The notes under the pieces: model-generated
The model's input: the letters and a program-made list of their open reading frames with translations, nothing else
The model's database searches: none
Told to the model about the DNA's origin: nothing
Assembly: GCA_963578725.1 (NCBI GenBank)
Contig: CAUZDS010000008.1
Coordinates: forward strand, 6,409 to 70,408
Direction of reading: 5' to 3'
Length of the DNA: 64,000 nt
Origin: Vicinamibacteria bacterium
Lineage (GTDB): Bacteria; Acidobacteriota; Vicinamibacteria; Vicinamibacterales; UBA8438
Program-made: the position numbers and the translations under genes
Shown here: positions 1 to 64,000 of the stretch, in pieces
Numbering within the stretch: the first letter of the stretch is position 1
Layout of the letters: every line of letters starts with the position of its first letter

Positions 1-224
1 CGTTGTTTTTTTGGCGGTAGCTCTGGCATCCGAACTCGTAGATGGGCATGGGTGGAGTCAGGAGTCAGGAGAACATGAAGAAAACCGGAACAGGCGCGTT
101 CATCCTGGGTCGTAGTCACGACGATGCATGGTTGTCATCACGGCCCCTTCGGTGCGCGTGGCTTTCACCGTTCTTCCGTTTCCTGTCTCCTGCCTTCGGT
201 CTTCCGTGGATCGGGACACCGCGA

Positions 225-1367
225 TCAGGTTACGCCTCGCAAGATCCATCCCGCCGCTGCGCCACCGAGCACCAGCCAGCTAGTGTTGGGCCGCCACGCG
301 AGGAGGATTACCGCAGCGACGATCGCGAGCCCGGCGGTCCACCCGTCGACGATCGCCGAACGGCCCAGTTGCCAGGCGACCGCAGCCATCAGGCCAAGTG
401 AGGCGACCACTACGCCGTCGAGCAAGGCGCTGGTGATGACCGAGGCGCGCAGCTTGGGGATGAGGGGCTGCGAGATGGCCACGAACAGGAAACCGGGCGC
501 GAAGATACCGATGGTGGCCAGCGCCGCACCGGCCCAGCCACCAAGCTGATACCCGATGAACGTCGCCGTCGTGAAGACCGGCCCCGGTGTCACCTGTCCG
601 ATCGTGACGGCGTCGATGAGCTGCTGGTCGGTGAGCCAGCCCCATCGGGTGATGAGGTCGGCGCGCAGAAACGCCAGCAGGACGTAGCCGCTGCCGAACA
701 GGATTGACCCCACCTTCAGGAAGAAGAGCGTCAGACGGGTCAGGGTGAACGGCACTGTGGCGGCACTGGCCACCTGCGCGAGCAACGTGCCGCCGGCGCC
801 GAGGGTAGCGATAGCGCCGGCGACGATGCCGGGGCGACCTAGCCGTGCGCCGATCATCACAATCGCGCCCAGTGCCAGCAAGCCTAGCTCGTTCCATCCC
901 GCCAGGGCCAGACCGGCCACCAGCAAGCTGAGCAGAGCGGTCAGGGGTCCCCGCACCGCGGTCGCCCCCAGCTTCCACAGCGCCTGCGCGATGATCGCGA
1001 TGATGACCGGACCCACGCCGTACATCACCCAGCTGAGCTGTGGCCCGTCCCCGTAGCGGACGTAGCCCCAGGCGATGCCGCTGACGATTAGTGCCGCAGG
1101 CAGGATGAAACAGCCGCCAGCCAGCAGCAGCCCAGGCAACCCGCCACGCCGGTTGCCGAGATGGATCGCCATCTCGGTCGAGTTGGGGCCTGGAATCAGG
1201 TTGGTGGCGGCCAGCAGGTCGAGGAACTCGCCGTCGGTCACCCAGCGGCGTCGCTCGACGACCTCGTCGCGCATCATCGCGATGTGGGCGGCCGGGCCGC
1301 CGAACGCGGTGATGCCGAGCCTCAGGAACAGTCCGGCCAGCTCGGTGACGGTGGCGCGCGACGTCAC
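225..1367 (-). CDS. chrA: chromate transporter, CHR family (ChrA-like)
   Basis: 380-aa ORF with a GTG start. Two CHR half-repeats are present: LGITAFGGPAAHIAMMRDEVVERRRWVTDGEFLDLLAATNLIPGPNSTEM and KVGSILFGSGYVLLAFLRADLITRWGWLTDQQLIDAVTIGQVTPGPVFTTA. Many TM segments. Confidence 0.9.
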   Translation of the reverse strand: MTSRATVTELAGLFLRLGITAFGGPAAHIAMMRDEVVERRRWVTDGEFLDLLAATNLIPGPNSTEMAIHLGNRRGGLPGLLLAGGCFILPAALIVSGIAWGYVRYGDGPQLSWVMYGVGPVIIAIIAQALWKLGATAVRGPLTALLSLLVAGLALAGWNELGLLALGAIVMIGARLGRPGIVAGAIATLGAGGTLLAQVASAATVPFTLTRLTLFFLKVGSILFGSGYVLLAFLRADLITRWGWLTDQQLIDAVTIGQVTPGPVFTTATFIGYQLGGWAGAALATIGIFAPGFLFVAISQPLIPKLRASVITSALLDGVVVASLGLMAAVAWQLGRSAIVDGWTAGLAIVAAVILLAWRPNTSWLVLGGAAAGWILRGVT

Positions 1368-1436
1368 GCCTGGATTCTACACGTTTGCCATCGGTGAGAG
1401 ACGAAGCTTCGCTGCTGGCCCTGCTACGATGAAAGG

Positions 1437-2138
1437 ATGCTCAAGGTCGAGTTGCACGCTCATACGTCTGACGACCCGGACGACTACGTGCCCCGCACCG
1501 TGGAACGGCTGGTTGACCGCGTGGCCGAGCTGGGCTACCACGCCATCGTTATCACGTTGCACAACCGGCAGCTCGACGTCGAGCCGTACCGCGAGTACGC
1601 CAGGTTACGTAACATCGTACTGATTCCAGGGGTCGAGCGGTCGATCGAATGTCCTCACGTCCTGCTCATCGACTTCCCACGGGTGGCCGCAGAGGCGGTC
1701 CACACCTTCGAGGATCTGGCGGTGCTGAGGATCCGAACTGACGGTCTGGTGGTCGCCACTCACCCGTATTTTCCGGCGTCGAGCTGTCTGGGGCTGGATC
1801 TGGACCGGCATCCGGATCTGTTCGACGCCTTCGAGATTTATGCGCTGTATGCCCGTCGTATCGACTTTAACCGGCGCGCGATTGCCTGGGCGGGGGCGCA
1901 TGGCAGGCCGCTCGTCGGCAACGGCGACATCCACCGATTGTGTCAGCTCGGCACTACCTGGTCGCTTGTGGACGCCGAGCCCGACCCCGACGCCATCTGC
2001 GCCGCGATCAAGACGGGCCGCGTCGAGGTGCGGTCCGATCCGATCTCCGTCTGGCGAATGCTCTATTTGCTGGCGGCGGTGCTTCCCTTCGGCCTTCCGC
2101 ACACATTCGGCATCAGTCGCACCAGTGGGGTGCGGTGA
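1437..2138 (+). CDS. PHP-domain metal-dependent phosphoesterase
   Basis: 233-aa ORF. The N-terminus MLKVELHAHTSDDPDD (HxH) and later VATHPYF / GNGDIH motifs are typical of the PHP family. Confidence 0.8.
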   Translation: MLKVELHAHTSDDPDDYVPRTVERLVDRVAELGYHAIVITLHNRQLDVEPYREYARLRNIVLIPGVERSIECPHVLLIDFPRVAAEAVHTFEDLAVLRIRTDGLVVATHPYFPASSCLGLDLDRHPDLFDAFEIYALYARRIDFNRRAIAWAGAHGRPLVGNGDIHRLCQLGTTWSLVDAEPDPDAICAAIKTGRVEVRSDPISVWRMLYLLAAVLPFGLPHTFGISRTSGVR

Positions 2139-2758
2139 GCGCCACGCTGTCCGGCGCGGTGTTCGGTTTGGCCGCCGGGTTGTTGCCGGGCCCGTTGCTG
2201 GCGCTCGTCCTCCAGCAGACGCTGCGGCACGGGGCGAGCGAAGGCTGCAAGGTGGCGGCGGCACCGTTGCTGACCGACCTGCCGATCGTGGTGGTGGCGC
2301 TGTTCACGGTCAACCGCCTGGCCGGCGCCGATGGCGCCCTCGGGGTGATGTCGCTGGTGGGCGCCGGGTTCCTGGCGTACCTCGCCTATGAAAGCCATGC
2401 GACCGGTCCGGCAGCATTTGCCCTCCCGGGTGGCCCGCCGCGTTCGCTTCAGAAAGGCGCGGTTTTCAACCTCCTCAACCCTCACCCGCATCTCTTCTGG
2501 TTCACCGTCGGCGCGCCGATCGTGCGGCAAGGCTGGGCGACGAATCCTATGCACGCCACGGGCTTTCTGGTTGCGATGTATGGCTGCCTGGTTGGTTCGA
2601 AGATGCTCCTCGCGCTGCTCGTCGGACGCGGCGGAGCGGTGTTGACGAGCCGTTTCTATGTGCTCGTCGCCCGCGCGCTCGGTTTCGCGCTGCTGGTGTT
2701 CTCGCTGCTGCTGCTGCAGGATGGCTTGCGCTATCTCGGCATGGCGAACGGTCTCTGA
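2135..2758 (+). CDS. LysE/RhtB-family amino-acid efflux translocator
   Basis: An in-frame GTG at 2135 overlaps the PHP stop (GTGA). From there VSATLSGAVFGLAAGLLPGPLLALVLQQTLRHG... gives about 207 aa with a multi-TM LysE-like pattern. The 272-aa track ORF start at 1940 lies inside the PHP gene. Confidence 0.8.
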   Translation: MSATLSGAVFGLAAGLLPGPLLALVLQQTLRHGASEGCKVAAAPLLTDLPIVVVALFTVNRLAGADGALGVMSLVGAGFLAYLAYESHATGPAAFALPGGPPRSLQKGAVFNLLNPHPHLFWFTVGAPIVRQGWATNPMHATGFLVAMYGCLVGSKMLLALLVGRGGAVLTSRFYVLVARALGFALLVFSLLLLQDGLRYLGMANGL

Positions 2759-2880
2759 GTCGCCACGTTGATACGAGCCTGGCAGCGATGCGTCGCCGAC
2801 CCGGGTCAAGGGGTTCGACGCGGAGCCTCGTTGCCGGCCGTCGTGGGCAATCCTGAACTGGAGACGCCGAGAGCGGCCCG

Positions 2881-3270
2881 CTACCCCTGTCCCGCGATCC
2901 GCTGGATGGTCCACACGATACCGGTCGCTGCGATGGTGAGCGAGGCTGGAATCACGACCCGGCGCCGATACCAGTCCTGCTGGCAGACCTGGAACACGGC
3001 ACCGAACGCAAGGCCGATCACGGTCAGCTGGCTAATTTAGACCCCAGCGTTGAACGACAGCAGTGCCGTGACGAAGTCTGAGCGGGGCAGTCCCAGTTCT
3101 GAGAGCACGCCGGCGAACCCCATTCCGTGGAGGAGTCCGAAGCCGAACACCAGTGCGACGCGCCACGGCTGCAGATCCCGGGTGACCAGGTTCCCGATCG
3201 CCACGTAGGCGATCGACAACGCGATGAGCAGGCTCGACCACCTGCCGCGGGGCGCGGTATCATGTGCCAC
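2881..3270 (-). pseudogene. HupE/UreJ-family remnant, N-terminally truncated, with an in-frame TAA
   Basis: The 77-aa ORF ends ...GFGLLHGMGFAGVLSELGL...LLSFNAGV then TAA (3037-3039). The same frame continues ISQLTVIGLAFGAVF...IAATGIVWTIQRIAGQG to a TAG at 2881-2883. The stop replaces the Glu of the conserved FNxGVE(I/L)GQL motif. An upstream in-frame stop leaves only about 128 aa in total, against about 190 aa for the family. Confidence 0.55.
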
Positions 3271-3298
3271 GATTCACTGAGACGGGACATCAGCCACC

Positions 3299-3883
3299 GT
3301 GCCTGGGACGCACAGCCGTTGCCCGTGGGGAACATCGCACCCCCTTTACGTGTCGTACCACGATACGGAGTGGGGTGTGCCTCAGCACGACGACACGCGG
3401 CTGTTCGAGATGCTGATGCTCGAGGGTGCGCAGGCCGGGCTCAGCTGGTTGACGGTGCTCAAGAAACGAGAGGCGTATCGGCGGGCCTTCAGCCAGTTCG
3501 ACCCGCAGAAGGTCGCGCGCTACGACGCGCGGAAGATCGAGCGTCTGCTGGCGGACGCCGCCATTATCCGCAACCGGCTAAAGATCCGGTCGGCGGTCAC
3601 GAACGCCCGAGCGTTCCTCGAGGTGCAGGCAGCGTTCGGCAGCTTCGACGCGTATGTCTGGCGTTTCGTCGACGGCCGATCGAAACAGAATGCCTGGACC
3701 AGTCTGGAGCAGGTGCCGACGCGCACCGCGGTGTCGGACTCGCTCAGCAAAGACCTCAAGGCGCGGGGATTCACGTTCGTCGGCTCGACGATCTGCTATG
3801 CCCACATGCAGGCGACCGGAATGGTTAACGACCACCTGGTGAGCTGCTTCCGGCATCGCGCCGTCCAGGGCGTACGATCGTGA
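3299..3883 (+). CDS. tag: DNA-3-methyladenine glycosylase I
   Basis: 194 aa. RCPWGTSHPLYVSYHDTEWGVPQHDDTRLFEMLMLEGAQAGLSWLTVLKKREAYRRAF matches the Tag family end to end. Confidence 0.9.
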   Translation: MPGTHSRCPWGTSHPLYVSYHDTEWGVPQHDDTRLFEMLMLEGAQAGLSWLTVLKKREAYRRAFSQFDPQKVARYDARKIERLLADAAIIRNRLKIRSAVTNARAFLEVQAAFGSFDAYVWRFVDGRSKQNAWTSLEQVPTRTAVSDSLSKDLKARGFTFVGSTICYAHMQATGMVNDHLVSCFRHRAVQGVRS

Positions 3884-3941
3884 CGTGACTGCAGGCGGAG
3901 CGTAGGTCGCCGACGTTGGCGGCCTGAACGAGGGGGAGACC

Positions 3942-4934
3942 ATGGGAATGCAATCGATGACAACGGGGATCGCGCTGGGAGCCATCGTCGCTGTCGGCCT
4001 GGGCGTGTCGGCTGTGACCGTTGAAACGCAAGACGCGGGACGCGCCCCGCGAAACGTTGCTGAGTTCGACGCGATGTTCCAGGAACTCTCGAACTGGGGC
4101 CGCTGGGGCGCTGATGACGAGCGTGGCACACTCAACCTCGTCACGCCGGCCAAGAGCCGTCAGGCTGCCGCGCTGGTTCGCAGCGGGACCACGGTGTCGC
4201 TGGCGCACAATCCGATGACCGCCGAGGCGCCCGATAATCCATCGACCGCGTTCGAACACATTATGGGCGAGAGCCTTCGGAGTGACACGTATCGATTTAG
4301 ATATCACGGGTATGGGGTTAGCCATATCGATTCGCTCTGCCACTTCATGCACAACGGCCGGCTCTACAACGACATTCCGCCCACTGCTAGTACGCCGGAG
4401 GGATGCGGCAAGCTCGGCATCCAGAACCTCAAGCGCGGCATCGTCACGCGCGGTGTCCTGCTCGACTTCCCCCGCCTCAAGGGCGTGCCCTACCTTGAGC
4501 CAGCGACGCCAATCTACGTCGAAGATATCGAGGCGTGGGAGCGGCAATCTGGCGTCACAGTATCGGCCGGAGACGCCATCTTCGTCCGCACCGGCCGGTG
4601 GGCGCGCCGCGCCGCCCTCGGGCCCTGGCGGGTGTCGGGGAACAGCGCCGGGTTGCACGCGTCCGTGCTCCCCTGGATCAAGGCACGCGACGTCGCGTTC
4701 GTGGGGAGCGATGTGGCGACCGACGTGATGCCTTCGCTGGTCGACGGTGTCACGCAGCCGCTCCATACGTTACTGATTGCCGGTCTCGGCATGAACATCT
4801 TCGACAACATGGACCTCGAAGCGCTCGCTGACGCCGCGGCCCGGGAAAACCGCTGGGAGTTCCTGCTCACGGCCGGCCCAATTCCCGTCCCGGGCGGCAC
4901 CGGGTCGCCGCTGAATCCGATCGCCGTGTTCTGA
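3942..4934 (+). CDS. cyclase-family protein (kynurenine formamidase-like fold), secreted
   Basis: 330 aa. Signal-like N-terminus, then WGRWGADDERGTLNLVTP... and GSDVATDV motifs of the putative cyclase family. The RBS GGGGGAG lies upstream of the ATG. Confidence 0.8.
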   Translation: MGMQSMTTGIALGAIVAVGLGVSAVTVETQDAGRAPRNVAEFDAMFQELSNWGRWGADDERGTLNLVTPAKSRQAAALVRSGTTVSLAHNPMTAEAPDNPSTAFEHIMGESLRSDTYRFRYHGYGVSHIDSLCHFMHNGRLYNDIPPTASTPEGCGKLGIQNLKRGIVTRGVLLDFPRLKGVPYLEPATPIYVEDIEAWERQSGVTVSAGDAIFVRTGRWARRAALGPWRVSGNSAGLHASVLPWIKARDVAFVGSDVATDVMPSLVDGVTQPLHTLLIAGLGMNIFDNMDLEALADAAARENRWEFLLTAGPIPVPGGTGSPLNPIAVF

Positions 4935-4982
4935 AAGGGAATCCGGTTTAGCAAGACAGTCAAGGGTGCTGGGTCGGAACGC

Positions 4983-5000
4983 GCAACGTCGATACGTTGC
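4983..5000. terminator. GC-rich hairpin between convergent genes (possible terminator)
   Basis: GCAACGT-cgat-ACGTTGC forms a perfect 7-bp stem. A second hairpin, ACGGC-ggaa-GCCGT, lies at 5035-5048. Neither has a U-tract. Confidence 0.3.
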
Positions 5001-5103
5001 CAGTGCGTCGGCGTTGCCATCGTTACGGCGGAAGCCGTCCGTCGCGACACCCTTGGGTGTTCCCGTACCCGTGGTAGACCATCTGTCTGGCATTCACCCT
5101 AGG

Positions 5104-8046
5104 TCAGAACCGGAACAAGCGCGTGGCCTTGACGACAAAGCCGCGATTGCGCAGCTCGGAGAACCGGTTGGGTAAGAGGGAATCGACGTTACGATCTTCG
5201 GTGTAGACGAGGAACAGCTCGCTTCCCGGGGTGTATTCCCATCGAACACGGAGGTTGTTGCTCCATGTACGGCTGTTCGAGTTGTATTGAAGGAGGCCAC
5301 TCAGGAACATCCGAGGGTTGAAGCTGTAGTTGACACGGCTGCTGACGAGCGTGGTGTTGAACGAGCCCTCGGGCAGGTCGACCCAGTTGAAGGAGATGCC
5401 GGGCTCGATCGAGAACTCATCCAGCAGATTGATCCGGCCCCGGCTCAAGGAGACCGTCCTGATGTCACCGGTCCAGAAGCTGCCCGACGTAAATGTAAGG
5501 TTGCCGCTGACCCGCCGCTGCGCGCCCATCGCGTACGAGAGCTCAACACTGCGGAAGGCGTGGCCACCAACCGGGATCGTCACCCCGTCTGAGATTTCAA
5601 ATGGGTCCTGCAACAGTTCGTACGAGCTGATCACGCTCGCGCCGAACCGATCGCTGTTCTCGAGCTCGGCCTGGAATCTGAACTGTCGGCTTCGTGTTTC
5701 GAGAAACCCCTCGTCCGCCGTCAGGAAGTAGTCGATGTTGCCGGCGAATGTGAACTGTCGCACCAGCTCGATGCCACGGGGTCGCGGGGTGAACTCCGCC
5801 GACACGTTCGTTCGTCGGAAATTGTCTCGCCGGACGAATCCTACCTCGGGGAGGAAGTTGTCCCCGACCATGAGATGGTCGACAGTCAGACCGTACCGGT
5901 CCCCGTTGTACCCGAACCGGCCTTGGTAGCTGCGGTCTTTCCCAGAGATGCCCGGCGTCCTGGTCTGCGCGTAATAGGCCAGGAACGTGAGGTTGTCGTA
6001 AAAAGAGAAGGTCGCATCGAGGCCATACGCTTGATTCGATCCGTTACCTACGCGGGACACGGTCCGGTTCGTGAAGATGCCACCGATGCTGCTTCGGCGG
6101 AGAAGGTCGCGTTTGAGTCGCACGACGGTAAAGTTGGTCGACTCGATCCCGTTCTCCGGCGACGCGTCGGCTTGGATATTCAGCGCGCCCACGTCGAATG
6201 ATCCGAGCTTTCCCGTCACCCGTCCTCCGACGGGTATCGGGACCACCGTGCCGCTTTCCAGACCGATCCGCCGGCTGAAGAACATGGTGGGCGCCCCGCC
6301 ACCGCCTCCGCCACCTCCGCCACCCCCACCACGCCCTCCCCCGCCCCTGCCACGGGCGAAGTCGAAGATGCCACGGCCCTCTAGGAAGAACTCCCGTTTC
6401 TCTGGAAAGAACAGACTAAACCGCGTCAGGTTCACCTGTTGCTCGTCCATCTCGACCTGCGCGAAGTCGGTGTTGTAGGTGAGATCAGCCGTCAGGCTCC
6501 GGGAAAGGCCGTACTTGACGTCGATGCCGAAATCGCCGTCCGCGTCGTTACGCCGGTTGGCGGTGACGTCGGTGGTTGTCCCGCCAATCCCGTACGGTTT
6601 TACCTCGAGGTTCAGCGACCGCGGCGGGGTCTCGAGACCCACCAGCGTGGCCGCCGACGACACCTTGTACATGCCCGAGGGGCCGTAGGAGGCGGGGACA
6701 GCTGCCAGGGTGGACCACTCGTTCTTCCACCGCACGATTCGACGCAGGTTGATGCCCCAGATCTGAGGTCCTGATAGGGCGTAGCGGAGCGATTTGAACG
6801 GAATCTCGATCTCGGTGGTCCACCCGTCAGCAAACCGCGCGCTGCGTGGATTCCAGACCGTGTTCCAGTCATTATTGAAATTGCCCTCGTTGGTGAAAAC
6901 CTGATCCCGTAGCGCTCCGAGCGGATTCGTCTGGAACGCGAAGCCGTTGCGCCGGTCGTGGAACGTGTCGAGCACGACCGAGAAGTTCTCGTTCTGCACC
7001 AGGTTGTTGCTATCCCGCCGCATCTCGTTGGCTACAATCCGTTCCGGCTGGCTGTCCCAGCACCGTGCCGCCACGTAGATCTTGTCGTCGTCAAAGAAGA
7101 CCCACGCCTCCGTCCGTTCCGTGGCGAGCTCGCCCTCGCGCGGCACTTGCTGAATGAAGTCGCTGACCGGCTGCACCAGCTGGTAGATCTCGTCGTCGAG
7201 CCGGCCGTCCACGGTCAGGGGCCGGTCGAGCCGGATGGCTCGCAGTGTCACCCGTCCCTCGGCGTCACGGGACACCACGGCGGGCGGCACCGGTGGTGGC
7301 GGACCATCGATTGCTCCGTCGAGTCGCACCGCGTCGGACTGGGCGTCGGACGGGCTCGGCACGCCGGGTGGGGTGCCGGCTGGCGACGCGACGTCGGGCG
7401 CGGCCTGGTCGTCTCCCTCCGCCAGTGTCGCGTCCGGCGGCTGGGCCTCGGTCTCTGGAGTGGCGGCCATTCTGGAATCGATCGGCGCGGTTGGGGCCTC
7501 ACCAAGGGCGATGTGCAGCTCCCGGTTCAGCGCGTCCACGATCCGGTCCTGGAGGTCGAAGAGGTCATTGAGCTGGCCATCGACCTTGATCGCTTGAACC
7601 ACCGTTCCGGTGTGCACGTCGAGGAAACGCGCCGTAATCTGCATGAGATCGCCGAGCCGCTGGTATCCACCGCTGATGAGCCACGTCGCATCAACCAGGC
7701 GGCCGATGTCGACGGCATCCCGTTCATCAGGTTGCGTCCCATTGCTCGTGCTCGCGATCTCCAGCGCGTCGAAGAGGCGCGTGCGCCCAATGACCGAGAG
7801 TCCGCGGATCTCCTGCAGATCAGCCATCACGGTTTCGGCAATACCCGCGCCAATCCAGTCGTCTGCCGATTCTCCTGTGATGTTGGAGAAGGGGATCACG
7901 ACGACGTTGGGGCGCGGCGCGGCTTCGGCCGGTTGCCTCATGTCCGTGGCCTGCTGCCCCGCCGCCTGCCCAGACACAGGCACAGCCAGCGCGCACAGGA
8001 TCGAGAGGCACGCCACCGCCACGCCAAGGCGCACCACCGTGCTCAC
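5104..8046 (-). CDS. large secreted/outer-membrane protein: TolB-like (COG5616-type) N-domain + Pro-rich linker + CBM9-like/DUF5916 domain
   Basis: 980 aa with a GTG start and signal peptide MSTVVRLGVAVACLSILCALAVPVSG. VVVIPFSNITGESADDWIGAGIAETVMADL has the TolB-like pattern. RLDRPLTVDGRLDDEIYQ...WVFFDDDKIYVAARCWD...NENFSVVLDTFHDRRNGFAFQTNPLG has the CBM9/DUF5916 pattern. The C-terminus is beta-barrel-like and ends in F. Confidence 0.7.
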   Translation of the reverse strand: MSTVVRLGVAVACLSILCALAVPVSGQAAGQQATDMRQPAEAAPRPNVVVIPFSNITGESADDWIGAGIAETVMADLQEIRGLSVIGRTRLFDALEIASTSNGTQPDERDAVDIGRLVDATWLISGGYQRLGDLMQITARFLDVHTGTVVQAIKVDGQLNDLFDLQDRIVDALNRELHIALGEAPTAPIDSRMAATPETEAQPPDATLAEGDDQAAPDVASPAGTPPGVPSPSDAQSDAVRLDGAIDGPPPPVPPAVVSRDAEGRVTLRAIRLDRPLTVDGRLDDEIYQLVQPVSDFIQQVPREGELATERTEAWVFFDDDKIYVAARCWDSQPERIVANEMRRDSNNLVQNENFSVVLDTFHDRRNGFAFQTNPLGALRDQVFTNEGNFNNDWNTVWNPRSARFADGWTTEIEIPFKSLRYALSGPQIWGINLRRIVRWKNEWSTLAAVPASYGPSGMYKVSSAATLVGLETPPRSLNLEVKPYGIGGTTTDVTANRRNDADGDFGIDVKYGLSRSLTADLTYNTDFAQVEMDEQQVNLTRFSLFFPEKREFFLEGRGIFDFARGRGGGGRGGGGGGGGGGGGAPTMFFSRRIGLESGTVVPIPVGGRVTGKLGSFDVGALNIQADASPENGIESTNFTVVRLKRDLLRRSSIGGIFTNRTVSRVGNGSNQAYGLDATFSFYDNLTFLAYYAQTRTPGISGKDRSYQGRFGYNGDRYGLTVDHLMVGDNFLPEVGFVRRDNFRRTNVSAEFTPRPRGIELVRQFTFAGNIDYFLTADEGFLETRSRQFRFQAELENSDRFGASVISSYELLQDPFEISDGVTIPVGGHAFRSVELSYAMGAQRRVSGNLTFTSGSFWTGDIRTVSLSRGRINLLDEFSIEPGISFNWVDLPEGSFNTTLVSSRVNYSFNPRMFLSGLLQYNSNSRTWSNNLRVRWEYTPGSELFLVYTEDRNVDSLLPNRFSELRNRGFVVKATRLFRF

Positions 8047-8297
8047 CTGGCCTGCTCCGTCACCACGATCATCCTTCCCCTCCTTCGACTGGACTGCGCA
8101 CGTCGGACCGCCAGCAGGTCCGTCCGGCTCGCTTCGTGTTGAATAGGCTCAGCTTGCGAACGCTATACTCGCGAGCCGCGGCGGTCAATTGCAATCAGGA
8201 GATCTGGATAAAGAGCGGCACTGTCGGGTTGACGCTGAAGAGACAGACTGTCCGGTGACGCCGCACCGGTCGAAGGCTAGGGGCTGTCGCCAGCCCC

Positions 8298-8897
8298 CTA
8301 GCGATACGCAGGATTATCGAAGTCGAAGTGACACCCTGCGTCCCATGCGGATTGCTGGTTGCCATCGGCAGGAATGCTGCCGGCGTCCTTCAGCATGCGA
8401 GCCAGGTGCATGACGTTCCACGCCCTGAAGGTGGTGTCCAGGTTGGCGAAGTCGTTCTCTGGTCCACCCGATCCTAGGTCGAGATGGGATGGACTCGATC
8501 CGGCCTCGCCCGGCCAATCGACATCGGCCTGCGGCGGGATGAGGTAGCCCAGATGTTGCAGGGAATAGAGGATGTTCTTCGCGCAGTGCTTGGCGCCGTC
8601 CTTGTTGCCTGTGATGAGCGCGCCTCCGACTCGCCCGTAGTAGGCGTACTGGTCCGCAGCATCGAGGAGGTGCCAGTCGGCATACAGGCGCTCGACCACC
8701 TTCGTTAAGACCGATGTCTTCTCGCCCAGCCAGATGGACGTGCCGATCACCAGGATATCCGCGGCCAACACTCGCTTGAGCATCTTCGGCCATTCGTCAA
8801 CGTCCCAGCCGTGCTCCTTTATCTCCGGCCACACGCCGTACGCGATGTTGCGATCGACAGGGCGAAGTAGCTTCGTGACGATGCCGTTCTTCTCCAT
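8298..8897 (-). CDS. flavodoxin-like NAD(P)H-dependent FMN reductase family protein (5' end probably extends to 9000 across a 1-nt frameshift)
   Basis: The 199-aa ORF contains WPKMLKRVLAADILVIGTSIWLGEKTSVLTKVVERL...GGALITGNKDGAKH. The same frame stays open upstream and encodes DFSDFKALFLNCTLKRSPEQSHTEGL, the usual N-terminus of this family, but has no in-frame start codon. Confidence 0.8.
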   Translation of the reverse strand: MEKNGIVTKLLRPVDRNIAYGVWPEIKEHGWDVDEWPKMLKRVLAADILVIGTSIWLGEKTSVLTKVVERLYADWHLLDAADQYAYYGRVGGALITGNKDGAKHCAKNILYSLQHLGYLIPPQADVDWPGEAGSSPSHLDLGSGGPENDFANLDTTFRAWNVMHLARMLKDAGSIPADGNQQSAWDAGCHFDFDNPAYR

Positions 8898-9048
8898 GAT
8901 GTCCAGGGAGATCTGGATCAGCCCCTCCGTGTGGGACTGTTCCGGTGATCGCTTCAGCGTGCAGTTGAGAAAGAGAGCCTTGAAATCAGAGAAGTCCCAT
9001 CGGCTCTCCTGGTACAGCTTGACCTACCGTTCGTTCAGGCTTATGCCG

Positions 9049-10500
9049 TTACTTCTCCTGCGGTCCTGCTCTCGAGTCAGGCGTCCGTATCACGAGGTTT
9101 CGGATCTCGGTCATATCCTCCATCGCGAACCTGACGCCCTCACGACCAAGGCCGCTGTCTTTCACGCCGCCGTACGGCATGTTGTCGACCCGCCAGGACG
9201 GGACGTCTCCGATAATGACGCCGCCGACCTCCAGTTCGTCCCAGGCCCGCTGCATTCGATACAGGTCTCGCGTGAACACGCCGGCCTGAAGACCGAAAGC
9301 ACTGTCGTTCACCTCCCGTAGCGCATCCTCGAACGACTCGAAACGACTGAGCACCGCAACGGGACCGAATGCCTCATGCGTGCAGATCCGCTGGTCCTTC
9401 GGCACACCATCCAGCAGCGTGGCGTCGAGCATCGCGCCGCTGCGTTGTCCGCCACACAGCAGTGTTCCGCCACCGTTGATTGCCGACATCACCCACGACT
9501 GCAGCCGTTCAGCCTCGCCGACCGAGATCATCGGGCCAATAAAGGTGGCTTCGTCTTTCGGATTACCGGCAACGAGGTTGCGCGTCGCGGCCACGAGTCG
9601 TTCCTTGAGGGTGTCGTAGATCGACCTGTGGATCAGAATGCGCTGCACGCCGATACAGCTTTGGCCTGACTGGTAGAACGCGCCAAAGACGAGCCGCTCA
9701 ACCGCATCGTCGAGGTCGGCGTCCTGATCGACGACGCAAGCGGCGTTCCCCCCAAGCTCCAGCACGACCTTCTTTTTTCCAGCCCGGGCCTTCAGCTTCC
9801 AGCCCACGTCGGGCGAACCCGTGAAGCTCAGCAGCTTGAGCCTGTGGTCGGTGGTGAACAGGTCGGCGTCGTCTCGGCGACACGGCAAGATCGAGAACGC
9901 TCCCTTCGGTAGGTCGGTCTCGGCAAGAATCTCACCGATGATGAGCGCGCCAACGGGCGTGCGACTTGCCGGCTTTAGGACGAACGGACAGCCCACGGCG
10001 AGGGCCGGCGCAATCTTGTGGGCGGCCAGGTTGAGGGGGAAATTAAACGGCGAGATGAACGAACAGGGTCCGATTGGCACCCGCATGAACATGCCCCGAT
10101 AGCCTCTGGCTCGGGGCGAGATCTCGAGATTCATGACTTCGCCCGTCATACGCACTGACTCTTCCGCGGCAATACGAAACGTGTCGATCAGGCGGGAGAC
10201 CTCCCCCCGTGCATCTCTGATCGGCTTGCCCGCCTCGATGCAGAGCGACAGCGCGAGTTCGTCCGCGCGCTCCTCGAAGGATCTCACACAGTGGGCCAGG
10301 ACGGCTTGTCGCGCGTAGGCCGGCATCCGGCGCATCGCGTCGGCAGCGTCGACGGCGGCGTCGATGGCACGGTCGATCGTCCCGGTTCCGGCCATGGCGA
10401 CCCGGTACGCCACGTCGCCGGAGTACTTGTCGGTCACCTCGAGGTCGGTATTGGGTAGCTCGGCGACGTTGGCGACGTAGTAGGGAAATGACGTGCTCAT
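9049..10500 (-). CDS. NAD(P)-dependent aldehyde dehydrogenase family protein
   Basis: 483 aa. FTGSPDVGWKLKARAG, VVLELGGNAACVV and the catalytic-Cys region FYQSGQSCIGVQR match the ALDH family. Confidence 0.9.
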   Translation of the reverse strand: MSTSFPYYVANVAELPNTDLEVTDKYSGDVAYRVAMAGTGTIDRAIDAAVDAADAMRRMPAYARQAVLAHCVRSFEERADELALSLCIEAGKPIRDARGEVSRLIDTFRIAAEESVRMTGEVMNLEISPRARGYRGMFMRVPIGPCSFISPFNFPLNLAAHKIAPALAVGCPFVLKPASRTPVGALIIGEILAETDLPKGAFSILPCRRDDADLFTTDHRLKLLSFTGSPDVGWKLKARAGKKKVVLELGGNAACVVDQDADLDDAVERLVFGAFYQSGQSCIGVQRILIHRSIYDTLKERLVAATRNLVAGNPKDEATFIGPMISVGEAERLQSWVMSAINGGGTLLCGGQRSGAMLDATLLDGVPKDQRICTHEAFGPVAVLSRFESFEDALREVNDSAFGLQAGVFTRDLYRMQRAWDELEVGGVIIGDVPSWRVDNMPYGGVKDSGLGREGVRFAMEDMTEIRNLVIRTPDSRAGPQEK

Positions 10501-10540
10501 GTCGGTCGTGGACGGTGGTGAGCGGTGTCGCGGGTATCGA

Positions 10541-11509
<969 letters not shown>

Positions 11510-11531
<22 letters not shown>

Positions 11532-13495
11532 TTACGGAACAGGCCTTTGGCGAACGGTGTCAGTCGTGTCTGGTTATAGGCATCGCCGATCTGTTGGATG
11601 GCTTCGGCGGTCGTCGGGTAGGGGTGAATGACTCTCGCCAGCGTGCCCAGGCCCATGCCCGCGCGCATCGCCACGCTGATCTCGCTGATCAGGTCACCCG
11701 CATGCCCGGCGACGATCGTCGCACCCAAGATCTCGTCGGTGCCTTTCCTTACGTGGATCTTAACGAATCCATTGTCGCCCTCGAGCACGGCTCGATCTAC
11801 GTCAGCGAGGTCTCGCGTGTACGTGGTGAATTCGATGTGTCGCGCCGCCATTTCCTTCGCATAGAGCCCCACGTGGGCCACTTCAGGCTCGGTATATGTG
11901 GACCAAGGAACAAGAAGACTCGATACCCGGTCGCGTCCGAGAAACAGCGCGTTCCGAATGACGATACGTGCCATGAAGTCGGCCATGTGCGTGAACTGAT
12001 ACCGGCTCGCCACGTCTCCCACCGCAAAGATGCGGGGGTTGGACGTCTGGAGCTTCTCGTTCACGTCAATACCTGAACGCGCGTCGAACATCACGCCCGC
12101 GGCCTCAAGCCCCAGCCCCGTCACACTTGGTTTGCGGCCGGTCGCCACCAACAGCGCATCTACTTCGTGCGACTCTTCCGTGCCCTCGCGCTCGATTACG
12201 ATCTTGACCGGGGGCTGACCATTGACGCTCGTGACCCTGATGCCGGTGACGTTGAATACGAACCGGACACCGTCACGCCTCATCGACGCTTCAACAACCT
12301 TCGCCGCATCCGCGTCCTCCCTGAAGAGGATCTGCCCTTCACGCGAGAACGCCGTGACATCCGAGCCGAAGCGCTGAAACGCCTGGGCAAGCTCCGTACC
12401 GATGGGACCCGTGCCGATCACGCCCAGCCGCTTGGGCAGCGACGTCAGGTTGAACACCGTGGCGTTGGTCAGATACGGTGTGTCGTCGAGACCGGGAATC
12501 GGCGGGATAGCCGCCGTTCCGCCGGTCGCGATCACCGCCTTGGAGAAAACCAGTGTCGTGCCGTCGACTTCGACGGTGCTCTCGCTGGTGAATCGGGCAC
12601 GTCCCATGAAGACGTCGACCCCCAGCTCGCGACTGAACCGCTCAGCTGAGTCGTTGGGCGCGATGTGCGCGCGCAGACGCCGCATGCGCTCCATGACCGC
12701 CGCGAAGTCGACCGAAATCGGTCCCCCGATGTTGATACCGTAGGTCGACGCATCACGTGCCGCCGCTGCCGCCCTGGCGCACCGAATGAGCGCCTTCGAA
12801 GGCACACAACCGACATTGAGACAGTCACCGCCAAGTAGGTGCGATTCGACGAGGGCGACACGAGCGCCGGTACCGGCGGCGCCGGCCGACGCCACGAGGC
12901 CTCCCGTACCGGCCCCGATGACGACCAGGTTGTACTTCTTCTTCGGCGTTGGGTTGACCCAGACCTTCGGGTGCGCACAATCCAGCAGCGCGGTGTTGTG
13001 CACGTCGAGGGGCGATATCCCGATGGTGTCGAGGTCGTCTTGGTGGAAGTTGCCCAGGTCCTGGTCGCGCTCGGGTATCGCCGGTTGAAGCGACAATGCT
13101 GGCTCTCGTATTTCCGTCACGGGGGCCAGAAAATCCGACCAGCTCACGGGGGTACCATCTGCTTTCTTCGCGGTCTGGCCGTGGTCTTCGTCGGCCGCGA
13201 AGCGATAGAACAGCCGCTCGTTCTTGAACGGGTGCTCTTTGACCACGTGGTGGAAGACGCCCGCGCTCAACAGCATATTCCCGATGCGTACCGCATCGTC
13301 TTCGTCGGCCGCGATGTTCTCGTCGATGAGGGCTCGAACGGCGTCGCTACCGACAAAGCACCTGGAATAGGTCTTCGGCGGAAACCCGTACTTACGATCA
13401 GTGATCTCGACGAGGTCTCGCAGTCGTGTGGACAGCATTTGCGAGTCGTCGAAGTTGAAGGACTCCTGCGGTCCTCCGCGGTCTGGAGCAGTCAT
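11510..13495 (-). CDS. DEP-domain-fused class-I pyridine nucleotide-disulfide oxidoreductase (FAD)
   Basis: 661 aa. The N-terminal ~100 aa (RLRDLVEITDRKYGFPPKTYSRCFVGSDAVRALIDENIAADEDDAVRIGNMLLSAGVFHHV) have a DEP-like pattern. They are followed by VVIGAGTGG, the redox disulfide GGDCLNVGCVPSK, an NAD site GVIGTGPIGTE, and the C-terminal HPYPTTAE His-Glu dyad. Confidence 0.85.
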
Positions 13496-13644
13496 GCTTC
13501 CTCCGTCTGTGGATCAGACTGCTGACACGCTCGAGTCGAGGTCAGTCGAAATCGTTCAAAGGCCAACTTCGCGGACGATCTCATACAGCGCAAGGGGCCG
13601 GGATTCGGTCTTCTGTGCCAAGAACGCCCGTCGTCAGACAAGTC

Positions 13645-14919
13645 CTACAGCTCTCGGACCTGCCGGTGGCCGATCAGGAACCCGATGGCCACCAACGACA
13701 GCAAGAGCCCGTTGGTGGCGATGACCGCCGGCGCCGAGTACAGCGTGATGAAGTAGCCACTGACGAGGCTGCCCAGCGGCATGCCGCCGCGGAACGCCAC
13801 CAGATAAATGCTGATGACGCGACCCCGGAGCGCGTCCGGCACCGCCAGCTGCACCAGCGAGTTGGTCAGCGAGAAGATTATTAGCAACGCTGTTCCCCAC
13901 AGAAACAGCAGCACGTAGCTGAGTCCGGTGGTCGGCAGCAGCGCGAATGCCGCGACCAGCCCGCCGAACATCACTTGTACCAACAGCAGCGTCCGTCCCA
14001 TGTGCTTGAACGTGCCCAGCCAGGCGACGATGAGTGCCCCCGCCACGGCGCCGGATCCGAGCATCGTCATCATCCGGCTGAGATGCGCGGCGTCGTCGGC
14101 GAACACCGGCAGAAAGGCTCTGACCGGCAGCGCCAGCGACGTCGTGGCAAACGCCAGCACGGTCAGCGCGAGCAACGCGCTGCCGTGCTGCACATACGAC
14201 AGCCCGCTGCGGAGCTCGGTGAGAATCCGTTCCCGGGTTGTGGGCGCCGGCGGGGGTACCCGCATCAGCCCGAGCACGACGATCACGACGAGAAACGACA
14301 GCCCGTTCAGTCCAAAGCAGGCCGCCATGCCGAAGGCCACCAGCACGGCCCCGCCGATAGCCGGGCCGATCGCCTGAGCGAGGTTGAACTGGATCGAGTT
14401 AAGCGCTACCGCGTTCGGCAGATGCTGCCGCGGCACCAGCGACGGGATCAGCGACTGGAACGCCGGTCCACCGAACGCCTGCGCCAGCCCGGAGATGAAC
14501 GACAAGGCCAGGATGTAGCGCACCCGAGTGACGTCGAAGAACACGATCGCGGTGAGGGTCAGGGCACAGGCCATCTGCACCGCTTGTGACCCCATCAGCA
14601 GATGCCGGCGGTCGTGCCGGTCGGCGATGACCCCGCCGATCAACGTGAACAGCAGCAGCGGCAGCTCGGCGAGGAAGATGTCGAGCCCGAGGAAGAACGC
14701 CGACCCGGTCAGGCTTAGAATCAGCCACTGCTGGGCGAGTCGTTGCATCCAGGTGCCCACGGCCGAGCTGAAGGCCGCCAGCCACACATTGCGGAACTTG
14801 CTGAAGGTGAACGCCGCGGCGAGCCGCCAGATCACCGCGGAGCCGACCATCGGTGTAGTGGTCGGGGTCTGGGTGGCGTCGGTGGCATCGGCGGGCGTGT
14901 CGGTTACCGGTGCGGCCAC
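13645..14919 (-). CDS. MFS transporter (MFS_3 / EntS-like exporter family)
   Basis: 424 aa with a GTG start and about 12 TM segments. FRNVWLAAFSSAVGTWMQRLAQQWLIL...GGVIADRHDRR is typical of this family. Confidence 0.85.
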   Translation of the reverse strand: MAAPVTDTPADATDATQTPTTTPMVGSAVIWRLAAAFTFSKFRNVWLAAFSSAVGTWMQRLAQQWLILSLTGSAFFLGLDIFLAELPLLLFTLIGGVIADRHDRRHLLMGSQAVQMACALTLTAIVFFDVTRVRYILALSFISGLAQAFGGPAFQSLIPSLVPRQHLPNAVALNSIQFNLAQAIGPAIGGAVLVAFGMAACFGLNGLSFLVVIVVLGLMRVPPPAPTTRERILTELRSGLSYVQHGSALLALTVLAFATTSLALPVRAFLPVFADDAAHLSRMMTMLGSGAVAGALIVAWLGTFKHMGRTLLLVQVMFGGLVAAFALLPTTGLSYVLLFLWGTALLIIFSLTNSLVQLAVPDALRGRVISIYLVAFRGGMPLGSLVSGYFITLYSAPAVIATNGLLLSLVAIGFLIGHRQVREL

Positions 14920-15275
14920 TGGATGTAGAGTCCTTCACCCAGGAAGATGATGCTGGTCCAGAGCCCCGTGGCTAGCCGGAAAAAGAGAAACGGGCCGAGG
15001 GCGGCGACCGGGAGACAGATGCCGAGTTGCTGGGGCATCGTCAACGCGAAGAAGGCGTTTATGACGAGGTATCCCGTGACCGCGAGCATACCGGAGAGAC
15101 TGAGATTGATGTAGATCGTGCCGAACCCTTGACCGGGCTCGCGTTCGAAGCGTTCACCGCAGGCCGAGCACTGGTCGTGGGTGCGGAACATGGTCTTAAA
15201 GAGCCGTCCATGACCGCAACAAGGGCAGCGCAGTTTCATGCCGCGGCCGAGGATGTCGAGGATTTCGAAGAGCAA
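14904..15275 (-). CDS. DUF983 domain-containing protein
   Basis: 123 aa. It has a zinc-ribbon-like CPCCGHGRLF...CSACGERFE followed by 2 TM segments. The start is uncertain: TTG at 15275 or ATG at 15239. It overlaps the MFS start by 16 nt. Confidence 0.75.
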   Translation of the reverse strand: MLFEILDILGRGMKLRCPCCGHGRLFKTMFRTHDQCSACGERFEREPGQGFGTIYINLSLSGMLAVTGYLVINAFFALTMPQQLGICLPVAALGPFLFFRLATGLWTSIIFLGEGLYIQWPHR

Positions 15276-15374
15276 CGGATGCCCCCTGACGAACGACCGG
15301 GGTCATGGTATCACCACAAAGGATGACCCACGGCTGTTCGGTATTTCGCCGAGGTTTCCCGCTTGCAATTTCTC

Positions 15375-15403
15375 TTGATCTCAGGAGAGAGGTGAGCTAA
15401 ATT
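15375..15403 (+). promoter_or_regulatory. putative sigma70-type promoter of the imuA operon (TTGATC-17 nt-TAAATT)
   Basis: The -35-like TTGATC lies at 15375-15380 and the -10-like TAAATT at 15398-15403, with a 17-nt spacer. It sits in an AT-richer patch directly upstream of the LexA-type box. Confidence 0.3.
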
Positions 15404-16212
15404 TGCATGGCGAACAAAAAACGAACATGCCTACGGCTTCTGTATCCCGTCTCGAGTCGCTGTTACGAGCGCGAAAGCTTGATCGAACCACGGTTCAGTC
15501 ACTTGACCGAAAATATGACGATCTCGCCGAAACAGGTCAGACATCGCTCGACGAGCTGCTGGCCGGTGGGTTCGCGCGTGGTCACCTGTCGGAAATCGCC
15601 GGGCCTCGTTCATCCGGTCGCACGAGTCTGCTGGCATCGGTGCTCGCGGCCGCCACGGCGCGGGGCGAGGTTGTGGCGCTCATCGACACCTGTGACCGGT
15701 TCGACCCGGTGTCGGGCGCTGCTGCCGGTCTCGATCTGTCCAGTCTGCTGTGGGTCCGTGGACGGGAGCGGACAGGAGATCTGTCACATACCGTCAAGCG
15801 GGCGCTCACGGCAGCGGGGCTGGTACTGAATGCTGGCGGATTCGGTGTCGTGGCGCTCGATTTGGCTGATCTCCCCCCGCGGGCCACCCGGCAGATCCCG
15901 ATGACGACCTGGATGCGGGTGTCACGTTTGCTCGAAGATACCAAGACCGTCGGGCTGTTGCTCGGACCGAAGCCGGTCGCGCGGAGCGCGGAGGGGCAGA
16001 CGGTGGTGCTGCGGCCCACCCCGACCGCCGGTCGGTGGTCGGGCACTCACGACCGAAACCGGCTGTTCCAGGGGATCGAGTGTCAGGCTCGGGTCATCCG
16101 AGCACGCCGGCCGCGCGACCAGTGCATCATCTTGCGCCCTGCGATCCCCGAGCCGAGTGCATTGACCGGTCCACGGCCCGCGAGCGAAGGCGGAACGTTG
16201 ACCCCGGCGTGA
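15403..16212 (+). CDS. imuA: translesion-synthesis cassette protein ImuA (RecA/SulA-like)
   Basis: 269 aa. SLDELLAGGFARGHLSEIAGPRSSGRTSLLASVLAAATARGEVVALIDTCDRFDP has the ImuA pattern. The start is ambiguous: TTG at 15403 with AGGAGAGAGG upstream, or ATG at 15427. The gene is followed by imuB and dnaE2. Confidence 0.8.
   Translation: MHGEQKTNMPTASVSRLESLLRARKLDRTTVQSLDRKYDDLAETGQTSLDELLAGGFARGHLSEIAGPRSSGRTSLLASVLAAATARGEVVALIDTCDRFDPVSGAAAGLDLSSLLWVRGRERTGDLSHTVKRALTAAGLVLNAGGFGVVALDLADLPPRATRQIPMTTWMRVSRLLEDTKTVGLLLGPKPVARSAEGQTVVLRPTPTAGRWSGTHDRNRLFQGIECQARVIRARRPRDQCIILRPAIPEPSALTGPRPASEGGTLTPA
15412..15426 (+). promoter_or_regulatory. putative LexA (SOS) operator, GAAC-N7-GAAC direct repeat
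   Basis: The sequence GAACaaaaaacGAAC ends immediately 5' of the ATG at 15427. It is the complement form of the GTTC-N7-GTTC direct-repeat LexA box class, placed in front of an imuA-imuB-dnaE2 cassette. Confidence 0.4.
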
Positions 16213-16215
16213 TCG

Positions 16216-17745
16216 ATGTTCGCCTGTCTTTACGCCCCGCCGCGCGGTCTGGCCTTTCGAGGCGCCGAGGGTGTGCCGCGCGCCAGGTGCGTTACCGACC
16301 AGATCGTGCGTCTGGCGCGCGAGTATTCACCCCGGATCGAAATTCATGGCGACAACCTCGTGGTGCTCGACATCACCGGGTTGACGAGCATGTTTGGCGA
16401 TGCCCGGGAGCTGGGTGCGACCCTACGCCGGTCGGCTGCCGACCGGGGGCTTTATCTCCGGATGGCGGTCGCGTCTACCCGGACCGCGGTGCTGCTGGTC
16501 GTGCAAGAGCGGAGCGGGCTCACGGTGATTGAACCGGGTGGGGAAGTGGTCACACTGGCCTCGCTGCCGCTCGACGTGCTAAGGATTTTGGCGCGGGGGC
16601 AGGCACAGAGTACCGCGACACAGGCGCGTCGTGGCACCTGGGTGTCGAGCGCCGCACTGGCCATTCCCGATTTTGCCCTATTGTCCACGATACGCCGTTG
16701 GGGAGTCAGCACCCTCGGCGATCTGACGCGTCTGCCCCAGGCCGAGCTATTCGAGCGGCTGGGCGAGGGTGGATTGACCTTGCAGCGGTTTGCCCGTGGC
16801 GAGGATGGCGGTCCGCTCGTGCTGGTGCCGGTCGAGGAGCGATTCGAATCGTCGCTGGCGCTCGAGTGGCCGGTTGAGGGGCTCGAGCCGCTGTCCTTCG
16901 TGTTGAGCCGGGTGTTCGAGCAGTTGTGTGCGCGGCTCGAGCGTGCCGGTGTCGGGGCCGCGGTGGTCCACGTGCACCTGAAGCTGGTGACACGGACCAT
17001 CCATACTCGCACATTGCAACTGCCGGCCCCGTTGCGCGACCCGCGGGTGTTACGCACGCTCGTCCTGCTCGATCTGGAATCGCACGCCCCGTCCGCCGGG
17101 ATCGACCAGGTCACGGTGATGGTCGATCCGGTGCCGGCGCGTACCCATCAGTTCTCGTTGCTCGAACGGGCGCGGCCCGCTCCGGAGACGGTCTCGACAC
17201 TGGTCGCACGGTTGACTGCCCTGGTCGGCGCGGGCCGGTGCGGTTCGCCGGCGCTGGTCGATTCGCACGATAGGGCGAGCTTCGAGATGCGGGCGTTCGA
17301 CCCCGAGGCCTGTCGGTTCGACGCGGGCACGTCTCGCACGCGGCCGGGAGGTCGGCAGGACCGTGTGCGGGAGACACCGGTGGACGGCGACTGGCGACAG
17401 GTTGCGGGGCCTTCGGGAGGGGTGCCCCTGGTCCCCATGGTTCGGCGGTTTCGCGCGCCGGTTGCGGCGCGTGTCGCCGTCCGGGACGGCCGACTGGTCC
17501 GGGTCGTGGCGCCACCGGTGTCCAGTGGCGAGGTCATACGCCAGGCCGGCCCCTGGCGCACGTCGGGGCAGTGGTGGACCGATACCGGCACGGTGGCCGC
17601 CGACTCGTCACCCGCCACGGAGTTGGCTGGATGCCAGCCCTGGGACCGCGATGAATGGGATGTCTCGTTGACCGACGGCGGCGTGTATCGAATTTTTCAC
17701 GACCGCCGGGTCGACTGCTGGTTCCTGGAAGGCATGGTGGATTGA
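16216..17745 (+). CDS. imuB: Y-family-polymerase-like protein ImuB
   Basis: 509 aa with N-terminus MFACLYAPP. It has a UmuC-like fold pattern and lies between imuA and dnaE2. Confidence 0.85.
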   Translation: MFACLYAPPRGLAFRGAEGVPRARCVTDQIVRLAREYSPRIEIHGDNLVVLDITGLTSMFGDARELGATLRRSAADRGLYLRMAVASTRTAVLLVVQERSGLTVIEPGGEVVTLASLPLDVLRILARGQAQSTATQARRGTWVSSAALAIPDFALLSTIRRWGVSTLGDLTRLPQAELFERLGEGGLTLQRFARGEDGGPLVLVPVEERFESSLALEWPVEGLEPLSFVLSRVFEQLCARLERAGVGAAVVHVHLKLVTRTIHTRTLQLPAPLRDPRVLRTLVLLDLESHAPSAGIDQVTVMVDPVPARTHQFSLLERARPAPETVSTLVARLTALVGAGRCGSPALVDSHDRASFEMRAFDPEACRFDAGTSRTRPGGRQDRVRETPVDGDWRQVAGPSGGVPLVPMVRRFRAPVAARVAVRDGRLVRVVAPPVSSGEVIRQAGPWRTSGQWWTDTGTVAADSSPATELAGCQPWDRDEWDVSLTDGGVYRIFHDRRVDCWFLEGMVD

Positions 17746-17763
17746 CTCCTGTCTCCTTCGTCC

Positions 17764-20700
17764 ATGTACATCGAGCTGCACACATCGTCCGCTTTTTCTT
17801 TCCTTGACGGGGCGTCCTTACCCGAGGCCCTGGTCGATCGGGCGGCCGAGCTGGGATATCCAGCGCTCGCCTTGCTCGATCGGGACGGGGTGTATGGCGC
17901 TCCTCGATTCCACAAGGCGGCGCTGGCGGCCGGCATCAAACCGATTGTCGGCTGCGAGCTGACGATCGCTAAAGGCTGGGGGGCGGCCTGCTGGCGTCTG
18001 CCGGTGCTAGTCGAATCATCGGAGGGATATAGGAATCTGTGCCGGTTATTGACCCGTATGAAGCTTGAGGTGCCCAAGGGCGAAGGGGTCCTGACCCTGG
18101 ACGATCTTGAAGGGTTTACCACCGGGCTGGTGGCGCTCGCCGGGCGCGCGGCGCTCATGGGGCACCGCTACGGGGTCGGTGGGCTGCTCGATCGGCTCGT
18201 CGGGTTGTTTGGCCGGTCGCAGGTCTTTGTCGAACTGCAGCGACATCTGCTGCGGGACGAGGAGATCGACAACCAGGCGCTGATCGCGCTGGCAGCCGCC
18301 TATCATGTCCCGCTCGTGGCGACCAACGGTGTGCGGTTCGCCGTCGCCGAGGACCGCCCGCTGTATGACGTGCAGACCTGTTTGCGACACAAGACTACCC
18401 TCGACCGGGCCGGTCACCGTCTGGCTCGCAATGCCGAGCGGTATCTGAAGTCGCCCGTCGAGATGACCCGGCTGTTTTACGACCGGCCGGACGCACTGGC
18501 AGCCGCCGGCGAACTGGCCGATCGGGTGGGCTACACGATGGCCGACTTGGGTTATCGGTTTCCCGCCTATCCGGTGCCGGCCGGCGAGACGATGGTCTCT
18601 TTTCTGCGCGCCATCACCGAGGTAGGTGCCCGTGAACGCTATCGCCCGTATCACGACCGTGCCCGGCGGCAGATCGCGCGCGAGCTCGATCTCATCGAGC
18701 AGCTCGACCTGGCCGGGTATTTCCTAATCGTCTGGGACCTCGTGAACTTCTGCCGGCAGCAGGACATCCTCGTGCAGGGACGCGGCTCGGCCGCCAACAG
18801 CGCCGTCTGCTACAGCCTAGGGATCACCGCGGTCGATCCGGTCGGGATGGATCTGCTCTTCGAGCGCTTTCTGTCCGAGGAGCGGGGTGAGTGGCCCGAT
18901 ATCGATCTGGACCTGCCGAGCGGCGACCGCCGCGAACGGGTCATCCAGTATGTCTACGAACGGTATGGTCGGTTGGGCGCTGGGATGACCGCCAACGTCA
19001 TCACCTACCGCGGTCGCAGCGCCGCGCGCGAGGTCGGCAAGGCGCTATCGATCCCCGCCGACCAGATCGACCGACTTGCCAAGATCCTGAACCACTTCGA
19101 GTGGACCGACCCGGCGGACACTCTCGCGCGCCAGCTCGACGGCGTCGGCATCGACCGGACCGACTCGCGGGTCAGTCAATTCAGCGCGCTGTGGCGACGT
19201 ATGCAGGACCTGCCTCGTCATCTCGGCCAGCACTCCGGCGGGATGGTGATCTGCCAGGGGCGGCTCGACGAGGTGGTGCCGCTCGAGAACGCCAGCATGC
19301 CGGGTCGTGTCGTCGTGCAATGGGATAAGGAGGACTGCGCCGACATGGGGATCGTGAAGGTCGATCTGCTCGGGCTAGGGATGATGGCGGTCCTGCAGGA
19401 TACCTTCACGCTGATTAAAGGGGCGCGCGCGGATCGGACGGACGCGGTCGATCTCGCCCGGTTGCCGCCGGACGACCCGGCGGTCTACCGGATGTTGCAG
19501 CGCGCCGACACGATCGGGGTGTTTCAGGTCGAGTCCCGTGCTCAGATGGCGGCGTTGCCGCGTCTGCGGCCCGAACGGTTCTACGACATCGTCGTCGAGG
19601 TGGCGATCATCCGTCCCGGCCCGATCGTGGGCCAGATGGTGCACCCCTACATGGAGCGGCGCGCGGGGCGCGAGCCGGTGCAGTATCCGCACCCCGCGCT
19701 CGAGCCGATCTTACGTCGCACCCTCGGGGTGCCGCTGTTCCAGGAGCAGTTGCTCCGTGTCGCGATGGTCGCGGCCGGGTTCTCGGGCGGGCAGGCCGAA
19801 GAGCTCCGGCGCGCCTTCGGCTTCAAACGGTCGGAGCGGCGGATGGCGGAGATCGAGGTGGCGCTGCGCGAAGGGATGGCCGGACGGGGTATCACGGGAG
19901 AACCAGCCGATCAGATCGTGCAGTCGATCACAGCCTTTGCGCTGTATGGCTTCCCCGAGTCCCACGCCGCGAGCTTCGCGTTGCTGGTCTATGCCAGCGC
20001 CTATCTGAAGGCGCACTACCCGGCGGCGTTCTACACGGCGTTGCTGAACAACCAGCCGATGGGGTTCTATCATCCGGCCACCCTGGTCAAGGACGCCCAG
20101 CGGCGTGGTGTGCGGTTCGCCCGGATCGACGTGCAGCACTCCGGCTGGCAGTGCCGGGTAGAGCCCGATGGCGCGATCAGGCTCGGGCTGCGCTATGTGA
20201 CCGGTCTGCGTGAGGCGCCGGGTCGTGCGATCGAGGGAGTCGGTGTCCGTCCCCCGGCCGGCTCTGATCGAGACACGCCCGCGTCAAGTCGCAGGGTCGC
20301 CGATCGTCGCTCGCTGGTGTGTCCCAAATGCGGGTGCGACGACCCCTCGATGGTCGAGGTCGTGGACCCGGCGACCTCGCACGCCAGGGGGTTTTGCCGC
20401 ACCTGCGCGGCCGACTGGCTGCTGACGACGGAACGGGACGACGAGACCGTAGATGCGGCAAGATCACGATTCACGTCGGTCGAGGATCTGATCGCCCGGA
20501 CCGGGCTGCGCCGCGGCGAGCTGGCAACCCTGGCAGAGATCGGCGCGCTCAACTCGTTCGGATATGACCGTCGGACGGCGCTCTGGCAGATCGAGCGCGC
20601 GGTGAGAACGCCTGGGGAGCTGTTCAAGGAGACAGTCAATCTTCGCCAATCGCTGCCGAGACCCAGGCGGTCAGCAGGCTACGTCGGACCTGCCGAAGCT

Positions 20701-21165
20701 CACCGTTCGATCACGTCGGCGAGCGAAAGCGGGTCGCCACTGGCACCGATGACGCCGGATGAACGTGTAGTCGCCGACTATGCCGGCACGGGATTGACGA
20801 TCGGGCCGCATCCGGTCGCGTTTCGGCGTCAGGAGCTGGCGTTGCGGGGAGTGTTGCGCGCGATCGACCTGCCGCGGGCGCGCAATGGCCGGCGGGTGCG
20901 TGTGGCGGGCACCGTCATCACGCGCCAGCGTCCTGGGACCGCCAAGGGATTCGTGTTTCTGACGCTGGAAGACGAAACTGGTGTCGCCAACGTCATCGTC
21001 CGGCCCGACGTGTTCGCAGCCGATCGGGTCACGATTCTCGACCGGCCGTTTTTGCTGGTGGAGGGGGTGCTCCAGCTGCAGGATGGCGTCACCTCCGTCA
21101 AGGCGGAGTGTTTTCACGACTTCGCCTTCGGCGAGGCGACACCCGAGTCGCGCAATTTCTGCTGA
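17764..21165 (+). CDS. dnaE2: error-prone DNA polymerase III alpha-like subunit DnaE2 (ImuC)
   Basis: 1133 aa. The PHP N-terminus is MYIELHTSSAFSFLDGASLPEALVDRAAELGYPALALLDRDGVYGAPRF. The polymerase core is GRGSAANSAVCYSLGIT...IDLDL. An OB fold lies at the C-terminus. Confidence 0.95.
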   Translation: MYIELHTSSAFSFLDGASLPEALVDRAAELGYPALALLDRDGVYGAPRFHKAALAAGIKPIVGCELTIAKGWGAACWRLPVLVESSEGYRNLCRLLTRMKLEVPKGEGVLTLDDLEGFTTGLVALAGRAALMGHRYGVGGLLDRLVGLFGRSQVFVELQRHLLRDEEIDNQALIALAAAYHVPLVATNGVRFAVAEDRPLYDVQTCLRHKTTLDRAGHRLARNAERYLKSPVEMTRLFYDRPDALAAAGELADRVGYTMADLGYRFPAYPVPAGETMVSFLRAITEVGARERYRPYHDRARRQIARELDLIEQLDLAGYFLIVWDLVNFCRQQDILVQGRGSAANSAVCYSLGITAVDPVGMDLLFERFLSEERGEWPDIDLDLPSGDRRERVIQYVYERYGRLGAGMTANVITYRGRSAAREVGKALSIPADQIDRLAKILNHFEWTDPADTLARQLDGVGIDRTDSRVSQFSALWRRMQDLPRHLGQHSGGMVICQGRLDEVVPLENASMPGRVVVQWDKEDCADMGIVKVDLLGLGMMAVLQDTFTLIKGARADRTDAVDLARLPPDDPAVYRMLQRADTIGVFQVESRAQMAALPRLRPERFYDIVVEVAIIRPGPIVGQMVHPYMERRAGREPVQYPHPALEPILRRTLGVPLFQEQLLRVAMVAAGFSGGQAEELRRAFGFKRSERRMAEIEVALREGMAGRGITGEPADQIVQSITAFALYGFPESHAASFALLVYASAYLKAHYPAAFYTALLNNQPMGFYHPATLVKDAQRRGVRFARIDVQHSGWQCRVEPDGAIRLGLRYVTGLREAPGRAIEGVGVRPPAGSDRDTPASSRRVADRRSLVCPKCGCDDPSMVEVVDPATSHARGFCRTCAADWLLTTERDDETVDAARSRFTSVEDLIARTGLRRGELATLAEIGALNSFGYDRRTALWQIERAVRTPGELFKETVNLRQSLPRPRRSAGYVGPAEAHRSITSASESGSPLAPMTPDERVVADYAGTGLTIGPHPVAFRRQELALRGVLRAIDLPRARNGRRVRVAGTVITRQRPGTAKGFVFLTLEDETGVANVIVRPDVFAADRVTILDRPFLLVEGVLQLQDGVTSVKAECFHDFAFGEATPESRNFC

Positions 21166-21242
21166 TTGGCTCGTTGGGCGGATGGGACGACGTCGCCCTT
21201 GCTGATCCGATCGCCCTGCTGGCGCCTCTGGCGGCACGGGTC

Positions 21243-21809
21243 CTACAGCCCTCTTGGGGCTGATGTCCCGGAGGTGATGATGTCGAGGAGTGCGGCGACC
21301 TCCGACGGCACATCAATTTTCGCAGCCTTCGCGAGGCATCGTAAGACCGGGACCAACACGTCGCGCTGGTACACCTCGGTCTCTTCACAGTTATCCAGGT
21401 AGCCACGCGCCTCTCTCGCCAGTCGGACGAGGATCTCGTCGCGGAAAGGCGACGGTGGTGTCTCTTCCCGGCCGGCGTTGCCGGACGGCGCCCACATCCG
21501 CAACACCCGCTCCACGCGCAGCAGAAACGTCAGGTCCTTGGCCACGAGCGCGGGGAGATCGCGGAGGTGCTGGCTGCTTACGTCGATCGCGGCCGCGCCG
21601 CCGCCGGTCTCGCCTGCCCGTTCGTCCTCGCTCAATCGCAGCCTCCCGCGGGCCGCGACGTAGGAGGTCCACATGCCGTCGCTCAACGGCACCGGGTCGA
21701 GCGACCGGTTGATGCGCATCAGCACGTCATTCGCGGTCTCGAGATCAAGCTCGAAGCCCGCACCGCCGAAGACGCGCCGGAACATGGTCCGACGAGACAC
21801 CTGTGCCAA
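21243..21809 (-). CDS. hypothetical protein
   Basis: The track ORF is 211 aa, but GC3 becomes gene-like only from about codon 24. A TTG at 21809 lies 7 nt after an AGGAGG. I recognised no family. Confidence 0.5.
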   Translation of the reverse strand: MAQVSRRTMFRRVFGGAGFELDLETANDVLMRINRSLDPVPLSDGMWTSYVAARGRLRLSEDERAGETGGGAAAIDVSSQHLRDLPALVAKDLTFLLRVERVLRMWAPSGNAGREETPPSPFRDEILVRLAREARGYLDNCEETEVYQRDVLVPVLRCLAKAAKIDVPSEVAALLDIITSGTSAPRGL

Positions 21810-22154
21810 TGAACGACCTCCTGCCATCTGCCAGGCCGACGCGCAACGACGTATGGCTGATGAGTATACGTGCTTCAAAAGGGCCGCTCAAAGGCCATAC
21901 CACGGACCGCCTTCGCACCTGAGGCCACGCAGAATAGGGGTTTGCTCGTGTCGTCGCTGCCTGCCCGGATCCTTGACAAGGTCGTCACGCAATCTGATAC
22001 TAACCACCGGAGTCGCGTGCGTCCTGGCTGTGAGCCGGGCGCACGGGGCGCGTTCCGGAACGGAGGGTTGGGTTGCCCACGCGGCCGGCAGCCGGGAGTG
22101 GGTTCGATGCGTCACTTTTGCCCTTCGTCGTTCATCTTCTACCAAGGAGCGATC

Positions 22155-23060
22155 ATGGAGCAGCAGACGACCTCCACTGTTCAGGTCCCGCGCGGGGCCA
22201 TAGAGCTCTACAACCGCTACATTCACGGTCACATGCCTCGCCGGGAGTTCCTGGAGGGCCTGAAGGGCTTCGCGATCGGCGGTCTGACGCTTCCGGTGCT
22301 CGTCGAAGCGCTCATGCCGAACTACGCGCGCGGCCAGCAGGTCTCGCCGACCGACCCGCGTCTGACGATCGAGTACGTCACGGTACAGTCGCCGCAGGGG
22401 AACGGCAGTATCCGGGGCCTGCTGGCCCGGCCCGCCAGCGTGGGCATGTACAGCCTGCCGGGTATCCTGGTCGTCCACGAGAACCGGGGCCTCAATCCGC
22501 ACATCGAGGACGTCGCCAGGCGGTTCGCGGTGGCCAATTTCATTGCGTTCGCACCCGACGCTCTCACCTCTGTTGGTGGCTACCCTGGTGACGACGAACG
22601 GGGCGGCGAGTTGTTCCGAACGGTCGATCGCCCCAAGATGGCGGAAGACTTCGTCGCGGCCGCCAATTGGCTCAGAATGCGGGCCGATTGCACCGGTCAG
22701 ATCGGGGCGACCGGCTTCTGTTTCGGGGGTGGCATCGCCAACATGTTGGCCGTCAGGCTGGGCGAGAACTTGGCCGCCGCCGCGCCGTTCTACGGGTCCG
22801 CTGCGCCCGCCGAGGACGTGCCGGACATCCAGGCGGCAATTCTCGTACACCACGGTGCTGAGGACACGCGGTTGGTGGAGGCATGGCCAGAATATGAGGC
22901 GGCGCTCCAGGCGAACAACGTTACCTACGAAGCGCACATCTATCCAGGGGCGGGGCACGGCTTCAACAACGATGCGACGCCAGCGCGCTACAACCAGGCG
23001 GCGTCCGAACAGGCCATGAGCCGCACGATCGAGTGGTTCAACCAGTACGTGCGCGGCTAG
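22155..23060 (+). CDS. dienelactone hydrolase family protein (Tat-like RREFL leader)
   Basis: The ATG at 22155 is preceded by AAGGAG. MPRREFLEGLKGFAIGG has a Tat-like pattern. ILVVHENRGLNPHIEDVARRFA...GATGFCFGG...HHGAEDTR matches the DLH family. The upstream 95 codons of the track ORF are non-coding-like. Confidence 0.85.
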   Translation: MEQQTTSTVQVPRGAIELYNRYIHGHMPRREFLEGLKGFAIGGLTLPVLVEALMPNYARGQQVSPTDPRLTIEYVTVQSPQGNGSIRGLLARPASVGMYSLPGILVVHENRGLNPHIEDVARRFAVANFIAFAPDALTSVGGYPGDDERGGELFRTVDRPKMAEDFVAAANWLRMRADCTGQIGATGFCFGGGIANMLAVRLGENLAAAAPFYGSAAPAEDVPDIQAAILVHHGAEDTRLVEAWPEYEAALQANNVTYEAHIYPGAGHGFNNDATPARYNQAASEQAMSRTIEWFNQYVRG

Positions 23061-23090
23061 ACCGCCCGGGCGGAGGTGGCGCGCCAGACC

Positions 23091-23113
23091 GAGGCCGGCG
23101 ATACGCCGGCCTC
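23091..23113. terminator. perfect 10-bp GC hairpin after the DLH gene
   Basis: GAGGCCGGCG-ata-CGCCGGCCTC, 30 nt after the TAG stop and between convergent genes. There is no U-tract. The 5' flank resembles the stop-adjacent repeat family (see findings). Confidence 0.35.
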
Positions 23114-23322
23114 TCAAGGTTCGACCGCCTCAGCTCCGTTCCCACGAGCTCCGGCCGTAAAGGCCCTGACACAGGCCGCCGTTTCCCCGTGGCGTTCGGA
23201 GCTGACGGGCCGAGGCGGGACGATTTCAGGACGCCTTGAACGGCCTGCTTCTCGACCCGCCCTTACACCATCATGATCGTCGGCCTCCAGGCCGGCGCGG
23301 CCCGATGGTGTCCATCGCGCCT

Positions 23323-24012
23323 TTACATTCGGAACTGGGCTGCTGCTACAAGCGGGGTGTTGAGAAATCGGATGAACGGTTCCAGCGCGGTGAAGCGTCG
23401 CAGAAGGGTGCCGTAGAACCTTGGACTGAGGGCCAGCGCCGGGTCCAGCGCCTCGCCGGCCAGATATTGGTTGAGCTTGAGATACGTCGCCGCTTCGTGG
23501 TCCGGTGGGAACCCGCGTGGCACTCGCTTCAGCGTCGTGCCGGTCACACCACCGAGACGCCGGAAGACTGGCGACTCCACCAGGCTGCGGAAACTGCGGA
23601 GATTGGCGACGATGTGCTTGCGGATCCACTGTAGCTGCGGCCTCTGTGGAGCGTACAGACCGCCACCGATCCAGAGTTGGTTGTGGGCCAGATGGACATA
23701 GAGTCCGGCACTCTCGTTCTTGGGCAACGCCCGGTGCGAGAACCTGGCCGCGACGTGTGTCTTATAGGGGGTCTTGTCTGGCGAAAACCGCGTGTCACGA
23801 TATATCCGGTAAAGGGAGCGCGGCGAGGCCACCAGGTCCGGGGCGATCCCCGGGAAGTCCTCGGCCAGCCTCTCGATGGTTGCCAGCATCGGCCCGCGGA
23901 CGTGGGTCTCGTAGTCGCTCTTGTGCGCGCTGAACCACTCCCGGTTGTTGTTGCGCTTGAGGGCCCGCAGAAATGTGAGCGTACGTGGGTTGAACCGCGG
24001 CGGGGGACTCAT
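23323..24012 (-). CDS. DUF2461 (TIGR02453) family protein
   Basis: 229 aa. FLRALKRNNNREWFSAHKSDYETHVRGPM...YRIYRDTRFSPDKTPYKTHVAARF is the family signature. Confidence 0.85.
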   Translation of the reverse strand: MSPPPRFNPRTLTFLRALKRNNNREWFSAHKSDYETHVRGPMLATIERLAEDFPGIAPDLVASPRSLYRIYRDTRFSPDKTPYKTHVAARFSHRALPKNESAGLYVHLAHNQLWIGGGLYAPQRPQLQWIRKHIVANLRSFRSLVESPVFRRLGGVTGTTLKRVPRGFPPDHEAATYLKLNQYLAGEALDPALALSPRFYGTLLRRFTALEPFIRFLNTPLVAAAQFRM

Positions 24013-24063
24013 GGCGTGAGTATACCCAACGGCGTAGGAGCTTCGGCCCGGGCGTGTGGAGCG

Positions 24064-24462
24064 TCAGCCCGTGTCGCGGTCGACCCACCGGACCCGAGGC
24101 GCTAGTGCCCAGTTGAACTCGTCGAGCCGGTCCGGCCCCAGACGCTCCACCTCCACCAAGATTCGGGCGGCCTGAGCCAGCAGATCGGCCACGTCGACGC
24201 ACTGACAGGCAGGTGCGAACGGGCGCAGATAGGTCGAGCCTCGGGTCAGCATGTAGACCGCTCCGTGATGGTTGCGCCGCTGCACGTGATGGAGCGCGAC
24301 CCCGATCTGCAGGATGCCTTGATAGAGCGCGCGGACCGGTCGCGGTTCGTCGCGCCACAGGTCTTCGAGGGTTTCGTGTTGGTCGAAGAACTCGCGTCGG
24401 TTGAATTGTTCGACCCCCTGCCGCAACAGGCGCGGAGGTGACTCATCGCACGGCTTAGACAC
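24064..24462 (-). CDS. DUF309 domain-containing protein
   Basis: 132 aa with a GTG start. GVEQFNRREFFDQHETLEDLWRDE...YQGILQIGVALHHVQRRNHHGA has the DUF309 pattern. Confidence 0.8.
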   Translation of the reverse strand: MSKPCDESPPRLLRQGVEQFNRREFFDQHETLEDLWRDEPRPVRALYQGILQIGVALHHVQRRNHHGAVYMLTRGSTYLRPFAPACQCVDVADLLAQAARILVEVERLGPDRLDEFNWALAPRVRWVDRDTG

Positions 24463-24883
24463 GGTCGTGATTCTACTCGTGGCCCGAGTTGAACACTTGC
24501 TTTGCCACGGCTCGGGTGATGCAGGACCGCGGGGCGACCGCGATGGGTCCGGAATCCCGGCGTGCTGGTATCATGCGCTGTCTGGGTCGTTGGAGTGTGG
24601 GCCCGCGCCGCGGCGGTCGTGGTCGCGGCCGCCGTCAAGGGGATCGTCTCCGACGACAGTGATCATGACCGATTGTCCGCACGGTGGCCAGGCCGAGGCC
24701 GGTCAGATAACGAGGTTGAGCGTCCCGTGTCAGACGTTCGTGATCTGATGCCCGGGTGGGGTGTTCTGCCTGACGGCGTTGCTCCGCAGTCACACATGTC
24801 CGATTTGTCCCTTCGTCGCGTCTCGCTAGGCAGGCGCCGCGCCTCGGGTTTCGGTCAGCCAGCGTCTGGCACGGGATACTAGA

Positions 24884-25297
24884 GTGGCTCAGATATACCT
24901 GCCGAAGATCAAGCGGAAGCGGTCCAAGTTGCACGGCTGGGGGGTATTCGCCCTCGAGGACCTCAACAAGAACAAGCGGGTCGTTACCTACGACGGCGAG
25001 AAGATCACCGCCAAGGAGAGCGCGGATCGCGAAGACCGGTACCTCCGTCGAGGCGAGATCTGGTGTTTCCGGTTGAACCGGCGCTGGGTCATTGACGCCA
25101 ACGTCGGCGGTAACATCGGGCGGTTCATCAATCATTCGTGCATGCCCAATTGCTACAGCAACGTGATCGACGGCGTTATCTGGATTATCGCCGGCCGCAA
25201 GGTGAAGCGTGGGCAGGAGCTCACCTACAACTACTTCACCGACGGCGACAAGGAGATCCCGTGCTGTTGTCGCCCGGGGTGCACGCATAGACTTTGA
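24884..25297 (+). CDS. SET-domain protein-lysine N-methyltransferase
   Basis: 137 aa with a GTG start. It has the pre-SET basic tail KIKRKRSK, then GWGVFALEDLNKNKRVVTYDGEKI, GRFINHSCMPNC, ELTYNY and the post-SET Cys cluster CCCRPGC. GC3 is about 84%, which looks native. Confidence 0.85.
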   Translation: MAQIYLPKIKRKRSKLHGWGVFALEDLNKNKRVVTYDGEKITAKESADREDRYLRRGEIWCFRLNRRWVIDANVGGNIGRFINHSCMPNCYSNVIDGVIWIIAGRKVKRGQELTYNYFTDGDKEIPCCCRPGCTHRL

Positions 25298-25463
25298 GTG
25301 ACTTTGAGAAGACAGGCGGGAGCTCGTCTTCGCCTAGGCCACGGCGGGCTAGCTGGACGCGCCGTCCAAGTGCCGGCACACGCAGGCGGGGCAGCGAGAC
25401 GGGGGTTCGGAGACAGTACACCCTGACGTCTGAAAGCCGAAGCTCCGAACCTACTATTCGATC

Positions 25464-26156
25464 ATGCAGGTCGTCTACCTCCATGGGTTCGCGTCGTCTC
25501 CAGCATCGTCGAAGGCACTGTTCCTGGGCGAGCGTCTGGCGGCGTGCGGCCTCACCTTGCAGTGTCCCGACCTTAACGCCCCAGATTTCTCCACGCTGAC
25601 TGTCTCGCGCATGGTCGCGCAGGTCGAGCACCTGATCCAGGGGCTCGCGCATGGGCCGGTCGCGCTGATCGGGTCGAGCCTGGGGGCGTTCGTCGCCGTG
25701 CAGGCCGCAGAGCGGAGCTGGCGTGCTGGCAGGTCCGCCGTTGGTGCGGCCGGCGCCGACCACCCGATCGCGTGGCTGGTGCTGCTGGCGCCGGCGCTCG
25801 ACTTCGGCGCCAACCGTATAAAAAACCTTGGGCCAGAGGGGCTCGCGCGCTGGCGCGCGAGCAACCGGCTGGAAGTGGAGCACTACGCTGAGGGGCGGGT
25901 CCGCCACGTGCACTACGAGTTGTATGAAGATGCCAGCCGGTACGACAGCTTCGCGGCCACGGCGGCGTTGCCGACGCTGATCCTCCAGGGTCGCCGAGAC
26001 GAGGTGGTCGATCCGGCGATGGTCGAGCGATACGCGCGCGACCGGCGCCACGTCACGCTGGTCCTGCTCGATGACGACCATCAGCTGAAGGCGAGTCTGG
26101 AGCAGGTCTGGCGTCAGACGGCCGGCTTTCTCGCGGTGACATCGTCGGCCGATTGA
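25464..26156 (+). CDS. YqiA-like alpha/beta-hydrolase (esterase)
   Basis: 230 aa. The N-terminus is MQVVYLHGFASSPASSKA. The nucleophile elbow is GSSLGA. The C-terminus has QGRRDEVV...DDDHQL. Confidence 0.75.
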   Translation: MQVVYLHGFASSPASSKALFLGERLAACGLTLQCPDLNAPDFSTLTVSRMVAQVEHLIQGLAHGPVALIGSSLGAFVAVQAAERSWRAGRSAVGAAGADHPIAWLVLLAPALDFGANRIKNLGPEGLARWRASNRLEVEHYAEGRVRHVHYELYEDASRYDSFAATAALPTLILQGRRDEVVDPAMVERYARDRRHVTLVLLDDDHQLKASLEQVWRQTAGFLAVTSSAD

Positions 26157-26193
26157 TCCCGTGTCGTGGCCGCCCTACGGCCCGCGGCAGTCC

Positions 26194-26204
26194 GGGGGGG
26201 GGGG
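26194..26204 (+). repeat. G11 homopolymer tract
   Basis: Eleven consecutive G, 55 nt upstream of the glycosyltransferase ATG at 26259. If the GTG at 26166 is the real start, the tract is inside the ORF. Confidence 0.9.
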
Positions 26205-26258
26205 CTGGCGCCGGTCGAGCACCGCGTGCGTGCTGACTCGGCACGAGGGTACAGGGCA

Positions 26259-26996
26259 ATGCGCAATCCCTTCGTCTCCGTGATCATTCCGGTTCTGCAC
26301 GACGCCGGACCGCTCGCCGAGCTGTTGGAGAGGTTGCATCCGACCGGCCGGGTCGAGGTGGTTGTCGCAAACGGCGATGCCGGGGACCCGGCGCTGGCCG
26401 CGGTTCGTCGGTTATGGCCAGCGGTCCAGTGGGTCGACAGTCCGCCTGGTCGCGGCCTCCAGATGAACGCCGGGGCGGCGCGCGCGGCGGGGCATTGGCT
26501 GCTGTTTCTGCATGCCGACGCACGGCTCGCCGACGGGTGGCTCGACGAGATCGGGCGAGCCGCCGCGGAGGGCGCCGTTGGCGGGTGCTATCGGCTCGAA
26601 ATCGACTCACCGCGCTGGCAGGCCCGGCTCATCGAGCGCGGGGTGCGCTGGCGGGTGTTCTGGCTTGGGCTGGCCTACGGTGACCAGGGGCTGTTCATCC
26701 GGCGCGATCTGTTTCACGCCATCGGTTGCTACCGGCTGATACCGGTGATGGAGGACGCGGACCTGGTGCGCCGGATGCGGCGTCACGGACGGTTTCGCCG
26801 GTCGGCCGTCGGCGTGTGCGTGTCAGCGAGACGCTGGGAGCGGGATGGCTGGGTCCGTCGTACCGCCTTGAACCTCTGGATCCTGCTGTTCTATCTGGCC
26901 GGCCGGCTGGGGTTGTTGTATCCAGTCTGGCAGGACCCGGTGGCGACCGTGTCCGAGTCCGGAAACCGGTCCGTCCCGCCGGCCGGACAGACCTGA
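26259..26996 (+). CDS. family-2 glycosyltransferase, TIGR04283-like (rSAM/selenodomain-associated, arsenosugar-type GT)
   Basis: The ATG at 26259 follows a GAGGG. The motif series is VSVIIPVL, GRGLQMNAGA, LLFLHADARL, AYGDQGLFIRR, PVMEDADLVRRMRR, SARRWERDGWVRRTALN. Confidence 0.8.
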   Translation: MRNPFVSVIIPVLHDAGPLAELLERLHPTGRVEVVVANGDAGDPALAAVRRLWPAVQWVDSPPGRGLQMNAGAARAAGHWLLFLHADARLADGWLDEIGRAAAEGAVGGCYRLEIDSPRWQARLIERGVRWRVFWLGLAYGDQGLFIRRDLFHAIGCYRLIPVMEDADLVRRMRRHGRFRRSAVGVCVSARRWERDGWVRRTALNLWILLFYLAGRLGLLYPVWQDPVATVSESGNRSVPPAGQT

Positions 26997-27159
26997 ACCC
27001 GAGACACGGCGGACGTTCGGTGTCGCGTATGGCGCGGGCACTGCCGGGCCCGTGCCGCTGACATCCCGTTGACAAGGTGCACGGTGCGGGAGGACCATGG
27101 CCCGGGGGAGGTGTATCTTTATTTCGCCCTTCCGCCGGCACATCGATTGGAGGCACCGA

Positions 27160-28119
27160 ATGTTGATCAAGCAGGCTCCAGACATCCGATCGTCGGAGAT
27201 TACCGACGAGCGGCTGTATCGCAACCGGCGGCAGTTCATCCAGACGGCCTCGGGTGCCATGGCCGGCGCCCTGGCCGGCGTGACCGTACTCGGTCGGTAC
27301 GGCGGCGTGGTGCAGGCGCAAGAGACGATTCCGAATCTGCGGCCGTCGCCGTTGAGCACCGACGAGAGCCCCAACTCGTACGAAGACATCACCAGCTACA
27401 ACAACTTCTACGAGTTCGGGTCGGACAAGGGTGACCCGGCACGCTACGCGGAGGAGATGACGATCGACCCCTGGTCGGTGCGGGTCGAGGGGCAGATGAA
27501 TACCCAGGCCGCCGACGTGGACATCGATGACCTCCTCCGTCCCCACACGCTCGAAGAGCGCGTCTATCGGCTGCGGTGCGTCGAGGCCTGGTCGATGGTC
27601 GTGCCGTGGGTCGGATTTCCGCTGGGCGACCTGATCAAGCGATTCGAGCCAACTTCGAGGGCCAATTTCGTGAAGTTCACGACGCTGTTGCGCCCCGACG
27701 AGATGCGGGGACAGCGGAGCCCGGTGTTGCGGTGGCCGTATGTCGAGGGGCTGCGTCTGGACGAGGCGATGCATCCGCTGACAATCCTGGCGGTCGGCGT
27801 GTACGGGAAGACCTTACTGAATCAGCAAGGCCCGCCGCTGCGTCTCGTCGTACCATGGAAATACGGGTTCAAGAGCATCAAGTCCATCGTTAAGATCGAG
27901 TTCGTCGAGGACCAGCCACGGAACTCCTGGAATATTTCCGCCCCGAACGAATACGGGTTCTATTCCAACGTGAATCCAGAGGTCAACCATCCCCGGTGGA
28001 GTCAGGCCAGCGAGCGCCGGATCGGCAAGTTCTTCCGGATCCGGACGCAGATGTTCAACGGCTACGCCGACCAGGTGGCGAGCCTCTACGATGGGATGGA
28101 CCTTCAGCGGGACTTCTGA
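27160..28119 (+). CDS. msrP: protein-methionine-sulfoxide reductase catalytic subunit MsrP (YedY)
   Basis: The ATG at 27160 follows a GGAGG. It has a Tat-like [14 protein letters not shown]...[17 protein letters not shown]...[15 protein letters not shown]...[14 protein letters not shown]...HPRWSQA is near-collinear with E. coli YedY. Confidence 0.95.
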
Positions 28120-28130
28120 GTACGAGGGGG

Positions 28131-28736
28131 ATGGGGGTGCGCCGTGTCAAGCCGTGGGTGTTCGCGGCGTGCCTCATCCCGCTCGGTCTTCTCGTCTGGC
28201 GGGGCGCCACCAATGGTCTCACGGCCAACCCGATCGAGTTCATCACCCACAGGACCGGCGACTGGACGCTGCGTTTTCTGCTGATCACCCTCGCAATCAC
28301 CCCGCTGCGAAGGGTGACCGCGTGGAGCAGCCTGGTACAGCTCCGACGGATGCTGGGACTGTTTGCCTTTTTCTACGCGGTGCTCCACTTCGGCACCTAT
28401 CTGGTGTTGGACTTCTTTTTCGCGTTCGACCTGATCCTCGATGACGTCGTGGAGCGCCGGTACGTCACCGCCGGGTTCACCGGGTTCGTGTTGCTGATTC
28501 CGCTGGCTGTCACTTCGACCCAGCGGATGATCCGCCGACTTGGCGGCGCGCGCTGGCGGCGGCTCCACCGTCTCGTGTATGGTGCCGCGCTGGCGGGGGT
28601 CGTGCACTATTTTTGGTTGGTCAAGGTCGACATCCGGCCGCCCCTGATGTACGCCATGATCCTGGGCCTGTTGCTCGGGGCGCGCGTGTGGTTCTGGTTG
28701 TCAAAAAAGGGCTCCGGAGTCTTGTCGCGAGCCTAG
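28131..28736 (+). CDS. msrQ: protein-methionine-sulfoxide reductase heme-binding subunit MsrQ (YedZ)
   Basis: ATG at 28131. KPWVFAACLIPLGLLVW...NPIEFITHRTGDWTLRFLLITLAITPLRR...FYAVLHF. Six TM segments, directly after msrP. Confidence 0.9.
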   Translation: MGVRRVKPWVFAACLIPLGLLVWRGATNGLTANPIEFITHRTGDWTLRFLLITLAITPLRRVTAWSSLVQLRRMLGLFAFFYAVLHFGTYLVLDFFFAFDLILDDVVERRYVTAGFTGFVLLIPLAVTSTQRMIRRLGGARWRRLHRLVYGAALAGVVHYFWLVKVDIRPPLMYAMILGLLLGARVWFWLSKKGSGVLSRA

Positions 28737-28835
28737 GGCCCGTGGTGAAACACCGGGTTACACTGAGACCGGCGATGTACCCAGTTCGTAACTGGATTCG
28801 TCGAGCGATACGCGACGTCTTATCGAGGCAGTCCT
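28734..28835 (+). repeat. stop-adjacent structured repeat, short copy C
   Basis: The sequence begins TAGGGCCCGTGGTGAAACACCGGG...GAGACCGGCGATG. It shares the 5' module and the GACCGGCG block with copies A and B. It contains the hairpins CCAGTT-cgt-AACTGG and CGTCG-n9-CGACG, and ends GAGGCAGTCCT directly before the ATG at 28836. Confidence 0.4.
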
Positions 28836-31400
28836 ATGCCACTGCACATTGAAGATGCGACCGTGCTTCGTGCCCCGGCCTGCTCCGTGCGGCAGGTGGC
28901 GGGTGGCGCCGTCACGCTCGACCCGGCGAAACCGCACTGGATCGGCACCGACGAGCGCGGGTTCCGGCTGCTCGGCCGCTTCGACGGTCGGACCGTGTTC
29001 GCACAGGTGGTGCGGGACTATGCCACCGAGTCCGGACTCGACGTCGCCCGTGCCTGGCTCCACGTCGAGACGTTCGCGCATGACGGACTCCGGCACGGTT
29101 TTCTGTCGACGGATGGGGCGGCGCCGGCACCGTATCTCGGCCGGTCGGCGTATCTGGACACGGAACGGTTGCACGAGCTGTGGATCCAGATTAACGACTT
29201 CTGTAACCTCAGCTGCGGCCATTGCTTGGTGTCATCGGGGCCCGATCGTTCACAGGGACTGCCGACCGAACGGATCACCGCCGCGATTGATCAGGCGGTC
29301 GGGCTAGGAGCCGAACGGCTCTTCTTCACTGGTGGCGAGCCGCTGGCCCGGCCGGACCTGCTCGATCTCGCGGAACGTGTCGTGGGGACCCACGGTCGTG
29401 AGCTGGTCATTCTCACCAACGGCACGCTCTTCCAGCGCGAGCGCCTGGAGCGCCTGGCCCAGCTGGCCACGACGGCGGAGGCTCGGACCGTTCCGTCTGC
29501 CGCGGGCCAAGCGGGCGGGCGCGGCGTCGCAGCTGCGCGGAGTCGAGGGGGGCTTCGGCTTCAGATCAGCCTCGACGGCCCGACCGCCGCGGTTAACGAC
29601 CCGATCCGCGGGGAGGGGACGTTCGATCGCATTCTGGGCGGGCTGGACCGCGCCGTTGAGGCCGGGTTGCGGCCGACGCTGACCGCCACGATCTTGCGCC
29701 ATAATCTCCAGTCGCTTGACGAGATCGTCTGCCTGGCGGCGGCGCACGGCGTGCGCAATGTCCATCTACTCTGGCCTCACCGCCGGGGCCGTGTGCTCGA
29801 TGGGGCGCTCGGCGACTTACCGAGTGCCCAGGAGATTCTTGCCGCGGTGCGCCGGGCGCGCGCGGTGGCGACCGAGCTCGGGGTTTGGATCGACAACATC
29901 GAGGAGTTCCGGTTGCGCCTCGACGGTACCCCGGGCGTGAAGAACGACCTGTCCGGCGCCGGTTGGAGCAGCTTGTGTCTCTACACCGACGGGTGCGTGT
30001 ATCCGTCGGCCTCGCTGGCGGGGATACCCGAGCTGCGCTGCGGCGATCTTGGGCAGCAGGATCTGGAGACCATCTGGAAGACGAGCGAGGTCTGTCGCGA
30101 CCTGCGTGAAGCCACCGTCGAACAGAAGCCGATCTGCCGCTCGTGCAACCTCAGGTTTCTGTGCGGCGGCGGCGACGTGGAGCACGCGTACTGGCCGGCG
30201 GCCGCCGCCGGACAGGACCGGCGATCCGCCTTCGTGGCGCATGATCCGTATTGCGAGCTTTACGAAGGGCTGGCGGACGATACGTTTGCGGATCTGCTGC
30301 GGGAGGGGCGGGCGACGGCCCAGCCGCGTTCCGGCTACGACCGGCCGGTGGTCATTCGTGGCATGGGCGAGCAGACGTTGCACGACGAGGACGCGATTGT
30401 TCGCACGACGCACTCGGCCTGCGTTCTCTCCGAGGAGGTGCTCGATCGGTCGCGACTGACGGTGCGCGAGTTCTATGGTGAGGCGGCCGAGCAGCCACAG
30501 GCCGAGCTCTGCTGTCCGGTGCAACCGGACGCCGCGGACCTCGATCATATTCCTAAAGCGGTCGTGGAGCGATTCTACGGATGCGGTAGTCCCGTGACGG
30601 CGGCATCGCTCGTGGCAGGGGAATCGCTGGTGGACCTTGGTTCAGGCGCCGGTATCGACTGCTTCATCGCCGCGAAGCTAGTGGGTGCCGAGGGGCGGGT
30701 CTACGGTGTCGACATGACAGACCAGATGCTGTCGGTCGCCCGCGAATGCCAGTCAGAGGTGGCCGCCGCGCTCGGCTACGATGCGGTGGAGTTCCGCAAG
30801 GGCTACCTGGAGGAGATTCCGGTCGACGACACGAGCGTCGACGTCGTGACCTCGAACTGCGTCATCAATCTGTCACCGGACAAGCCGCGTGTTTTCAGAG
30901 AGATCTGGCGGGTGTTGAAGGACCACGGACGGCTGGTCGTGGCCGACATCGTGTCCGACCGTGAGGTGCCACCACGCATGCGTGCCGACGGACGGCTCTG
31001 GGGCGAGTGCATCTCGGGCGCGTTGACCGAGGAGGCGTTTCTCGCCGGGCTCGAGAAAGCGGGGTTCTACGGGGTCTCGGTCCTCAAGAAGACGTTCTGG
31101 CGCGAGGTTGAGGGCTGCCGGTTCGACTCGGTGACTGTCCAGGGCTACAAGTTCGAGAAGAAAGCGGGCTGCCGATTTGTCGGGCAGTATGCTGTCTATC
31201 TTGGTCCGCAGAAGGCGGTGGTCGACGAAGAGGGCCATCTGTTCCCGCGCGGCCAGGCGGTCGAGGTTTGCACCGACACCGCCGCCAAGCTGTCGCACGC
31301 TCCGTATGCCTGCGCTTTCACTATCGTTGATGGTCCCCACGGCGCCGGTGATGTTACCGCCGGTGACGACGACCCTGACTGCGGCCCCTGCTGCTGCTAG
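28836..31400 (+). CDS. PqqD/RRE-like + radical SAM/SPASM + ArsM-type SAM-dependent arsenite methyltransferase fusion protein
   Basis: 854-aa ORF. A PqqD-like segment covers about aa 30-95. The radical-SAM motif CNLSCGHC lies at nt 29202-29225, followed by FFTGGEPL. The SPASM-like Cys cluster is CLYTDGC...CRSCNLRFLCGGG...HDPYC. ArsM-type motifs are ELCCP, FYGCGSP, LVDLGSGAGIDCF, SNCVINLSPDK and LWGECISGAL. The tail is DPDCGPCCC. Confidence 0.85.
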   Translation: MPLHIEDATVLRAPACSVRQVAGGAVTLDPAKPHWIGTDERGFRLLGRFDGRTVFAQVVRDYATESGLDVARAWLHVETFAHDGLRHGFLSTDGAAPAPYLGRSAYLDTERLHELWIQINDFCNLSCGHCLVSSGPDRSQGLPTERITAAIDQAVGLGAERLFFTGGEPLARPDLLDLAERVVGTHGRELVILTNGTLFQRERLERLAQLATTAEARTVPSAAGQAGGRGVAAARSRGGLRLQISLDGPTAAVNDPIRGEGTFDRILGGLDRAVEAGLRPTLTATILRHNLQSLDEIVCLAAAHGVRNVHLLWPHRRGRVLDGALGDLPSAQEILAAVRRARAVATELGVWIDNIEEFRLRLDGTPGVKNDLSGAGWSSLCLYTDGCVYPSASLAGIPELRCGDLGQQDLETIWKTSEVCRDLREATVEQKPICRSCNLRFLCGGGDVEHAYWPAAAAGQDRRSAFVAHDPYCELYEGLADDTFADLLREGRATAQPRSGYDRPVVIRGMGEQTLHDEDAIVRTTHSACVLSEEVLDRSRLTVREFYGEAAEQPQAELCCPVQPDAADLDHIPKAVVERFYGCGSPVTAASLVAGESLVDLGSGAGIDCFIAAKLVGAEGRVYGVDMTDQMLSVARECQSEVAAALGYDAVEFRKGYLEEIPVDDTSVDVVTSNCVINLSPDKPRVFREIWRVLKDHGRLVVADIVSDREVPPRMRADGRLWGECISGALTEEAFLAGLEKAGFYGVSVLKKTFWREVEGCRFDSVTVQGYKFEKKAGCRFVGQYAVYLGPQKAVVDEEGHLFPRGQAVEVCTDTAAKLSHAPYACAFTIVDGPHGAGDVTAGDDDPDCGPCCC

Positions 31401-31655
31401 CCGGTGCTACGGCGCTTCAGAATCTTAAAACTACCATCGTCGTCCCCATGACGCCGAGTGACGAAGCATCTTGGATAGCTGGGGACCGATATGATGGCCG
31501 ATGTGTTGCCAACGCTACACGAGGTGTTCGCGGCGTGGCAGCATGAACGGCCGGACAGATCGTCAGCACCGTAGTCCGGGGACATAATCAGGCGACGAGA
31601 TCGTGGAGCGGGTCCTCGACCCACAGGTCCGTGAACAGGCGGCGCCCCACCTAAG

Positions 31656-32804
31656 CTAGAAGACCTTGCGTTGTTGCGCAGTGCCGTGCGCGGCCAGCGT
31701 AAACCGCGCTTCAGGCGTCGCACGATCGGAAAGCTGCGCCGTGACGTACTCGCCGACGGCTGGGCCGTGCTTGAAGCCGTGTCCAGACCCGCCGCCCACC
31801 AGCCACACGTTGTCCATCTCCGGGTGTCGGTCGATAATGAAGTCACCGTTCGAGCTGTTCGAGTACTGGCAGACGTGCGCTTCGAGCAGTGGCGCGGCGT
31901 CGAGGGCGGGGACGCGGCGGGTGAGGATCATGCGCGCGACCTCGAGAGCGCCGTCCGAAACGCGCCGCTCGCCGAGATCGGGGTCGAATGGTGGTCCGTG
32001 GTGGTCGAGACCCACCTTGAAGCCGCGCCCTTCCAGGTCCGGGACTCCATAGACGCCACCAGCGAAGTCGACCCACGCCGGCATCGCCGGGGGCGCGAAC
32101 CGCCGGTCGCCGGGCGCGGAGCCGAAGAAGAATACCTCCTGACGTGTTGGATGAATCCGGTCACCGAGCGTGGCGGGAAACAACGTGGGTAGCCACGGGC
32201 CGCAGGCGAAGACAAACGTGCCGGCTGTGATCCGGTCGCCGTCACTCGTGCGCACCGACTCGAGGTGTTCGGTGTCTGCCGGCGGGGTCACTGCTGTGAT
32301 GCGGTAGTCGACGCTCTGCCTGACCGCCTGACGCACGACCGCCTGCACGGCGCGCCGGGCCATGATGACACCCGCTTCGGACTCGAGCACGCCGCGCGTG
32401 ACGGGACCGAAGCTGAGCTGCGGATATCGCCGCTCGAGCTCGGCCCGGTCGAGGATCTCGAACGGCACGCGGAGTCGGCGCAGCGTATCCACGGTCTCAT
32501 CGGTCATCGGGTCGTCCGATCGGGTCATCCACAGGACGCCGGTCTGCGTGAAGAGCTCCAGACGTCCGTCCCGGAAGAGCTCTAGCCACGCGGTCAACGA
32601 GCGTTGCGCCCAGCGCGAGTAGAGCGCGTCGTGGCCGTATCCGATGCGGAAGACGCGGGAGATGCCACCGGAACTGGACCGGGTGTTGCCGGCACCGAAC
32701 GCGTCGACCAGCGTCACCGATCGTCCGCTCCGGCGGAGCTGAAGGGCCGTCCAGGCGCCGAAGACACCGGCGCCGATCACGGCAACATCGGAGACATGAG
32801 ACAT
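31656..32804 (-). CDS. FAD-dependent oxidoreductase (DAO / sarcosine-oxidase-like family)
   Basis: The ATG at 32804 gives MSHVSDVAVIGAGVFGAWTALQLRRSGRSVTLVDA (GxGxxG). The protein runs about 382 aa, with GGSGHGFKHGP near the C-terminus. Confidence 0.85.
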   Translation of the reverse strand: MSHVSDVAVIGAGVFGAWTALQLRRSGRSVTLVDAFGAGNTRSSSGGISRVFRIGYGHDALYSRWAQRSLTAWLELFRDGRLELFTQTGVLWMTRSDDPMTDETVDTLRRLRVPFEILDRAELERRYPQLSFGPVTRGVLESEAGVIMARRAVQAVVRQAVRQSVDYRITAVTPPADTEHLESVRTSDGDRITAGTFVFACGPWLPTLFPATLGDRIHPTRQEVFFFGSAPGDRRFAPPAMPAWVDFAGGVYGVPDLEGRGFKVGLDHHGPPFDPDLGERRVSDGALEVARMILTRRVPALDAAPLLEAHVCQYSNSSNGDFIIDRHPEMDNVWLVGGGSGHGFKHGPAVGEYVTAQLSDRATPEARFTLAAHGTAQQRKVF

Positions 32805-32842
32805 TGATTCGAAACCGGAATGGAACGTGTAGAGTAGCACCA

Positions 32843-33481
32843 ATGTCCGCACGCCGTATCGAGGTCTGTCCGGATGCTGTGCACCTGCCGGCGTACCTCA
32901 CGCTCGATGCGCAACGGGCGCTCGCCGAGCGCTGCCGGTCGATCGGCATGAGTCCGACGGGCTGGTATGTCCCGACGGTGCGTGGAGGCGGTCGGATGCG
33001 CGTGCGGATGGTCTGTTTAGGGCGGCACTGGAATGCCCGGACATACCGCTACGAGGCGGTGCGCAGCGACTACGATGGCCTCCCGGCTCCGGCGCTGCCG
33101 GCCGACCTGGCCGTGCTCGCGTCTCGGCTCGCGGCGGACGCCGGGATGCGTCTGACCCCGGACGTCTGCATTCTCAACCACTACAATCTGGACGGGAAGA
33201 TGGGGCTGCACCAGGACAAGGACGAGGATCCAGACACGCTGGAAAGCGGGGTTCCGATCGTATCGGTGTCCATTGGGGACACGGCGAAGTTCATCCTGGG
33301 CGGCCGTACGCGTCGCGACACCAGGACGACGGTGCTCCTGGCGTCTGGTGATGGGTTCGTCTTCGGTGGGCGGAGTCGTTTGCGTTACCACGGTGTCGCG
33401 GCACTGCTGCCCGGTACCGCCCCCCCGGAACTTGGGCTCGAGGGCCGGTTCAACCTCACGTTTCGGCAGGGCGCGGTCTAG
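32843..33481 (+). CDS. alkB: Fe(II)/2-oxoglutarate-dependent dioxygenase AlkB
   Basis: The ATG at 32843 starts a product containing ILNHYNLDGKMGLHQDKDE...PIVSVSIGDTAKF...RLRYHGV...RFNLTFRQ. The HxD...H facial triad and the RxNxTxR motif are present. Confidence 0.9.
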   Translation: MSARRIEVCPDAVHLPAYLTLDAQRALAERCRSIGMSPTGWYVPTVRGGGRMRVRMVCLGRHWNARTYRYEAVRSDYDGLPAPALPADLAVLASRLAADAGMRLTPDVCILNHYNLDGKMGLHQDKDEDPDTLESGVPIVSVSIGDTAKFILGGRTRRDTRTTVLLASGDGFVFGGRSRLRYHGVAALLPGTAPPELGLEGRFNLTFRQGAV

Positions 33482-33631
33482 CAGCCCGAGGTGAAAGTCC
33501 CGCTGCAGTCGACCGGCCCTGTATACCGGCTGGCGGCGTTGCCGCTCGGTCGAATACCGCCGGTATGCTCCCTCGCCGTGCTTTGCCAGCCAGGAGCGCG
33601 GTTTTGGTTCGCGGGGTCGCCTGAGGCTCGA
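33479..33631 (+). repeat. stop-adjacent structured repeat, copy A (about 150 nt)
   Basis: It starts at the alkB TAG. Thirty-four of its first 40 nt are identical to copy B. The long-range stems are 33483-33491/33620-33628 and 33498-33503/33611-33616. The internal hairpins are 33527-33544 and 33554-33566. Confidence 0.6.
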
Positions 33632-33675
33632 CGCGTGCGCCGTGCGGTTGGGTGTCCGCTACGCAACAGGGGCCG

Positions 33676-34707
33676 CTACCCGCCGCGGGTGTGCATCTCG
33701 AGGTGTGGCTCGTTCTGGAGTTTCTCGACCGGGATCAGCGCCGACCGGTCCGCCGACGACAGCCGTGTCTCCGCGCCGCGGTCGTCTCGCGCCTGCCATG
33801 TCGAACCGATGAGGTCGCGCAGCTCCTCCGCACCGATACCGGCCCGAAGCAGTTCGCGCAGGTCCGTGCCAGTCGGGGCGTAGAGGCAGCGATACCAAAG
33901 CCCGTCGGCGGTGAGTCGGCTGCGGTCGCATCGCCGGCAGAATGGTTCGGTCGTCGAAGAGATGATGCCGAACACGGTGCCGTCCGGAAGCGTGAACCGA
34001 TTGGCCGGGGCGTTGCTATCTTCGACCACCGCTGCGATCGGGCCGAAATGGGCAGACAGTCGTCGCAGCATCTCCTGACGTGAGACGACGTCCCGCATCG
34101 ACCAGCGTGTCGCGCCGCCCACATCCATATACTCGATGAACCGAACCTCGATGCCAAGCCGGCGGCCGAGATCGAGCATTGGTGCCAGCTCATCGTCGTT
34201 CACCGACCGAATCACCACCGTGTCCACCTTGACGCTGTCGAACCCGGCCTCGGTCGCTCGGTCCAGGCCGCGCAGTACCGCGTCGAGGCTATCGAAGCGG
34301 GTCAAAGCCTTGAAGCGGTCGGCGTGCAAGGTGTCGAGGCTTACCGTGATGCGTGGTAGCCCGGCGGATCTGAGCGCCTCTACCTGGGCGGCCAGCAGCA
34401 TGCCGTTGGTGGTCAGCGCCAGGTCTTTGAGCGCCGCCTTCCCCGCCAGCAGCGCGATGAGGTCCGGGAGGTCCTTGCGCAGCAGCGGTTCGCCGCCGGT
34501 GATCCGGATCTTGTCGACCCCAACGGCAGTGAAGATGTCGACAAGGGTGTCGATCTCCTCGAAGGTCAGGATGTCGGCGCGCGGGAGCCAGACATAGTCC
34601 TTCTCTGGCATGCAGTACTGACAGCGCAGGTTGCAGCGGTCGGTTACGGACAGGCGCAGGCTCGTCAGCGCCCGGCCAAGCTGGTCCAGCACCTCCATGG
34701 TATCCAT
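33676..34707 (-). CDS. moaA: GTP 3',8-cyclase MoaA (radical SAM, molybdenum cofactor biosynthesis)
   Basis: 343 aa. LRLSVTDRCNLRCQYCMP...IRITGGEPLLR... plus the C-terminal CRRCDRSRLTADG cluster. Confidence 0.95.
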   Translation of the reverse strand: MDTMEVLDQLGRALTSLRLSVTDRCNLRCQYCMPEKDYVWLPRADILTFEEIDTLVDIFTAVGVDKIRITGGEPLLRKDLPDLIALLAGKAALKDLALTTNGMLLAAQVEALRSAGLPRITVSLDTLHADRFKALTRFDSLDAVLRGLDRATEAGFDSVKVDTVVIRSVNDDELAPMLDLGRRLGIEVRFIEYMDVGGATRWSMRDVVSRQEMLRRLSAHFGPIAAVVEDSNAPANRFTLPDGTVFGIISSTTEPFCRRCDRSRLTADGLWYRCLYAPTGTDLRELLRAGIGAEELRDLIGSTWQARDDRGAETRLSSADRSALIPVEKLQNEPHLEMHTRGG

Positions 34708-34755
34708 TATGCCACCATGCGGGTACCCCGGTATGCCACCATGCGGGTACCCCGG
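34708..34755. repeat. perfect 2 x 24-bp tandem duplication abutting the moaA start codon
   Basis: TATGCCACCATGCGGGTACCCCGG occurs twice in tandem (34708-34731 and 34732-34755), immediately 5' of the moaA ATG on the minus strand. Confidence 0.95.
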
Positions 34756-34948
34756 CTGGAGCCGGTGTCAGCGGGACTCCGGCGCATGAAGACGCCGGCC
34801 TTCGGCCGCCGCTCGCCGGTCGGCTACCCCGGGCATGTCCAGCCTGCCGCCTATTGTGGCTCGTGCGTGGCCCAGAAGATGACGGTCACGGAAGATCGCC
34901 TGGTCGATCAGGCGCGTTGCCCGGTGGGCCACTAAGGTATGTTCGACG

Positions 34949-34954
34949 TATAAT
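34949..34954 (+). promoter_or_regulatory. consensus -10 box TATAAT, 8 nt before the gamma-CA ATG (possible leaderless mRNA)
   Basis: cgTATAATttacactgATG. It sits in an AT-rich island in a GC-rich intergenic region. There is no Shine-Dalgarno and the -35 is weak. Confidence 0.35.
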
Positions 34955-34962
34955 TTACACTG

Positions 34963-35463
34963 ATGCTCCGGTCCCACCGTGCGGGCTTCCCTCGCGTAGC
35001 TGCCACGGCGTTCGTTGACGACAGCGCACAGGTGATCGGCGATGTCGAGATCGGTGAGGACAGTAGTGTCTGGATGAACGTCGTGATTCGCGGCGACGTC
35101 AACCGGATTCGCGTCGGGGCCCGCACCAACATCCAGGACGGCAGCGTTGTCCATGTGATGCGCGGCACGCACCCGACCCTGATCGGCGATGAGGTGACGG
35201 TCGGTCATGCGGCGGTGCTCCATGGGTGTGTCGTCGAGGATCGGTGTGTCGTCGGGATGGGTGCGATTGTACTGAACGGCGCGGTCGTCGGCACCGGCTC
35301 GATCATCGCCGCCGGTACCCTCGTTGTCGAAGGAATGGCCATTCCACCCGGGTCGCTCGTTATGGGGAGTCCAGGGCACGTCCGGCGGGCAACCACGAAC
35401 GCGGAGACGGTCTCAATCCGGCGCTACGCCGAGAACTACGTCGGCTACAAGGGCGAGTACTAG
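34963..35463 (+). CDS. gamma-class carbonic anhydrase-like / left-handed beta-helix (YrdA/PaaY) protein
   Basis: 166 aa. Hexapeptide repeats are present. VIGDVEIGEDSSVWMNVVIRGDVNRIRVGARTNIQDGSVVH...GHAAVLHGC. Confidence 0.9.
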   Translation: MLRSHRAGFPRVAATAFVDDSAQVIGDVEIGEDSSVWMNVVIRGDVNRIRVGARTNIQDGSVVHVMRGTHPTLIGDEVTVGHAAVLHGCVVEDRCVVGMGAIVLNGAVVGTGSIIAAGTLVVEGMAIPPGSLVMGSPGHVRRATTNAETVSIRRYAENYVGYKGEY

Positions 35464-35743
35464 GCGCACTCCAGCTGAACCGGGAGACCAGCTGTCCTAC
35501 GGGGCCCATCGCGCGGCGGCCACACCCTGAACAACTGGTGTTTGTAACGACGGTGACTCACCGAGGACGCCGGCTGGATGGCACCGTAATGACCAACACC
35601 AGGACGTGAACGAAGCGCGTTCGTGTCCACCACAGAGCGTGCGGAGCGAACGTAGAGCTGGCGAGTCGGACGATCGAGCCCGCCCGCGCGACGACGGTAG
35701 GTAGGACGATGGATACCCGGATTGAGCGAAAGGGACGGGGCAG

Positions 35744-36997
35744 GTGATTCCCGGCATCCGCGGCACCCGCGATATTCTTCCGGCGGAGGTCGGGCGCTGG
35801 CAGCAGGTCGAGCGCGTGGCGTGCGCCGTGTGTGAGCGCTACGGGTATACGGAGCTCCGGACACCGGTTATCGAGCGGGAAGAGCTGTTCGCGAAGGGCA
35901 CCGGCGAGTCGACCGATATCGTGCAGAAGGAAATGTATGCCTTCACCGACAAGGGCGGCGAACGGATCACCCTGCGGCCCGAGGCGACACCCAGCATGGT
36001 TCGTGCGTTCGTGGAGCACAACCTCGAGCAGGACCTGCCGTTCGCCAAGTTCTATAGCCTCGGCCCGATGTTTCGCTACGAGCGGCCGCAGAAGGGGCGC
36101 TATCGCCAGTTTCATCAGCTCGACGTCGAGGTGTTCGGCATCACCGACCCGGCCGCCGACGGCGAGGTGATCGAGATGGCCTCGACCTTCGTGGCCGAAT
36201 TGGGCATCGAGGCGGCCGAGCTCGTCATTAATTCAGTGGGCTGTTCGGTCTGCCGGCCTCGCTTCAGCGAGGCGCTGTTGGCGGCGCTGGGCGAGCGCCT
36301 TTCCGAGTTGTGTGGAGATTGTCAGCGTCGGAGCCGGACGAATCCATTGCGCATCTTCGACTGCAAGGTGCCAGCCGACCAAGCGGTCATCGAGGCCCTG
36401 CCGCATTCGGAGGACTACCTGTGCGACGCTTGTCGCGTCCACTTCGCCGAGGTCAAGCGGCAGCTGGACGATTACGGGCTGCTGTATCGTGTGTCGCACC
36501 GGCTCGTGCGGGGGCTCGACTACTACACGCGCACCACCTTCGAGATTCTCGGCGCCGGTCTTGGGGCCCAGAACGCGCTGCTCGGCGGGGGCCGGTATGA
36601 TCACTTGGTCAAGCGGCTGGGTGGGCCGGACCGGGCGGGCATCGGGTTCGCGGCCGGGCTCGAGCGGCTCGTGCTTGCCCTGCCGGAGGGTAAGGGAGAG
36701 GCGCGTGCGGCCGACGCCTTTGTTGTGGCGATCGGCGACGCCAGCTGGCCCGCGGCCAGGATACTGGCGCGCGATCTGCGTCGGGCCGGGCTGACGGCCC
36801 TGATCGACTACGACGCGCACTCGTCCAAGTCGCAAATGAAGCGGGCGAATCGAAGTGGGGCACGGCGGGTGCTGATTCTCGGCGAGGACGAGCTGTCAAG
36901 GCGGCAGGTGACGGTCAAAGAGATGGAGACCGGGCACCAGCAAACCGTGCCCCGGGACCAGGTGACCGCCCATCTTCGGGCCGCGCGAGCGAACTGA
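35744..36997 (+). CDS. hisS: histidine--tRNA ligase
   Basis: 417 aa with a GTG start. IRGTRDILPAEV...MYAFTDKGGERITLRPEATPS...FRYERPQKGRYRQFHQ matches class II motifs. Confidence 0.95.
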   Translation: MIPGIRGTRDILPAEVGRWQQVERVACAVCERYGYTELRTPVIEREELFAKGTGESTDIVQKEMYAFTDKGGERITLRPEATPSMVRAFVEHNLEQDLPFAKFYSLGPMFRYERPQKGRYRQFHQLDVEVFGITDPAADGEVIEMASTFVAELGIEAAELVINSVGCSVCRPRFSEALLAALGERLSELCGDCQRRSRTNPLRIFDCKVPADQAVIEALPHSEDYLCDACRVHFAEVKRQLDDYGLLYRVSHRLVRGLDYYTRTTFEILGAGLGAQNALLGGGRYDHLVKRLGGPDRAGIGFAAGLERLVLALPEGKGEARAADAFVVAIGDASWPAARILARDLRRAGLTALIDYDAHSSKSQMKRANRSGARRVLILGEDELSRRQVTVKEMETGHQQTVPRDQVTAHLRAARAN

Positions 36998-37000
36998 GCC

Positions 37001-38761
37001 GTGTTTGAACAATCCCGAACACACACCTGTGGCGCGTTGCGCGCCGCCGACATGGGGGCCGAGGCGACCCTGCTGGGGTGGGTGCATCGAGTGCGCGACC
37101 TCGGTTCACTGATCTTTATCGATGTTCGTGACCGCTTCGGCGTGACACAGGTCGTGGCGCGGGACGACGAGGCGTTGCTCGCGCGGGCCAAGTGTCTGCG
37201 CCCCGAGTTCGTTGTTGCGGTCAGCGGCACGGTGGAGCACCGGTCGGACGAGACGCTGAACCCGAAACTGGCAACCGGCCAGGTCGAGATCGCGGCCCGA
37301 GAGATCACCGTGCTGAGCGAGGCCAGGCGACCCCCTTTTCAGATCGCCGAGGAGACGCCGGTGTCGGAGGAGATCCGGCTGAAATACCGGTATCTCGATT
37401 TGCGCCGTGAGCGCATGCAGCGAAATTTGCAGCTCCGGCATCGCGTCCTGATGGCGGCGCGCCGGTCGCTGGACGAGCAGGGGTTCCTGGATATCGAGAC
37501 ACCGGTGCTCGCCAAGTCGACCCCGGAAGGGGCCCGCGACTACCTGGTGCCCAGTCGGGTGCACCCGGGTGAGTACTTCGCTTTGCCGCAGTCCCCGCAA
37601 ATTTTCAAGCAGATCCTGATGATCGCTGGCGTGGACCGGTATTCTCAGATCGCCCGCTGTTTTAGGGATGAGGACCTCCGGGCGGACCGGCAACCGGAGT
37701 TCACCCAGATCGATCTCGAGGTATCGTTTGCGACGCGGGACCTCATCTTTGGTGTCGTTGAACGGCTGATGCATGCGATCTTCGCGGCGAATGACGAATC
37801 GCTCGAGATTCCCTTCCCGCGCCTATCGTATGCAGAGGCGATTGCGAAGTACGGGTCGGATAAGCCGGATCTGCGGGTCGAGATGGCGATCTCGGACGTG
37901 TCGCAGGTGTTTGCCGGCTCGAGCTTTCGAGTGTTTCGTGACACTGTGGCCGGCGGCGGCGTTGTCCGCGCCGTCGTCGTGCCTGGCGCGGCGCGCTATT
38001 CCCGTCGCCAGGTTGACGACTTGGTCGACGAGGCTGTCCAGCTCGGTGGGTCGGGACTCGTCTGGGCGCGTCGAGGCCCCGACGGCGGCGTGCAGAGTTC
38101 GATTCTCAAGGCGGCCGGTCCTGAGACAATGCGGCGGATCCTCGAGGTAGTCGGCGCCGGCGCAGACGATCTGGTTCTCGTGGCGGCCGGATCCCAGGAT
38201 GACGCCGCGCGGCTACTGGGACGGCTGCGACTGCGACTGGCATGGCGCGAGGGATTGATCGATGAGCGCCGCCGGGCGTTGACCTGGGTGGTCGACTTCC
38301 CGATGTTCGAGTGGAGCGAGACCGAAGGGCGGCACATGTCGATGCATCATCCGTTCACGGCACCGCGTGATGAGGATCGCGACCGGCTGGATGCCGACCT
38401 GGGGTCCGTCCGGGCTCAGGCCTACGACCTGGTCCTCAACGGCAGCGAGATCGGGGGTGGCAGCATCCGGATCCACGAGCAGGCGTTGCAGCGACGGATC
38501 TTCCAACTATTGAAGATCGGCGACGACGAGGCCAGGTCACGGTTCGGGTTCTTCCTCGAGGCGCTCGAATACGGCACGCCGCCGCATGGCGGGATCGCTC
38601 TCGGTGTAGATCGGATCGTGGCGCTGCTGGCGGGAGAGGCGTCGATCCGCGATGTAATCGCGTTTCCGAAGACCGCGACCGCGGTGGACCTGATGACCGG
38701 CGCACCCTCGTCGGTTACTCCACGTCAGCTGCGTGAGCTGCACCTACGCGCCGATTCTTGA
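37001..38761 (+). CDS. aspS: aspartate--tRNA ligase
   Basis: 586 aa. The OB N-domain is LLGWVHRVRDLGSLIFIDVRDRFG. Downstream motifs are FRDEDLRADRQPEFTQID and GGGSIRIH...GTPPHGGIALGVDR. Confidence 0.95.
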   Translation: MFEQSRTHTCGALRAADMGAEATLLGWVHRVRDLGSLIFIDVRDRFGVTQVVARDDEALLARAKCLRPEFVVAVSGTVEHRSDETLNPKLATGQVEIAAREITVLSEARRPPFQIAEETPVSEEIRLKYRYLDLRRERMQRNLQLRHRVLMAARRSLDEQGFLDIETPVLAKSTPEGARDYLVPSRVHPGEYFALPQSPQIFKQILMIAGVDRYSQIARCFRDEDLRADRQPEFTQIDLEVSFATRDLIFGVVERLMHAIFAANDESLEIPFPRLSYAEAIAKYGSDKPDLRVEMAISDVSQVFAGSSFRVFRDTVAGGGVVRAVVVPGAARYSRRQVDDLVDEAVQLGGSGLVWARRGPDGGVQSSILKAAGPETMRRILEVVGAGADDLVLVAAGSQDDAARLLGRLRLRLAWREGLIDERRRALTWVVDFPMFEWSETEGRHMSMHHPFTAPRDEDRDRLDADLGSVRAQAYDLVLNGSEIGGGSIRIHEQALQRRIFQLLKIGDDEARSRFGFFLEALEYGTPPHGGIALGVDRIVALLAGEASIRDVIAFPKTATAVDLMTGAPSSVTPRQLRELHLRADS

Positions 38762-38776
38762 CCGGTTCTCCGCTCC

Positions 38777-39823
38777 GTGTCACCATCGTCCCTGTACGTG
38801 TCCGAAGAACGAGGTGAACCCGGAACAGCAACGGCCGTGCAGATCCCCATCCCTGACGAAGGGGTCGAGTTGCTGTTCGGCTCCTACGACGCCAACCTCA
38901 AAACCTTCCGGGATCTGTTCGACGTCCAGATCCGTACGGATGGCAACATGTTACTGGTCGATGGCGCCGCCGCCGCTGTCGCTCGGCTCGAGCTGGTGGT
39001 TCGGCAACTGGCCGCCCTGGTGGCCGAGGGCTACGAGCTCTCGCAGGAGGACGTGCGGCGGGCGTCGCAGCTCGTCATCCAGGATGACCACGTCCGGCTC
39101 CGGGACTACTTCGTACGGGCCACCGTCAAGCCGTCGAGCAAGCGGCACGTGGTGCCGAAAAGTCTCAACCAGCGGCGTTATCTCGAGGCGATCGAACGCC
39201 ACGACATCGTGTTCGGGATCGGTCCGGCTGGCACCGGGAAGACATATCTGGCGATGGCCCAGGCCGTCGCGTTTCTGACCGCCAAGAAGGTCACCCGCAT
39301 CGCACTCGTGCGGCCCGCCGTCGAGGCTGGCGAAAAGCTCGGGTTCCTGCCTGGTGATTTGCAGGAGAAGGTCAACCCGTATCTGCGACCGCTCTACGAC
39401 GCGCTTCACGACATGCTGGACTTGGACCGCGTTAACAGGCTGCTGGAGCGCGGCACCATCGAGATCGCGCCGCTTGCGTTCATGCGCGGGCGTACGCTCA
39501 ACGACGCGTTCGTGATCCTCGACGAAGCCCAGAACACGACATCCGAGCAGATGAAAATGTTCTTAACCCGACTCGGGTTCGGCTCAAAGGCGGTCATCAC
39601 CGGGGACATCACCCAGATCGATCTACCGCTCGGCCGGACGTCCGGGCTCGTGGAGGTGCTGCGAATTGTGGAGCGTGTCGAGGGAATCGCCTTCATGCGG
39701 TTCGACCCACGTGATGTCGTTCGGCACCCCCTGGTTCAGAAAATCGTCCAGGCCTATGACGCCTACACAGCTGGCGATGGCAATGGCACCCAAACGGGGA
39801 CCGTCCTGCCATCGGTGAAGTAG
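38777..39823 (+). CDS. phoH: PhoH-family ATPase (YbeZ-like)
   Basis: 348 aa. The Walker A is GIGPAGTGKTYLAM. LPGDLQEKVNPYLRPLYDAL and ILDEAQNTT are also present. The start is uncertain. Confidence 0.9.
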   Translation: MSPSSLYVSEERGEPGTATAVQIPIPDEGVELLFGSYDANLKTFRDLFDVQIRTDGNMLLVDGAAAAVARLELVVRQLAALVAEGYELSQEDVRRASQLVIQDDHVRLRDYFVRATVKPSSKRHVVPKSLNQRRYLEAIERHDIVFGIGPAGTGKTYLAMAQAVAFLTAKKVTRIALVRPAVEAGEKLGFLPGDLQEKVNPYLRPLYDALHDMLDLDRVNRLLERGTIEIAPLAFMRGRTLNDAFVILDEAQNTTSEQMKMFLTRLGFGSKAVITGDITQIDLPLGRTSGLVEVLRIVERVEGIAFMRFDPRDVVRHPLVQKIVQAYDAYTAGDGNGTQTGTVLPSVK

Positions 39824-39851
39824 CCGAGCGAAACCCCCGGTTACATGTCAG

Positions 39852-40337
39852 ATGACTGCTGACGACCCCGGCCTCCACCGGCCCCGCAGGCTTGCGACGA
39901 GACTCCGGGTTGCGGTGACAGACGGGCGCGGGCGGCCCAAGCCGGCCGGGACGTTGCCGGTTTGGCTCGCCAGGGCCGCGCCGCGCGCGGCGGCCGGTGT
40001 CGTCGCCGTGGCACTGGTCGGCGACCGCAAGATGCGGGATCTCAACCACCGGTTTCGCGCGATCGATCAGGTCACCGATGTACTCTCGTTCCCCGCCGAT
40101 CGTGCCCCGGCCTGGGCTGGTTCGGGTCAGGCCCGGTTCCTGGGTGACATCGTGATCGCTACCGGGCGCGCGGCGCAGCAGGCACGAGTTGCCGGTCTGA
40201 CCGAGCAGCAGGAGTGGCGCCGGCTCGCCCTGCACGGACTACTGCACCTGTTGGGGTACGACCACGAACGGGACGGTGGACGGATGCGGCGGCTGGAGCG
40301 TCGTCTCCAGCGACAGAGCGGACTGCCCGTGAACTGA
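39852..40337 (+). CDS. ybeY: rRNA maturation RNase YbeY
   Basis: 161 aa. TDVLSFP... and the zinc site HGLLHLLGYDHE are present. Confidence 0.9.
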   Translation: MTADDPGLHRPRRLATRLRVAVTDGRGRPKPAGTLPVWLARAAPRAAAGVVAVALVGDRKMRDLNHRFRAIDQVTDVLSFPADRAPAWAGSGQARFLGDIVIATGRAAQQARVAGLTEQQEWRRLALHGLLHLLGYDHERDGGRMRRLERRLQRQSGLPVN

Positions 40338-40343
40338 CGAATC

Positions 40344-41576
40344 ATGGTGTTCTTGCTCCTTTTTCTGATCGGCTGCGCGGTGGTCTATGTGGCAGCGATC
40401 GAGTCCGCCTTCGGCGCGATGGTTCGGCTGCCGGAGCGGTTGACGGCGGAACGGGGTGTAAGGCACGAGTCCCTGACGACGTATCTCGACGACCCGCTGC
40501 GTCTGTATGTCGTCACGCGGCTGCTCCGCGGTCTGTTGTTCGCGTTGGCGGCGGTCGCGTTGGCACGGCTAATCGGTGTGGCGACACCGAAGGCGGTCGG
40601 GGCGTTGCTGCTGGCGGTCATGCTGTTCGTGGTGGTGTGCGAGCAAGTGGTGCCGTCGGCGCTGGTCCGACGCGATGCCGGCCGCGTGCTGGCGTATCTG
40701 TTGCCGTCGTTCGACCTCGCGCTCAGGGTCCTGAGCCCGCTGACAGGCGGACTGTTGCGGCTGGCCCGGCCGCCGAGGGTCCGGTCCAGCGGCGATGCCT
40801 CGGCCGAGCCGGCCGAGCCGGGTGGGGATCCGGCCAGCGCCGAGACCATCACCGCCGAGACCGCGGAGCGTGAGCTACTGCAATCGGTCGTGGACTTCGG
40901 TGGCACGCTGGTGCGGGAAGTCATGACGCCGAGACCCGACATCGTCGCGATCGCGCACGACGCGACCGTCGCCGAGTTCCGCGCGCTCTTCGCCGAGGAG
41001 GAGTACTCGCGGATCCCGGTATTTAAGGACAATCTGGACAACATTATGGGATTCGTGTTTGCCAAGGATCTCGTGACCCTCGGCGGGGTGCAGCCCGGGG
41101 GCCGGATCATGCCGGAGCTGCTCCGACCGGCGTATGTCGTGCCGGAGGGCCAGCGAGTGGCGGAGCTGTTGAGGGATCTACAGGTCAGGCAGGTGCAGAG
41201 CGCAATCGTCGTGGACGAGTATGGCGGGACGGCCGGGCTAGTCACCATCGAGGATCTGCTCGAGGAGATCGTCGGCGAGATTCGCGACGAGTACGACGAA
41301 GAGTCGGAGCCGATTGTCGACGAGGGCAACGGGAGATTCGTGTTTCTGGCAACGGTAGCTGTCGGCGACATGGCCGAGCAACTCGGGGTGACGGTCGAGC
41401 GTGACGGCTTCGAGACGGTAGGCGGCTACCTACTGGCTCGTTTGAGTCGCGTGCCGACCGCCGGCGAGACGGTGGAGGTGGATGACCTCTTCGTTGAGGT
41501 GCTCGAGGCCGAACATCGGCGGGTCCGCAAGGTACGTGTCCACCGCCGCGACGCGGTCGAGCCGGCGAACGGGTAG
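40344..41576 (+). CDS. hemolysin-family / CNNM protein (DUF21-CBS pair-CorC_HlyC)
   Basis: 410 aa. It has N-terminal TM helices, then VREVMTPRPDIVAI...IPVFKDNLDNIMGFV...AIVVDEYGGTAGLVTIEDLLEEIVGEIRDEYD. Confidence 0.9.
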   Translation: MVFLLLFLIGCAVVYVAAIESAFGAMVRLPERLTAERGVRHESLTTYLDDPLRLYVVTRLLRGLLFALAAVALARLIGVATPKAVGALLLAVMLFVVVCEQVVPSALVRRDAGRVLAYLLPSFDLALRVLSPLTGGLLRLARPPRVRSSGDASAEPAEPGGDPASAETITAETAERELLQSVVDFGGTLVREVMTPRPDIVAIAHDATVAEFRALFAEEEYSRIPVFKDNLDNIMGFVFAKDLVTLGGVQPGGRIMPELLRPAYVVPEGQRVAELLRDLQVRQVQSAIVVDEYGGTAGLVTIEDLLEEIVGEIRDEYDEESEPIVDEGNGRFVFLATVAVGDMAEQLGVTVERDGFETVGGYLLARLSRVPTAGETVEVDDLFVEVLEAEHRRVRKVRVHRRDAVEPANG

Positions 41577-41581
41577 ACCGG

Positions 41582-42487
41582 ATGCGGGTTGGTTTCGTGG
41601 CGCTCATCGGCCGGCCCAATGCCGGCAAGTCTACCCTGGTCAACAGGGTGGTCGGCACCAAGCTGGCGATTGTCTCCGACAAGCCCCAGACGACCCGGAA
41701 CCGGATTCTGGCGGTCCGGAACTATGCAGCCGACCCAGCGGCACAAGTAATCTTCGTCGACACGCCTGGGATTCACAGGCCGTTGCATCGGATGAACGTG
41801 CGGATGGTCGAAATAGCCTTCGAATCGTTCGGCCAGGTCGATCTGATCGGGCTGGTGCGCGATGCTACCGATAGTCTCGGCGCCGGCGACCGATTCGTAC
41901 TGGAGTCGCTCGAGCAGGTGGCCGTGCCGGTCATCCTGGTGCTCAACAAGATCGACCGTATAGCCAAGCCACGCCTACTGCCGCTCATCGATTGGTATCG
42001 TCGGCAGCGCGAGTTCGCCGCTGTCGTGCCGGTCTCGGCGCTGACGGGTGACGGAGTGGAGAGTCTGGAGCGGGAGATCCTCGACCGGCTGCCCGAGGGT
42101 GAGCCGCTCTACCCGGACGACTTCTTGACCGATCAGCCCGAGCGAGTGCTGGCTGCCGAAACCGTTCGGGAAAAGGTCCTGCGGCTCACGCATGCCGAGC
42201 TACCGTTTACCACGGCCGTCGTCGTGGACAGGTTCGACGAGGACACCGAGCCCGGGCTCTTGCGGCTGTATTGTTCGATCCTGGTCGAACGCCGATCCCA
42301 GAAGCCGATCGTCATCGGGCCCGGCGGAGACAAGATTCGACAGATCGGCACCGAGGCCAGACTGGATCTCGAGCGGTTCTTTGGCACCCGGGTCTTCCTC
42401 GACCTGCACGTCAAGGTCCGCCCAGACTGGCGCGAAAACGACCACATCCTCGACCAGGCCGGGGTGGCGCCGAAGACGCGAGGCTGA
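41582..42487 (+). CDS. era: GTPase Era
   Basis: 301 aa. G1 is GRPNAGKSTL and G3 is DTPGIH. NKID is present, plus the KH domain VERRSQKPIVIGPGGDKIRQIG. Confidence 0.95.
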   Translation: MRVGFVALIGRPNAGKSTLVNRVVGTKLAIVSDKPQTTRNRILAVRNYAADPAAQVIFVDTPGIHRPLHRMNVRMVEIAFESFGQVDLIGLVRDATDSLGAGDRFVLESLEQVAVPVILVLNKIDRIAKPRLLPLIDWYRRQREFAAVVPVSALTGDGVESLEREILDRLPEGEPLYPDDFLTDQPERVLAAETVREKVLRLTHAELPFTTAVVVDRFDEDTEPGLLRLYCSILVERRSQKPIVIGPGGDKIRQIGTEARLDLERFFGTRVFLDLHVKVRPDWRENDHILDQAGVAPKTRG

Positions 42488-42659
42488 GCGGCCCGGCCCG
42501 TGTCACGTTCTCATGGCACGGGCTACGAAGGTCCATCTTCGCGTCCGGTCCTCCTCCAGTTGGCATGCTACACTGGGAGGTTCTTGGTACTGACTGTGGA
42601 ACATTCAGACGACCCTGACTCGTCGCGCGTCGGCGCGACCCGACTCGGACGACGAGACG

Positions 42660-44033
42660 ATGCCGCCTCACCGCCGAATCGACGTGGTGCTCGACTCGGT
42701 CAAACGACTGCAGCGGATTGGTGCGTCCGCCAACCTGCTCAACCTACTCCAGAAACAACATCCAGCTGACCTCGCTGAAGTCTTCAGCGAGTTGCCCGAC
42801 AAGGATTGTCGCGGCGCGCTCAAACTGCTGCTCGACCACAATAGCCGCCTCGCGATGGAGGCGCTGATCGAGTACGGCCCCGGGCCTGGCTCCGCGCTGC
42901 TCGCGGACCACCCCGCCGGTCAGATCGCGGTCTGGTTGCAGGAGTTGCCGTCGGACGACGCGGTAGCGCTGATCGACGAGCTGCCGGACGAGCTATCCGC
43001 CGCCGTACTCGAACTGATGCGGCGTCAGGAGTCGGGCGAGGTCGAGAACCTGCTCGAGTACGCCGAGCGCACCGCCGGGCGCATCATGAACCCGACGGTG
43101 TTTGCGCTCTCTGACGATCTGACGGCTGGCGAAGCGATCCAGGCGCTCCAGGGTTCACGCGAGGTGGAGATGGTGTTCTATCTCTATGTCGTCGACGAGC
43201 GCCGGCATCTCGTAGGGGTCGTCTCGCTGCGACGACTGTTGTTGGTGGCGCCGGAGACGCCGTTGCCGCGGATCATGACGACCGATCTGATCAGCGCGCG
43301 AGTGGGCACCGACCAGGAAGAGGTGGCCCAGCACGTCGCCAACTACAACCTGCTGGCGATCCCGGTCGTTGACGACGAGAACAAGCTCGCCGGCATCATC
43401 ACCGTCGACGACGTCATCGACATCATCCAGGATGAGGCGACGGAGGATATCTATCGGCTGGCGGGGGTCAGTGGCGACGAGCACGTGTTCTCGCCGGCGC
43501 TCGAGTCGGTGCGGAAACGGTTACCGTGGCTCGCCGTGAACCTGGTGACCGCCGTGCTGGCCGCCTTCGTGGTGCGGGCGTTTCAGGCCACCATCGACCA
43601 GGTGGTGGTGCTGGCGGTGCTCATGACCATCGTGGCCAGCATGGGTGGCAACGCGGCGACCCAAACGTTGACGATCATCGTCCGGGCGATCTCCCTCGGG
43701 GAGCTGACCTGGGGCAACTCGCGCAAGGCGGTGCTCAAGGAGGCGCTCGTAGGTCTGGGCAACGGGTTGGCGCTTGGTACCGCCGGAGCCACGGTTGCCT
43801 GGTTGATGACCGGGAACGTTTTCCTTGGACTGATCCTGGCGCTGGCGATGGTGATCAATCTGCTGGTGGCCGCCATCGCCGCCACGTTGATCCCGATCGC
43901 GCTCCGGGCCTTGAACATCGACCCGGCGCTCGCCTCTGCGGTGTTTATCACCACGCTCACGGACGTATTCGGGTTCTTTGCCTTCCTGGGGCTCGCGACC
44001 ATCTTCCTGCGGTATTTGCTGCCGGTGGTGTGA
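42660..44033 (+). CDS. mgtE: magnesium transporter MgtE
   Basis: 457 aa. It has an MgtE N-domain, a CBS pair (GRIMNPTVFAL..., LAIPVVDDENKLAGIITVDDVIDI) and a TM domain with GGNAATQT. Confidence 0.95.
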   Translation: MPPHRRIDVVLDSVKRLQRIGASANLLNLLQKQHPADLAEVFSELPDKDCRGALKLLLDHNSRLAMEALIEYGPGPGSALLADHPAGQIAVWLQELPSDDAVALIDELPDELSAAVLELMRRQESGEVENLLEYAERTAGRIMNPTVFALSDDLTAGEAIQALQGSREVEMVFYLYVVDERRHLVGVVSLRRLLLVAPETPLPRIMTTDLISARVGTDQEEVAQHVANYNLLAIPVVDDENKLAGIITVDDVIDIIQDEATEDIYRLAGVSGDEHVFSPALESVRKRLPWLAVNLVTAVLAAFVVRAFQATIDQVVVLAVLMTIVASMGGNAATQTLTIIVRAISLGELTWGNSRKAVLKEALVGLGNGLALGTAGATVAWLMTGNVFLGLILALAMVINLLVAAIAATLIPIALRALNIDPALASAVFITTLTDVFGFFAFLGLATIFLRYLLPVV

Positions 44034-44034
44034 T

Positions 44035-44209
44035 CTAGGAGCCCGTGGTGAGAGCCCCGCTGCATTCGACCGGCGCTGAATCACGACTGGGCGGCGTTAG
44101 TCTCGGTCGGATACTGCCAGTATCCTCCGTCGTCGCGCCTTGCACCGGCCGAGCGCGGCGTCGATCGTGACGGTTCTCGGAGCAATGCGGGGTTTTACCA
44201 GGGGCTCCT
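44035..44209 (+). repeat. stop-adjacent structured repeat, copy B (about 175 nt)
   Basis: It starts 2 nt after the mgtE TGA (CTAGGAGCCCGTGGTGAGAG...). The closing stem is AGGAGCCCGTGG (44037-44048) with CCAGGGGCTCCT (44198-44209). The second stem is CCCCGC (44055-44060) with GCGGGG (44187-44192). The hairpins are 44085-44102 and 44109-44125. Confidence 0.6.
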
Positions 44210-44314
44210 GGCCGAAAGGGCAAGAGGCCGCGGGGAGGCAGTCGATGGAGGGGTGAGGTTTCGCCGCGTTCTTGCTGCAGGCATCACACGGGTGGGGGCG
44301 CGCGCACTCGAACA

Positions 44315-44344
44315 TTGGCCCGCGGGCTGCCCAGGGGCTACAAT
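44315..44344 (+). promoter_or_regulatory. putative recO promoter (TTGGCC-18 nt-TACAAT)
   Basis: The -10-like TACAAT lies at 44339-44344, 37 nt before the recO ATG. The -35-like TTGGCC lies at 44315-44320. Confidence 0.3.
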
Positions 44345-44380
44345 ATGCGTTCCTCGGACGTGGGGCGGCCCGCGCTCGCG

Positions 44381-45130
44381 ATGCCACTCTATACGACAGA
44401 CGCGCTGATTCTGCGCACCTACCTGCTCGGTGAAGCGGATCGTATCGTCGTGTTCCTGACGAGCGACAGGGGCAAGAAACGTGGCGTTGCGAATGGGGCT
44501 CGGCGTCCGAGATCGCGATTTGTCGGAGGGCTCGAGCCGCTGACGCGCGCCCGGCTCGCGTACTTTGAGCGGGAGCGCCGCGACCTCGTGCGGTTGAGCT
44601 ATGTCGAACCGGTGCGGTCACCGTTGATGGTCCGCGACGGGGCTGCGCTCGGGCACGTCGAGTACTTCGCCGAGCTGATCGACGAATGCGCGCCAGAGGC
44701 GGATCCGAACGCGAAGTTGTACCGCCTGGGCGCTGCCGTCATCGACTCGTTGGTTGGGGAGGTCCCGGTCGAGCGGCTGGTGCGCTACTTCGAGTACTGG
44801 GTCCTGCGTCTGCAGGGTGTCTATCCGTCCCTGCTCGCCTGTCATCGGTGCGGCGCCGACCCGGCGTCCGGCGGGCGCCTGGACCCGGCGGGTGCCGGGT
44901 TCGCCTGCGTGGCCTGCGCGACCGGCTCCGGGGTCGCGCTCTCGGCCGAGTCGGTTCAGTTTCTCCGGGCGGCGGCGGGCACGCCCCCCGGGCGGCTGTC
45001 GGATATCGAGTTGCCCGAGCACGCGGCGAGGGAGCTGGAACGGGCGCATCGACAGCTGATCACGGCGCATCTGGAGAAGGAGCTTCGGTCGGTGAAGGTG
45101 CTTCGCGCCATGAATCAGATGGCGACGTGA
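44381..45130 (+). CDS. recO: DNA repair protein RecO
   Basis: The ATG at 44381 gives [37 protein letters not shown] (OB fold). The zinc-finger region is CHRCG...CVAC. Confidence 0.9.
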
Positions 45131-45164
45131 TGTGGGTCCCGGCGGTGGCGGGCTCGATCGGCGG

Positions 45165-46046
45165 ATGGAAAGCGACAACGTGACCCTGCAGGATCTGATC
45201 GCCTCGCTGTCTCGCTTCTGGGCATCCCGCGGCTGTCTGATCCAGCAGCCCCTCGATGTCGAGGTCGGGGCCGGAACGATGCACCCGGAGACGTTCCTGC
45301 GGGTGTTGGGTCCGCGACACTGGAGGGTCGCCTATGTCCAGCCGTCCAGACGGCCGGCCGATGGCCGGTTCGGGGAGAACCCGAACCGCCTGTTCAAGCA
45401 CCATCAGTTCCAGGTCATCCTCAAGCCCTCGCCGGACGCTGCCCAGACGCTGTATCTCGGAAGTCTTCGCGCCTGCGGCATCGACCCCAGCGTGCACGAC
45501 GTGCGGTTCGAGGAGGACAACTGGGAGTCACCCACGTTGGGGGCTTGGGGCATCGGGTGGCAGGTGCTGCTCGACGGGATGGAGATCACGCAGTTCACGT
45601 ACTTCCAGCAGGCTGGTGGTCTCGATCTGGCGCCGGTCTCGGTGGAGCTGACCTACGGGCTCGAGCGGATCGCGATGCATTTACAGGGGGTGGACGATGT
45701 CTACGACCTGGAGTGGGCACCGGGAGTGACTTATCGCGAGGTGCGCCATCAGGAGGAGGTCGAGCACACCAAGTATGCCTTCGGGATGGTGGACATGCCC
45801 GCAACGGAGTTCGCGGCGTTCCACCGGGATCTGTTCGACCGGTATCACCAGATGACCCAGATCCTGGTGCGGTCCGGTCTGGTGTCACCAGCACTCGATG
45901 CGTGTCTCAAGTGCTCGCACATCTTCAATATTCTTGATGCCAGCGGCGGGATCGGCGTTACCGAGCGCGCGGCCTACATCCTGCGGGTGCGTCAGCTGGC
46001 CGTGGCGATCGCTGGGGCCTACGTTGGAGCGTCGGATAGGGGATGA
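45165..46046 (+). CDS. glyQ: glycine--tRNA ligase alpha subunit
   Basis: [43 protein letters not shown]...FQVILKPSP is highly conserved GlyQ sequence. The start could be 45165 (ATG) or 45132 (GTG). Confidence 0.95.
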
Positions 46047-48304
46047 CACGTCCGCGCCAGAACGCCATGTATCGGGAGCTGCTGATCGAGATCGGATGTG
46101 AGGAGTTGCCAGCGAGCTGGCTGCCGTCGCTGATCCGCCAGATTGGGGGACGGGTCGGCGTGGAGCTGGCGGCGGCGCGTCTCGATTGTCCGACGGCGCC
46201 CGAGTCCTATGGAACGCCGCGGCGCCTCGCCGTGTGGGTCGCCAGGGTGGCCAGCCGGCAGACCGACCTGGAGGAGACGCTGACCGGTCCACCCGTGACG
46301 GCGGCGTTCGATCCCGCCGGGCGGCCGACTCCGGCGGCGCTGGGCTTCGCGCGCAAGAACGGAGTGGAGGTGACCGGGCTCATGCAGGTCGAGACGCCGA
46401 AAGGGGTGTATCTGGCCCACCAGCGGCGGCAGCGCGGCGCGGCGGCGCGATCGGTGCTGGGCGGCGTGTTGGCCGCCACCCTCCGCGGGCTCGCGTTCCC
46501 CAAGCAGATGAGCTGGGACGCGCGGCTCGCCGACGGCCGCGGCGACCTGCCGTTTGGACGGCCGATCCGCTGGCTACTGTTTCTCTATGGGGGACGGGTG
46601 GTGCCGTTCGTCATCGACCGCTCGCCTGGGGCGGTGGGCCGCGGGGTTGCGCCGGTGCGGGCTGGGTCAGTGACCTACGGGCACCGGTTCTTTGCGAAGG
46701 TGGGTACGCCTGGTCGCGGGTTTCGCGTCGGCTCGTTCGCCGAGTATCGGAAGGGTCTCAAGAGGCACTATGTGCTGCTGGCCCGTGAGGAGCGGCGTAC
46801 ACGCATCGATCAGAAGCTCGAGAGGCACGCGAAGCGGGTGGGTGGCGTGGTTGGTGCCGCCGGTGGGGAGTCTACGATGCTCGACGAAGTGCCCGATCTG
46901 GTCGAGTATCCATCGGTCGTCACCGGTCACTTCCCGAAGGAATTTCTGGCGCTGCCGGATGAGGTGCTGAAGACGACCATGATTCATCATCAGCACTATT
47001 TTCCGGTCGTGACCAGGCGCGGCCGTCTGACCGAGTACTTTCTCGCGGTCACCAATATCCCGCGTGACAACGTGCGGGTCATTGCACGCAACTCCGCACG
47101 GGTGCTGATCGCCCGCCTGCGTGACGCCCGCTTCTTCTGGCAGGCGGACCGCAGCGCTCCACTGTCGTCCCGGCTCGATCGCCTCGACACGCTGCGGTTT
47201 CACGTGAAGGTGGGCAGCTACCTGGCCAAGGCGCGGCGCATCGAGCAGCTGGCCGGTCGCATCGCTCGTGAGGCCTTTGACGCCGAAGTGCAGGCGGGCT
47301 ACGCCGCGCGTGCGGCACTGCTAGCCAAGGCCGATCTCACAACCGACATGGTGGGCGAGTTCCCCGAGCTGCAGGGGATCATGGGCGGGATCTATGCGCG
47401 GGAGGACGGCGAGCCCGAGGAGGTGTGGCGGGCCATCTATCATCACTATCTACCGATCGGCGTGACCGCCGATGCGCCGCCGGGGTTGCGCGATCTGGGT
47501 AAGGCGGGGGCTAGCTGGGCGGCCGTCTCTCTGGCCGACAAGCTCGACACCCTGGTCGGCTTGTTCAGCGCGGGGGAGCGGTCGACCGGCTCCCGTGACC
47601 CGTTCGGACTGCGGCGACAGGCGCACGGTGTCTTCCGAATCCTCGTCGACCTTCCGGAGCTCACGGGGCTCGCGGCGAGACCCGACCTCGGAGGCCTCCT
47701 TAAGATGGCCGAGGCCCTGCAGGAGGGAGGGTCCGCTTCGGACCCGCTCGTCGACGTGGGCTTCTTCGTCGAGCGGCTCCGGTATGTGCTCGAGCAGCGT
47801 GGGCATGATATGCGCAACGTGCGTGCCGTGACCCACCAGGCGTCGCTGGCCGAAATGAAGCCCCTCGACGCCCGCCGCAAGCTCGAGGTGCTGCCGGAGT
47901 TCACCGGCTCTCCGGATTTCCTGCAGCTCGCCACCCTGTTCAAGCGCGTCCGTAACATCGCGCGTAAGTTGCCGGAAGTGGAGATAGCCGGAATCGAGAC
48001 CGGTGTCATTTCGGTCTCGTCGAGCGCCGAGGACCCTGCCGAGAGGCAGCTCAGAACGGAGCTTGAGCAACGCGGACCGAAGATCGACGCGGCCGTAACC
48101 AGTGGCGAGGGTTATCGCGCCGCGTTCGCTGAGGCGGCGCGGTTCGGCCCGGCGGTGGATCGGTTCTTCACCGACGTGCTCGTGATGGCCGAGGATCTCG
48201 CGTTGCGGCGCCGGCGCCTGGCGTTGATGAAGCGGCTCGAACGGTTGATCCTTCAACTGGCGGATGTGTCGGAAATCGTGAAGGAAGAGGACCGCCTGGA
48301 CTGA
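46043..48304 (+). CDS. glyS: glycine--tRNA ligase beta subunit
   Basis: 753 aa. It overlaps the glyQ stop (ATGA). [15 protein letters not shown]...HQHYFPV... matches the GlyS family. Confidence 0.95.
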
Positions 48305-48358
48305 CGGTGTGGGCCCGATCGGGTGCCAGACGGCGCGGGCGGGAAGGCACGGGACGGC

Positions 48359-51262
48359 ATGGTGAAGCAGCGGAAGACAGCGAAGATAACGAAGCGCGGC
48401 GCGACCTCTCGCCCGACGAGACCGCGCAAGGTGGCGAAGTCGGCGTCAGGAACGAAGGGCGCGAAGTCCACGCGCAAGCAGGCAGCTTCGAGACGGTCAT
48501 TCCGGCGGAAGGTCGGTCCTACGTTTGTGTACTTCTTCGGTGCCGGCCAGGCGGATGGTGACCGTTCGATGAAGGATCTGCTGGGGGGCAAGGGCGCGGG
48601 GCTGGCCGAAATGACCAACGCCGGGCTGCCGGTGCCGCCGGGCTTCACCATCACGACCGAGGTGTGCAACCTCTACTACTCGAACAATTGCGCCGTGCCG
48701 GCAGCCGTGGACAGCGAGATGCTCGCGCGGCTCGGCCAACTGGAGAAGACCGCCAACGCCGCGTTCGGCTCGGTTGGTCGGCCGCTACTGGTGTCGGTCC
48801 GGTCGGGCGCGAAGTTCTCGATGCCAGGCATGATGGACACCATCCTCAACCTGGGGCTCAATGACGCCACGGTCGGCGCCTTGGGGCGCCAGACCGGGAA
48901 CAGCCGGTTCGCCTTCGACAGCTATCGCCGGTTCATCCAGATGTTCGGCAATGTCGTACTCGAGATCTCGAGGGACGCCTTCGAGGATGAGCTGGACATC
49001 GTTAAGCAGGAGTTCGGCGCGACCCTCGACACCGAGCTGGGCGAGGGGGCGTTGCGAGAGGTCGTGGTCAGGTACAAGGACTTGATCCGACTGAAGACCG
49101 GGCGAAGCTTTCCGGAGGATCCGCTGGAGCAGCTGTGGTTGGCGCGCGACGCCGTCTTCCGGTCGTGGAACAACCCTCGGGCGAGGGAGTACCGTCGGAT
49201 CTACCACATTCCAGATGACATCGGTACTGCGGTGAATGTGCAGCTCATGGTCTTCGGCAACATGGGCGGCCGTTCGGCCACCGGGGTTGGGTTCACCCGC
49301 AACCCGGCGACCGGAGCGAAGGAGTTCTACGGCGAGTTCCTGGTCAACGCCCAGGGGGAAGACGTTGTCGCCGGTATCCGCACGCCGCAACCGATTCGCG
49401 AGCTCGAACGGCTGATGCCGGCCGCCTACAGGCGGTTGCGGCGTATCACCAGCCGCCTGGAGCGCCACTACCAGGACGTGCAGGATTTCGAGTTCACGAT
49501 TCAGGACGAGCGGCTGTTCATGCTGCAGACTCGCAGCGGCAAGCGCACCGGGTACGCGGCGATCCGGATCGCCACCGACCTGGTCTCCGAGCGGATCGTC
49601 ACCGCGCGCGCGGCGCTCCGGCTGATCGACGCGGACGCTCTGTCTCAGCTACTGGCGCCCGTCTTTGACGCCGAGGCCTGGAGCCGGAGCCCGGTCGCGA
49701 CCCAGGGGTTGCCAGCCTCGCCGGGTGCGGCGTCTGGGCAGGTCGTGTTCACGGCCAGCGACGCTGTGCGGTGGACCGGCAGGGGCAAGCGGGTGGTGCT
49801 GGTGCGCAAGGAGACGGTGCCAGACGACATTCACGGCATGTACGTCGCCGAGGGAGTCCTGACGGCCACCGGCGGCATGACCTCGCATGCCGCGGTCGTG
49901 GGGCGACAGATGGGCAAGCCGTCCGTCGTTGGGGCCGGCGCCGCGGAGGTCGACGAGAGCGCCAGACAGCTCACGATCGGGGGGCACGTGCTCGGCGAGG
50001 GCGACTCGATCTCGTTTGATGGCCTGACCGGTGAGGTCAAGGTTGGGCAGGTGGCAAGTCAGCCCAGCGAGATCCTCCAGGTGGTGGCGGGGAACCTGGA
50101 CCCAAAGGACTCCGACATCTATCAGCGGTTCTCGCGTGTGATGAAGTGGGCGGACCAGGTTCGGCGGCTCGGGGTGCGCGCCAACGCCGACCAGCCCGAC
50201 CAGGCGGAGATCGCCTACGCCTTCGGCGCGCGAGGGATTGGGCTCTGCCGGACCGAGCACATGTTCTTCGGCAAACGTCGGATGCCGATCGTCCAGCGCA
50301 TGATCCTGGCCGAAACGGAGTTCGACCGCCGGAAGGCGCTGAAGGAGTTGCTGCCCTTGCAGCGCAGGGACTTCTACGGCGTCTTTAAGGCGATGCGGGG
50401 CGAACCGGTCACGATTCGCACACTCGATCCGCCGTTGCACGAATTCCTCCCGAAGCGCGAGACGCTGTTGGTCGATATTGCCCGGCTCGAGGCTACGGGC
50501 AGCCGGTCACCGGAGCTCGCCGACAAACGTAAGCTGCTCCATCGTGTCGAGCAGCTGCACGAGTTCAATCCGATGCTCGGGCACCGGGGTGTCCGTCTCG
50601 GGATCAGCTATCCCGAGATCACCGAGATGCAGACGCGCGCCATCATGGAGGCGGCAGCGCAACTGACCAAGGAAGGGATGTCGGTCGTCCCGGAAATCAT
50701 GATCCCCTTGGTCAGCGACGTCCGTGAGCTACACGACCAGAAGACGGTGGTCGACCGTGTGGCGAAGATGGTGATGGCCGAACAGGGGGTTACAGTCAAG
50801 TACCTGGTCGGGACGATGATCGAAGTGCCCCGGGCCGCAGCCACGGCGGACGCCATTGCGGAAGTGGCCGACTTCTTCTCCTTCGGCACCAACGATCTCA
50901 CCCAGATGGTTTTTGGGTTTTCCCGGGACGATTCCGTCAAGTTCCTCAAGCTGTATCAGGCCCGCAAGATCATCGAACGTGACCCGTTCTCTAGTCTCGA
51001 CATCGCCGGTGTCGGTGCCCTGATCAAGGTGGGGGTCGAGCTGGGACGTGCGACCAACGCCGACCTGAAGGTCGGGGTGTGCGGTGAGCACGGCGGCGAC
51101 CCGGCCTCGATCCGATTCTTCGACACGGTCGGTCTGGACTACGTCAGCGCCTCGCCTTACCGCGTGCCGGTGGCTCGGCTCGCCGCTGCTCAGGCGACCC
51201 TCGACGCGGAATCGACATCGTACCCCGCACCGCGGAGAAGGCGGCCGGCGCGGCATCGCTAG
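48359..51262 (+). CDS. ppdK: pyruvate, phosphate dikinase (with an unusual basic N-terminal extension)
   Basis: The PPDK core begins at FVYFFGAGQADGDRSMKDLLGGKGAGLAEM. The phospho-His region is GGMTSHAAVVGRQMGKP. The PEP-utilising C-domain is CRTEHMFF...GVCGEHGGDP. The ATG at 48359 adds 56 Lys/Arg-rich residues. An alternative GTG start lies at 48527. Confidence 0.95.
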   Translation: MVKQRKTAKITKRGATSRPTRPRKVAKSASGTKGAKSTRKQAASRRSFRRKVGPTFVYFFGAGQADGDRSMKDLLGGKGAGLAEMTNAGLPVPPGFTITTEVCNLYYSNNCAVPAAVDSEMLARLGQLEKTANAAFGSVGRPLLVSVRSGAKFSMPGMMDTILNLGLNDATVGALGRQTGNSRFAFDSYRRFIQMFGNVVLEISRDAFEDELDIVKQEFGATLDTELGEGALREVVVRYKDLIRLKTGRSFPEDPLEQLWLARDAVFRSWNNPRAREYRRIYHIPDDIGTAVNVQLMVFGNMGGRSATGVGFTRNPATGAKEFYGEFLVNAQGEDVVAGIRTPQPIRELERLMPAAYRRLRRITSRLERHYQDVQDFEFTIQDERLFMLQTRSGKRTGYAAIRIATDLVSERIVTARAALRLIDADALSQLLAPVFDAEAWSRSPVATQGLPASPGAASGQVVFTASDAVRWTGRGKRVVLVRKETVPDDIHGMYVAEGVLTATGGMTSHAAVVGRQMGKPSVVGAGAAEVDESARQLTIGGHVLGEGDSISFDGLTGEVKVGQVASQPSEILQVVAGNLDPKDSDIYQRFSRVMKWADQVRRLGVRANADQPDQAEIAYAFGARGIGLCRTEHMFFGKRRMPIVQRMILAETEFDRRKALKELLPLQRRDFYGVFKAMRGEPVTIRTLDPPLHEFLPKRETLLVDIARLEATGSRSPELADKRKLLHRVEQLHEFNPMLGHRGVRLGISYPEITEMQTRAIMEAAAQLTKEGMSVVPEIMIPLVSDVRELHDQKTVVDRVAKMVMAEQGVTVKYLVGTMIEVPRAAATADAIAEVADFFSFGTNDLTQMVFGFSRDDSVKFLKLYQARKIIERDPFSSLDIAGVGALIKVGVELGRATNADLKVGVCGEHGGDPASIRFFDTVGLDYVSASPYRVPVARLAAAQATLDAESTSYPAPRRRRPARHR

Positions 51263-51328
51263 TGGTGTGCCTCACACATGTCTTGACCGTGTTGCCCGCG
51301 TGCGGCGCGGAGGGTGCCACGCCGTACC

Positions 51329-53161
51329 ATGGCTGAGCAACCGGTGACACGGGCGCCCCGGATCACGCGGCTGCCCACCGAGCTCGCAAACCAGATCGCG
51401 GCCGGTGAGGTCGTCGAACGCCCGGCGGCGGTCGTCAAGGAACTGGTCGAGAATGCACTCGATGCCGGGGCGAGCCGAATCGTCGTGACAGTGGAGCTGG
51501 GCGGCAAACGTCTCGTCCGGGTGGAGGATGACGGCGAGGGCATGACTCCGGAGGACGCCAGGCTCGCCCTCGAGCGTCACGCCACCAGCAAAATTCAGCG
51601 GCTCGAGGACCTCGCGGCCATCAGGACGCTCGGGTTCCGTGGCGAGGCGCTGCCCAGCATCGCGTCGGTCTCGCGGCTGCTGCTACGGACCCGGGCGCGG
51701 GGCGCGTCGCGTGGCACTGAGATCCGCGTCTCGGGCGGCGTGACCGATACCGCCCGCGAGGTGGGGGCGTCCGAGGGCACCACGCTGGAGGTGACCGACT
51801 TGTTCCACAATGTGCCGGCGCGCCGGAAATTCCTGAAGTCGGACGGTGCTGAGACGACCCAGGTGTCGCGGCTGGTCGCCCAGCAGGCGCTGGGCCATCC
51901 GGGTGTGGGTTTTACCCTGACCAGCGGCGTCCGCCGTCTGCTGAGATGCCCGCCGGCGGCCAGCCTGGCCGACCGGTTGTTCCAGCTCTATGGGACCCGC
52001 CACGATCTGGTCGAGGTGCAGAAAGCAGCAGCCGGTGTGCGGGTCACCGGATTTGTGGCCGCGCTGGCCGGTCCTGGACAGGGCCCTGTCCGCGGCCCGC
52101 AGAACGTCTTTGTGAACGGTCGTGCCGTCAAGGACCGGACGATCATGCATGCAGTCGCCCACGCGTACAGCACCGCCACGATCAAGGAGCGCAGCCCGGA
52201 AGTGCACTTGTTTCTCGAGCTGCCTCCTGATCGGGTCGACGTCAACGTGCACCCGACGAAGGCCGAAGTCCGATTTCTCGAGCCGTCGTTGATCCACGAG
52301 GTGCTGCGGCGCGCACTCAGCGAGGCGCTCGGGCAGGGACCAGCGCCAGCGTTCACGCTGGGGGCGGGCGGCGGTGTGGCGGCCCGGTCCTGGTCTGGCA
52401 GGCCGGGTCCGGCTCAGGACCCTGGCGGCCGGGATGGGGACGACGGATGGCAACCGGTGGCTGACACCCCTCCGGGTGACGCGCTGGCGGGTCGGGCCGT
52501 CGGCCCGCGAACCGGGCTGCCGCTACGTGACCTGGTCCGCGAGGTACGTCCGGTGGCGGTCGCCCCGGCACCGATGGTGATGGATCGGCCGCTGCGGCCA
52601 CTCGGACAGTTCCGGGACACGTTCATCATCGCGATCGACGACGACGGGATCGCCATCATCGACCAGCACGTTGCGCACGAACGGGTGCTATTCGAACAGG
52701 TAATGGAACGGCTCACGACCGGCGCGCTCGAGAGCCAGCGACTCCTGACCCCGATCCTCATCGAGTTGCCACCGGCAGAACGTCAGGCGCTCGCCGCCCA
52801 TGCGACGGCGCTGGAGCGGCTCGGGTTCGACGTCGCGGAGTTTGGCGGAGACACCGTGCGGATCGCGGCCGTGCCGGCGCTCGTAGCGCTGGCGGAATGC
52901 GAGGCCGCCGTGCGGGCCATGGCCCAGGATCTGGAGGGATTGGACCAGGGGAGCGCGATCGACGAGACGCTGCGGCGGATGGCAGCGACCACCGCCTGTC
53001 ACGCCGCCGTCAAGGCGAACGATCGGTTGACCCCAGAGAAAATGATCCACCTCCTCGACGAGCTGAGACGGACGGCGCATTCCTCCGTGTGCCCGCACGG
53101 GCGACCGGTCATCCTGCGGCTCTCGCGCCGCGAAATTGAGAAGCGGTTCGAACGGATCTGA
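51329..53161 (+). CDS. mutL: DNA mismatch repair endonuclease MutL
   Basis: ATG at 51329. The GHKL N-domain is IAAGEVVERPAAVVKELVENALDAG. The C-terminal endonuclease motif DQHVAHERVLFE and the CPHGRP motif are present. Confidence 0.95.
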   Translation: MAEQPVTRAPRITRLPTELANQIAAGEVVERPAAVVKELVENALDAGASRIVVTVELGGKRLVRVEDDGEGMTPEDARLALERHATSKIQRLEDLAAIRTLGFRGEALPSIASVSRLLLRTRARGASRGTEIRVSGGVTDTAREVGASEGTTLEVTDLFHNVPARRKFLKSDGAETTQVSRLVAQQALGHPGVGFTLTSGVRRLLRCPPAASLADRLFQLYGTRHDLVEVQKAAAGVRVTGFVAALAGPGQGPVRGPQNVFVNGRAVKDRTIMHAVAHAYSTATIKERSPEVHLFLELPPDRVDVNVHPTKAEVRFLEPSLIHEVLRRALSEALGQGPAPAFTLGAGGGVAARSWSGRPGPAQDPGGRDGDDGWQPVADTPPGDALAGRAVGPRTGLPLRDLVREVRPVAVAPAPMVMDRPLRPLGQFRDTFIIAIDDDGIAIIDQHVAHERVLFEQVMERLTTGALESQRLLTPILIELPPAERQALAAHATALERLGFDVAEFGGDTVRIAAVPALVALAECEAAVRAMAQDLEGLDQGSAIDETLRRMAATTACHAAVKANDRLTPEKMIHLLDELRRTAHSSVCPHGRPVILRLSRREIEKRFERI

Positions 53162-53214
53162 GACGCTCGGCGAGCGCGCACGGAGATGGGGGGCAGGAGA
53201 CGGACGACGGGACA

Positions 53215-53388
53215 CTAGTCGCCGGGGGTTCGTTTCACCAGCCAGTAGCCGATCAGGAAGGCCGCTACGCCGAACCCGAAGATGCGGGGGCTCGGACCGA
53301 GCGGGCCGGCGATCAGGATCGACTCGAGCAACGCCGCCATTCCCAAGAGCTGTAGCCCGCGACCGATGTAGTACGCCGTCCCTGGCAT
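53215..53388 (-). CDS. small hypothetical membrane protein (57 aa, below the ORF-track cutoff)
   Basis: MPGTAYYIGRGLQLLGMAALLESILIAGPLGPSPRIFGFGVAAFLIGYWLVKRTPGD. Two hydrophobic helices. GC3 is about 86%, which is gene-like. The ATG lies 4 nt downstream of the rarA stop. Confidence 0.5.
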   Translation of the reverse strand: MPGTAYYIGRGLQLLGMAALLESILIAGPLGPSPRIFGFGVAAFLIGYWLVKRTPGD

Positions 53389-53392
53389 CGTC

Positions 53393-54835
53393 TCAGTCTT
53401 CGGTTCGCCGCGCGGGCCCGCGCGGCGATTTATCGGATGGGGTGACGACCGGTTCGCTCGGTGGCGAGGGGGCTGGTCTCCTCCGATGCGCCTTGATGCG
53501 TTGCCAGGCGGCCAGGCGGCGGGCGAGCGTCTTCTCGAAGCCGCGCGTAGTCGGTACGTAGTACTGCCGTCCCCGGAGTGACGGCGGCAGGCAGTCTATC
53601 GCTGCCACGGTCTCCGGTTCATCGTGCGCATAGCGATAGCCCTTGCCGTAGTCCAGCTGTCGCATCAGTCGGGTCGGTGCGTTCCGGAGATGGAGCGGCA
53701 CCGGTTCCGCGACGTCCCGGTGGGCGTCGGTTGCGGCCCGCCCGTAGGCTGTGTAGACGGCGTTGCTCTTCGGCGCCGACGCCAGATACAGGGCCGCTTG
53801 CGCGAGCGCCGTGTTGCCCTCCGGCATGCCGACGAAGTGCACCGCCTCCTTGGCGGCGACCGCCACGGTCAGCGCCTGTGGGTCGGCGTTCCCTATGTCC
53901 TCGGAGGCGAACCGGACGAGGCGGCGGGCGACATAGAGCGGATCTTCGCCGGCTTCGATCATGCGCGCCAGCCAGTAGATCGCCGCGTCCGGATCGCTGT
54001 TCCGCATCGACTTGTGGAGCGCGGAGATCAGGTTGAAGTGTTCCTCGCCGTCCTTGTCATAGACGAGCGCGCGTCGCTGCATTGTTTCGGCGGCCAGCGC
54101 CAGATCGAGTCGAGCTCGGCCAGGTTCGTCGGCCTCGGCCGTGCGGGCGACGGCGGCCGCTGTACCCAGCTCGAGCAGGTTCAGCGCGATACGGGCGTCG
54201 CCATTGGCGTGTCGGGCGATCGCCGCCAGCGCCTCCGGGTCGACCTGCAGATCCTGCTTGCCCAGGCCGCGAGTTCCGTCGGTCAGGGCACGTGTGAGGA
54301 TTGTGGCGATGTCCGCTTCTGCCAGCGGTTGCAGCACATACACCTGCGAGCGTGAGAGCAGTGCCGCGTTGACCTCGAACGAGGGATTCTCGGTGGTCGC
54401 CCCGATCAGCGCGATGTCTCCCGCTTCGACACTAGGCAGAAATGCGTCCTGCTGCGCCTTGTTGAACCGATGGATCTCATCGACGAACAGGATCGTCCGG
54501 CGGTCGCCGAGGCGCCGGCCATCTTCGGCGGCGGCCATCACCGCGCGAATCTCCTTGATGCCGGATAGTACCGCGCTGAAGGCGACGAAGCGCGACTTTG
54601 TCACGGAGGCGATCAGCCGGGCCAGTGTCGTCTTCCCGGTGCCGGGTGGGCCCCACAGGATGATCGACTGCAGCGTGTCACGCTCGATGGCGTGCCGCAG
54701 AGGTCGACCTCGGCCGAGCAGCGTGTCCTGACCGACCAGTTCGTCGAAGCCGGTGGGGCGCATCCGGTCGGCAAGCGGTGCGGTCGTAGCGGCGGCCTGA
54801 GCAGGTGGTTCGTCGAACAGCGAACCCGTGGTCAT
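53393..54835 (-). CDS. rarA: replication-associated recombination protein A (RarA/MgsA AAA+ ATPase)
   Basis: 480 aa. The Walker A is GPPGTGKTTLA. FVDEIHRFNKAQQDAFLP and the MgsA C-domain (YDKDGEEHFNLISALHKSMRNSD) are present. It has a Pro/Arg-rich C-terminal tail. Confidence 0.95.
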   Translation of the reverse strand: MTTGSLFDEPPAQAAATTAPLADRMRPTGFDELVGQDTLLGRGRPLRHAIERDTLQSIILWGPPGTGKTTLARLIASVTKSRFVAFSAVLSGIKEIRAVMAAAEDGRRLGDRRTILFVDEIHRFNKAQQDAFLPSVEAGDIALIGATTENPSFEVNAALLSRSQVYVLQPLAEADIATILTRALTDGTRGLGKQDLQVDPEALAAIARHANGDARIALNLLELGTAAAVARTAEADEPGRARLDLALAAETMQRRALVYDKDGEEHFNLISALHKSMRNSDPDAAIYWLARMIEAGEDPLYVARRLVRFASEDIGNADPQALTVAVAAKEAVHFVGMPEGNTALAQAALYLASAPKSNAVYTAYGRAATDAHRDVAEPVPLHLRNAPTRLMRQLDYGKGYRYAHDEPETVAAIDCLPPSLRGRQYYVPTTRGFEKTLARRLAAWQRIKAHRRRPAPSPPSEPVVTPSDKSPRGPARRTED

Positions 54836-55746
54836 GCGGACCGCCTCCGTCCGCGGCCGCCGGGGGCGGCCGTCTGCGTGGCGCCGGCACGTTGCCTAGC
54901 GGCCTCGTAGACGATCAGGGCTGCGGCCACGGCGATGTTGAGTGATTGAACCGGTGGGTGCATCGGAATCGAGACGACCGCGTCGGCGGCATTGACGACG
55001 CTGGCGTCGAGCCCGACACCTTCACCCCCGAGCCAGATCAGGCAAGGCTCTCTTAGGTCGGTGGCCGACACCGTGGTCCCGCCACGCGGCACGGCCGCGA
55101 GCACTCGCAGACCGCGCGTGGCCGCTTCGACCAACGCCTCGGCCGCGTCGCCTATCCGGACGATCGGCAGTCGAAATGCGCTACCCATCGAGCCACGGAG
55201 GGCTTTCCATCCGTACGGGTCGGCGCCGCCGACGGTAACGACGCCGGTCGCGCCGCCGGCCTCGACGGCCCGGATGACAGCACCGATGTTGCCGGGGTCC
55301 TGCACACCGAGGAGTCCGAGCACCAGCGGTCCTTCCGGAGGGGCCGCCGCGTCAAAACTGGTCGTATGTAGCGTGCCGAGCGCCACGAGACCAGCCGGTG
55401 TGGAGGCCGGGCTGAGCGCATCCATCACCGTCGGCGAGACACGCACCAGCCTAGTGGCGGCGGGGTCGAGGCGGTCGAGAAGGGCAGTCGACCGGCGCGC
55501 AACCGCCGCATCCGTGCTGACAGCCGCCAGCTCGATCTGGATACCGGCCGCCAGCGCCTCTTCGATTAGACGCGGGCCTTCGAGCAAGACCGTGGAGTTT
55601 GTCGGCGTGGAGGAACGGGCGATTCGCCGGAACCGCGCGACGATCGGATTACGCCGGCTGGTGATCTGTTCCACGCTGGTGTTCCGAGTCAGAAGTTCGC
55701 GGATAGGTTGTTCGGACCGCCGTACGCGGCCGGCCGGGCTCGACAC
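54832..55746 (-). CDS. TrmH/SpoU-family RNA 2'-O-methyltransferase
   Basis: 304 aa. The SpoU motifs LGVQDPGNIGAVIR, GGEGVGL and IPMHPPVQSLNIAVAAAL are present. Its stop overlaps the rarA start (ATGA). Confidence 0.85.
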   Translation of the reverse strand: MSSPAGRVRRSEQPIRELLTRNTSVEQITSRRNPIVARFRRIARSSTPTNSTVLLEGPRLIEEALAAGIQIELAAVSTDAAVARRSTALLDRLDPAATRLVRVSPTVMDALSPASTPAGLVALGTLHTTSFDAAAPPEGPLVLGLLGVQDPGNIGAVIRAVEAGGATGVVTVGGADPYGWKALRGSMGSAFRLPIVRIGDAAEALVEAATRGLRVLAAVPRGGTTVSATDLREPCLIWLGGEGVGLDASVVNAADAVVSIPMHPPVQSLNIAVAAALIVYEAARQRAGATQTAAPGGRGRRRSA

Positions 55747-55942
55747 GACGCTGGTCTGGACAATGCCCCGAGGCCATTACGGGAGATTTCCAGACGTAAC
55801 GCATGTCGCCCCTGAAAGATGTCCGCTTCCGGTCCCGTACCGGTGCGTGAGCCTCGCCGCCGGCAGTCAAGGGAGCATAGCAGATGTGCTAAGGTTGGCG
55901 GTCGGGTCCTGCCGCACGACGGGGGGCCGAAGACGGGGATGG

Positions 55943-56407
55943 ATGAAGGCGGAGCTGATCAAACGGTTCGAAGACGGAATCCGCGACCTCGAGCGGGAGT
56001 TGCACAGCGAGCTGCCGAAGGAGATCAAGCGCGCGCGCGAGCTCGGCGACCTGCGTGAGAACGCGGAATATCAGGCCGCCAAGGACCGCCAGGTCTTCGT
56101 TCAGGCGCGACTTGCGATGCTTCGTAAGCGTGTTACCGAGTTGTCACTGATCAATCTGGATCGAATCCCAGAAGATCGTGCCAGCTTCGGGTCCACCGTG
56201 CATCTTCGCGAGTCGAAAGGCCAGATGGTGGTCTACCAGTTGGTCATGCCCGAAGATGCGGATCCAAACAAGGGGTGGATCTCGACCGCCTCGCCCATCG
56301 GCCGCGGACTGATGGGCAAAGAGGAGGGGGAGGAGGTCTCCGTGCCGACCCCCAACGGCACGCGTGAATTCGAGCTCGTGAAGCTCATTACCATTCACGG
56401 CGAGTAG
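55943..56407 (+). CDS. greA: transcription elongation factor GreA
   Basis: The ATG at 55943 starts ARELGDLRENAEYQAAKDRQVFVQARL...FGSTVHL...ISTASPIGRGLMGKEEGEEV. Only the last 154 codons of the 471-aa track ORF are GreA-like. Confidence 0.9.
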   Translation: MKAELIKRFEDGIRDLERELHSELPKEIKRARELGDLRENAEYQAAKDRQVFVQARLAMLRKRVTELSLINLDRIPEDRASFGSTVHLRESKGQMVVYQLVMPEDADPNKGWISTASPIGRGLMGKEEGEEVSVPTPNGTREFELVKLITIHGE

Positions 56408-56592
56408 ACCGTCGCGTTGTGAGCTCCGAGCCTCAGTGGCGTGTGTCATGAGTGCGGTGGCATTTGGCCGACGATGCATCGCGCGCACCGCCCTTCTCGT
56501 CGGTCGAATAGTTCCGACATGCTCCCTTCTCGTACCTCCAGTGGACGGTGCGTGGCAGCGTACTCGCGCACCCTCGGTGCGTCACCGTACTC

Positions 56593-58083
56593 ATGACACG
56601 GACCTTTGAGGTATCCGCTCCGTCCATGCCGTCCCGTTCGGCTACTGGTTACTCACCCCACCTCCGAACGGCGCTGGTGTTGACGGGCACCGGGACGGCC
56701 GGCGCCTATCATGCCGGCGTCCTTCGTGCGCTGCACGAGGCCGGGGTCAAGGTCGACCTGGTAGCCGGGCGTGGTATCGGTGCGGTGGGGGCAGCGTTTG
56801 CGGCGGTCGACGGCGCTGCGCAGCTCTGGGAGCCCGCTGGTCTGTGGAGTGTCCCGGGCGCGACGCGTCTCTACCGCTGGCGACCCGCGCTCCGCACCGC
56901 CGCCTGGATTCTCGGCGTCGCGCTTGGTGCCCTGGTGCTGCCGCTCAGTGCCGTAGTGCTCGCAGCACTGGTCTATCCGGTAGCCTATCTGCTACGGGTC
57001 GTCGGGTTGACCGGCAGCGACCAGCTGACCACCGGGCTCGGACAGTTGGTCGACTGGGTCTTCGCGCCGGCGGCCCTGCCGATCTGGCTACCCCGGCTGG
57101 TCGTGGTCGCGCTGGTTCTCTTCATCGCGGTGTTGGTCTGCGCGGCCGTTGTGGCTTCGATGCGTGCCCGCGCACAGCGGCGGACGCGTGGTGCGCTCTG
57201 GTGGGTGTTGCTCGGGGCGCCGCTCGACGTCGGTCGCGTGCGGGGCTGGTTCGCCGACGGCTTGTGGAAGCTGATGCGTGGTGCCGTGTCAATCGGGCGG
57301 CCCAGTCCTGTGGATCTTGGGAGGCGATACGCCGACCTAGTGTCAGAGAATCTCGGCCAGCCTGGCTTCCGTGAGCTATTGATCACGGCGCACGACCTCG
57401 ATGGCCGTTGTGATCTGATCTTCGCGTTACTGAAGGAACCATACCGCCAGCGGTTCTTCCGGAGTCGGCACGGCGAGTCGGAGAGTGACCGGCGTCTGGA
57501 AGCGTTTGATCTGGCCGGCGGCGCGCGGAGACACTGGTTCGACGCGTTCGCGGCGGCGATCAGTGTGCCGATAGCCACCGAGCCGTGGCTGGTGCGGTTC
57601 GCCCCGTCGAGCAGCTGGCAGGGCGAGACCCACCGGGTCTGTGACAGGCCCGACTCGGTGGGGCGACTGCTCGACGAAGTGGCCCTGGCCGGCGCCGGGC
57701 AGGTGATCCTGGTATCGGCGGTGTCCGGTCCCTCAGGTCCGCACACGCTGGGTACCGGTCGGCGGGACGGCCGGGGCCGGATTGGGGAGTCGCTCTCGGC
57801 GATCGAAGCGGCCGCGGTCCGCGATGCCGTCACCTCGCGCGGGGGGCTGTTCGAGGCGGTGTTCGTGATCCAGCCGGTTCACAACCCGCTCGGACCGTTC
57901 GATTTTACTGGGTGCTACGACGAGCGGTCGGACCGCGAGCAGACGCTGGCCGAACTTTTGGATCGCGGGTATGACGACGGACATCGACAGTTCGTCGGGC
58001 CGGTGGTCGGCGCCAGCGGCGAGGCGATCGAACCTGCGCCAAAACCGCGTGCCGTGGCCCGTGTCCCCGGTTCTGACAGCTGA
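56593..58083 (+). CDS. patatin-like phospholipase-domain membrane protein, apparently lacking the Ser nucleophile
   Basis: ALVLTGTGTAGAYHAGVLRALHEAG is a glycine-rich-loop equivalent. VAGRGIGAVGAAF occupies the GxSxG position. Two or three TM helices lie mid-protein. The start is uncertain (56593 or 56626). Confidence 0.7.
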   Translation: MTRTFEVSAPSMPSRSATGYSPHLRTALVLTGTGTAGAYHAGVLRALHEAGVKVDLVAGRGIGAVGAAFAAVDGAAQLWEPAGLWSVPGATRLYRWRPALRTAAWILGVALGALVLPLSAVVLAALVYPVAYLLRVVGLTGSDQLTTGLGQLVDWVFAPAALPIWLPRLVVVALVLFIAVLVCAAVVASMRARAQRRTRGALWWVLLGAPLDVGRVRGWFADGLWKLMRGAVSIGRPSPVDLGRRYADLVSENLGQPGFRELLITAHDLDGRCDLIFALLKEPYRQRFFRSRHGESESDRRLEAFDLAGGARRHWFDAFAAAISVPIATEPWLVRFAPSSSWQGETHRVCDRPDSVGRLLDEVALAGAGQVILVSAVSGPSGPHTLGTGRRDGRGRIGESLSAIEAAAVRDAVTSRGGLFEAVFVIQPVHNPLGPFDFTGCYDERSDREQTLAELLDRGYDDGHRQFVGPVVGASGEAIEPAPKPRAVARVPGSDS

Positions 58084-58115
58084 TGGTCGTAGGACTCACG
58101 ACGGCAGTCGGCGGG

Positions 58116-59549
58116 TCAGACGCGGCTACCGGTCCGCCGGCGCTCGATAGCTTGCGGCTCGTCGAGAAACTGCTCTGCGAGTCTGTGCACGATCGCATGA
58201 ATCTGTTCCGGGTCGATCGATCCGAACTTCTGCCGGAAGCGGGCGAGGGGTACCACCGCCTTCGCCATGGCACGGTGACCGCCAGCGTTCCCGATGTCGC
58301 CAAAGCTACTCCGGACGAACTCGCCCGCGTTCCGCGAAGAGCCAAGGTTGCGGACCGAGACGACGAACTCTCCGTGCACGACCCCGGAGACGACCGACCA
58401 CTTGATCTCCTCGACCTGCAGGAGGAAGTCAGCCACATACGCGATCAGATCTTCGCGTGCCACCGTGCCTAGATGAGTCGTGAAGAGTGACTCGGTCACC
58501 GTGCCCCGCTGCACCGCCTCCGAGATGTGGCGCAGCCGCTCGAACGTGGTTGCCGATCCCTCCATCTTGCGGACGAGCGCCGCGTCGGCTAGTGGGTACA
58601 GGAATCGGAAGGCGTCGAGGTCAGGCTCGTTGGTTTGCCGCGACAGAAAGAGCGTGTCGGACTTGATCGCGTAGAGCATTCCCGTAGCGGTGCGCTCGGA
58701 GATATTCACGTCTACCGCGCGGAGATGTTCGGTCAGGATGGTGCAGGTGGAGCCGTAATCGGGTCGGATATCCTTGAACGCGGCATTGGAGCCGGCGCGC
58801 TCGGGATGGTGGTCGATGACGAGGTCGACCCTGTTGATCAGCCCGCCGAAGTAGTGGGGTTGGACGTCCACGGTGGCGATCCGGTCGAAGCCGCTGAGCG
58901 ACTGACGGTTCAACGGCTCGACGTGAATATCGAGGAGGTTGGCCATCCGGAGGTTCTCGGGTCGCGTCACCCCCTGGAACGCCCCGATGATCGCTGTGGT
59001 CTTGGTCCGGTGGAGCAGGTTGCGCAGGGCGAGACCGCTGGCCATGGCGTCTGGATCCGGCTCGTTGTGCAGCAGGATCAGCACCCGGTCGGCGTCGGTG
59101 AGATAGCGCTGGTATTGCTCTACCCGGGCTCGGGTCATCGAGCGATCCAACTCCGCACGGAGGGCACCGCGCAGGAGGTCTGCCAGCGCCAGGTGTCCAA
59201 CCTCTGGAAAGCGAGAGCGCTGTGCCTCCTGCCGTTTGGGGCTGAACGGGTGCCCCACATCTAGCAGATAGATGAGGGTGCCGCCGGCGTTGCGAATCGT
59301 CTCTACCGTGGGTCTCGGGCTGCGCCGGCCGGAATCCTCGACGAGGAGGCAGGTGCTGGGGTCGATCTCGGCCCGCAAGTAGCTCTCCACCTTGCACGGG
59401 TTACCGACGTGAACCGTGATCTCTGCGTCGTGTAGTCGGCGGGCAAGCAGCCGGTCTGTGACGAGGAACTCGACGTCCAGAGCAGGCCCGATGGCTCTAG
59501 CCAGGATCCGGATGACGAGCTCGTCCTGGCACACTGCGAGACACTTCAT
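58116..59549 (-). CDS. DHH-family phosphoesterase (DHH-DHHA1, NrnA-like) with an extra N-terminal domain
   Basis: 477 aa. VLILLHNEPDPDAMAS, VDVQPH, VIDHHP, the DHHA1 motif GGHRAMAKA, and an N-terminal ~150-aa Rossmann-like domain. Confidence 0.85.
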   Translation of the reverse strand: MKCLAVCQDELVIRILARAIGPALDVEFLVTDRLLARRLHDAEITVHVGNPCKVESYLRAEIDPSTCLLVEDSGRRSPRPTVETIRNAGGTLIYLLDVGHPFSPKRQEAQRSRFPEVGHLALADLLRGALRAELDRSMTRARVEQYQRYLTDADRVLILLHNEPDPDAMASGLALRNLLHRTKTTAIIGAFQGVTRPENLRMANLLDIHVEPLNRQSLSGFDRIATVDVQPHYFGGLINRVDLVIDHHPERAGSNAAFKDIRPDYGSTCTILTEHLRAVDVNISERTATGMLYAIKSDTLFLSRQTNEPDLDAFRFLYPLADAALVRKMEGSATTFERLRHISEAVQRGTVTESLFTTHLGTVAREDLIAYVADFLLQVEEIKWSVVSGVVHGEFVVSVRNLGSSRNAGEFVRSSFGDIGNAGGHRAMAKAVVPLARFRQKFGSIDPEQIHAIVHRLAEQFLDEPQAIERRRTGSRV

Positions 59550-59712
59550 AGCAGGGACCGCTCCGGTCGTGAGTTGGACACGCGGACCGCTGATTATACG
59601 TCGCGTTGCCCCGGGCGGGGCCCCGGGGGATCGGAGTTCGAGAAGCCCCGCCGTAACGGGTCACAGATCGGGTAGGATGCCAACCCACCCGAGAACAAAA
59701 CGGGAGGCCATC

Positions 59713-60645
59713 ATGCTCAGATTCCTGACGATCCCGCTGTCGCTGACACTATTCGCACCGCCGTTGGGGGTCCAGCCCGTCTTTAGAAGTGGTGTCGACC
59801 TGGTTTATTTAGGGGTGACCGTGGTGGACGGGGACGGTCAGCTGGTTTCGGGACTGACTCGCGAGGACTTCGTTATCGAGGAAGAAGGACGGACGCAGGG
59901 CCTCGCCTACTTCTCTAGGGGGCTCGAAAGCGATCTCGAGACGATGCCGGTGCACGTCGGTGTGTTGTTCGACACCAGCGGCAGCATGGGCCGTGACGCT
60001 CGCTTTGCGAAGACCGCTGCTATCAGGTTTCTGCGGAGTCTCGATTTCGCGACGGACATGACCCTGGTTGATTTCGACACGCAAGTGCGGGTGAGCCGGT
60101 TTGGTCAGGCCGACTTCCCGCGGCTCGTCGAACGGCTTCGGAGTCAAGAGGCCGGTGGCATGACGGCGCTGTACGATGCGCTGGGCGTCTATCTCGACGG
60201 AGCCTTCACCCAGGTCGGACGCAAGGTGCTACTGCTCTACACGGATGGAGGCGACACGCGAAGCCGGATGCGGCTCGACGAGCTGCTCGATCTAGTGCGG
60301 GCCTCCGACGTGACGGTCTACGCGATCGGCTTCCAGACCCAGACACGCATTGCCGACCAGTTGTTGGAGCGTCGGCGGTTGGAGGAGATCGTCGACCTCA
60401 CCGGGGGCCAATGCTACTTCCCGACCTCGGTGGACGAGCTCGAAGAGATCTACGGACAGATTCGTGCCGAGCTGGCGGCGCGCTACTCCTTGGGATATGT
60501 GTCTACCAACCCGACTACCGATGGGGCATGGCGCCGCGTAACGGTGCGCTTCTCCGACTCGCGGCCGGAGCTCGCGGACGTTAGTATCCGTGCCCGTCAG
60601 GGTTACTTCGCGCCTTACGTCGAGGTCGAGCCGAGAGGCCGCTGA
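59713..60645 (+). CDS. VWA-domain protein, acidobacterial-type VWFA (TIGR03436-like)
   Basis: The ATG at 59713 follows a GGGAGG. It has a signal peptide, then FRSGVDLVYLGVTVVDGDGQLVSGLTREDFVIEEEGRTQ. The MIDAS-like motif is DTSGSM. The C-terminus has GGQCYFP...YSLGY. Confidence 0.8.
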   Translation: MLRFLTIPLSLTLFAPPLGVQPVFRSGVDLVYLGVTVVDGDGQLVSGLTREDFVIEEEGRTQGLAYFSRGLESDLETMPVHVGVLFDTSGSMGRDARFAKTAAIRFLRSLDFATDMTLVDFDTQVRVSRFGQADFPRLVERLRSQEAGGMTALYDALGVYLDGAFTQVGRKVLLLYTDGGDTRSRMRLDELLDLVRASDVTVYAIGFQTQTRIADQLLERRRLEEIVDLTGGQCYFPTSVDELEEIYGQIRAELAARYSLGYVSTNPTTDGAWRRVTVRFSDSRPELADVSIRARQGYFAPYVEVEPRGR

Positions 60646-60927
60646 CGCATGTCGTTGGCCGGCCGCTTTCCGCGGGACGGCTTACCCGCGCGCAACCGGA
60701 GACCGCGGACGCCGCAGGCGCTCGTTCCGGGTCTCTGGAATCAGGCGATGCCACGGTCTGGGCGGTCTTGGCGCTGGCGGTAGGCGTCGCCATTCCACCC
60801 CTGCCCCCCGGTCCCCCAGCTCCCGTACCCTCCGAGTCATCGCGTGGCGGGAACCGGCATGGTACGATCGCCGGTCGCGTGCCGGCCAGTGAGTCGTCGG
60901 TGCGTGTTGTCTGCAAGGAGCACCACC

Positions 60928-62931
<2,004 letters not shown>

Positions 62932-62986
62932 CGAATTGGTTCTTGTTCCAGACGAGTGTGAGATGATGGGAGCGCAGGAGAGTGTA

Positions 62987-63280
62987 ATGATGAAAGATCA
63001 CGATGGACACGCTGGCGCGGTCCTGATGGCATTCGTGCTGGGCGCCGTGAGCGGTGCCGCGGTGGCGCTGCTGTGGGCGCCGACCGCCGGTGACGAGGCG
63101 CGACGGGTGCTCAACGAGAAGGCGAGCGAGGGTCGTGGCCGGGCCACTGACGCGGCTCGAGTGGGCCGGGAGTTCGTGAGCCAGCAGCGAGACAACCTCG
63201 CGACCGCGATCGACGAGGGACGGGAAGCCTATGAGCGCGCGCGGAACAAACGCAAGGACTCGACCGAGGCCCCGGCATGA
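62987..63280 (+). CDS. YtxH-domain protein
   Basis: The ATG at 62987 follows a GGAG. AVLMAFVLGAVSGAAVALLWAPTAGDEARRVLNEKA has the YtxH pattern. Confidence 0.7.
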   Translation: MMKDHDGHAGAVLMAFVLGAVSGAAVALLWAPTAGDEARRVLNEKASEGRGRATDAARVGREFVSQQRDNLATAIDEGREAYERARNKRKDSTEAPA

Positions 63281-63705
63281 GTGACTGGCCCTCCCTGTTC
63301 CTCGCGGCGATCGCTGCGGCGACCGGGGTCATGGCCCTTATCCAGGTTGGTGTGCTCATCTATGGCGTGCGCCTAGCGCGACGCATGAACCGGCTTGCCG
63401 ACCGGGTCGAACGCGAGGTCGATCCATTCATCGGCAAGATCCAGGAAATGAGCAACGACGCCACTCGCGCGACGAAGCTCGCCGTGGCCCAGGTCGAGCG
63501 GGCCGACCAGTTGATGTCCCGGCTCGCGTTGCGCGCCGAGGAGACGATCGAAGCGGCGCAGCAGGTGCTCGTCACGCCGGCCCGGCAGGGGCTCGCGTTC
63601 ATCGAAGGATTCCGGGCCATGTTTTCATCTCTGCGGCCGCCGGTGGAATCTGGATCAGACGACACCAAGTCGACCGAGGAGGACGAGGCGCTCTTCATAG
63701 GGTAG
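63277..63705 (+). CDS. membrane-anchored coiled-coil protein (DUF948-like)
   Basis: 142 aa. It overlaps the ytxH-like stop (ATGA). There is one N-terminal TM helix followed by a helical region. Confidence 0.6.
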   Translation: MSDWPSLFLAAIAAATGVMALIQVGVLIYGVRLARRMNRLADRVEREVDPFIGKIQEMSNDATRATKLAVAQVERADQLMSRLALRAEETIEAAQQVLVTPARQGLAFIEGFRAMFSSLRPPVESGSDDTKSTEEDEALFIG

Positions 63706-63713
63706 GAGGTAGC

Positions 63714-64000
63714 ATGCTGATAGACGTTAGATGTGTAGCGGGACCCGCGGTCGTGGCGGCGGTTGCGGTGCTCATCGTAGGCGGTACCGCCTCGGCCCAG
63801 CAACAGGATTCGGCAGATCCACCGGTCGAGTTGCAGGGATCGGACTCGTCGGTGCTGGCAGTCGAGCTGGCGGCGGCGCTCGAAGCGGCGCAGCTCGATA
63901 GCATCGCGGCCAAGGACACCGAGGGTGAAGACCGGTTCGTGGCGGCGCTCGTGTTCCCGGGGCAACTGCTCGTCGTGTCGGCTGCAATGACGACGTCGAT
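63714..64000 (+). CDS. secreted hypothetical protein, 5' partial (runs off the window)
   Basis: A strong RBS (AGGAGG) lies 4 nt before the ATG at 63714. The product starts MLIDVRCVAGPAVVAAVAVLIVGGTASAQQQD (signal peptide). The frame stays open to the window end. Confidence 0.5.
   Translation, partial: MLIDVRCVAGPAVVAAVAVLIVGGTASAQQQDSADPPVELQGSDSSVLAVELAAALEAAQLDSIAAKDTEGEDRFVAALVFPGQLLVVSAAMTTS

Follow-up and report, generated by a model that had tools for sequence, protein, structure and literature searches.

Whether a radical-SAM enzyme fused to an arsenite methyltransferase can take the place of ArsS is the question raised by a locus of a soil acidobacterium. The window, that is, the whole 64-kb stretch of DNA analysed, carries a TIGR04283-type glycosyltransferase (GT) gene and, downstream of it, a gene for such a fusion (Table 1). 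The preliminary description proposed that they form a variant organoarsenical pathway in which an unrelated radical-SAM domain replaces ArsS. The arrangement resembles the arsenosugar pathway of ArsM and ArsS (TIGR04167), in which a TIGR04283 GT likewise accompanies a methyltransferase of the ArsM type and a radical-SAM enzyme. Across many phyla, the fusion occupies the place of ArsS, the usual arsenic–carbon bond-forming enzyme. Judging from sequence and gene context, we put at about 50% the probability that it performs the functions of ArsM and ArsS, with the TIGR04283 GT, in a different, arsenosugar-like pathway to organoarsenicals, which makes it a candidate for a third way of forming such compounds. 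The context of the family as a whole supports the proposed pathway, whereas the link with the GT is loose in this window and the chemistry is one that we infer.

Table 1. Positions of the genes and protein domains in the window.
Feature	Position	Strand	Evidence
YqiA/UPF0227-like alpha/beta hydrolase	25464..26156	+	PF05728 70.1 bits
GT2 glycosyltransferase, TIGR04283 family, 245 aa	26259..26996	+	TIGR04283 213 bits; Pfam PF00535
msrP	27157-28119	+	NF003767 452.9 bits vs cutoff 207
msrQ	28131-28736	+	NF003831 174.1 bits vs cutoff 130
Fusion, 854 aa: PqqD-like, radical SAM, SPASM, ArsM	28836..31400	+	domain matches
PqqD-like (RRE-type) domain, N-terminal, residues 1-~100	28836..29135	+	PF05402 in family, AlphaFold2
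Radical-SAM core, residues ~108-360	29157..29915	+	PF04055 82.4 bits
CNLSCGHC motif, residues 123-130	29202-29225	+	
SPASM-like auxiliary-cluster domain, residues ~375-475	29958..30260	+	PF13186 23.5 bits, cutoff 21.5
ArsM-type As(III) S-adenosylmethionine methyltransferase domain, residues ~541-837	30456..31346	+	homology to solved structures
C-terminal cysteine tail DCGPCCC	31371..31397	+	family conservation
MoaA (radical SAM)	33676-34707		

Judged by its profile matches, the GT is a genuine TIGR04283 member, as had been supposed from its motifs, all six of which were found in the given order in the translation of 26166/26259-26996. The ORF scored 213.0 bits (E 3.9e-63) against the TIGR04283 HMM, which has a curated cutoff of 182, and covered profile positions 1-211 of 221, whereas the generic Pfam GT2 model (PF00535) gave only 36.8 bits. 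A public called protein (P0121) is identical to the 245-aa product starting at the ATG at 26259, and close homologues bear the NCBI name 'TIGR04283 family arsenosugar biosynthesis glycosyltransferase [Vicinamibacterales]'. All 30 invariant columns of an alignment with relatives of 32-78% identity (A2) are retained, and the conserved C-terminal motif of the window GT has a 4-residue deletion. The 'arsenosugar' label on TIGR04283 and TIGR04282 is a context-based annotation, and our literature search found no paper assaying the activity of either enzyme.

No NCBIfam model reached its cutoff against the fusion. In a six-frame scan of the 64 kb, CxxxCxxC appeared in just two of the ORFs of 200 aa or more, namely the fusion and moaA; the preliminary description had presented the former as the sole nearby radical-SAM protein, with SPASM and ArsM parts, but had overlooked its N-terminal PqqD-like domain. 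Among 28 diverse family members, 16 have a PF05402 match (best E 2e-7); the window copy gives 13.8 bits, below the cutoff of 23.4; the AlphaFold2 model of this N-terminus has a strand-rich start followed by helices (pLDDT 61-85). The radical-SAM cysteines C123, C127 and C130 (CX3CX2C) are kept in 76 of 76 family members. The best NCBIfam likenesses of this half are to MftC (110 bits), ScmF (104) and AhbD (100), all below cutoff, and its identity as ArsS was ruled out by a TIGR04167 score of 49 bits against a cutoff of 300, which agrees with its earlier designation as unrelated. The SPASM-like domain of the window protein carries Cys381, 402, 420, 434, 437, 443 and 473, most of which are just 33-70% conserved across the family (C381, 95%). 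The fourth Cys of the CX2CX5CX3C pattern is replaced by Asp447, within a GGGDxEH motif (residues 444-450) that is at least 97% conserved.

The ArsM half is complete, with the full three-domain fold, and matches solved arsenite methyltransferases (5evj, E 1.4e-41; 4fr0, E 2.7e-39), although with NF008823 it reaches 237.9 of the 263 bits required. Cys559/560, 583 (YGCGSP), 675 (SNCVINL) and 725 (WGECISGA), which, going by the ArsM literature, correspond to the residues with which CmArsM binds As(III), are present in 76 of 76 members. In the C-terminal tail, 99-100% of the 76 members have C853 and C854, and 80% have C849.

The N-terminal PqqD-like domain raises the alternative that the fusion acts on a peptide or protein as a maturase, by a logic like that of the mycofactocin system, and for this maturase arsenic would be no substrate or would be peptide-borne. 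The RRE/PqqD domain would recruit a peptide, the MftC-like radical-SAM/SPASM domain would modify it, and the methyltransferase and an MftF-like GT would tailor the product. The mycofactocin proteins MftB, MftC and MftF likewise combine a PqqD-like domain (MftB), a radical-SAM/SPASM enzyme and a GT2 enzyme. In keeping with this alternative are the PqqD matches and the nearness to MftC described above, the name of the TIGR04283 model itself ('glyco_like_mftF'), the rank of MftF as second-best model for the GT, an MNIO (MbnB/TglH) gene near the fusion in five loci, and the existence of stand-alone PqqD-radical SAM-SPASM relatives. However, every MftC likeness is below cutoff, all scores falling far short of the 265 and 280 bits that the Mft models require, and a complete ArsM is fused on. 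An MftA-like precursor, MftD and MftE were not found, and among 80 fusion loci there was no conserved small ORF within 3 kb of the fusion, the recurrent ones resembling shadows of neighbouring genes. In addition, conservation is 100% for the As(III)-binding cysteines and for the ArsM fold. About 30% of members have lost several SPASM cysteines, which peptide maturases normally require; this loss also weighs against the proposed arsenic pathway. We consider such a maturase quite unlikely. The PqqD-like domain of the fusion and its resemblance to MftC are nevertheless typical of enzymes that modify peptides, and this counts against the arsenic reading.

The fusion family is widespread, unnamed and uncharacterised. 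We found 442 homologues at E<=1e-10, and species-representative genomes from about nine phyla gave at least 547 confirmed loci, the hosts including Vicinamibacterales, Nitrospirota, Scalindua/Brocadiales, Elusimicrobiota, Omnitrophota, Wallbacteria, Dadabacteria and Spirochaetia. Gene context was sampled at 80 fusion loci of about 20 kb apiece (10 kb around the fusion). In 32 of these loci, 20 of them non-acidobacterial, a TIGR04283 gene, a TIGR04282 gene or both are found no more than 10 kb from the fusion, and all eight distant examples tested exceeded the curated cutoffs (at least 222 vs 182 bits and at least 195 vs 134 bits, respectively). Eleven TIGR04282 genes are within 300 bp, the listed examples starting 0-80 bp past the fusion stop, and some fusion-adjacent genes are themselves TIGR04282-TIGR04283 fusions; gene order and orientation vary between phyla. 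At least one of GT, TIGR04282, MerA-like, VTT and DUF547 genes occurs in 50 of the 80 loci, a wider accessory set that the preliminary description had overlooked. The commonest neighbour is a PiT/PHO4 transporter gene (26/80). True ArsS was found in none of the 80. Nor did arsR, arsC or acr3 recur near the fusion across the sampled loci, a point against the proposed pathway.

An independent sample of 80 TIGR04283 loci from metagenomes included 10 with ArsS as the radical-SAM partner, 6 with an Rv1681-like enzyme and 2 with the fusion, never two partner types in one locus. ArsS-type and fusion-type clusters have TIGR04282, MerA-like flavoprotein, DedA/VTT and DUF547 genes in common, which supports the view that the fusion substitutes for both ArsS and ArsM. 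The same genes recur around the GT, several ArsS-type and Rv1681-type loci having them. One locus (L132) is a compact GT-fusion-TIGR04282-PHO4 operon and the only TIGR04283 locus of the sample with PiT/PHO4, which was seen in no sampled ArsS locus. In a rough NJ tree, fusion-linked GTs are spread over at least six separate branches and interleaved with ArsS-linked ones. Unlike ArsS, the fusion has a radical-SAM part of the PqqD-radical SAM-SPASM type, without DUF3641 and covalently joined to ArsM. All six Rv1681-like loci are without any ArsM, and the GT system may thus not be arsenic-specific.

A canonical arsS gene, with or without arsM and TIGR04282, might lie elsewhere in the genome and encode the true partner of the GT, the fusion being an additional arsenic enzyme. 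Our view covers 64 kb of the genome, and ArsS is the commonest identified partner in the metagenomic sample; moreover, TIGR04282 accompanies TIGR04283 in many other loci and is missing here, which also sets the window apart from ArsS clusters. Against this, the absence of ArsS from all 80 sampled fusion loci and of the fusion from all 10 ArsS loci suggests alternatives rather than co-residents, and we regard an arsS elsewhere as very doubtful. Within the window, the six-frame scan and HMMs made with verified sequences of TIGR04282 and ArsS detected neither ArsS nor TIGR04282/DUF2064, as previously stated, and Pfam showed no ArsR, ArsC, Acr3 or ArsB among 38 further ORFs, which are housekeeping and unrelated genes. 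The family-library scan of the window took in its ORFs other than the small ones and the large ORFs 48305-51262, 60784-62931 and 63235-63705.

The window cluster is a reduced, eroded version, which is also without PiT/PHO4, DedA/VTT and DUF547 genes and has msrPQ inserted between GT and fusion. As had been reported, five genes from the yqiA-like gene to the fusion are co-oriented on the + strand, and 1,839 bp separate the GT stop at 26996 from the fusion start at 28836. The syntenic association of the yqiA-like hydrolase gene with the GT is lineage-specific, being confined to loci of the Vicinamibacterales type (L081 and 15 of the 80 fusion loci). The msrPQ pair occurs in 8 of the 80 fusion loci, every one in the window's subclade, and also in L082, a locus without the fusion. 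Because it is confined to this subclade and independent of GT and fusion, either of which may be present or absent, it is most likely a lineage-specific insertion outside the system, one of the two readings offered earlier.

This arrangement could also be inherited synteny rather than a pathway. An old Vicinamibacterales block (DUF2461, DUF309, (SET), yqiA, GT, GT87/MptA-like, Tes-like radical-SAM) would serve an envelope glycan or lipid function, and the fusion, separately gained or lost, would act alone, e.g., in arsenic methylation/detoxification with an extra radical step. Six relatives (L002-L006 and L023), with fusions 76-81% identical to that of the window, keep yqiA-msrPQ-fusion and have no GT or remnant within 10 kb. 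Conversely, three syntenic loci hold the GT without the fusion: L081 (yqiA-GT-MptA_B-Tes-like radical SAM), L082 (GT-msrP-msrQ-DAO-AlkB-Tes-like) and L084 (tandem GT-GT87-DUF547). The intergenic gaps of about 100-160 bp and the intervening msrPQ point the same way. The GT-fusion link is thus loose within the window's closest clade, and the proposed linkage holds at the family level, not in the window's own gene order, where the genes are separable. Nevertheless, common ancestry of one block is insufficient to explain why the fusion repeatedly adjoins TIGR04283/TIGR04282 genes, in varied orders and orientations and beside fused genes, in about eight other phyla. In addition, many close metagenomic homologues of the GT (at least 73% identity) and of the fusion have longest contigs of equal size, which suggests that they share contigs. 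Inherited synteny is, in our judgement, unlikely, though it carries real weight.

If the fusion does stand in for ArsS, its ArsM domain would, by homology, bind As(III) on the invariant cysteines and methylate it with SAM. The attached radical-SAM/SPASM domain would cleave a second SAM to yield a carbon radical (5'-deoxyadenosyl if the chemistry is ArsS-like), which, as the displacement of ArsS in gene context suggests, may react with the trivalent methylarsenical to form a further As-C bond. Speculatively, the invariant Cys-Cys tail, and possibly the PqqD-like domain, would move arsenic from one active site to the other or position it between them. The arsenic-bearing ribosyl moiety would then be processed or transferred by TIGR04283, with the help of TIGR04282 in loci that have it, a role suggested by family context. 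ArsS adenosylates DMAs(III), and ArsL, which binds As(III) on its C-terminal, Cys-rich tail, RCCLKC, adds an ACP radical to the bound arsenic (PMC13598754). The tail of the fusion is alike in kind, and by analogy we infer an arsenic-binding role for it. The arsinothricin pathway likewise pairs a radical-SAM enzyme, ArsL, with ArsM and forms a C-As bond, as proposed for the fusion. ArsL is, however, a non-canonical radical-SAM enzyme, whose model NF040542 is absent among the listed top matches of the fusion; the latter has SPASM and PqqD-like domains and is linked to GTs rather than to the arsQ permease.

The genes for the YqiA-like hydrolase, the TIGR04283-type glycosyltransferase (GT), MsrP, MsrQ and the radical-SAM/ArsM fusion are co-oriented, as the preliminary description had it, and lie on the plus strand, with intergenic gaps of about 100–160 bp between the cluster genes (table). 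The GT contains the six motifs quoted there, and its proposed assignment to TIGR04283 held on HMM scoring: it reached 213.0 bits (E = 3.9e-63, profile positions 1–211 of 221) against a curated cutoff of 182, compared with 36.8 bits for the generic Pfam GT2 model. In an alignment of 15 TIGR04283 sequences (32–78% identity), it keeps 30 of 30 invariant columns, including all those of the catalytic region, and bears a 4-residue deletion in its C-terminal G-x-SP-x-x-LA motif (G-R-SP-D-RLA-x-x-Y), which reads YLAG----RLGLLY at alignment columns ~235–245. Public data already hold an identical 245-aa called protein, and NCBI names the close homologues 'TIGR04283 family arsenosugar biosynthesis glycosyltransferase'. 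The GT is an ordinary, already annotated family member. The 'arsenosugar' label of TIGR04282 and TIGR04283 rests on gene context, and no experimental work on either family was found in the literature searched, subscription-only papers lying outside its coverage.

TIGR04283 is known for its genomic association with ArsS (TIGR04167) and TIGR04282/DUF2064. Neither occurs within the 64 kb, in agreement with the initial observation of a GT and a fusion in a window devoid of both: a six-frame scan of the full window found CxxxCxxC in two proteins only, the fusion and a MoaA, and HMMs of verified TIGR04282 and ArsS proteins detected no member of either family. PHO4, VTT and DUF547 were also not found in the window, and arsR, arsC and acr3 are not among its annotated ORFs. 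The remaining annotated ORFs are housekeeping or unrelated genes (chromate and MFS transporters, an imuB/dnaE2 cassette, HisS, AspS, GlyQS, RecO, MutL and Era). The window has a G+C content of ~65%, and its nearest public relatives are Vicinamibacterales (Acidobacteriota) MAGs. A promoter/terminator consensus scan yielded nothing intergenic, with fewer terminator-like matches than expected from shuffling, and an Rfam scan of 24000–33000 gave nothing relevant. A canonical arsS located elsewhere in the genome could be the true partner of the GT, an explanation to which we assign a low probability.

Positions of the window genes and of selected genes in the compared loci
Stretch	Feature	Position	Strand	Remark
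Window	MerA-like flavoprotein disulfide reductase (PRK06370 type)	11510–13513	−	DEP domain at N-terminus; beside MFS_3 transporter and DUF983
Window	imuB-like (IMS_C) gene and dnaE2-like error-prone polymerase cassette	16213–21165	+	
Window	Small bacterial SET-domain protein	24884–25297	+	PF00856, 78 bits
Window	YqiA/UPF0227-like hydrolase	25464–26156	+	
Window	11-G run	26194–26204		in 102-bp spacer between yqiA stop and GT ATG
Window	GT2 glycosyltransferase (TIGR04283)	26259–26996	+	
Window	MsrP	27157–28119	+	
Window	MsrQ	28131–28736	+	
Window	Fusion, 854 aa	28836–31400	+	
Window	SPASM cysteines of the fusion	29976–30254		residues 381–473
Window	MoaA	33676–34707		
L007	Tandem GT2, ~500 aa	7217–8710		
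L015	MNIO (PF05114)	759–1784		
L002	PF23545 radical-SAM protein	14718–16844		
L081	PF23545 radical-SAM protein	12190–14292		
L082	PF23545 radical-SAM protein	14869–16959		
L099	Rv1681-like radical-SAM enzyme	6050–7066		
L117	Rv1681-like radical-SAM enzyme	3705–4721		
L121	Rv1681-like radical-SAM enzyme	2450–3493		
L101	Rv1681-like radical-SAM enzyme	6902–7714		

The fusion begins with a PqqD-like region (residues 1 to ~100). In a set of 28 members drawn from many phyla, PF05402 matches this region in 16 (best E = 2e-7); that of the window reaches 13.8 bits, short of the cutoff of 23.4. An AlphaFold2 model from a 14-sequence alignment (mean pLDDT 53.8, ArsM half <50) was used only for the N-terminal secondary-structure pattern. 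The radical-SAM core motif, CNLSCGHC (residues 123–130), contains CX3CX2C, and its cysteines are present in every one of 76 full-length members, which represent about nine phyla. The SPASM-type region (PF13186, 23.5 bits; cutoff 21.5) retains C381 in 95% of the 76 members, C402, C434, C437 and C443 in 68–70%, C473 in 58% and C420 in 33%; cysteines 434, 437, 443 and 473 are lost in ~30% of members, to L/A, D, T and Y. The family-specific GGGDxEH (444–450) is at least 97% conserved, also where the adjoining SPASM cysteines are lost, and in nearly every member (≥97%) Asp447 stands where CX2CX5CX3C has its fourth Cys. The ArsM half starts at residue ~541 and gives a three-domain match to solved arsenite methyltransferases (5evj, E = 1.4e-41, query 37–332 versus chain 21–341; 4fr0, E = 2.7e-39). 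Its SAM-binding motif DLGSGAG is conserved, and CC559/560, C583 (YGCGSP), C675 (SNCVINL) and C725 (WGECISGA), which we take to correspond to the As(III)-binding cysteines of CmArsM, are present in 76/76 members, followed by a C-terminal Cys-Cys that is 99–100% conserved. By motif and structural-homology tests, the C-terminal half is an ArsM; its NF008823 score (237.9 bits over profile positions 39–235 of 272) falls just short of the curated cutoff of 263, a narrow shortfall for a domain that forms part of a fusion.

The radical-SAM half scored 49.2 bits against TIGR04167, from the generic core only (query residues 108–221), compared with a cutoff of 300 and with 355–457 bits for true metagenome ArsS proteins, and Pfam detected SPASM in the fusion and not the ArsS-type C-terminal Cys-rich DUF3641. 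Because both the defining HMM test and the domain test fail, the fusion is not an ArsS. The top NCBIfam similarities of this half, all sub-cutoff, are to MftC (110 bits), ScmF (104) and AhbD (100). No NCBIfam model names the fusion, public entries label it 'methyltransferase domain-containing protein' or 'radical SAM protein with 4Fe4S-binding SPASM domain', and a radical SAM/SPASM-ArsM fusion is not described in the papers found, with the same restriction on coverage. Relatives of the radical-SAM half include proteins of ~1,000–1,080 aa that combine radical SAM, an ArsM-like Methyltransf_31 and DUF5714 (public proteins P0259, P0280, P0284 and P0276), proteins of ~715–755 aa that combine PqqD, radical SAM, SPASM and Methyltransf_11 (P0257, whose PqqD domain exceeds the Pfam cutoff, and P0264), and stand-alone proteins of ~450–520 aa. 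These other architectures point to a larger, as yet unexplored group in which the fusion forms one branch.

At least 547 fusion loci were confirmed at one genome per GTDB species, of which 80 were kept for the study of gene context; complete chromosomes with the fusion, such as OZ244838.1 and OZ253576.1, also exist. The 80 loci span Vicinamibacterales and other Acidobacteriota, Nitrospirota, Scalindua/Brocadiales and other Planctomycetota, Elusimicrobiota, Omnitrophota, Wallbacteria, Dadabacteria, Thermodesulfobacteriota, Latescibacterota, Spirochaetia, Armatimonadetes and Gemmatimonadaceae. All of their ORFs were clustered, and the recurrent neighbours were annotated and counted with non-iterated seed HMMs; iterated local HMMs were discarded because they drifted, merging TIGR04283 with TIGR04282 via fused proteins. 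The most frequent neighbour is a PiT/PHO4 transporter (26/80 loci; on the same strand in 25 of 26 and within 300 bp in 14), followed by TIGR04283 (21/80) and TIGR04282/DUF2064 (20/80; within 300 bp of the fusion in 11, the listed examples beginning 0–80 bp past its stop). TlpA/ResA-like thioredoxin (19 loci), DedA/VTT (18), MerA-like flavoprotein disulfide reductase of the PRK06370 type (17), DUF547 (16), GT87/MptA-like (15), DUF3179 (11) and CelA-like GT2 (10) genes also recur, as do ECF sigma/anti-sigma, Crp and CcdA/DsbD_TM genes; arsR, arsC and acr3 are not among the recurrent neighbours.

TIGR04283, TIGR04282 or both occur in 32 of the 80 loci, 20 of these outside Acidobacteria, in varying order and orientation and sometimes as one TIGR04282-TIGR04283 fusion protein; all eight distant examples submitted for scoring exceeded the curated cutoffs. 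For a genome with one or two such genes, we estimate, without having computed a control, that an arbitrary gene would lie within 10 kb of one with a probability well below 1%. No ArsS was found in the 80 loci; besides the fusion, their radical-SAM genes comprise only MoaA, Tes-like enzymes and a single B12-type enzyme. The link between fusion and TIGR04283 that the preliminary description wished to see checked across genomes extends over many phyla. Its proposal that an unrelated radical-SAM domain would take the place of ArsS is partly supported: at the family level these sequence data argue strongly for it, and an obligatory coupling of GT and fusion in the window's own lineage is doubtful.

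In that lineage, the closest genome locus (fusion 82% identical) has the window arrangement SET-yqiA-glycosyltransferase-msrP-msrQ-fusion, while six further loci (L002–L006 and L023; fusion 76–81% identical) have yqiA-msrP-msrQ-fusion with no GT or GT remnant within 10 kb. More distant Vicinamibacterales (L007, L009–L014) lack msrPQ and read yqiA-glycosyltransferase-GT87-fusion; five of these (L007, L009, L010, L013 and L014) carry a ~500-aa tandem GT2, with the TIGR04283 domain as its N-terminal half, followed by a GT87/MptA-like membrane glycosyltransferase and then the fusion. Syntenic loci with a GT and no fusion read yqiA-glycosyltransferase-MptA_B-Tes-like radical SAM (L081), glycosyltransferase-msrP-msrQ-DAO-AlkB-Tes-like (L082) and glycosyltransferase-GT87-DUF547 (L084). 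Given these relatives with either gene alone, the GT is part of an old synteny block in this order, and the fusion comes and goes. The msrPQ pair is limited to the window's subclade and independent of both genes, so the 'unrelated insertion' previously offered as one option is the better reading here. The separability of GT and fusion would fit the view that their adjacency in the window is synteny without function, but the association of the fusion with TIGR04283/TIGR04282 across many phyla speaks against this view, which we consider unlikely, albeit with an appreciable chance of being right. The SET-domain gene directly 5' of yqiA is also kept in several Vicinamibacterales loci. In 17 loci of this order, a radical-SAM protein of ~700 aa lies 1–3 kb 3' of the GT/fusion block; it bears a zinc ribbon at its N-terminus (PF23545) and scores 311 bits (cutoff 450) against Tes, the tetraether lipid synthase, which it resembles; in the window, AlkB is followed directly by MoaA, the Tes-like gene being missing between 33481 and 33676.

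A reciprocal metagenome scan with the TIGR04283 alignment yielded 80 diverse loci whose GTs are 33–56% identical to that of the window. As its radical-SAM partner, the GT has a true ArsS in 10 of them, a ~340-aa 'Rv1681-like' protein in 6 and the fusion in 2 (L083 and L132, the latter a compact glycosyltransferase-fusion-TIGR04282-PHO4 operon), many contigs being too short to tell; two partner types never occurred together (0/80). TIGR04282, MerA-like, VTT and DUF547 genes recur around the GT in this sample, and several ArsS-type and Rv1681-type loci have them. In a rough neighbor-joining tree of GT domains without support values, fusion-linked and ArsS-linked GTs are intermingled, the former being spread over at least six separate branches. 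Shared accessory genes, the lack of sampled loci with two partner types and an interleaved GT tree are what one would expect if, within a single gene system, the fusion had displaced ArsS (plus ArsM) in a non-orthologous manner. The Rv1681-like enzyme lies directly 5' of the GT in its six loci, with MerA-like and VTT genes adjoining in three and TIGR04282 in four, and its top matches are sub-cutoff (Rv1681 family, 85–88 bits; ArsS, 51 bits). No ArsM was found in these six loci, which suggests that the GT system may not be arsenic-specific. Caution is warranted, as the 'arsenosugar' annotation is contextual and the radical-SAM partners of TIGR04283/TIGR04282 are of at least three different kinds.

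A peptide-directed, mycofactocin-like system is another conceivable role for the fusion, in keeping with its PqqD-like domain, the similarities of its radical-SAM half to MftC and of the GT to MftF, and the presence of an MNIO gene (PF05114, MbnB/TglH/ChrH family), usually a RiPP-modifying enzyme, a few kb away in five loci (L015, L016, L025, L056 and L061). However, no conserved small ORF that could encode a precursor occurs within 3 kb in the 80 loci, where only frame shadows were seen in a search that very short or divergent peptides may escape; the ArsM cysteines are invariant; and the SPASM cysteines are often lost. We regard such a system as improbable.

The sequences place the GT in TIGR04283 and show that the fusion has kept its radical-SAM site intact, together with an ArsM in which no arsenic-binding cysteine is missing, and that it ends in an invariant Cys-Cys. 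Our overall reading, which we put at roughly even odds, is an organoarsenical pathway in which the fusion would do the work of ArsM plus ArsS. The ArsM half would methylate As(III), and the fused radical-SAM half, judging from gene context, would form an additional As-C bond on the resulting trivalent species; an arsenic-bearing sugar would then be acted on by TIGR04283, with the CofC-like TIGR04282 where present, and the PiT transporter may bring arsenate in or let an anionic product out. More speculatively, arsenic might pass from one site to the other on the C-terminal Cys tail, for which the PqqD-like domain would provide the dock. The system would resemble the ArsM/ArsS/TIGR04282/TIGR04283 set in its working, but differs in its other, fused radical-SAM enzyme and features a PqqD-like domain and a PiT transporter. 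ArsS transfers a 5'-deoxyadenosyl group onto DMAs(III) to give DDMAA, and in ArsL, As(III) bound at a C-terminal Cys motif receives an aminocarboxypropyl radical (PMC13598754). Tentatively, and at odds well short of even, we propose that the fusion is a self-contained arsenic-alkylating enzyme and the third independently evolved radical-SAM route to C-As bonds after these two: As(III) would be methylated and then radical-alkylated while still on the protein, possibly on the docked Cys-Cys tail, and the enzyme, acting with TIGR04282/TIGR04283, the PiT transporter and envelope thiol-redox proteins, would yield an organoarsenical in Acidobacteriota, anammox Planctomycetota, Nitrospirota, Elusimicrobiota and other phyla.

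Arsenosugars and arsenolipids rank among the major arsenic species in the environment, and ArsS, studied mainly in cyanobacteria, is to our knowledge the only enzyme known to start their synthesis. The GT is ordinary, but it has led to a widespread, unnamed candidate C-As bond-forming enzyme. Hundreds of species in soil, groundwater and marine anaerobic lineages may carry the fusion in the gene system that ArsS occupies elsewhere; were that so, the synthesis of organoarsenicals would reach abundant uncultured phyla, and a new C-As bond-forming catalyst would be available for study.

Several minor features of the window were also noted. The MerA-like flavoprotein disulfide reductase gave 692 bits to the seed HMM and belongs to the subfamily common to genes abutting the fusion in other phyla; it was rejected as a member of the local cluster, being 15 kb off on the opposite strand. 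If translation of the GT in fact began at the upstream GTG (26166), the 11-G run ahead of its ATG would be coding; the run could be a slippage or assembly-error hotspot. The imuB/dnaE2 cassette looks inserted, since the surrounding block MFS_3-DUF983-DUF2461-DUF309-glycosyltransferase is contiguous in L081 and L082.

What the first reader, a model, noticed from the sequence alone, without database searches (positions are those of the whole stretch)
28836..31400. One ORF fuses a PqqD/RRE-like domain, a radical-SAM/SPASM domain and a complete ArsM-type arsenite methyltransferase
Seen in the sequence: a single uninterrupted 854-codon ORF. Residues ~30-95 (HWIGTDERGFRLLGRFDGRTVFAQVVRDYATESGLDVARAWLHVETFAHDGLRHGFL) follow the PqqD / RiPP-recognition-element pattern. 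CNLSCGHC (nt 29202-29225) is a canonical CX3CX2C radical-SAM motif and is followed by FFTGGEPL. A SPASM/twitch-like Cys cluster follows (CLYTDGC...RCGDLG...CRSCNLRFLCGGG...HDPYC, nt ~29976-30260). From about nt 30460 there is a full ArsM-like module: ELCCP (C559/C560), FYGCGSP, LVDLGSGAGIDCF, SNCVINLSPDK (C675), LWGECISGAL (C725), an ArsM-type C-terminal domain and a Cys-rich tail DPDCGPCCC. The 50-residue C675-C725 spacing equals the C174-C224 spacing I recall for CmArsM. Established knowledge: these cysteines bind As(III) in ArsM. In the two known pathways that combine radical-SAM chemistry with ArsM (arsenosugar, ArsM + ArsS; arsinothricin, ArsL + ArsM), the enzymes are separate proteins and the rSAM partner is not an RRE/SPASM-type maturase. 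Inference: the fusion could couple arsenic (or another soft metalloid) methylation to radical C-As or C-C chemistry. Alternatively, given the RRE-like domain, it could act on a peptide substrate. I do not know of a characterised enzyme with this architecture.
Basis: partly seen in the sequence, partly recalled or inferred. Interest (0 to 1): 0.8.

Follow-up and report, generated by a model that had tools for sequence, protein, structure and literature searches.

The report
Radical-SAM enzyme fused to arsenic methyltransferase
This soil-bacterium gene really does fuse a radical-SAM enzyme to an arsenic methyltransferase; the fusion is conserved in hundreds of uncultured bacteria and sits where the known arsenosugar radical enzyme ArsS normally sits, so it is probably an undescribed way of building carbon-arsenic compounds.

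Summary
Window 28836-31400 (+) is one uninterrupted 854-codon ORF with five parts: a PqqD/RRE-like domain, a radical-SAM core, a partly degenerate SPASM domain, a complete ArsM module and a Cys-rich tail ending in CC. It is not an assembly artefact. Full-length copies occur in more than 440 protein clusters, and relatives in 298 species genomes across 15 or more phyla, all MAGs. NCBI names it only 'methyltransferase domain-containing protein', and I found no paper on it.

All four ArsM arsenic-binding cysteines are present and invariant in 54 diverse members. The new evidence is genomic context. The fusion recurs next to the TIGR04283 and TIGR04282 'arsenosugar biosynthesis' transferases, a TVP38/DedA protein, an FAD disulfide reductase, thioredoxin plus CcdA, and an ECF sigma factor. 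The same set surrounds bona fide arsS on a Burkholderia glumae plasmid. No ArsS occurs in any of the 85 loci examined. The radical-SAM half is not an ArsS homologue (49.9 bits against a cut-off of 300).

Best reading: a bifunctional organoarsenical synthase in which an RRE/SPASM-type radical-SAM module replaces ArsS. No activity has been tested. I class it as a new variant of a known kind; interest 0.72.

The parts
28836..31400 (+). Whole 854-codon ORF: RRE-like domain, radical-SAM core, SPASM-like domain, bridge, ArsM module and Cys tail
   Evidence: uninterrupted ORF. (full-length homologues in many phyla). (AF2 with 90 sequences: mean pLDDT 88.2, pTM 0.87).
28863..29105 (+). PqqD/RRE-like winged-helix domain (residues ~10-90)
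   Evidence: Pfam PqqD 13.9 bits, sub-threshold, but covering 2-66/67 of the profile. Family profile hits TbiB1 RRE at E 3.7e-4, with PqqD and TfuB1 also listed. Relatives score above the gathering score. AF2 gives strands 17-21, 24-29, 34-38 and helices 40-48, 55-66, 70-86.
29163..29885 (+). Radical-SAM core (residues ~110-350). CX3CX2C is at nt 29202-29225 (C123, C127, C130) and GGEP at residues 166-169. It contains a lineage-specific disordered loop at about residues 208-238.
   Evidence: Pfam PF04055 82.4 bits. The three Cys and GGEP are invariant in 54 and in 90 sequences. The loop has pLDDT below 50 at residues 221-236 and is present only in Vicinamibacterales relatives.
29928..30320 (+). 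SPASM-like domain (residues ~365-495). The AuxII-type Cys C434, C437, C443 and C473 are present. The AuxI site is incomplete: C381 is invariant, C402 is variable, and the invariant D447 sits where the fourth Cys of CX2CX5CX3C would be.
   Evidence: Pfam SPASM 23.5 bits against a gathering score of 21.5. Cys conservation table. Foldseek hits to anSME, SuiB, SkfB and PqqE.
30321..30443 (+). Bridge segment with the invariant motif H-S-x-C-V-L (C529, nt 30420-30422). It belongs to the radical-SAM module, not to ArsM.
   Evidence: C529 is invariant in 54 of 54 sequences. Stand-alone relatives end just after the HCxCVL motif (L088).
30444..31355 (+). Complete ArsM-type arsenite methyltransferase module (residues ~537-840). 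Cys positions: C559/C560 nt 30510-30515; C583 nt 30582-30584; C675 nt 30858-30860; C725 nt 31008-31010.
   Evidence: PDB phmmer: CrArsM E 6.9e-41, CmArsM E 1.3e-38, AS3MT E 8e-38, aligned through the C-terminal domain. Foldseek E 1e-23 to 1e-20. NF008823 237.9 bits against a cut-off of 263. All five Cys are invariant.
31356..31397 (+). Disordered Cys-rich tail ending in CC (C849, C852, C853, C854)
   Evidence: C853 and C854 are invariant in 54 of 54 sequences, C849 in 45 of 54. Family consensus is ...C-[DS]-P-x-x-G-C-C at the C terminus. pLDDT is below 50 for residues 843-854.
26166..26996 (+). GT2 glycosyltransferase of family TIGR04283 ('arsenosugar biosynthesis glycosyltransferase'), same strand, 1.8 kb upstream
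   Evidence: NCBIfam 212.4 bits against a cut-off of 182. Homologues are named 'rSAM/selenodomain-associated transferase 2' by JGI and TIGR04283 by NCBI. The family lies near the fusion in at least 19 further loci.
25464..26156 (+). UPF0227 alpha/beta-hydrolase directly upstream of the GT2. It is a conserved neighbour only within Vicinamibacterales, so its membership in the system is uncertain.
   Evidence: Pfam PF05728. Cluster C14 in L005, L006, L007, L010, L011 and L014. Also seen in L001 and L002.
11519..13009 (-). FAD-dependent pyridine-nucleotide disulfide oxidoreductase of the type that accompanies the fusion and ArsS elsewhere. Here it lies 16 kb away, so its membership is uncertain.
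   Evidence: tblastn: 55% identity to the C2 cluster representative and 43% to the B. glumae TVP38/FAD protein. The C2 representative matches NF004991 at 821.7 bits.

Best explanation
The gene encodes a bifunctional organoarsenical-biosynthesis enzyme of an arsenosugar-type pathway.

Inferred mechanism, in three steps:
1. The C-terminal ArsM module binds As(III) through C559/C560, C583, C675 and C725 and methylates it with SAM, probably to dimethylarsenite.
2. The N-terminal radical-SAM module reductively cleaves a second SAM at the C123/C127/C130 [4Fe-4S] cluster. It then makes a further carbon-arsenic bond. The simplest model is addition of the 5'-deoxyadenosyl radical to the arsenic, as ArsS does.
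3. The product passes to the co-encoded TIGR04283 and TIGR04282 transferases.

The invariant terminal CC tail, C381 and C529 may hold or shuttle the arsenical between the two active sites. The RRE-like domain may dock that tail, or a partner protein, rather than a RiPP leader peptide.

What is shown: the architecture, residue conservation, predicted fold and gene neighbourhood. What is inferred: every catalytic step, the order of methylation and radical addition, and the role of the RRE.
For: (1) The ArsM module is complete. The best PDB sequence matches are ArsM/AS3MT at E 7e-41 to 2e-37, aligned through the C-terminal domain. Foldseek E-values are 7e-23 to 4e-20. C583, C675 and C725 map to CmArsM C72, C174 and C224. 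C559, C560, C583, C675 and C725 are invariant in 54 sequences from 15 or more phyla.

(2) The radical-SAM core is intact and invariant: CX3CX2C and GGEP.

(3) The fusion is ancient and selected. 298 species genomes encode a relative, and 79 of 85 loci carry a full-length gene.

(4) Neighbourhood. At least 28 of 79 loci, plus the window, L001 and L002, carry TIGR04283 and/or TIGR04282 within 10 kb, often with gaps of 3-80 bp. Recurrent neighbours are a PHO4/PiT permease (18 loci), an FAD disulfide reductase (18), DedA/VTT (13), DUF547 (13), TlpA-like thioredoxin (12), CcdA (5) and an ECF sigma factor (7).

(5) An annotated bona fide arsS cluster on B. glumae plasmid NZ_CP100267.1 holds TIGR04283, TIGR04282, a TVP38/FAD-reductase fusion, thioredoxin, CcdA and an ECF sigma factor. 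Seven of my neighbour-cluster HMMs hit that locus.

(6) No ArsS is present in any of the 85 loci or in the 64-kb window.

(7) In L088 a stand-alone homologue of the radical-SAM module lies between TIGR04283 (234.6 bits, cut-off 182) and TIGR04282 (194.6 bits, cut-off 134), with overlapping stop and start codons. So the radical-SAM module, not ArsM, is the core partner of the two transferases.

(8) ArsS is known to adenosylate DMAs(III) to DDMAA (PMC13598754).
Against: - No biochemical data exist for any member.
- The radical-SAM half is not homologous to ArsS beyond the generic core: TIGR04167 49.9 bits against 300, and 31% identity over 80-163 residues. Its nearest relatives are hydrogen-abstracting peptide and cofactor maturases (MftC, ScmF, AhbD, SkfB, SuiB, anSME) rather than adenosyl-adding enzymes.
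- An RRE-like domain is unexplained for a small-molecule substrate.
- The 'arsenosugar' names of TIGR04282 and TIGR04283 are themselves guilt-by-association annotations.
- The accessory module can occur with neither the fusion nor ArsS within 10 kb (L087).
- About 60% of fusion loci show neither transferase within 10 kb, including some with full flanks.
- No classical ars genes (arsR, acr3, arsC) and no MTA phosphorylase are nearby.
- The ArsM half is below NCBIfam's curated cut-offs.
- Absence of ArsS could be tested only locally, not genome-wide.
Confidence: 0.55

Rival explanations
1. Same arsenic pathway context, but different radical chemistry. The SPASM-type module abstracts a hydrogen from a carbon substrate such as a lipid, sugar or peptide side chain. 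The resulting carbon radical attacks ArsM-bound As(III), giving an organoarsenical other than the adenosyl adduct, for example an arsenolipid precursor. Alternatively, the module tailors a downstream intermediate.
For: The nearest sequence and fold relatives are all hydrogen-abstracting SPASM enzymes. The neighbours have a membrane-lipid or glycolipid flavour: DedA/VTT, GT87-like GT-C, a flippase-like protein, FA_hydroxylase, and a Tes-like radical-SAM protein in Vicinamibacterales. Long forms that carry DUF5714 lack the first Cys pair, which fits methylation of an already alkylated arsenical.
Against: No candidate carbon substrate or carrier is conserved next to the gene. Sharing of accessory genes with ArsS clusters argues for the same product class. 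The auxiliary-cluster Cys are not conserved across the wider family.
Confidence: 0.2
2. A RiPP or protein maturase unrelated to arsenic. The RRE recruits a Cys-rich peptide, the radical-SAM/SPASM domain cross-links or oxidises it, and the ArsM-like domain methylates a thiol or another group.
For: The RRE-like domain is real. The fold is closest to SkfB, SuiB, ChlB and anSME. The invariant Cys-rich tail could itself be a substrate.
Against: No conserved small ORF of 18-90 aa lies beside the gene in 79 loci; every cluster found was an out-of-frame shadow of a real gene. The four ArsM arsenic-binding Cys are invariant. The neighbours are those of the arsS cluster, with no RiPP protease or exporter.
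Confidence: 0.1
3. An ordinary arsenic-detoxifying methyltransferase with an accessory radical-SAM domain. That domain supplies electrons or an Fe-S redox function, for example reduction of pentavalent intermediates, or it has lost catalysis.
For: ArsM homologues fused to redox or Cys-rich domains exist: the NCBIfam models ArsM_AhpD_UU and ArsM_DUF2284_UU appear among the hits, and DUF5714 fusions occur in this family. Thiol-redox neighbours are common.
Against: The SAM-cleaving motif CX3CX2C and GGEP are invariant across phyla, which argues for real radical-SAM catalysis. The stand-alone radical-SAM form keeps its place between the two transferases without ArsM. No ars resistance genes are adjacent.
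Confidence: 0.1
4. Assembly or annotation artefact: two adjacent genes joined by a missed stop or frameshift.
For: None beyond the general possibility. One MAG (L021) shows the gene split in two.
Against: The same continuous ORF occurs in 79 independent loci and more than 440 clusters, on contigs up to 6.9 Mb. The junction segment is conserved, with C529 invariant, and is confidently modelled.
Confidence: 0.01

Closest known systems
ArsM + ArsS of arsenosugar biosynthesis (Synechocystis; ArsS = TIGR04167, a radical SAM (seleno)protein)
   Same: Both combine an As(III) SAM-methyltransferase with a radical-SAM enzyme. Both share accessory genes: TIGR04283, TIGR04282, TVP38/DedA, FAD disulfide reductase, thioredoxin plus CcdA, and an ECF sigma factor. 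Both radical-SAM modules carry a Cys-containing motif near their C-terminal end...HCFGC... in B. glumae ArsS and H-S/C-x-C-V-L here (seen by eye only).
   Different: Here the two activities sit on one polypeptide. The radical-SAM half is not an ArsS homologue (49.9 bits against 300). It has no DUF3641 domain. It instead has an N-terminal RRE-like domain and a SPASM-like domain. No MTA phosphorylase is nearby.
ArsL + ArsM of arsinothricin biosynthesis (Burkholderia gladioli arsQML)
   Same: A radical-SAM-type C-As bond formation is paired with ArsM methylation. The AST-type ArsM model NF040538 scores 209.9 bits on this protein.
   Different: ArsL and ArsM are separate genes (PMC8552651 abstract). 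ArsL is a noncanonical radical-SAM enzyme that transfers the 3-amino-3-carboxypropyl group (bioRxiv 10.1101/2024.02.01.577332 abstract). The 209.9 bits are well below the cut-off of 500. There is no arsQ-like permease here.
RRE-bearing radical SAM/SPASM RiPP maturases (SuiB, SkfB, CteB, ChlB) and MftC/PqqE
   Same: Same domain order of RRE, radical-SAM core and SPASM. These are the best fold matches for the N-terminal half. The best HMM is MftC at 110.9 bits.
   Different: The protein is below every curated family cut-off. The AuxI Cys set is incomplete, and the AuxII Cys are lost in part of the family. There is no co-encoded precursor peptide. It is fused to ArsM.
CmArsM / CrArsM / human AS3MT (solved structures)
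   Same: 33-35% identity over about 300 residues. Same three-part fold, including the C-terminal domain, and all four conserved Cys.
   Different: Those are stand-alone enzymes of about 320-400 residues. Here the ArsM module is the C-terminal 37% of a radical-SAM protein, and it carries an invariant terminal CC.

Membership tests
ArsM / AS3MT arsenite S-adenosylmethionine methyltransferase | Class I SAM-methyltransferase fold with a glycine-rich SAM motif | tested here: met
   Methyltransf_31 110.7 bits; the motif DLGSGAG is present. Foldseek matches ArsM structures at E ~1e-22.
ArsM / AS3MT arsenite S-adenosylmethionine methyltransferase | Four conserved As(III)-binding cysteines (CmArsM C44, C72, C174, C224) | tested here: met
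   C583=C72, C675=C174 and C725=C224 by residue-by-residue alignment; C559 aligns with the N-terminal Cys of CrArsM. All are invariant in 54 sequences.
ArsM / AS3MT arsenite S-adenosylmethionine methyltransferase | ArsM-type C-terminal domain | tested here: met
   Alignments run to query residues 829-832 and chain residues 338-341. About 300 columns align in Foldseek.
ArsM / AS3MT arsenite S-adenosylmethionine methyltransferase | Score above NCBIfam curated cut-offs | tested here: not met
   NF008823 237.9 against 263. NF040538 209.9 against 500. NF038099 (AsSugarArsM) 165.3 against 400. For NF008823 the miss is narrow, with only profile positions 39-235 of 272 matched.
ArsM / AS3MT arsenite S-adenosylmethionine methyltransferase | Methylates As(III) with SAM | not testable with these tools
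   Needs an enzyme assay.
ArsS (TIGR04167, arsenosugar radical SAM (seleno)protein) | Sequence membership: HMM above cut-off and a DUF3641 Cys-rich C-terminal domain | tested here: not met
   TIGR04167 49.9 bits against 300, matching only profile positions 3-115 of 303. No DUF3641 appears in the Pfam output. Identity to B. glumae ArsS is 31% over 80 residues.
ArsS (TIGR04167, arsenosugar radical SAM (seleno)protein) | Gene neighbourhood with TIGR04283 and TIGR04282 transferases, TVP38/FAD reductase and thioredoxin/CcdA | tested here: met
   (fusion loci). (stand-alone form between both transferases). (reference arsS locus shares seven families).
ArsS (TIGR04167, arsenosugar radical SAM (seleno)protein) | 5'-deoxyadenosylation of DMAs(III) | not testable with these tools
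   Needs an anaerobic enzyme assay with LC-ICP-MS or ESI-MS.
Radical SAM / SPASM maturases with RRE | CX3CX2C cluster motif and GGE SAM-binding motif | tested here: met
   C123, C127, C130 and G166-G167-E168-P169 are invariant.
Radical SAM / SPASM maturases with RRE | SPASM domain with seven Cys for two auxiliary [4Fe-4S] clusters | tested here: inconclusive
   Pfam SPASM scores 23.5 against 21.5. The AuxII-type Cys are present here, and in 42-48 of 54 relatives. At the AuxI site only C381 is invariant, C387 occurs in 5 of 54, C402 in 37 of 54, and D447 replaces the fourth Cys. More distant members lack the CX2CX5C motif altogether.
Radical SAM / SPASM maturases with RRE | PqqD-like RiPP recognition element | tested here: inconclusive
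   This protein is sub-threshold at 13.9 bits against 23.4. The family profile hits the TbiB1 RRE at E 3.7e-4. P0139 scores 39.9 bits and P0131 27.6 bits. The AF2 fold is compatible.
Radical SAM / SPASM maturases with RRE | Co-encoded precursor peptide | tested here: not met
   No conserved ORF of 18-90 aa lies within 2.5 kb of the gene in 79 loci. None lies downstream in the window.
Radical SAM / SPASM maturases with RRE | Membership of a named family (MftC, PqqE, ScmF, AhbD, NirJ, anSME...) | tested here: not met
   The best is MftC at 110.9 against 265; all others are further below their cut-offs.

The most novel reading that the evidence does not exclude
The radical-SAM half is a new class of carbon-arsenic bond-forming radical enzyme that evolved from a RiPP maturase. 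Its RRE now docks the enzyme's own invariant Cys-rich tail, or a partner's tail, which carries the arsenical like a swinging arm between the ArsM and radical-SAM active sites. The product is an organoarsenical that may differ from the cyanobacterial adenosyl adduct, possibly a precursor of arsenic-containing membrane lipids. It would be made by abundant uncultured soil, groundwater and sediment bacteria: Vicinamibacterales, Nitrospirota, anammox Planctomycetota, Dadabacteria and others.
Probability: 0.2. Interest if true: 0.88.

Novelty: new variant of a known kind. Interest (0 to 1): 0.72.

Why it matters
1. It points to a second, non-orthologous solution for radical C-As bond formation. Only two are known, ArsS and ArsL. 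The candidate is easy to express and test.

2. The family is widespread, in 298 species-level genomes across 15 or more phyla, all uncultured. Organoarsenical (arsenosugar or arsenolipid-type) biosynthesis may therefore be common in soils, aquifers and sediments, not only in cyanobacteria and algae.

3. Environmental surveys that count arsM genes by homology would score these genes as arsenic-methylating (volatilising or detoxifying) capacity. If they are biosynthetic fusions, abundant arsM signals from groups such as Acidobacteriota would need reinterpretation. This is my inference, not a tested result.

4. It would be an RRE-like domain working outside RiPP biosynthesis, and a SPASM domain whose auxiliary-cluster ligands are being lost. 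Both are of interest for radical-SAM enzymology.

Tried and rejected
- Single-sequence AF2 gave an unusable model (pLDDT 36). It was replaced by a run with a 90-sequence alignment.
- Model coordinates are not exposed, so I could not measure distances between the Cys residues and the two active sites.
- The nine-sequence alignment A2 was too divergent for the search for related loci. The four-sequence alignment A3 worked.
- The afdb50 fold library was unavailable.
- Precursor peptide search: 2981 small ORFs around 79 loci were clustered, and every recurrent cluster was an antisense or out-of-frame shadow of a real gene. The 57-aa ORF called downstream in L001 has no counterpart in the window.
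- Classical ars genes: the remaining recurrent neighbour clusters look, by inspection of the sequences (no Pfam scan was run on them), like an ECF sigma factor, PhoH, a response regulator, CcdA, AspS, a SET domain protein, a transglutaminase-like protein, malic enzyme and a histidine kinase. I saw no ArsR, Acr3 or ArsC.
- ArsS search: none in the loci or the window.
- Plasmid database: the radical-SAM half has only MftC-like relatives at 30% identity or less.
- Literature: eight full-text searches found no description of a radical-SAM-ArsM fusion or of DUF5714. The library lacks most subscription-journal papers, so a prior mention cannot be excluded.
- I had expected the accessory module always to accompany the fusion. 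L087 shows it without the fusion, and many fusion loci lack it.

Full report
OBSERVATION

Window 28836-31400 (+) is a single 854-codon ORF with no stop. A GAGG lies 7 nt before the ATG. The N terminus matches those of homologues. GC3 is 0.80 in a window of 65% GC, as for the neighbouring genes.

Pfam gives Radical_SAM at residues 118-210 (82.4 bits), SPASM at 375-438 (23.5 bits, gathering score 21.5) and Methyltransf_31 at 594-731 (110.7 bits). PqqD is not detected in the whole-protein scan. On the isolated N terminus it scores 13.9 bits (E 0.069, gathering score 23.4), although it spans the whole profile.

IS THE FUSION REAL?

Yes. A first database search returned more than 120 clusters at 68-99% identity. 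All are 820-880 residues long with 92-100% coverage, on contigs up to 6.9 Mb. A scan of one genome per species found relatives in 298 genomes. In 79 of the 85 loci held, a simple ORF caller recovers a full-length gene covering query residues ~3-853.

The taxa are Vicinamibacterales/Acidobacteriota (61-81% identity, so the window is very likely from this order), Nitrospirota and Planctomycetota including Brocadiales and Scalindua. They also include Gemmatimonadota, Dadabacteria, Thermodesulfobacteriota, Wallbacteria, Lindowbacteria and Latescibacterota. Zixibacteria, Calditrichota, Elusimicrobiota, Spirochaetia, Dehalococcoidia and Hydrogenedentota are represented too. All are MAGs. Source names are only 'methyltransferase domain-containing protein' (NCBI) or 'radical SAM protein with 4Fe4S-binding SPASM domain' (JGI).

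ANATOMY

AF2 with a 90-sequence alignment gives mean pLDDT 88.2 and pTM 0.87. The pTM value suggests that the relative placement of the domains is modelled with some confidence. Low confidence is confined to residues 221-236, 534-536 and 843-854.

(a) Residues ~10-90: three strands followed by helices. A profile of this region from 27 family members hits the lasso-peptide RRE TbiB1 (E 3.7e-4), PqqD, PqqC/D and TfuB1 among the top six PDB sequences. The relatives P0139 and P0131 score 39.9 and 27.6 bits on Pfam PqqD. Several other relatives carry precomputed PF05402 hits. The RRE-like assignment is therefore sound at family level.

(b) Residues ~110-350: radical-SAM core. C123, C127, C130 and GGEP are invariant. 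A disordered Ala/Gly/Arg-rich loop at ~208-238 is specific to Vicinamibacterales.

(c) Residues ~365-495: SPASM-like domain. The window protein has the CX2CX5C plus distal Cys set (C434, C437, C443, C473). In 54 diverse members these are kept in only 47, 47, 48 and 42 sequences, and they are missing in more distant members. Of the usual first-cluster ligands only C381 is invariant. C387 occurs in 5 of 54 and C402 in 37 of 54. The invariant D447 occupies the position of the fourth Cys of CX2CX5CX3C. The GGGD-x-EH motif is conserved in most members but becomes GGGC in P0131 and P0139. The auxiliary-cluster content therefore cannot be predicted.

(d) Residues 496-536: a conserved bridge with the invariant C529 in H-S-x-C-V-L. 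Stand-alone relatives of the radical-SAM module end a few residues after this motif, for example '...FHCACVLTTENGCEPCCG'. So the motif closes the radical-SAM module and is not part of ArsM.

(e) Residues 537-840: a complete ArsM.
- The best PDB sequence matches are CrArsM (E 6.9e-41), CmArsM (1.3e-38) and human AS3MT (8e-38), aligned through the C-terminal domain.
- Foldseek ranks thirteen ArsM/AS3MT chains first, at 32-35% identity over about 290-310 columns.
- From the printed alignment, C583=C72, C675=C174 and C725=C224 of CmArsM. C559 aligns with the N-terminal Cys of CrArsM.
- C559, C560, C583, C675 and C725 are invariant in 54 sequences.
- PDB titles themselves name C72 and C224 as arsenic-site residues.
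- NCBIfam's arsenite methyltransferase model scores 237.9 bits, just under its cut-off of 263. The arsinothricin-ArsM and arsenosugar-ArsM models are far below theirs.

(f) Residues 841-854: a disordered tail. The last two residues are CC in 54 of 54 sequences. The family consensus is C-[DS]-P-x-x-G-C-C.

WHAT THE RADICAL-SAM HALF IS NOT

It is not ArsS. TIGR04167 scores 49.9 bits against 300 and matches only the generic core. B. glumae ArsS aligns at 31% over 80 residues. Its best named relative is MftC (110.9 against 265), followed by ScmF, AhbD, Rv1681-type, StsB and NirJ2, all below cut-off. Fold matches are SkfB, SuiB (480-504 columns, so the RRE is included), anSME (TM 0.74-0.78 on the target), ChlB, BlsE and PqqE.

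CONTEXT: THE DECISIVE NEW EVIDENCE

In the window the genes run on the + strand in this order: UPF0227 hydrolase (25464-26156), GT2 (26166-26996), MsrP (27097-28119), MsrQ (to 28736), then the fusion. The GT2 is a TIGR04283 'arsenosugar biosynthesis glycosyltransferase' at 212.4 bits against a cut-off of 182.

I clustered the ORFs of 85 loci and annotated the cluster representatives. The following families recur, mostly on the same strand and often within tens of bases:

| Neighbour family | Loci |
|---|---|
| TIGR04283 | 19, plus the window, L001 and L002, which my ORF caller missed |
| TIGR04282/DUF2064 (201.8 bits against 134) | 13, usually the next gene |
| PHO4/PiT permease | 18 |
| FAD disulfide reductase NF004991 | 18 |
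| DedA/VTT | 13 |
| DUF547 | 13 |
| TlpA-like thioredoxin | 12 |
| DUF3179 | 9 |
| GT87-like GT-C | 8 |
| CelA-like GT2 | 8 |
| DUF3047 | 6 |
| CcdA | 5 |
| ECF sigma factor | 7 |

An annotated reference is the Burkholderia glumae plasmid NZ_CP100267.1. It carries arsS beside thioredoxin, CcdA, an ECF sigma factor with a zf-HC2 protein, an MFS transporter, MTA phosphorylase, TIGR04283, TIGR04282, an FAD oxidoreductase and a TVP38/FAD-oxidoreductase fusion. HMMs built from seven of my neighbour clusters all hit that locus, for example the FAD reductase at E 2.5e-168 and TIGR04283 at E 1.3e-77.

No ArsS-like gene is present in any of the 85 loci or anywhere in the 64-kb window.

In L088 a 522-residue stand-alone RRE-radical-SAM-SPASM homologue lies between TIGR04283 (234.6 bits) and TIGR04282 (194.6 bits), with overlapping stop and start codons. 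It is preceded by DedA, a flippase-like protein and a C-GCAxxG-C-C (seleno)protein. The radical-SAM module of this family therefore occupies the genomic niche of ArsS.

MECHANISM

I commit to the following, with all catalytic steps inferred. The ArsM module makes methylated As(III). The radical-SAM module adds a further carbon to arsenic, most simply the 5'-deoxyadenosyl radical, as shown for ArsS (PMC13598754, read). The transferases then process the product.

The terminal CC tail, C381 and C529 are candidates for holding the arsenical. Stand-alone radical-SAM forms carry their own Cys-rich tail, which ties that tail to the radical-SAM function. The RRE may bind the tail or a partner protein.

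The order of steps is open. Long relatives of 1000-1079 residues add a C-terminal DUF5714 domain and replace the CC pair by V-N. From established CmArsM work, recalled rather than tested here, the first Cys pair is needed for methylating inorganic As(III) but not MAs(III). This hints that in those forms the radical step may come first.

EVIDENCE AGAINST, AND LIMITS

- No member has been assayed.
- The closest relatives of the radical-SAM half are hydrogen abstractors.
- The 'arsenosugar' names of TIGR04282 and TIGR04283 are associative.
- The accessory module occurs without the fusion or ArsS in L087.
- Roughly 60% of fusion loci show neither transferase within 10 kb.
- No ars resistance genes or MTA phosphorylase are adjacent.
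- Genome-wide exclusivity with ArsS could not be tested.

COMPARISON AND NOVELTY

It works like ArsM plus ArsS, but it is a member of the ArsM fold family only. It is not a member of ArsS or of any named SPASM family. Eight full-text searches found no description of it. I class it as a new variant of a known kind: an arsenosugar-type system with a non-orthologous, RRE/SPASM-type radical-SAM enzyme fused to ArsM.

Confidence is 0.55 for the organoarsenical-synthase reading and about 0.99 that the fusion is real. Interest is 0.72.

Noticed in passing
window 27097-28119 and ~28136-28736 (+): An MsrP (molybdopterin oxidoreductase) and MsrQ (ferric-reductase-like membrane haem protein) pair lies between the TIGR04283 GT2 and the fusion, on the same strand. 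In other Vicinamibacterales (L002, L014) a GT-C (MptA_B/GT87-like) gene occupies this slot instead. Whether MsrPQ acts on As=O or S=O compounds here is unknown.
   Followed up: partly
window 11519-13009 (-): An FAD-dependent disulfide oxidoreductase, 55% identical to the type that flanks the fusion elsewhere and 43% to the B. glumae arsS-cluster TVP38/FAD protein. It lies 16 kb from the fusion. My GC3 filter had not listed it.
   Followed up: partly
L002 12768-14930; also L007, L010, L011, L014, L051, and L087 17283-19367: A radical-SAM protein of about 700 aa with an HMPTM-type zinc ribbon (Tes/MJ0619-like) lies 0.2-2 kb downstream of the fusion in several Vicinamibacterales, and in the fusion-less module of L087. 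It is absent from the window. It could relate to membrane-spanning lipid synthesis in Acidobacteriota.
   Followed up: partly
proteins P0130, P0138, P0142, P0148, P0186 (no loci): Long relatives of 1000-1079 aa add a C-terminal Cys-rich DUF5714 domain, sometimes after repeated CC-x-P linkers. They replace the first ArsM Cys pair (CC) by V-N and lack the SPASM CX2CX5C motif. No paper in the library mentions DUF5714.
   Followed up: partly
L088 5089-10230: An operon-like run: DedA, a flippase-like protein (TIGR00374), a C-GCAxxG-C-C (seleno)protein, TIGR04283, a stand-alone RRE-radical-SAM-SPASM protein (522 aa, tail ...CEPCCG), then TIGR04282. No ArsM lies within 8 kb; the only nearby methyltransferase is UbiE/MenG-type.
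   Followed up: yes
18 of 79 fusion loci, e.g. L039, L047, L054, L062, L070, L071, L073, L075: A PHO4/PiT-family permease (phosphate, and so potentially arsenate, or sulfate) lies directly beside the fusion or one gene away. This suggests coupled uptake or a link to phosphate limitation. It is not present in the window.
   Followed up: partly
window 29457-29549 (residues ~208-238): An Ala/Gly/Arg-rich, variable-length disordered insertion inside the radical-SAM barrel. It is found only in the Vicinamibacterales branch (30 of 90 aligned sequences have more than 14 residues here).
   Followed up: yes
L021 4047-6520: In one Acidobacteriota MAG the gene is split into two ORFs (query residues 1-153 and 178-854). 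This is either a frameshift or assembly error, or a pseudogene.
   Followed up: no
window 32804-32852: The AlkB-like 2OG-Fe(II) oxygenase ORF (32804-33481, +) and the DAO-family FAD oxidoreductase ORF (31656-32852, -) overlap at their 5' ends by 49 nt as called. The start codons are uncertain. The same divergent pair occurs in L001.
   Followed up: no
L089 1164-2147 (B. glumae ArsS) versus window 30414-30431: ArsS ends with ...ADHCFGCTAGQGSSCSG, and this family's radical-SAM module ends with H-S/C-x-C-V-L. Both therefore have a His-Cys motif near the C-terminal end of the radical-SAM module. This is a resemblance seen by eye, not tested.
   Followed up: no

Follow-up and report, generated by a model that had tools for sequence, protein, structure and literature searches.

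A stretch of 64,000 nucleotides from a Vicinamibacteria bacterium (GCA_963578725.1, CAUZDS010000008.1:6409-70408), referred to here as the window, carries a repeat that begins at the stop codon of one gene and recurs behind another, raising the question of whether it works as an RNA, encodes a protein or is mobile DNA. The two copies, termed A and B, are very probably two old insertions of a ~158-bp non-autonomous DNA transposon (MITE), presumably mobilised by an IS1182/IS5-type DDE transposase.

Copies and remnants in the window

Copy A (33482-33629, plus strand, 148 nt) starts directly after the TAG of an AlkB-like 2OG-Fe(II) oxygenase gene (32804-33481) that is convergent with moaA, and copy B (44039-44207, plus strand, 169 nt), at a distance of 10,559 nt, starts five bases after the TGA of mgtE (42660-44033). 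An earlier, sequence-only reading had placed the copies beside alkB/moaA and mgtE/recO, and all four neighbours were recovered by Pfam (AlkB-like 2OG-Fe(II) oxygenase, MoaA, MgtE and RecO). The same reading had described copies about 80% identical some 10.5 kb apart, with 34 of 40 positions alike in a pair of 40-mers; blastn of copy A against the window gives 78.1% identity over 128 columns (E=1.4e-21), the 40-mers indeed differ at six positions, and a third match to copy A of comparable quality was absent elsewhere in the 64-kb window by blastn. Both copies are directly preceded by a shared TCTAG. The CTAG to the left of copy A (33478-33481), the commonest flank in the family, holds the TAG stop of the AlkB-like gene (33479-33481), and that to the left of copy B (44035-44038) lies one base past the mgtE TGA (44031-44033).

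An nhmmer profile made from 33 canonical copies of the family matches the window five times, comprising copy B in full length, copy A (profile positions 1-131, with a degenerate right end beyond them) and three fragments. Copy A is decayed: the profile match covers 33482-33608 (score 83), the left terminal inverted repeat (TIR) is CAGCCCGAGGTGAAAGTCCCGC, the right one is degenerate (GCGGGGTCGCCTGAGGCTC) and is followed by GACG, not CTAG, and the copy shares 76% identity with the consensus and 84% with its closest relative in the family, at locus L083. Copy B is full-length but diverged (profile 2-157, score 100; 73% identity to the consensus), with extra bases in its 3' half, TIRs GAGCCCGTGGTGAGAGCCCCGC and GCGGGGTTTTACCAGGGGCTC, an RNA fold with z=-4.06, and on its right the target copy CTGG (44208-44211), with one mismatch to CTAG. 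The fragments are an internal piece of a decayed member (24764-24855, plus strand, profile 43-131, score 38, E=7e-10), a right end of ~50 nt that abuts CTAG at 28733-28736 (28738-28786, minus strand, profile 107-156, E=6e-4), and a strongly decayed member (56448-56603, plus strand, profile 12-156, score 34, E=1e-8). The ends of this last member form a near-perfect inverted repeat of their own (GTGTCATGAGTGCGGTG ... CACCGTACTCATGACAC) and not the family TIR, the hairpin being kept despite the changed terminal sequence. The window thus holds at least five insertions or remnants of the family; the pair first noticed was real, but three decayed fragments had been overlooked and copy B extends to 44207. 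A left-end-like CAGCCCGTGTCGCGGTCGACC is also present at ~24060-24100.

The window is syntenic with other Vicinamibacteria contigs, including that of locus L060, at 75-81% nucleotide identity, and its MgtE protein occurs unchanged on the metagenome contigs ERZ27247695 and JGI 3300031802, so that a Vicinamibacteria host is very probable. The mgtE-recO spacer of L060 contains a short derivative of the repeat, ~65 nt further downstream than the window copy and inverted relative to it, and this difference in site and orientation suggests that the two lineages took up insertions independently. In two syntenic comparisons, with L060 and L052, the spacers have diverged and give no clean empty site.

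A dispersed family and its target site

The family was collected by scanning one genome per species with a 19-base core common to copies A and B (GNCCCGCTGCANTCGACCGGC), which yielded at least 117 loci in species-representative genomes; in these the profile gave at least 166 non-overlapping matches, 69-82 of them full length among the matches listed. Most hosts among the matches listed are MAGs assigned to Vicinamibacterales, Vicinamibacteria or "Acidobacteria", many loci occurring per genome, and the 4.9-Mb chromosome OZ253664.1 alone has at least 17. The matches listed also include Gammaproteobacteria (Ca. Rariloculus, Rariloculaceae and three further MAGs), one Longimicrobiales MAG and one Bryobacterales MAG. 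A few core matches in Actinomycetota, Alphaproteobacteria and Myxococcales were set aside as chance, having no further similarity. Copies from Acidobacteriota and Gammaproteobacteria are 86-90% identical, a degree of similarity that would imply recent cross-phylum spread. The consensus has no match in plasmid and phage collections, the core pattern is absent from viral contigs, and no description of the family was found in the literature searched or in Rfam. As a separate observation, a short, perfect, REP-like palindrome, ACGTTCCCGCGGGAACGT, recurs in Vicinamibacterales chromosomes (L067 at ~5713 and 7807; L077 at ~1109-1891).

A canonical copy is 158 bp long (157-159) and has the termini CAGCCCGTGG(YR)AAAG(Y)CCCGC...GCGGGG..CCACGGGCTG, its layout being CAGCCCGTGG(CA/TG)AAAG(C/T)CCCGCTGCATTCGACCGGC ... 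GCCGGTCTCGGTGCGACGCGGGG(T)TTCACCACGGGCTG. Inverted repeats of ~22 bp form the ends, pairing reaches ~37 bp inwards, and the element as a whole is an imperfect palindrome; across 52 copies the termini pair in 96.6% of cells (helix 1, columns 1-10 with 154-163). Internal-deletion derivatives of ~65-95 bp occur alongside longer variants that carry inserts, one type of which is another small repeat. This second repeat, GC-rich and beginning TTACC(C/T)CTTGGGGCTGCGCCCCAAACCCC..., was seen inside MITE copies at about column 42 in L023, L033, L105 and L034; it occupies the same internal position in several copies of one genome, and is either another mobile element or the mark of a subfamily that spread carrying the insert. 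In Ca. Rariloculus, copies also form tandem head-to-tail arrays, of three units of 159 nt in L080 (4351-4826) and two units of 161 nt in L031 (4207-4525), the arrangement that would arise when a new copy inserts into the CTAG generated by an older one.

The flanks point to a duplicated target. Among the matches listed, CTAG is found on the left of 29 of 82 copies, on the right of 30 of 82, and on both sides of 19, and a further eight copies have matching flanks other than CTAG (CTGG/CTGG three times, CTGA/CTGA twice, and CTAA/CTAA, CTAC/CTAC and CTTG/CTTG once each). A copy nested within the central hairpin of another is flanked by CTGT/CTAT. Agreement of non-CTAG flanks on the two sides is the signature of target-site duplication and not of an element-borne motif, and the duplicated target is short, TA-centred and usually CTAG. 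Its length may be 2 (TA), 3 or 4 bp, with 4 bp most parsimonious for the non-CTAG cases; flank statistics leave the range at 2-4 bp because the CTAG palindrome overlaps the element's terminal G/C, and given the asymmetries between left and right flanks no single model of 2, 3 or 4 bp fits all copies. Other elements use the same sequence. Locus L083 contains two copies (2884-4303 and 5114-6534) of an unrelated insertion sequence (IS) with a DDE_5 (PF13546) plus DDE_Tnp_1 transposase, the former of which we take to be an IS701-type domain. This IS has the TIR TACTACTTTGTTAGATC and CTAG flanks, and one copy lies exactly in a CTAG that flanks a MITE copy, suggesting that CTAG is a common target of different IS types in these genomes.

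CTAG is scarce in the window, where base composition predicts 204 occurrences and 46 are present (4.4-fold depletion); of these, 20 are intergenic or TAG stops, though only ~13% of the window is non-coding. In a position survey of 69 full-length copies with simple GC3-based gene calls, 29 of the 69 abut a stop codon at a distance of 5 nt or less, convergent gene pairs enclose 19 and divergent pairs eight, all among the matches listed. If CTAG is targeted, genic insertions are purged and CTAG often falls at TAG stops, copies would accumulate where genes end.

Insertion sequences with the same termini

Partner elements were sought by scanning for TAG followed by the 20-nt terminus, with the invariant interior bases of the MITE forbidden. 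The scan returned one viral-contig end and more than 120 metagenome loci, many of them at ~50-140 nt from the end of their contig, a position typical of repeats; an interior 23-mer of the viral contig, L120, found nothing in the metagenome scan. Complete elements from the metagenomes are 1470-1530 bp long and have the termini CAGCCCGTGG(NN)AAAGTC...CCACGGGCTG. The flanks of eight transposase-bearing elements are CTAG/CTAG in four, CTAG/CTAA in two, ATAG/CTAG in one and ATAG/TTAT in one (L218), and a ninth element of 607 bp (L176) is flanked by TTAG/TTAG. Each IS has one ORF; its 455-473 aa product shows the N-terminal sequence MAMGKR..FW..LP..HPFY and comprises DUF772 (PF05598) and DDE_Tnp_1 (PF01609), both above Pfam gathering thresholds. 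The best NCBIfam match is IS1182 (NF033551; 160-188 bits, E=1e-47 to 1e-55), followed by IS5; the scores are below the curated cut-offs for IS1182 (270 bits) and IS5, so the family assignment is approximate. The layout, with DUF772 and DDE_Tnp_1 in a single ORF and a length within 1.3-1.9 kb, is that of the IS1182/IS5 superfamily. Thirteen loci carry such transposase genes, 55-70% identical to one another, and at E<=1e-30 the family comprises at least 8000 protein clusters, from sources including Bryobacteraceae, Phycisphaerae, Caldilineaceae and Planctomycetota.

The metagenome loci (L121-L240) additionally contain at least five other MITE-like families with the terminus CAGCCCGTGG..AAAGTCCC and different interiors. 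Several of these have a central AGTATT...AATAC hairpin, and one type, on SXGR01 contigs, always ends ~137-140 nt from the contig end.

No full-length IS with these termini was found in the window or in the Vicinamibacterales loci (~8 kb around each MITE). Likewise, a search among the matches listed for right-TIR partners of left-end-only matches, for multi-copy proteins and for ORFs flanked by inverted repeats gave no partner, returning only housekeeping genes, a secreted protein family with no Pfam match, and the unrelated IS701-family IS in CTAG. A protein family of ~350-470 aa with a hydrophobic N-terminus, signal-peptide-like by eye, and the C-terminal motif (E)Y.CHE.N was observed in both Vicinamibacterales and Rariloculus loci (L016 6832-7881, L025 990-2069, L028 2447-3484, L071 172-1455, L075 5776-6915, L087 2300-3721); its members share 29-54% identity, and the two that were scanned have no Pfam match.

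The repeat therefore combines TIRs, a target-site duplication, small size with no transposase gene, and dispersed copies at sites that vary between relatives, and metagenomes contain ISs whose termini are identical to its own and whose flanks are CTAG, though none lies in the ~8-kb loci of MITE-bearing genomes. Target-site duplications and random orientation, which the sequence-only reading had named as the mark of a plain MITE, were both found. Of the options it had entertained (a REP-like stabiliser or terminator, a 3'-UTR-derived sRNA, or a MITE), the last has held up, given the duplications and the ISs with the same termini, and a strand-specific 3'-UTR RNA gained no support from the sense and antisense counts discussed below. 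We infer that the IS and the MITE reside together and that the latter is mobilised in trans. An IS1182/IS5-type transposase would bind the shared termini and insert the MITE at CTAG through staggered cleavage, with 4 bp as the most likely offset; insertions inside genes would be lethal or removed, and surviving copies would sit in intergenic CTAGs, many of them overlapping a TAG stop. With CTAG strongly avoided and genic insertions lost, both window copies would start at a gene end. These copies are probably no longer mobile, in view of the ~22% divergence between A and B and their partly lost ends, and any influence on alkB or mgtE transcripts, for example as a 3'-UTR hairpin, would be incidental.

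The closest known counterparts are MITEs derived from IS5/IS1182 elements. Shared features are the size of ~158 bp, the lack of coding capacity, TIRs identical to those of a full-length IS with DUF772 and DDE_Tnp_1, a TA-centred duplication in a palindromic tetranucleotide, and numerous intergenic copies with deletion and insertion derivatives; the differences are that the partner transposases here are below the NCBIfam IS1182 and IS5 cut-offs, and that the partner ISs come from metagenome contigs and not from the MITE-bearing genomes. The ERIC/IRU elements of Enterobacteria and the Correia elements (CREE/NEMIS) of Neisseria are TIR-bearing imperfect palindromes of ~100-160 bp whose insertion at TA is accompanied by a duplication; they are intergenic near gene ends in both orientations and vary in size through internal insertions and deletions. 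They can form long RNA hairpins when co-transcribed, and processing by RNase III/E and promoter effects have been shown for ERIC/Correia elements. The present family resembles them as a small, palindromic, intergenic TIR element at TA targets near gene ends, but has no sequence similarity to them, and a cognate IS can be named for it, whereas that of ERIC and Correia is unclear.

Published examples from the IS1182 family include an IS with a 4-bp direct repeat (PMC3281130, Table 2) and some members that target palindromes (PMC5678879), and a passage in PMC8027508 gives the target GGCC for ISPsy36 (IS1182 family) and CTAG for ISPsy32, whose family is unstated there. These target types agree with the palindromic tetranucleotide target proposed here. 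The staphylococcal IS1272 (IS1182 family) has a related transposase family and a palindromic target preference (PMC5678879), but it replaces target stem-loops and leaves no target-site duplication, whereas the present family keeps a duplicated CTAG.

The rod-like hairpin and its competing readings

RNAalifold on 52 distinct full-length copies returns one long hairpin. In a slightly amended structure 94.7% of cells are paired and 28 of 47 pairs carry double changes; 500 column shuffles all fall short of the real alignment on every covariation measure, and sliding the partners by 1-3 columns lowers pairing to 32-42%. Columns 66-98, for example, are CG in 23 copies, GC in 19 and AU in nine, columns 70-94 are GC in 30 and CG in 18, and columns 78-86 are UA in 35 and CG in 16. 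Wobble intermediates are rare, two U-G pairs being fixed, and the minor states comprise 71 A-C/C-A cells against 20 G-U cells, a contradictory strand signal. For a canonical copy the folding energy is -82.6 kcal/mol (z=-5.05). Several helices drawn earlier for copies A and B reappear in this hairpin: the long closing helices P1 and P2 are family helices 1 and 2, the ATACC/GGTAT hairpin (P5) is family helix 6, all three being present in both copies, and the A-U to U-A swap in P1 is the family pair of columns 8-156. The proposed P3 (TCGACCG/CGGTCGA) and P4 (CGGC/GCCG versus GACT/AGTC) failed, being 68.8% paired in 52 members with covariation no better than in shuffled or slid controls. The compensatory differences that had been noted are thus real and family-wide, but they support one rod-like hairpin and not a multi-helix fold.

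The rod-like hairpin is clearly maintained. Its upkeep may serve transposition, may result from intrastrand templated correction in the palindrome, or may serve an RNA effect. This feature counts against a simple MITE, as the compensatory change runs through the interior, which an end-binding DDE transposase does not require; a hairpin-like appearance is shared by other MITE families that have these termini. With at least 28 pairs along the whole 158 nt, well beyond the transposase-binding ends, selection on the hairpin itself deserves consideration, though we regard it as rather unlikely.

Maintenance of the fold is also the main argument for a structured cis-acting RNA (a 3'-UTR stabiliser, terminator or 3'-UTR-derived sRNA) conserved for its structure in the transcript of the upstream gene, a reading we judge very unlikely. 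Besides the very strong covariation and the stable canonical fold, a weak terminator-like site in copy A (33575-33602) fits such a role, as does the side facing the stop: among the matches listed, 21 of the 29 stop-abutting copies have their 5' end beside it and eight their 3' end, a mild orientation skew that has no explanation under the MITE reading. By contrast, copies in tandem-gene contexts are oriented at random to transcription (20 sense and 22 antisense, among the matches listed), a balance that argues against a strand-specific RNA role, and wobble pairs likewise favour no consistent strand. Terminator-like sites are not in excess (8 versus 5.7 +/- 2.7 in shuffles), and a U-tract is absent from canonical copies. 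By eye the repeat had been judged not to fit the cobalamin, SAH or ykkC consensus sequences; in Rfam, the 64-kb window has no match that reaches a gathering threshold, and permissive scans (E<=10) of copy A, copy B and a canonical copy gave nothing relevant. A cis-acting RNA is further opposed by the TIRs, target-site duplications and cognate IS, by the change of site and orientation between syntenic relatives, and by the presence of the same element beside unrelated genes in different phyla.

Alternatively, an HUH/Y1 enzyme could move the hairpin-bearing element in single-stranded form, in the manner of REPIN/RAYT or IS200/IS605 systems, and cleave it at the tetranucleotide. REPINs keep their hairpin by compensatory evolution, and the present family shares with REPIN/REP elements and their RAYT a hairpin-forming, multi-copy, extragenic nature and a fold kept by compensatory changes, here along the whole element and with few wobble intermediates. 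The conserved tetranucleotide bordering the element finds a precedent in the GTAG/CGTC-tagged REPs described in PMC3733652. However, the tetranucleotide here is the palindrome CTAG and not a GTAG...CTAC tag, the non-CTAG flanks co-vary in a way that fits a true target duplication and not a carried site, the element at 158 bp is much longer than REP units, ISs with a DDE transposase share its termini and flanks, and no Y1/RAYT gene was seen among the multi-copy or IR-flanked ORFs of the loci listed, all of which makes movement as single-stranded DNA highly improbable.

A small protein gene on the minus strand, suggested by the 62-aa, TTG-start ORF that both copies hold and that ends at the shared CTAG (33478-33666 and 44035-44223, equal in length), is refuted for practical purposes and is given almost no credence, since it has no Pfam match, stops break the corresponding frame in most of 52 family members and leave it open in just 16-24, column variability has no 3-periodicity (0.121, 0.131, 0.117), lengths of 157, 158 and 159 nt all occur in the family, and the two ORFs have unrelated upstream halves that fall beyond the repeat, in line with the non-coding character proposed from the sequence alone.

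The repeat is thus very probably of an ordinary bacterial kind, an apparently undescribed MITE family and not a new regulatory RNA, and a candidate "novel structured RNA" is removed. Annotators of Vicinamibacteria and of some marine or sediment Gammaproteobacteria gain a consensus, termini, a target and a partner IS type for a family that breaks assemblies and can mimic riboswitch-like motifs, and the family offers an example of a CTAG-targeting transposon ending up at stop codons in a GC-rich genome. Its family-wide compensatory evolution and cross-phylum distribution are somewhat unusual features that make it modestly interesting for MITE biology. Were the hairpin itself selected, this would point to a structure-dependent transposition step in the IS1182-like group, with a cruciform or hairpin as substrate or target, echoing the stem-loop dependence of IS1272, or alternatively to a host-level RNA role of co-transcribed copies.

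Follow-up and report, generated by a model that had tools for sequence, protein, structure and literature searches.

A decayed palindromic repeat between mgtE and recO of a Vicinamibacteria bacterium, probably a mobile element with a preference for CTAG and TAG sites

Results

The window, by which we mean the whole 64,000-nucleotide stretch of Vicinamibacteria bacterium DNA analysed here, contains an mgtE gene at 42660-44033, whose product carries MgtE_N, CBS and MgtE domains according to Pfam scans of the identical contigs L001 and L002. Its stop codon TGA (44031-44033) is followed after one nucleotide by CTAG (44035-44038), with which a block of repeated sequence begins (copy B, Table 1). 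The block ends in CTGG (44208-44211), which is a decayed 3′ CTAG, and recO follows downstream. A preliminary description, made from the letters of the DNA, had seen in this block a structured repeat that is closed by a 12-nt terminal stem or inverted repeat and belongs to the 3′ side of mgtE. The pairings on which it was based are all present: of the 12 positions of AGGAGCCCGTGG (44037-44048), 11 are complementary to CCAGGGGCTCCT (44198-44209), CCCCGC (44055-44060) and GCGGGG (44187-44192) pair with each other, the internal hairpins GACT..AGTC (44085-44102) and GGATACTG-c-CAGTATCC (44109-44125) are in place, and the extra hairpin CGTCGATCGTGACG (44159-44172) occurs in copy B and is missing from copy A, a second block of this kind in the window. 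Among the 12-mers of the window, just 0.1% have a reverse-complement partner of this quality (11/12) at a distance of 130-220 nt downstream. Copy B folds with a minimum free energy (MFE) of -96.9 kcal/mol (z = -4.85), and none of 200 shuffled sequences folded equally well. The terminal complementarity is therefore real; the length of 12 nt did not hold, since in intact relatives the pairing extends over the entire 166-nt unit, and this stem forms its outer portion.

Table 1. Copies and remnants of the repeat family in the window, with the parts of copy B
Feature	Position	Strand	Description and evidence
Copy A	33478..33640	+	nhmmer E 5e-26, model positions 2-129; 3′ arm degraded
Copy B	44035..44211	+	177 bp, "178-nt" subtype; nhmmer family profile E 1.4e-29, model positions 2-164
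Copy B outer helix, 5′ arm	44037..44060	+	AGGAGCCCGTGGTGAGAGCCCCGC; pairs with 44187-44209 in the MFE fold
Copy B outer helix, 3′ arm	44187..44209	+	GCGGGGTTTTACCAGGGGCTCCT; MFE fold, covariation, coordinate check
Copy B conserved core	44056..44125	+	CCGCTGCATTCGACCGG, hairpin GACT..AGTC, CTCGGTCGGATA, apical hairpin GGATACTG-c-CAGTATCC
Copy C	56431..56612	+	Subfamily 2; nhmmer subfamily-2 profile E 2.5e-25; fold z = -5.94
Copy D	24764..24883	+	Decayed, partial, ends ...GGGATACTAG; nhmmer E 8.8e-09, model positions 47-165
Fragment E	28733..28784		Arm-only remnant CCTAGGGCCCGTGGTGAAAC...; nhmmer E 7.7e-05

That copy B and the block at 33479-33631 (copy A) form one element family, as had been proposed, is borne out by pairwise alignment and by family-profile matches. 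The mean column identity of the two copies is 78% in the pairwise and 65% in the family alignment, and their hairpins differ by compensatory changes. With any other copy, copy B is at most 80% identical. Its closest kin are L026 and L034, which also have the extra hairpin and constitute with copy B the "178-nt" subtype. Across 43 copies, the columns homologous to its outer 5′ arm covary. The motifs of its core correspond to invariant or nearly invariant columns of the family alignment A2, which is in part an ascertainment effect of the search pattern; the core also recurs in subfamily 2, which was retrieved independently.

The family was retrieved with two patterns. Pattern 1, composed of two motifs common to copies A and B and reaching 76 nt into the element, yielded 58 loci in species-representative genomes. 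Their hosts are mostly Vicinamibacterales MAGs (Acidobacteriota); about 25 of the loci lie on one Candidatus Rariloculus chromosome (Gammaproteobacteria), two in another gammaproteobacterial MAG, and four are chance matches within genes. Pattern 2 was taken independently from the other half of the element and gave at least 119 metagenome loci. When a family profile built from 39 copies was run over the pattern-retrieved loci, it produced at least 244 non-overlapping matches and at least 123 non-redundant full-length copies with a modal length of 166 bp. The copies are hence short, numerous and located at unrelated, dispersed loci. No description of the repeat was found in Rfam or in the searchable literature. 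The window had no Rfam match at the gathering score, and the matches at E ≤ 10 with copy B and an intact array were generic long-hairpin hits to miRNA-precursor models and to one lncRNA model. The repeat of about 166 bases is a previously undescribed family of the known MITE/REPIN type.

From CTAG to CTAG, the 166-bp unit reads 5′-CTAG CAGCCCGTGGCAAAAGTCCCGC TGCATTCGACCGG ... CCGGTCTCGGTGCGAC GCGGGACTTTTGCCACGGGCTG CTAG-3′, and its inverted ends are GCAGCCCGTGG...CCACGGGCTGC in subfamily 1 and GTGGCCCG...CGGACCAC in subfamily 2. The whole unit is a single imperfect palindrome. Its consensus fold, obtained from 39 copies of uniform length after RNAalifold on a gapped 43-sequence alignment had given a poor structure, is a rod with the apical hairpin GAATAT-TCCCG-ATATTC. 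The two strands have alifold energies of -156 and -160 kcal/mol, and an intact copy folded as single-stranded DNA reached z = -11.1 on one strand and z = -10.7 on the other. In the 43-sequence alignment, 91.8% of the cells of the rod are paired, compared with approximately 40% in slid controls, and 27 of 66 pairs show changes on both sides (151 cells), a number that none of 500 shuffles reached. The pairing of the preliminary description is thus conserved and covarying, and compensatory changes preserve its terminal complementarity in other copies. Conservation restricted to the + strand is seen at four G.T pairs, a feature that is compatible with an RNA-level constraint on one strand and counts against a mobile-element reading.

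Subfamily 2, which was found in the metagenome set and includes copy C, is bounded by CTNAG and has the same core as subfamily 1 (GCATTCGGCC..GATGCATCC..CTCGTCGGTCGAATA..CTCCCT..CCCTCGGTGCG). Its outer arms are unrelated in sequence to those of subfamily 1, yet still complementary to each other and equal in length, for example AGTGCTGACTTTCATAAATACGGTG / CACCGTATTTATGAAAGGCAGCACT and GTGGCCCCGTTCGTAATTGCGGTG / CACCGCAATTACGAACGGGACCAC. In a third variant, one internal hairpin is longer by 70-100 nt. The combination of a conserved core with freely covarying arms is not predicted for a plain TIR-type MITE, which speaks against the simplest form of a mobile-element reading.

The ends of the element are closely associated with stop codons. 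In 45 of the 123 full copies listed (37%), a coding-like ORF of 100 codons or more ends in the terminal TAG; the copy lies in sense to that ORF in 18 cases (5′ end) and in antisense in 26 (3′ end), and one copy provides stops at both ends. CTAG is its own reverse complement.

Besides copy B, at least four more copies or remnants are present in the window (Table 1). Copy A fits the stop-codon rule, since its own 5′ CTAG gives the TAG stop (33479-33481) of an AlkB-like 2OG-Fe(II) oxygenase gene (32804-33481; PF13532). It sits between convergent genes, with a moaA-like gene (33676-34707; PF06463/PF04055) on the minus strand, and its fold is no better than that of shuffled sequences (z = -0.68). 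Copy C begins 24 nt downstream of a greA-like gene (end 56407) and combines the family core with the unrelated yet complementary arms GTGTCATGAGTGCGGTG / CACCGTACTCATGACAC; on the syntenic contig L075, only the 3′ arm of copy C is left at the orthologous place. The good hairpin of copy C dates from before the split from the L075 lineage; its persistence could reflect selection rather than chance and is a point counter to the mobile-element reading. Copy D adjoins the start (24884) of a SET-domain gene identified by Pfam, in a region that could not be aligned between the window and L115, and fragment E lies upstream of a radical-SAM/methyltransferase gene at 28836. As the copies in the window are the most divergent of the set and L075 has kept a single arm of copy C, the window copies are old. 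Copy B is an old, partly decayed (fossil) copy of what is very probably a mobile repeat.

Four orthologous mgtE-recO spacers from relatives with 86-89% identical MgtE are 37-240 bp long and contain no intact copy. L103, whose nucleotide identity to the window is 82-88%, has a copy of the third variant in the orientation opposite to copy B, and the CTAG of this copy supplies the mgtE stop. In the L061 spacer, some 45-65 bp can be aligned to the start of the minus-oriented L103 copy (nhmmer E = 0.011, a weak match). Taken together, the empty spacers, the opposite copy in L103 and the possible remnant in L061 indicate repeated hits or rearrangements of the mgtE-recO site, where copies decay without visible consequence. 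The preliminary view of the block as a 3′ appendage of mgtE, in the sense of a structured RNA tied to the gene, was not upheld: orthologous spacers have no intact copy, the L103 copy is inverted, the family abuts stops both ways (18 versus 26), and both strands fold equally. The same description had offered two readings of the terminal complementarity, MITE terminal inverted repeats or an RNA closing helix; the evidence favours the former. It had also proposed a comparison of orthologous loci for presence or absence of the block, which was positive in substance, while a base-precise empty site for copy B with a duplicated target had no match in a pattern scan of metagenomes.

The recO gene has its own promoter-like site downstream of copy B. 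The candidate TTGGCC-18-TACAAT at 44315-44344 was recovered as the sole promoter-like site in 43900-44450, with none in shuffled sequences, and a TACAAT box is present in three of the four orthologous spacers as well as in L103. This box lies 29-37 nt upstream of the recO start as measured in L061 and L064, and in the window 36 nt separate it from the ATG at 44380, which aligns with the orthologous recO starts. The sequence GGGCTGCTACAAT in the recO promoter of L061 was considered as a remnant of an element end and rejected, because the conserved -10 region of recO has the motif GGCT(G)(C)TACAAT, which also occurs in orthologues without the element. Copy B contains no terminator-like T run. 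If mgtE transcripts run into copy B, a hairpin of -97 kcal/mol would form, and in the mgtE 3′ UTR it may incidentally stabilise or process the mRNA as a side effect.

Comparison with species-level relatives revealed presence and absence of copies at the mgtE-recO, corC-era and greA spacers and in an imuB-like region; the L115 copies lie inside a region that corresponds by homology to the 3′ portion of the imuB-like ORF. From the corC stop to the start of era, the sequence in L062 is GGGA-CTAG-(158 bp)-CTAG-GAATG, and in the window it is GGG-TAG-ACCGG-ATG. The L062 copy is an insertion exactly on the TAG stop in a spacer of a few nucleotides. One TAG in the window corresponds to two in L062, which fits a duplication and also an element that carries its own CTAG. 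Copies in two gammaproteobacterial MAGs are approximately 97% identical next to an orthologous gene with 72% identity, and the best identity between copies from Acidobacteriota and Gammaproteobacteria is 89%. Head-to-tail arrays with periods of 159-161 bp, in which neighbouring copies share one CTAG, occur in L015, L054 and L006, and L018 shows a nested insertion of one copy within the apical hairpin of another, whose junctions gave an ambiguous reading with regard to a duplication. Up to four copies are found per 8 kb (L059, L005), and in L006 and L059 copies of either orientation lie within 8 kb; at the Rariloculus loci, orientation gave no signal against local GC skew as a replication proxy, for which 8-kb windows are too noisy. 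That the tandem arrays derive from a self-cleaving ribozyme or a viroid-like agent was rejected, with no Rfam ribozyme model matching an intact array.

No mobilising gene accompanies the copies. Bundled Pfam scans of the 256 ORFs within 600 bp of copies revealed no recurring transposase family, and the recurrent ORF clusters from all-against-all comparison and Pfam were ABC transporters, NHL repeats and Ffh, with no transposase. Truncated copies adjoin housekeeping genes; ORFs beside them encode a kinase and an acyl-CoA dehydrogenase, again with no transposase. An autonomous IS, sought as pairs of ends 0.7-3 kb apart, was not found; nor was a cognate IS with matching ends present in the 177 pattern-retrieved loci listed, within 8-kb windows around the copies. 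The plasmid collection and the viral contigs contained no copies. In L147, a pair of solo arms flanks an ORF with an HExxH motif, and neither an element-like 3′ end nor a transposase-like feature was seen there. The element is non-autonomous.

Discussion

In our judgement, the family is very probably a non-autonomous mobile palindromic element of the MITE/REPIN type that integrates at CTAG/TAG sites. We propose the following hypothetical scenario, in which (i) an enzyme encoded elsewhere in the genome would move the unit of about 166 bp; (ii) integration would take place at CTAG or TA-containing sites; (iii) in G+C-rich genomes, such sites would largely be confined to TAG stops and short spacers, which would explain the stop-adjacent position of the copies without any link to mgtE; and (iv) some step of the life cycle would need the folded hairpin, as suggested by arms that are kept complementary by compensatory change around a core that is kept in sequence. 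The folded form would most likely be single-stranded DNA that is recognised by the mobilising enzyme. With respect to the class of this enzyme, we are roughly divided between a DDE transposase, an HUH enzyme and, for the remainder, another class.

A DDE-type MITE, derived from an IS630/Tc1-mariner-like or IS5-family IS by internal deletion or de novo, is a plausible though tentative assignment. The outer approximately 25 bp would then be TIRs bound in trans, and the duplication would be TA in subfamily 1 (CTAG) or TNA in subfamily 2 (CTNAG). IS630 is known as a TA-flanked element in a CTAG target, and the present repeat can be read in the same way, as an element GCAGCCC...GGGCTGC with TA flanks in a CTAG target: 47 of 108 copies have C-TA-G directly beside the inverted ends on either side, the flanks of subfamily 2 read C-TNA-G, and in the 5′ foot conservation is lower at the outermost C than at the inner G (C 83%, T 85%, A 83%, G 94%; GTAG is rare), which fits a boundary between flank and element. 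The arm motif GTGGCAAAAGTCCC presumably resembles the ends of IS5 and Himar1. The IS5-derived MITEPsy1, with its ...GAAAAAG.. repeat, inserts at CTAG/YTAA with a 4-nt duplication (PMC3189936). However, directly identical pairs are not in excess among variant flanks (among 21 copies with both flanks non-CTAG, two pairs are identical, p = 0.35 versus shuffles, and three are reverse-complementary), most subfamily-2 copies have an unmatched N in CTNAG, and no IS with these ends is present among the 58 genome loci, which were retrieved by a pattern reaching 76 nt into the element. Moreover, recognition of double-stranded ends leaves both the compensatory arms and the core common to the arm-swapped subfamilies unexplained. 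These two features are accommodated by mobilisation of a single-stranded hairpin by an HUH/Y1 enzyme, in the manner of RAYT/TnpAREP REPINs or of IS200/IS605, an assignment that we nevertheless consider rather unlikely. The folded strand would be the substrate, the core and the mismatches would be protein contacts, and a CT^AG cut would leave no target duplication. This is in line with a hairpin geometry that covariation maintains in arms of free sequence, with asymmetric mismatches and bulges that are conserved, with the conserved xTAG tetranucleotide and CT at the hairpin foot, with head-to-tail arrays sharing one CTAG, with the extragenic location of the copies, and with the lack of evidence for target duplication; the parse CT-element-AG fits both subfamilies, including the unmatched N. 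REPIN hairpins show a similar compensatory pattern (PMC3116915), and TnpAREP cleaves at a CT adjacent to a hairpin whose foot is GTAG (PMC8266576). In contrast, the foot of the present element is CTAG, its 166-nt unit has arms of about 60 nt instead of two REPs of 20-40 nt, and copies facing either way are found within 8 kb (L006, L059), with no relation to local GC skew. REPIN-RAYT systems are described as largely vertical in their inheritance, whereas this family is approximately 89% identical across phyla. In addition, RAYT-like genes did not show up near the copies, and Y1_Tnp was not among the families listed as occurring more than once in the 256 flanking ORFs.

That the rod is a functional RNA, be it a cis-acting 3′ UTR stabiliser, a processing site, a terminator or insulator, or a small RNA, with the multi-copy state being secondary, appears very unlikely to us. 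Such a role would account for the strong covariation together with the conserved core, for the four G.U pairs conserved only on the + strand, for the frequent position of copies directly past stop codons, and for the fold that copy C has kept over a long time (z = -5.9). However, the copies are randomly oriented towards the genes they abut (18 versus 26), and the two strands fold equally well. Among variable pairs, A.C mismatches are at least as frequent (89) as G.T (56, which is 190 cells minus 134 from four ancestral pairs), and this, together with the occurrence of both orientations at stops, argues against a + strand RNA. Copies also decay or are absent without visible effect, as seen for the 3′ arm of copy A, the single arm in L075 and the empty spacers of L062-L064, and they also occur elsewhere than past a stop codon, with copy D at a gene start and the L115 copies in the imuB-like-homologous region. 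A T run of the terminator type and a match to an Rfam family are both lacking. A further mechanism, which we regard as distinctly unlikely, would treat the approximately 50-nt core at the hairpin tip as a recognition module and the arms of about 26 bp and free sequence as a ruler for CT^AG cleavage, by which the element would home onto TAG stops and regenerate them; the enzyme would belong to a class new to such substrates, or the intermediate would be RNA or single-stranded. In a weaker variant, hosts may have co-opted intact copies as orientation-independent 3′-end hairpins.

For annotation, the reading as a mobile palindromic element means that copy B and at least four other blocks of the window are repeat or mobile-element remnants and not riboswitch-like or 3′ UTR RNAs. 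Covariation-based RNA screens of Vicinamibacterales and related metagenomes will keep flagging the family as a false structured RNA. The family represents a miniature element common to Acidobacteriota and Gammaproteobacteria with up to 89% identity, and its insertion preference lies exactly on TAG stops (37% of the copies listed), so that the gene is left intact. Its inverted constraint, with a conserved core and arms that are free but complementary, points to a folded-strand step in transposition. The mobilising enzyme would decide between an unusual DDE MITE and a REPIN-like system outside the known lineages.

Several known systems resemble the element in part. Like the REPINs and REP-BIMEs mobilised by RAYTs, it consists of extragenic multi-copy hairpins with halves made complementary by compensatory changes, has an xTAG foot with adjacent CT, forms tandem clusters, is inserted into or beside other copies, and encodes no transposase. 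It differs in its CTAG foot, compared with the conserved GTAG of REPs, in its 166-bp length with a conserved non-palindromic core of 50 nt in place of two short REPs and a spacer, in the near-identical copies in two phyla, and in that no RAYT gene was found near the copies. With MITEs related to IS5 and IS630 (MITEPsy1, Correia/NEMIS, RUP and ERIC-type elements), it has in common a length in the range of 100-170 bp, inverted ends, CTAG/TA-type sites and an intergenic position; these elements are co-transcribed with their neighbours and form long RNA hairpins as a by-product. Unlike them, the element is palindromic throughout, its arms covary around a conserved centre, which is the reverse of the usual MITE, and no parent IS was found for it. 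The PATEs of IS200/IS605 are likewise non-autonomous, and depend on structure; they insert at a fixed tetranucleotide and do not duplicate their target. However, they have two separate subterminal hairpins and no TIRs, whereas the two ends of the present element pair with each other. Finally, integron attC sites are also imperfect palindromes that directly follow stop codons and combine covarying arms with mismatches that are conserved, and their recognition depends on structure. In contrast to attC sites, the element ends in CTAGCAGCCC...GGGCTGCTAG without RYYYAAC/GTTRRRY boxes, lies outside cassette arrays, dispersed beside housekeeping genes in both orientations, and is conserved in its centre, the part that is variable in attC.

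Insertion sites and flanking genes

Immediately upstream of copy B, the element copy that follows the mgtE stop codon, a 5-nt indel distinguishes window 44010-44038 from the retrieved locus L103 (8890-8930) and changes the final MgtE residues. The protein ends in ...LLPVV-TGA in the window, followed by TCTAG, whereas in L103 it ends in ...LEAGA-TAG, with the stop codon inside CTAG. From this comparison, the 3′ end of mgtE appears to have been remodelled around the insertion site. On the recO side, the gene call on identical contigs begins at the ATG at 44345, immediately 3′ of the TACAAT box, and orthologues begin at the ATG corresponding to window 44380 (MPLYTTDAL...); the latter start leaves a normal gap of 36 nt from the -10 box to the start codon.

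Copy C belongs to subfamily 2 and is bounded by CTCAG...TTGAG; its neighbours are a greA-like gene (54992-56407) on one side and a patatin-like ORF on the other. Only its 3′ arm is retained in the syntenic contig L075, so the insertion is older than the split between the window and L075. In L115, a close relative (84-88% nucleotide identity), two element copies, compared with window 17301-17650, lie in sequence homologous to the imuB-like ORF, in its 3′ part, representing either an insertion tolerated in frame or a pseudogene.

Immediately 3′ of the era stop, the window carries a small hairpin, GGCCCGTGTCACGTTCTCATGGCACGGGCTAC, whose halves resemble the two arm tips of the family (CAGCCCGTGG / CCACGGGCTGCTAG); this may represent a remnant left by internal deletion, or simply a chance hairpin. 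In the relative L062, the era-mgtE spacer contains a tandem array of ~80-nt units, each built from a pair of inverted ~40-nt halves (GCGGATCGGCCGGATGTAACGCCGATCCGCCGGACGTAAA...). The array terminates in a solo family arm and has no counterpart in the window.

Family members and related features
Feature	Locus	Position	Remark
Expanded variant	L094	4697-4943
Expanded variant	L103	8926-9159
Expanded variant	L092, L099, L114
Copy C	window	56431-56612	core shared with family; arms unrelated but complementary
Decayed member	window	24764-24883	CTAG end abuts GTG start of SET-domain gene (24884)
Decayed member, arm-only fragment	window	28733-28784	upstream of radical-SAM/methyltransferase gene (28836)
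Hairpin	window	42489-42525
imuB-like ORF	window	16216-17745	upstream of dnaE2-like 17764-21165
Element copies	L115	2757-2868, 3100-3255
Tandem array	L015	4347-4829
Tandem array	L054	138-461
Array of ~80-nt units	L062	1640-1850

Expanded variant, tandem arrays and possible exchange between copies

The expanded variant carries 45-100 additional nt at a single fixed point, position 61/62 of the family profile. The inserts of L094, L103, L092 and L099 contain GGTCTCGCCGAAGCCGTGGCGAAGGCGGATTG, unlike that of L114, and the GGTCTCGCCGAAGCCGTGGCGAAGGCGGATTG-containing insert is found in both arm subfamilies; the added segment is either a variable expansion or a nested second small element. The independent tandem arrays of L015 and L054 share an identical junction without CAG (...GGGCTGCTAG/CCCGTGG...) and a period of 159, where 162 is expected. 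This common junction suggests past movement of a dimer as one unit or, alternatively, recurrent 3-nt slippage. Among nearly identical subfamily-2 copies, L087/L121 and L123 have the right flank CCATGAGCACCCGAGCA in common but differ in their left flanks, a pattern that hints at recombination between copies.
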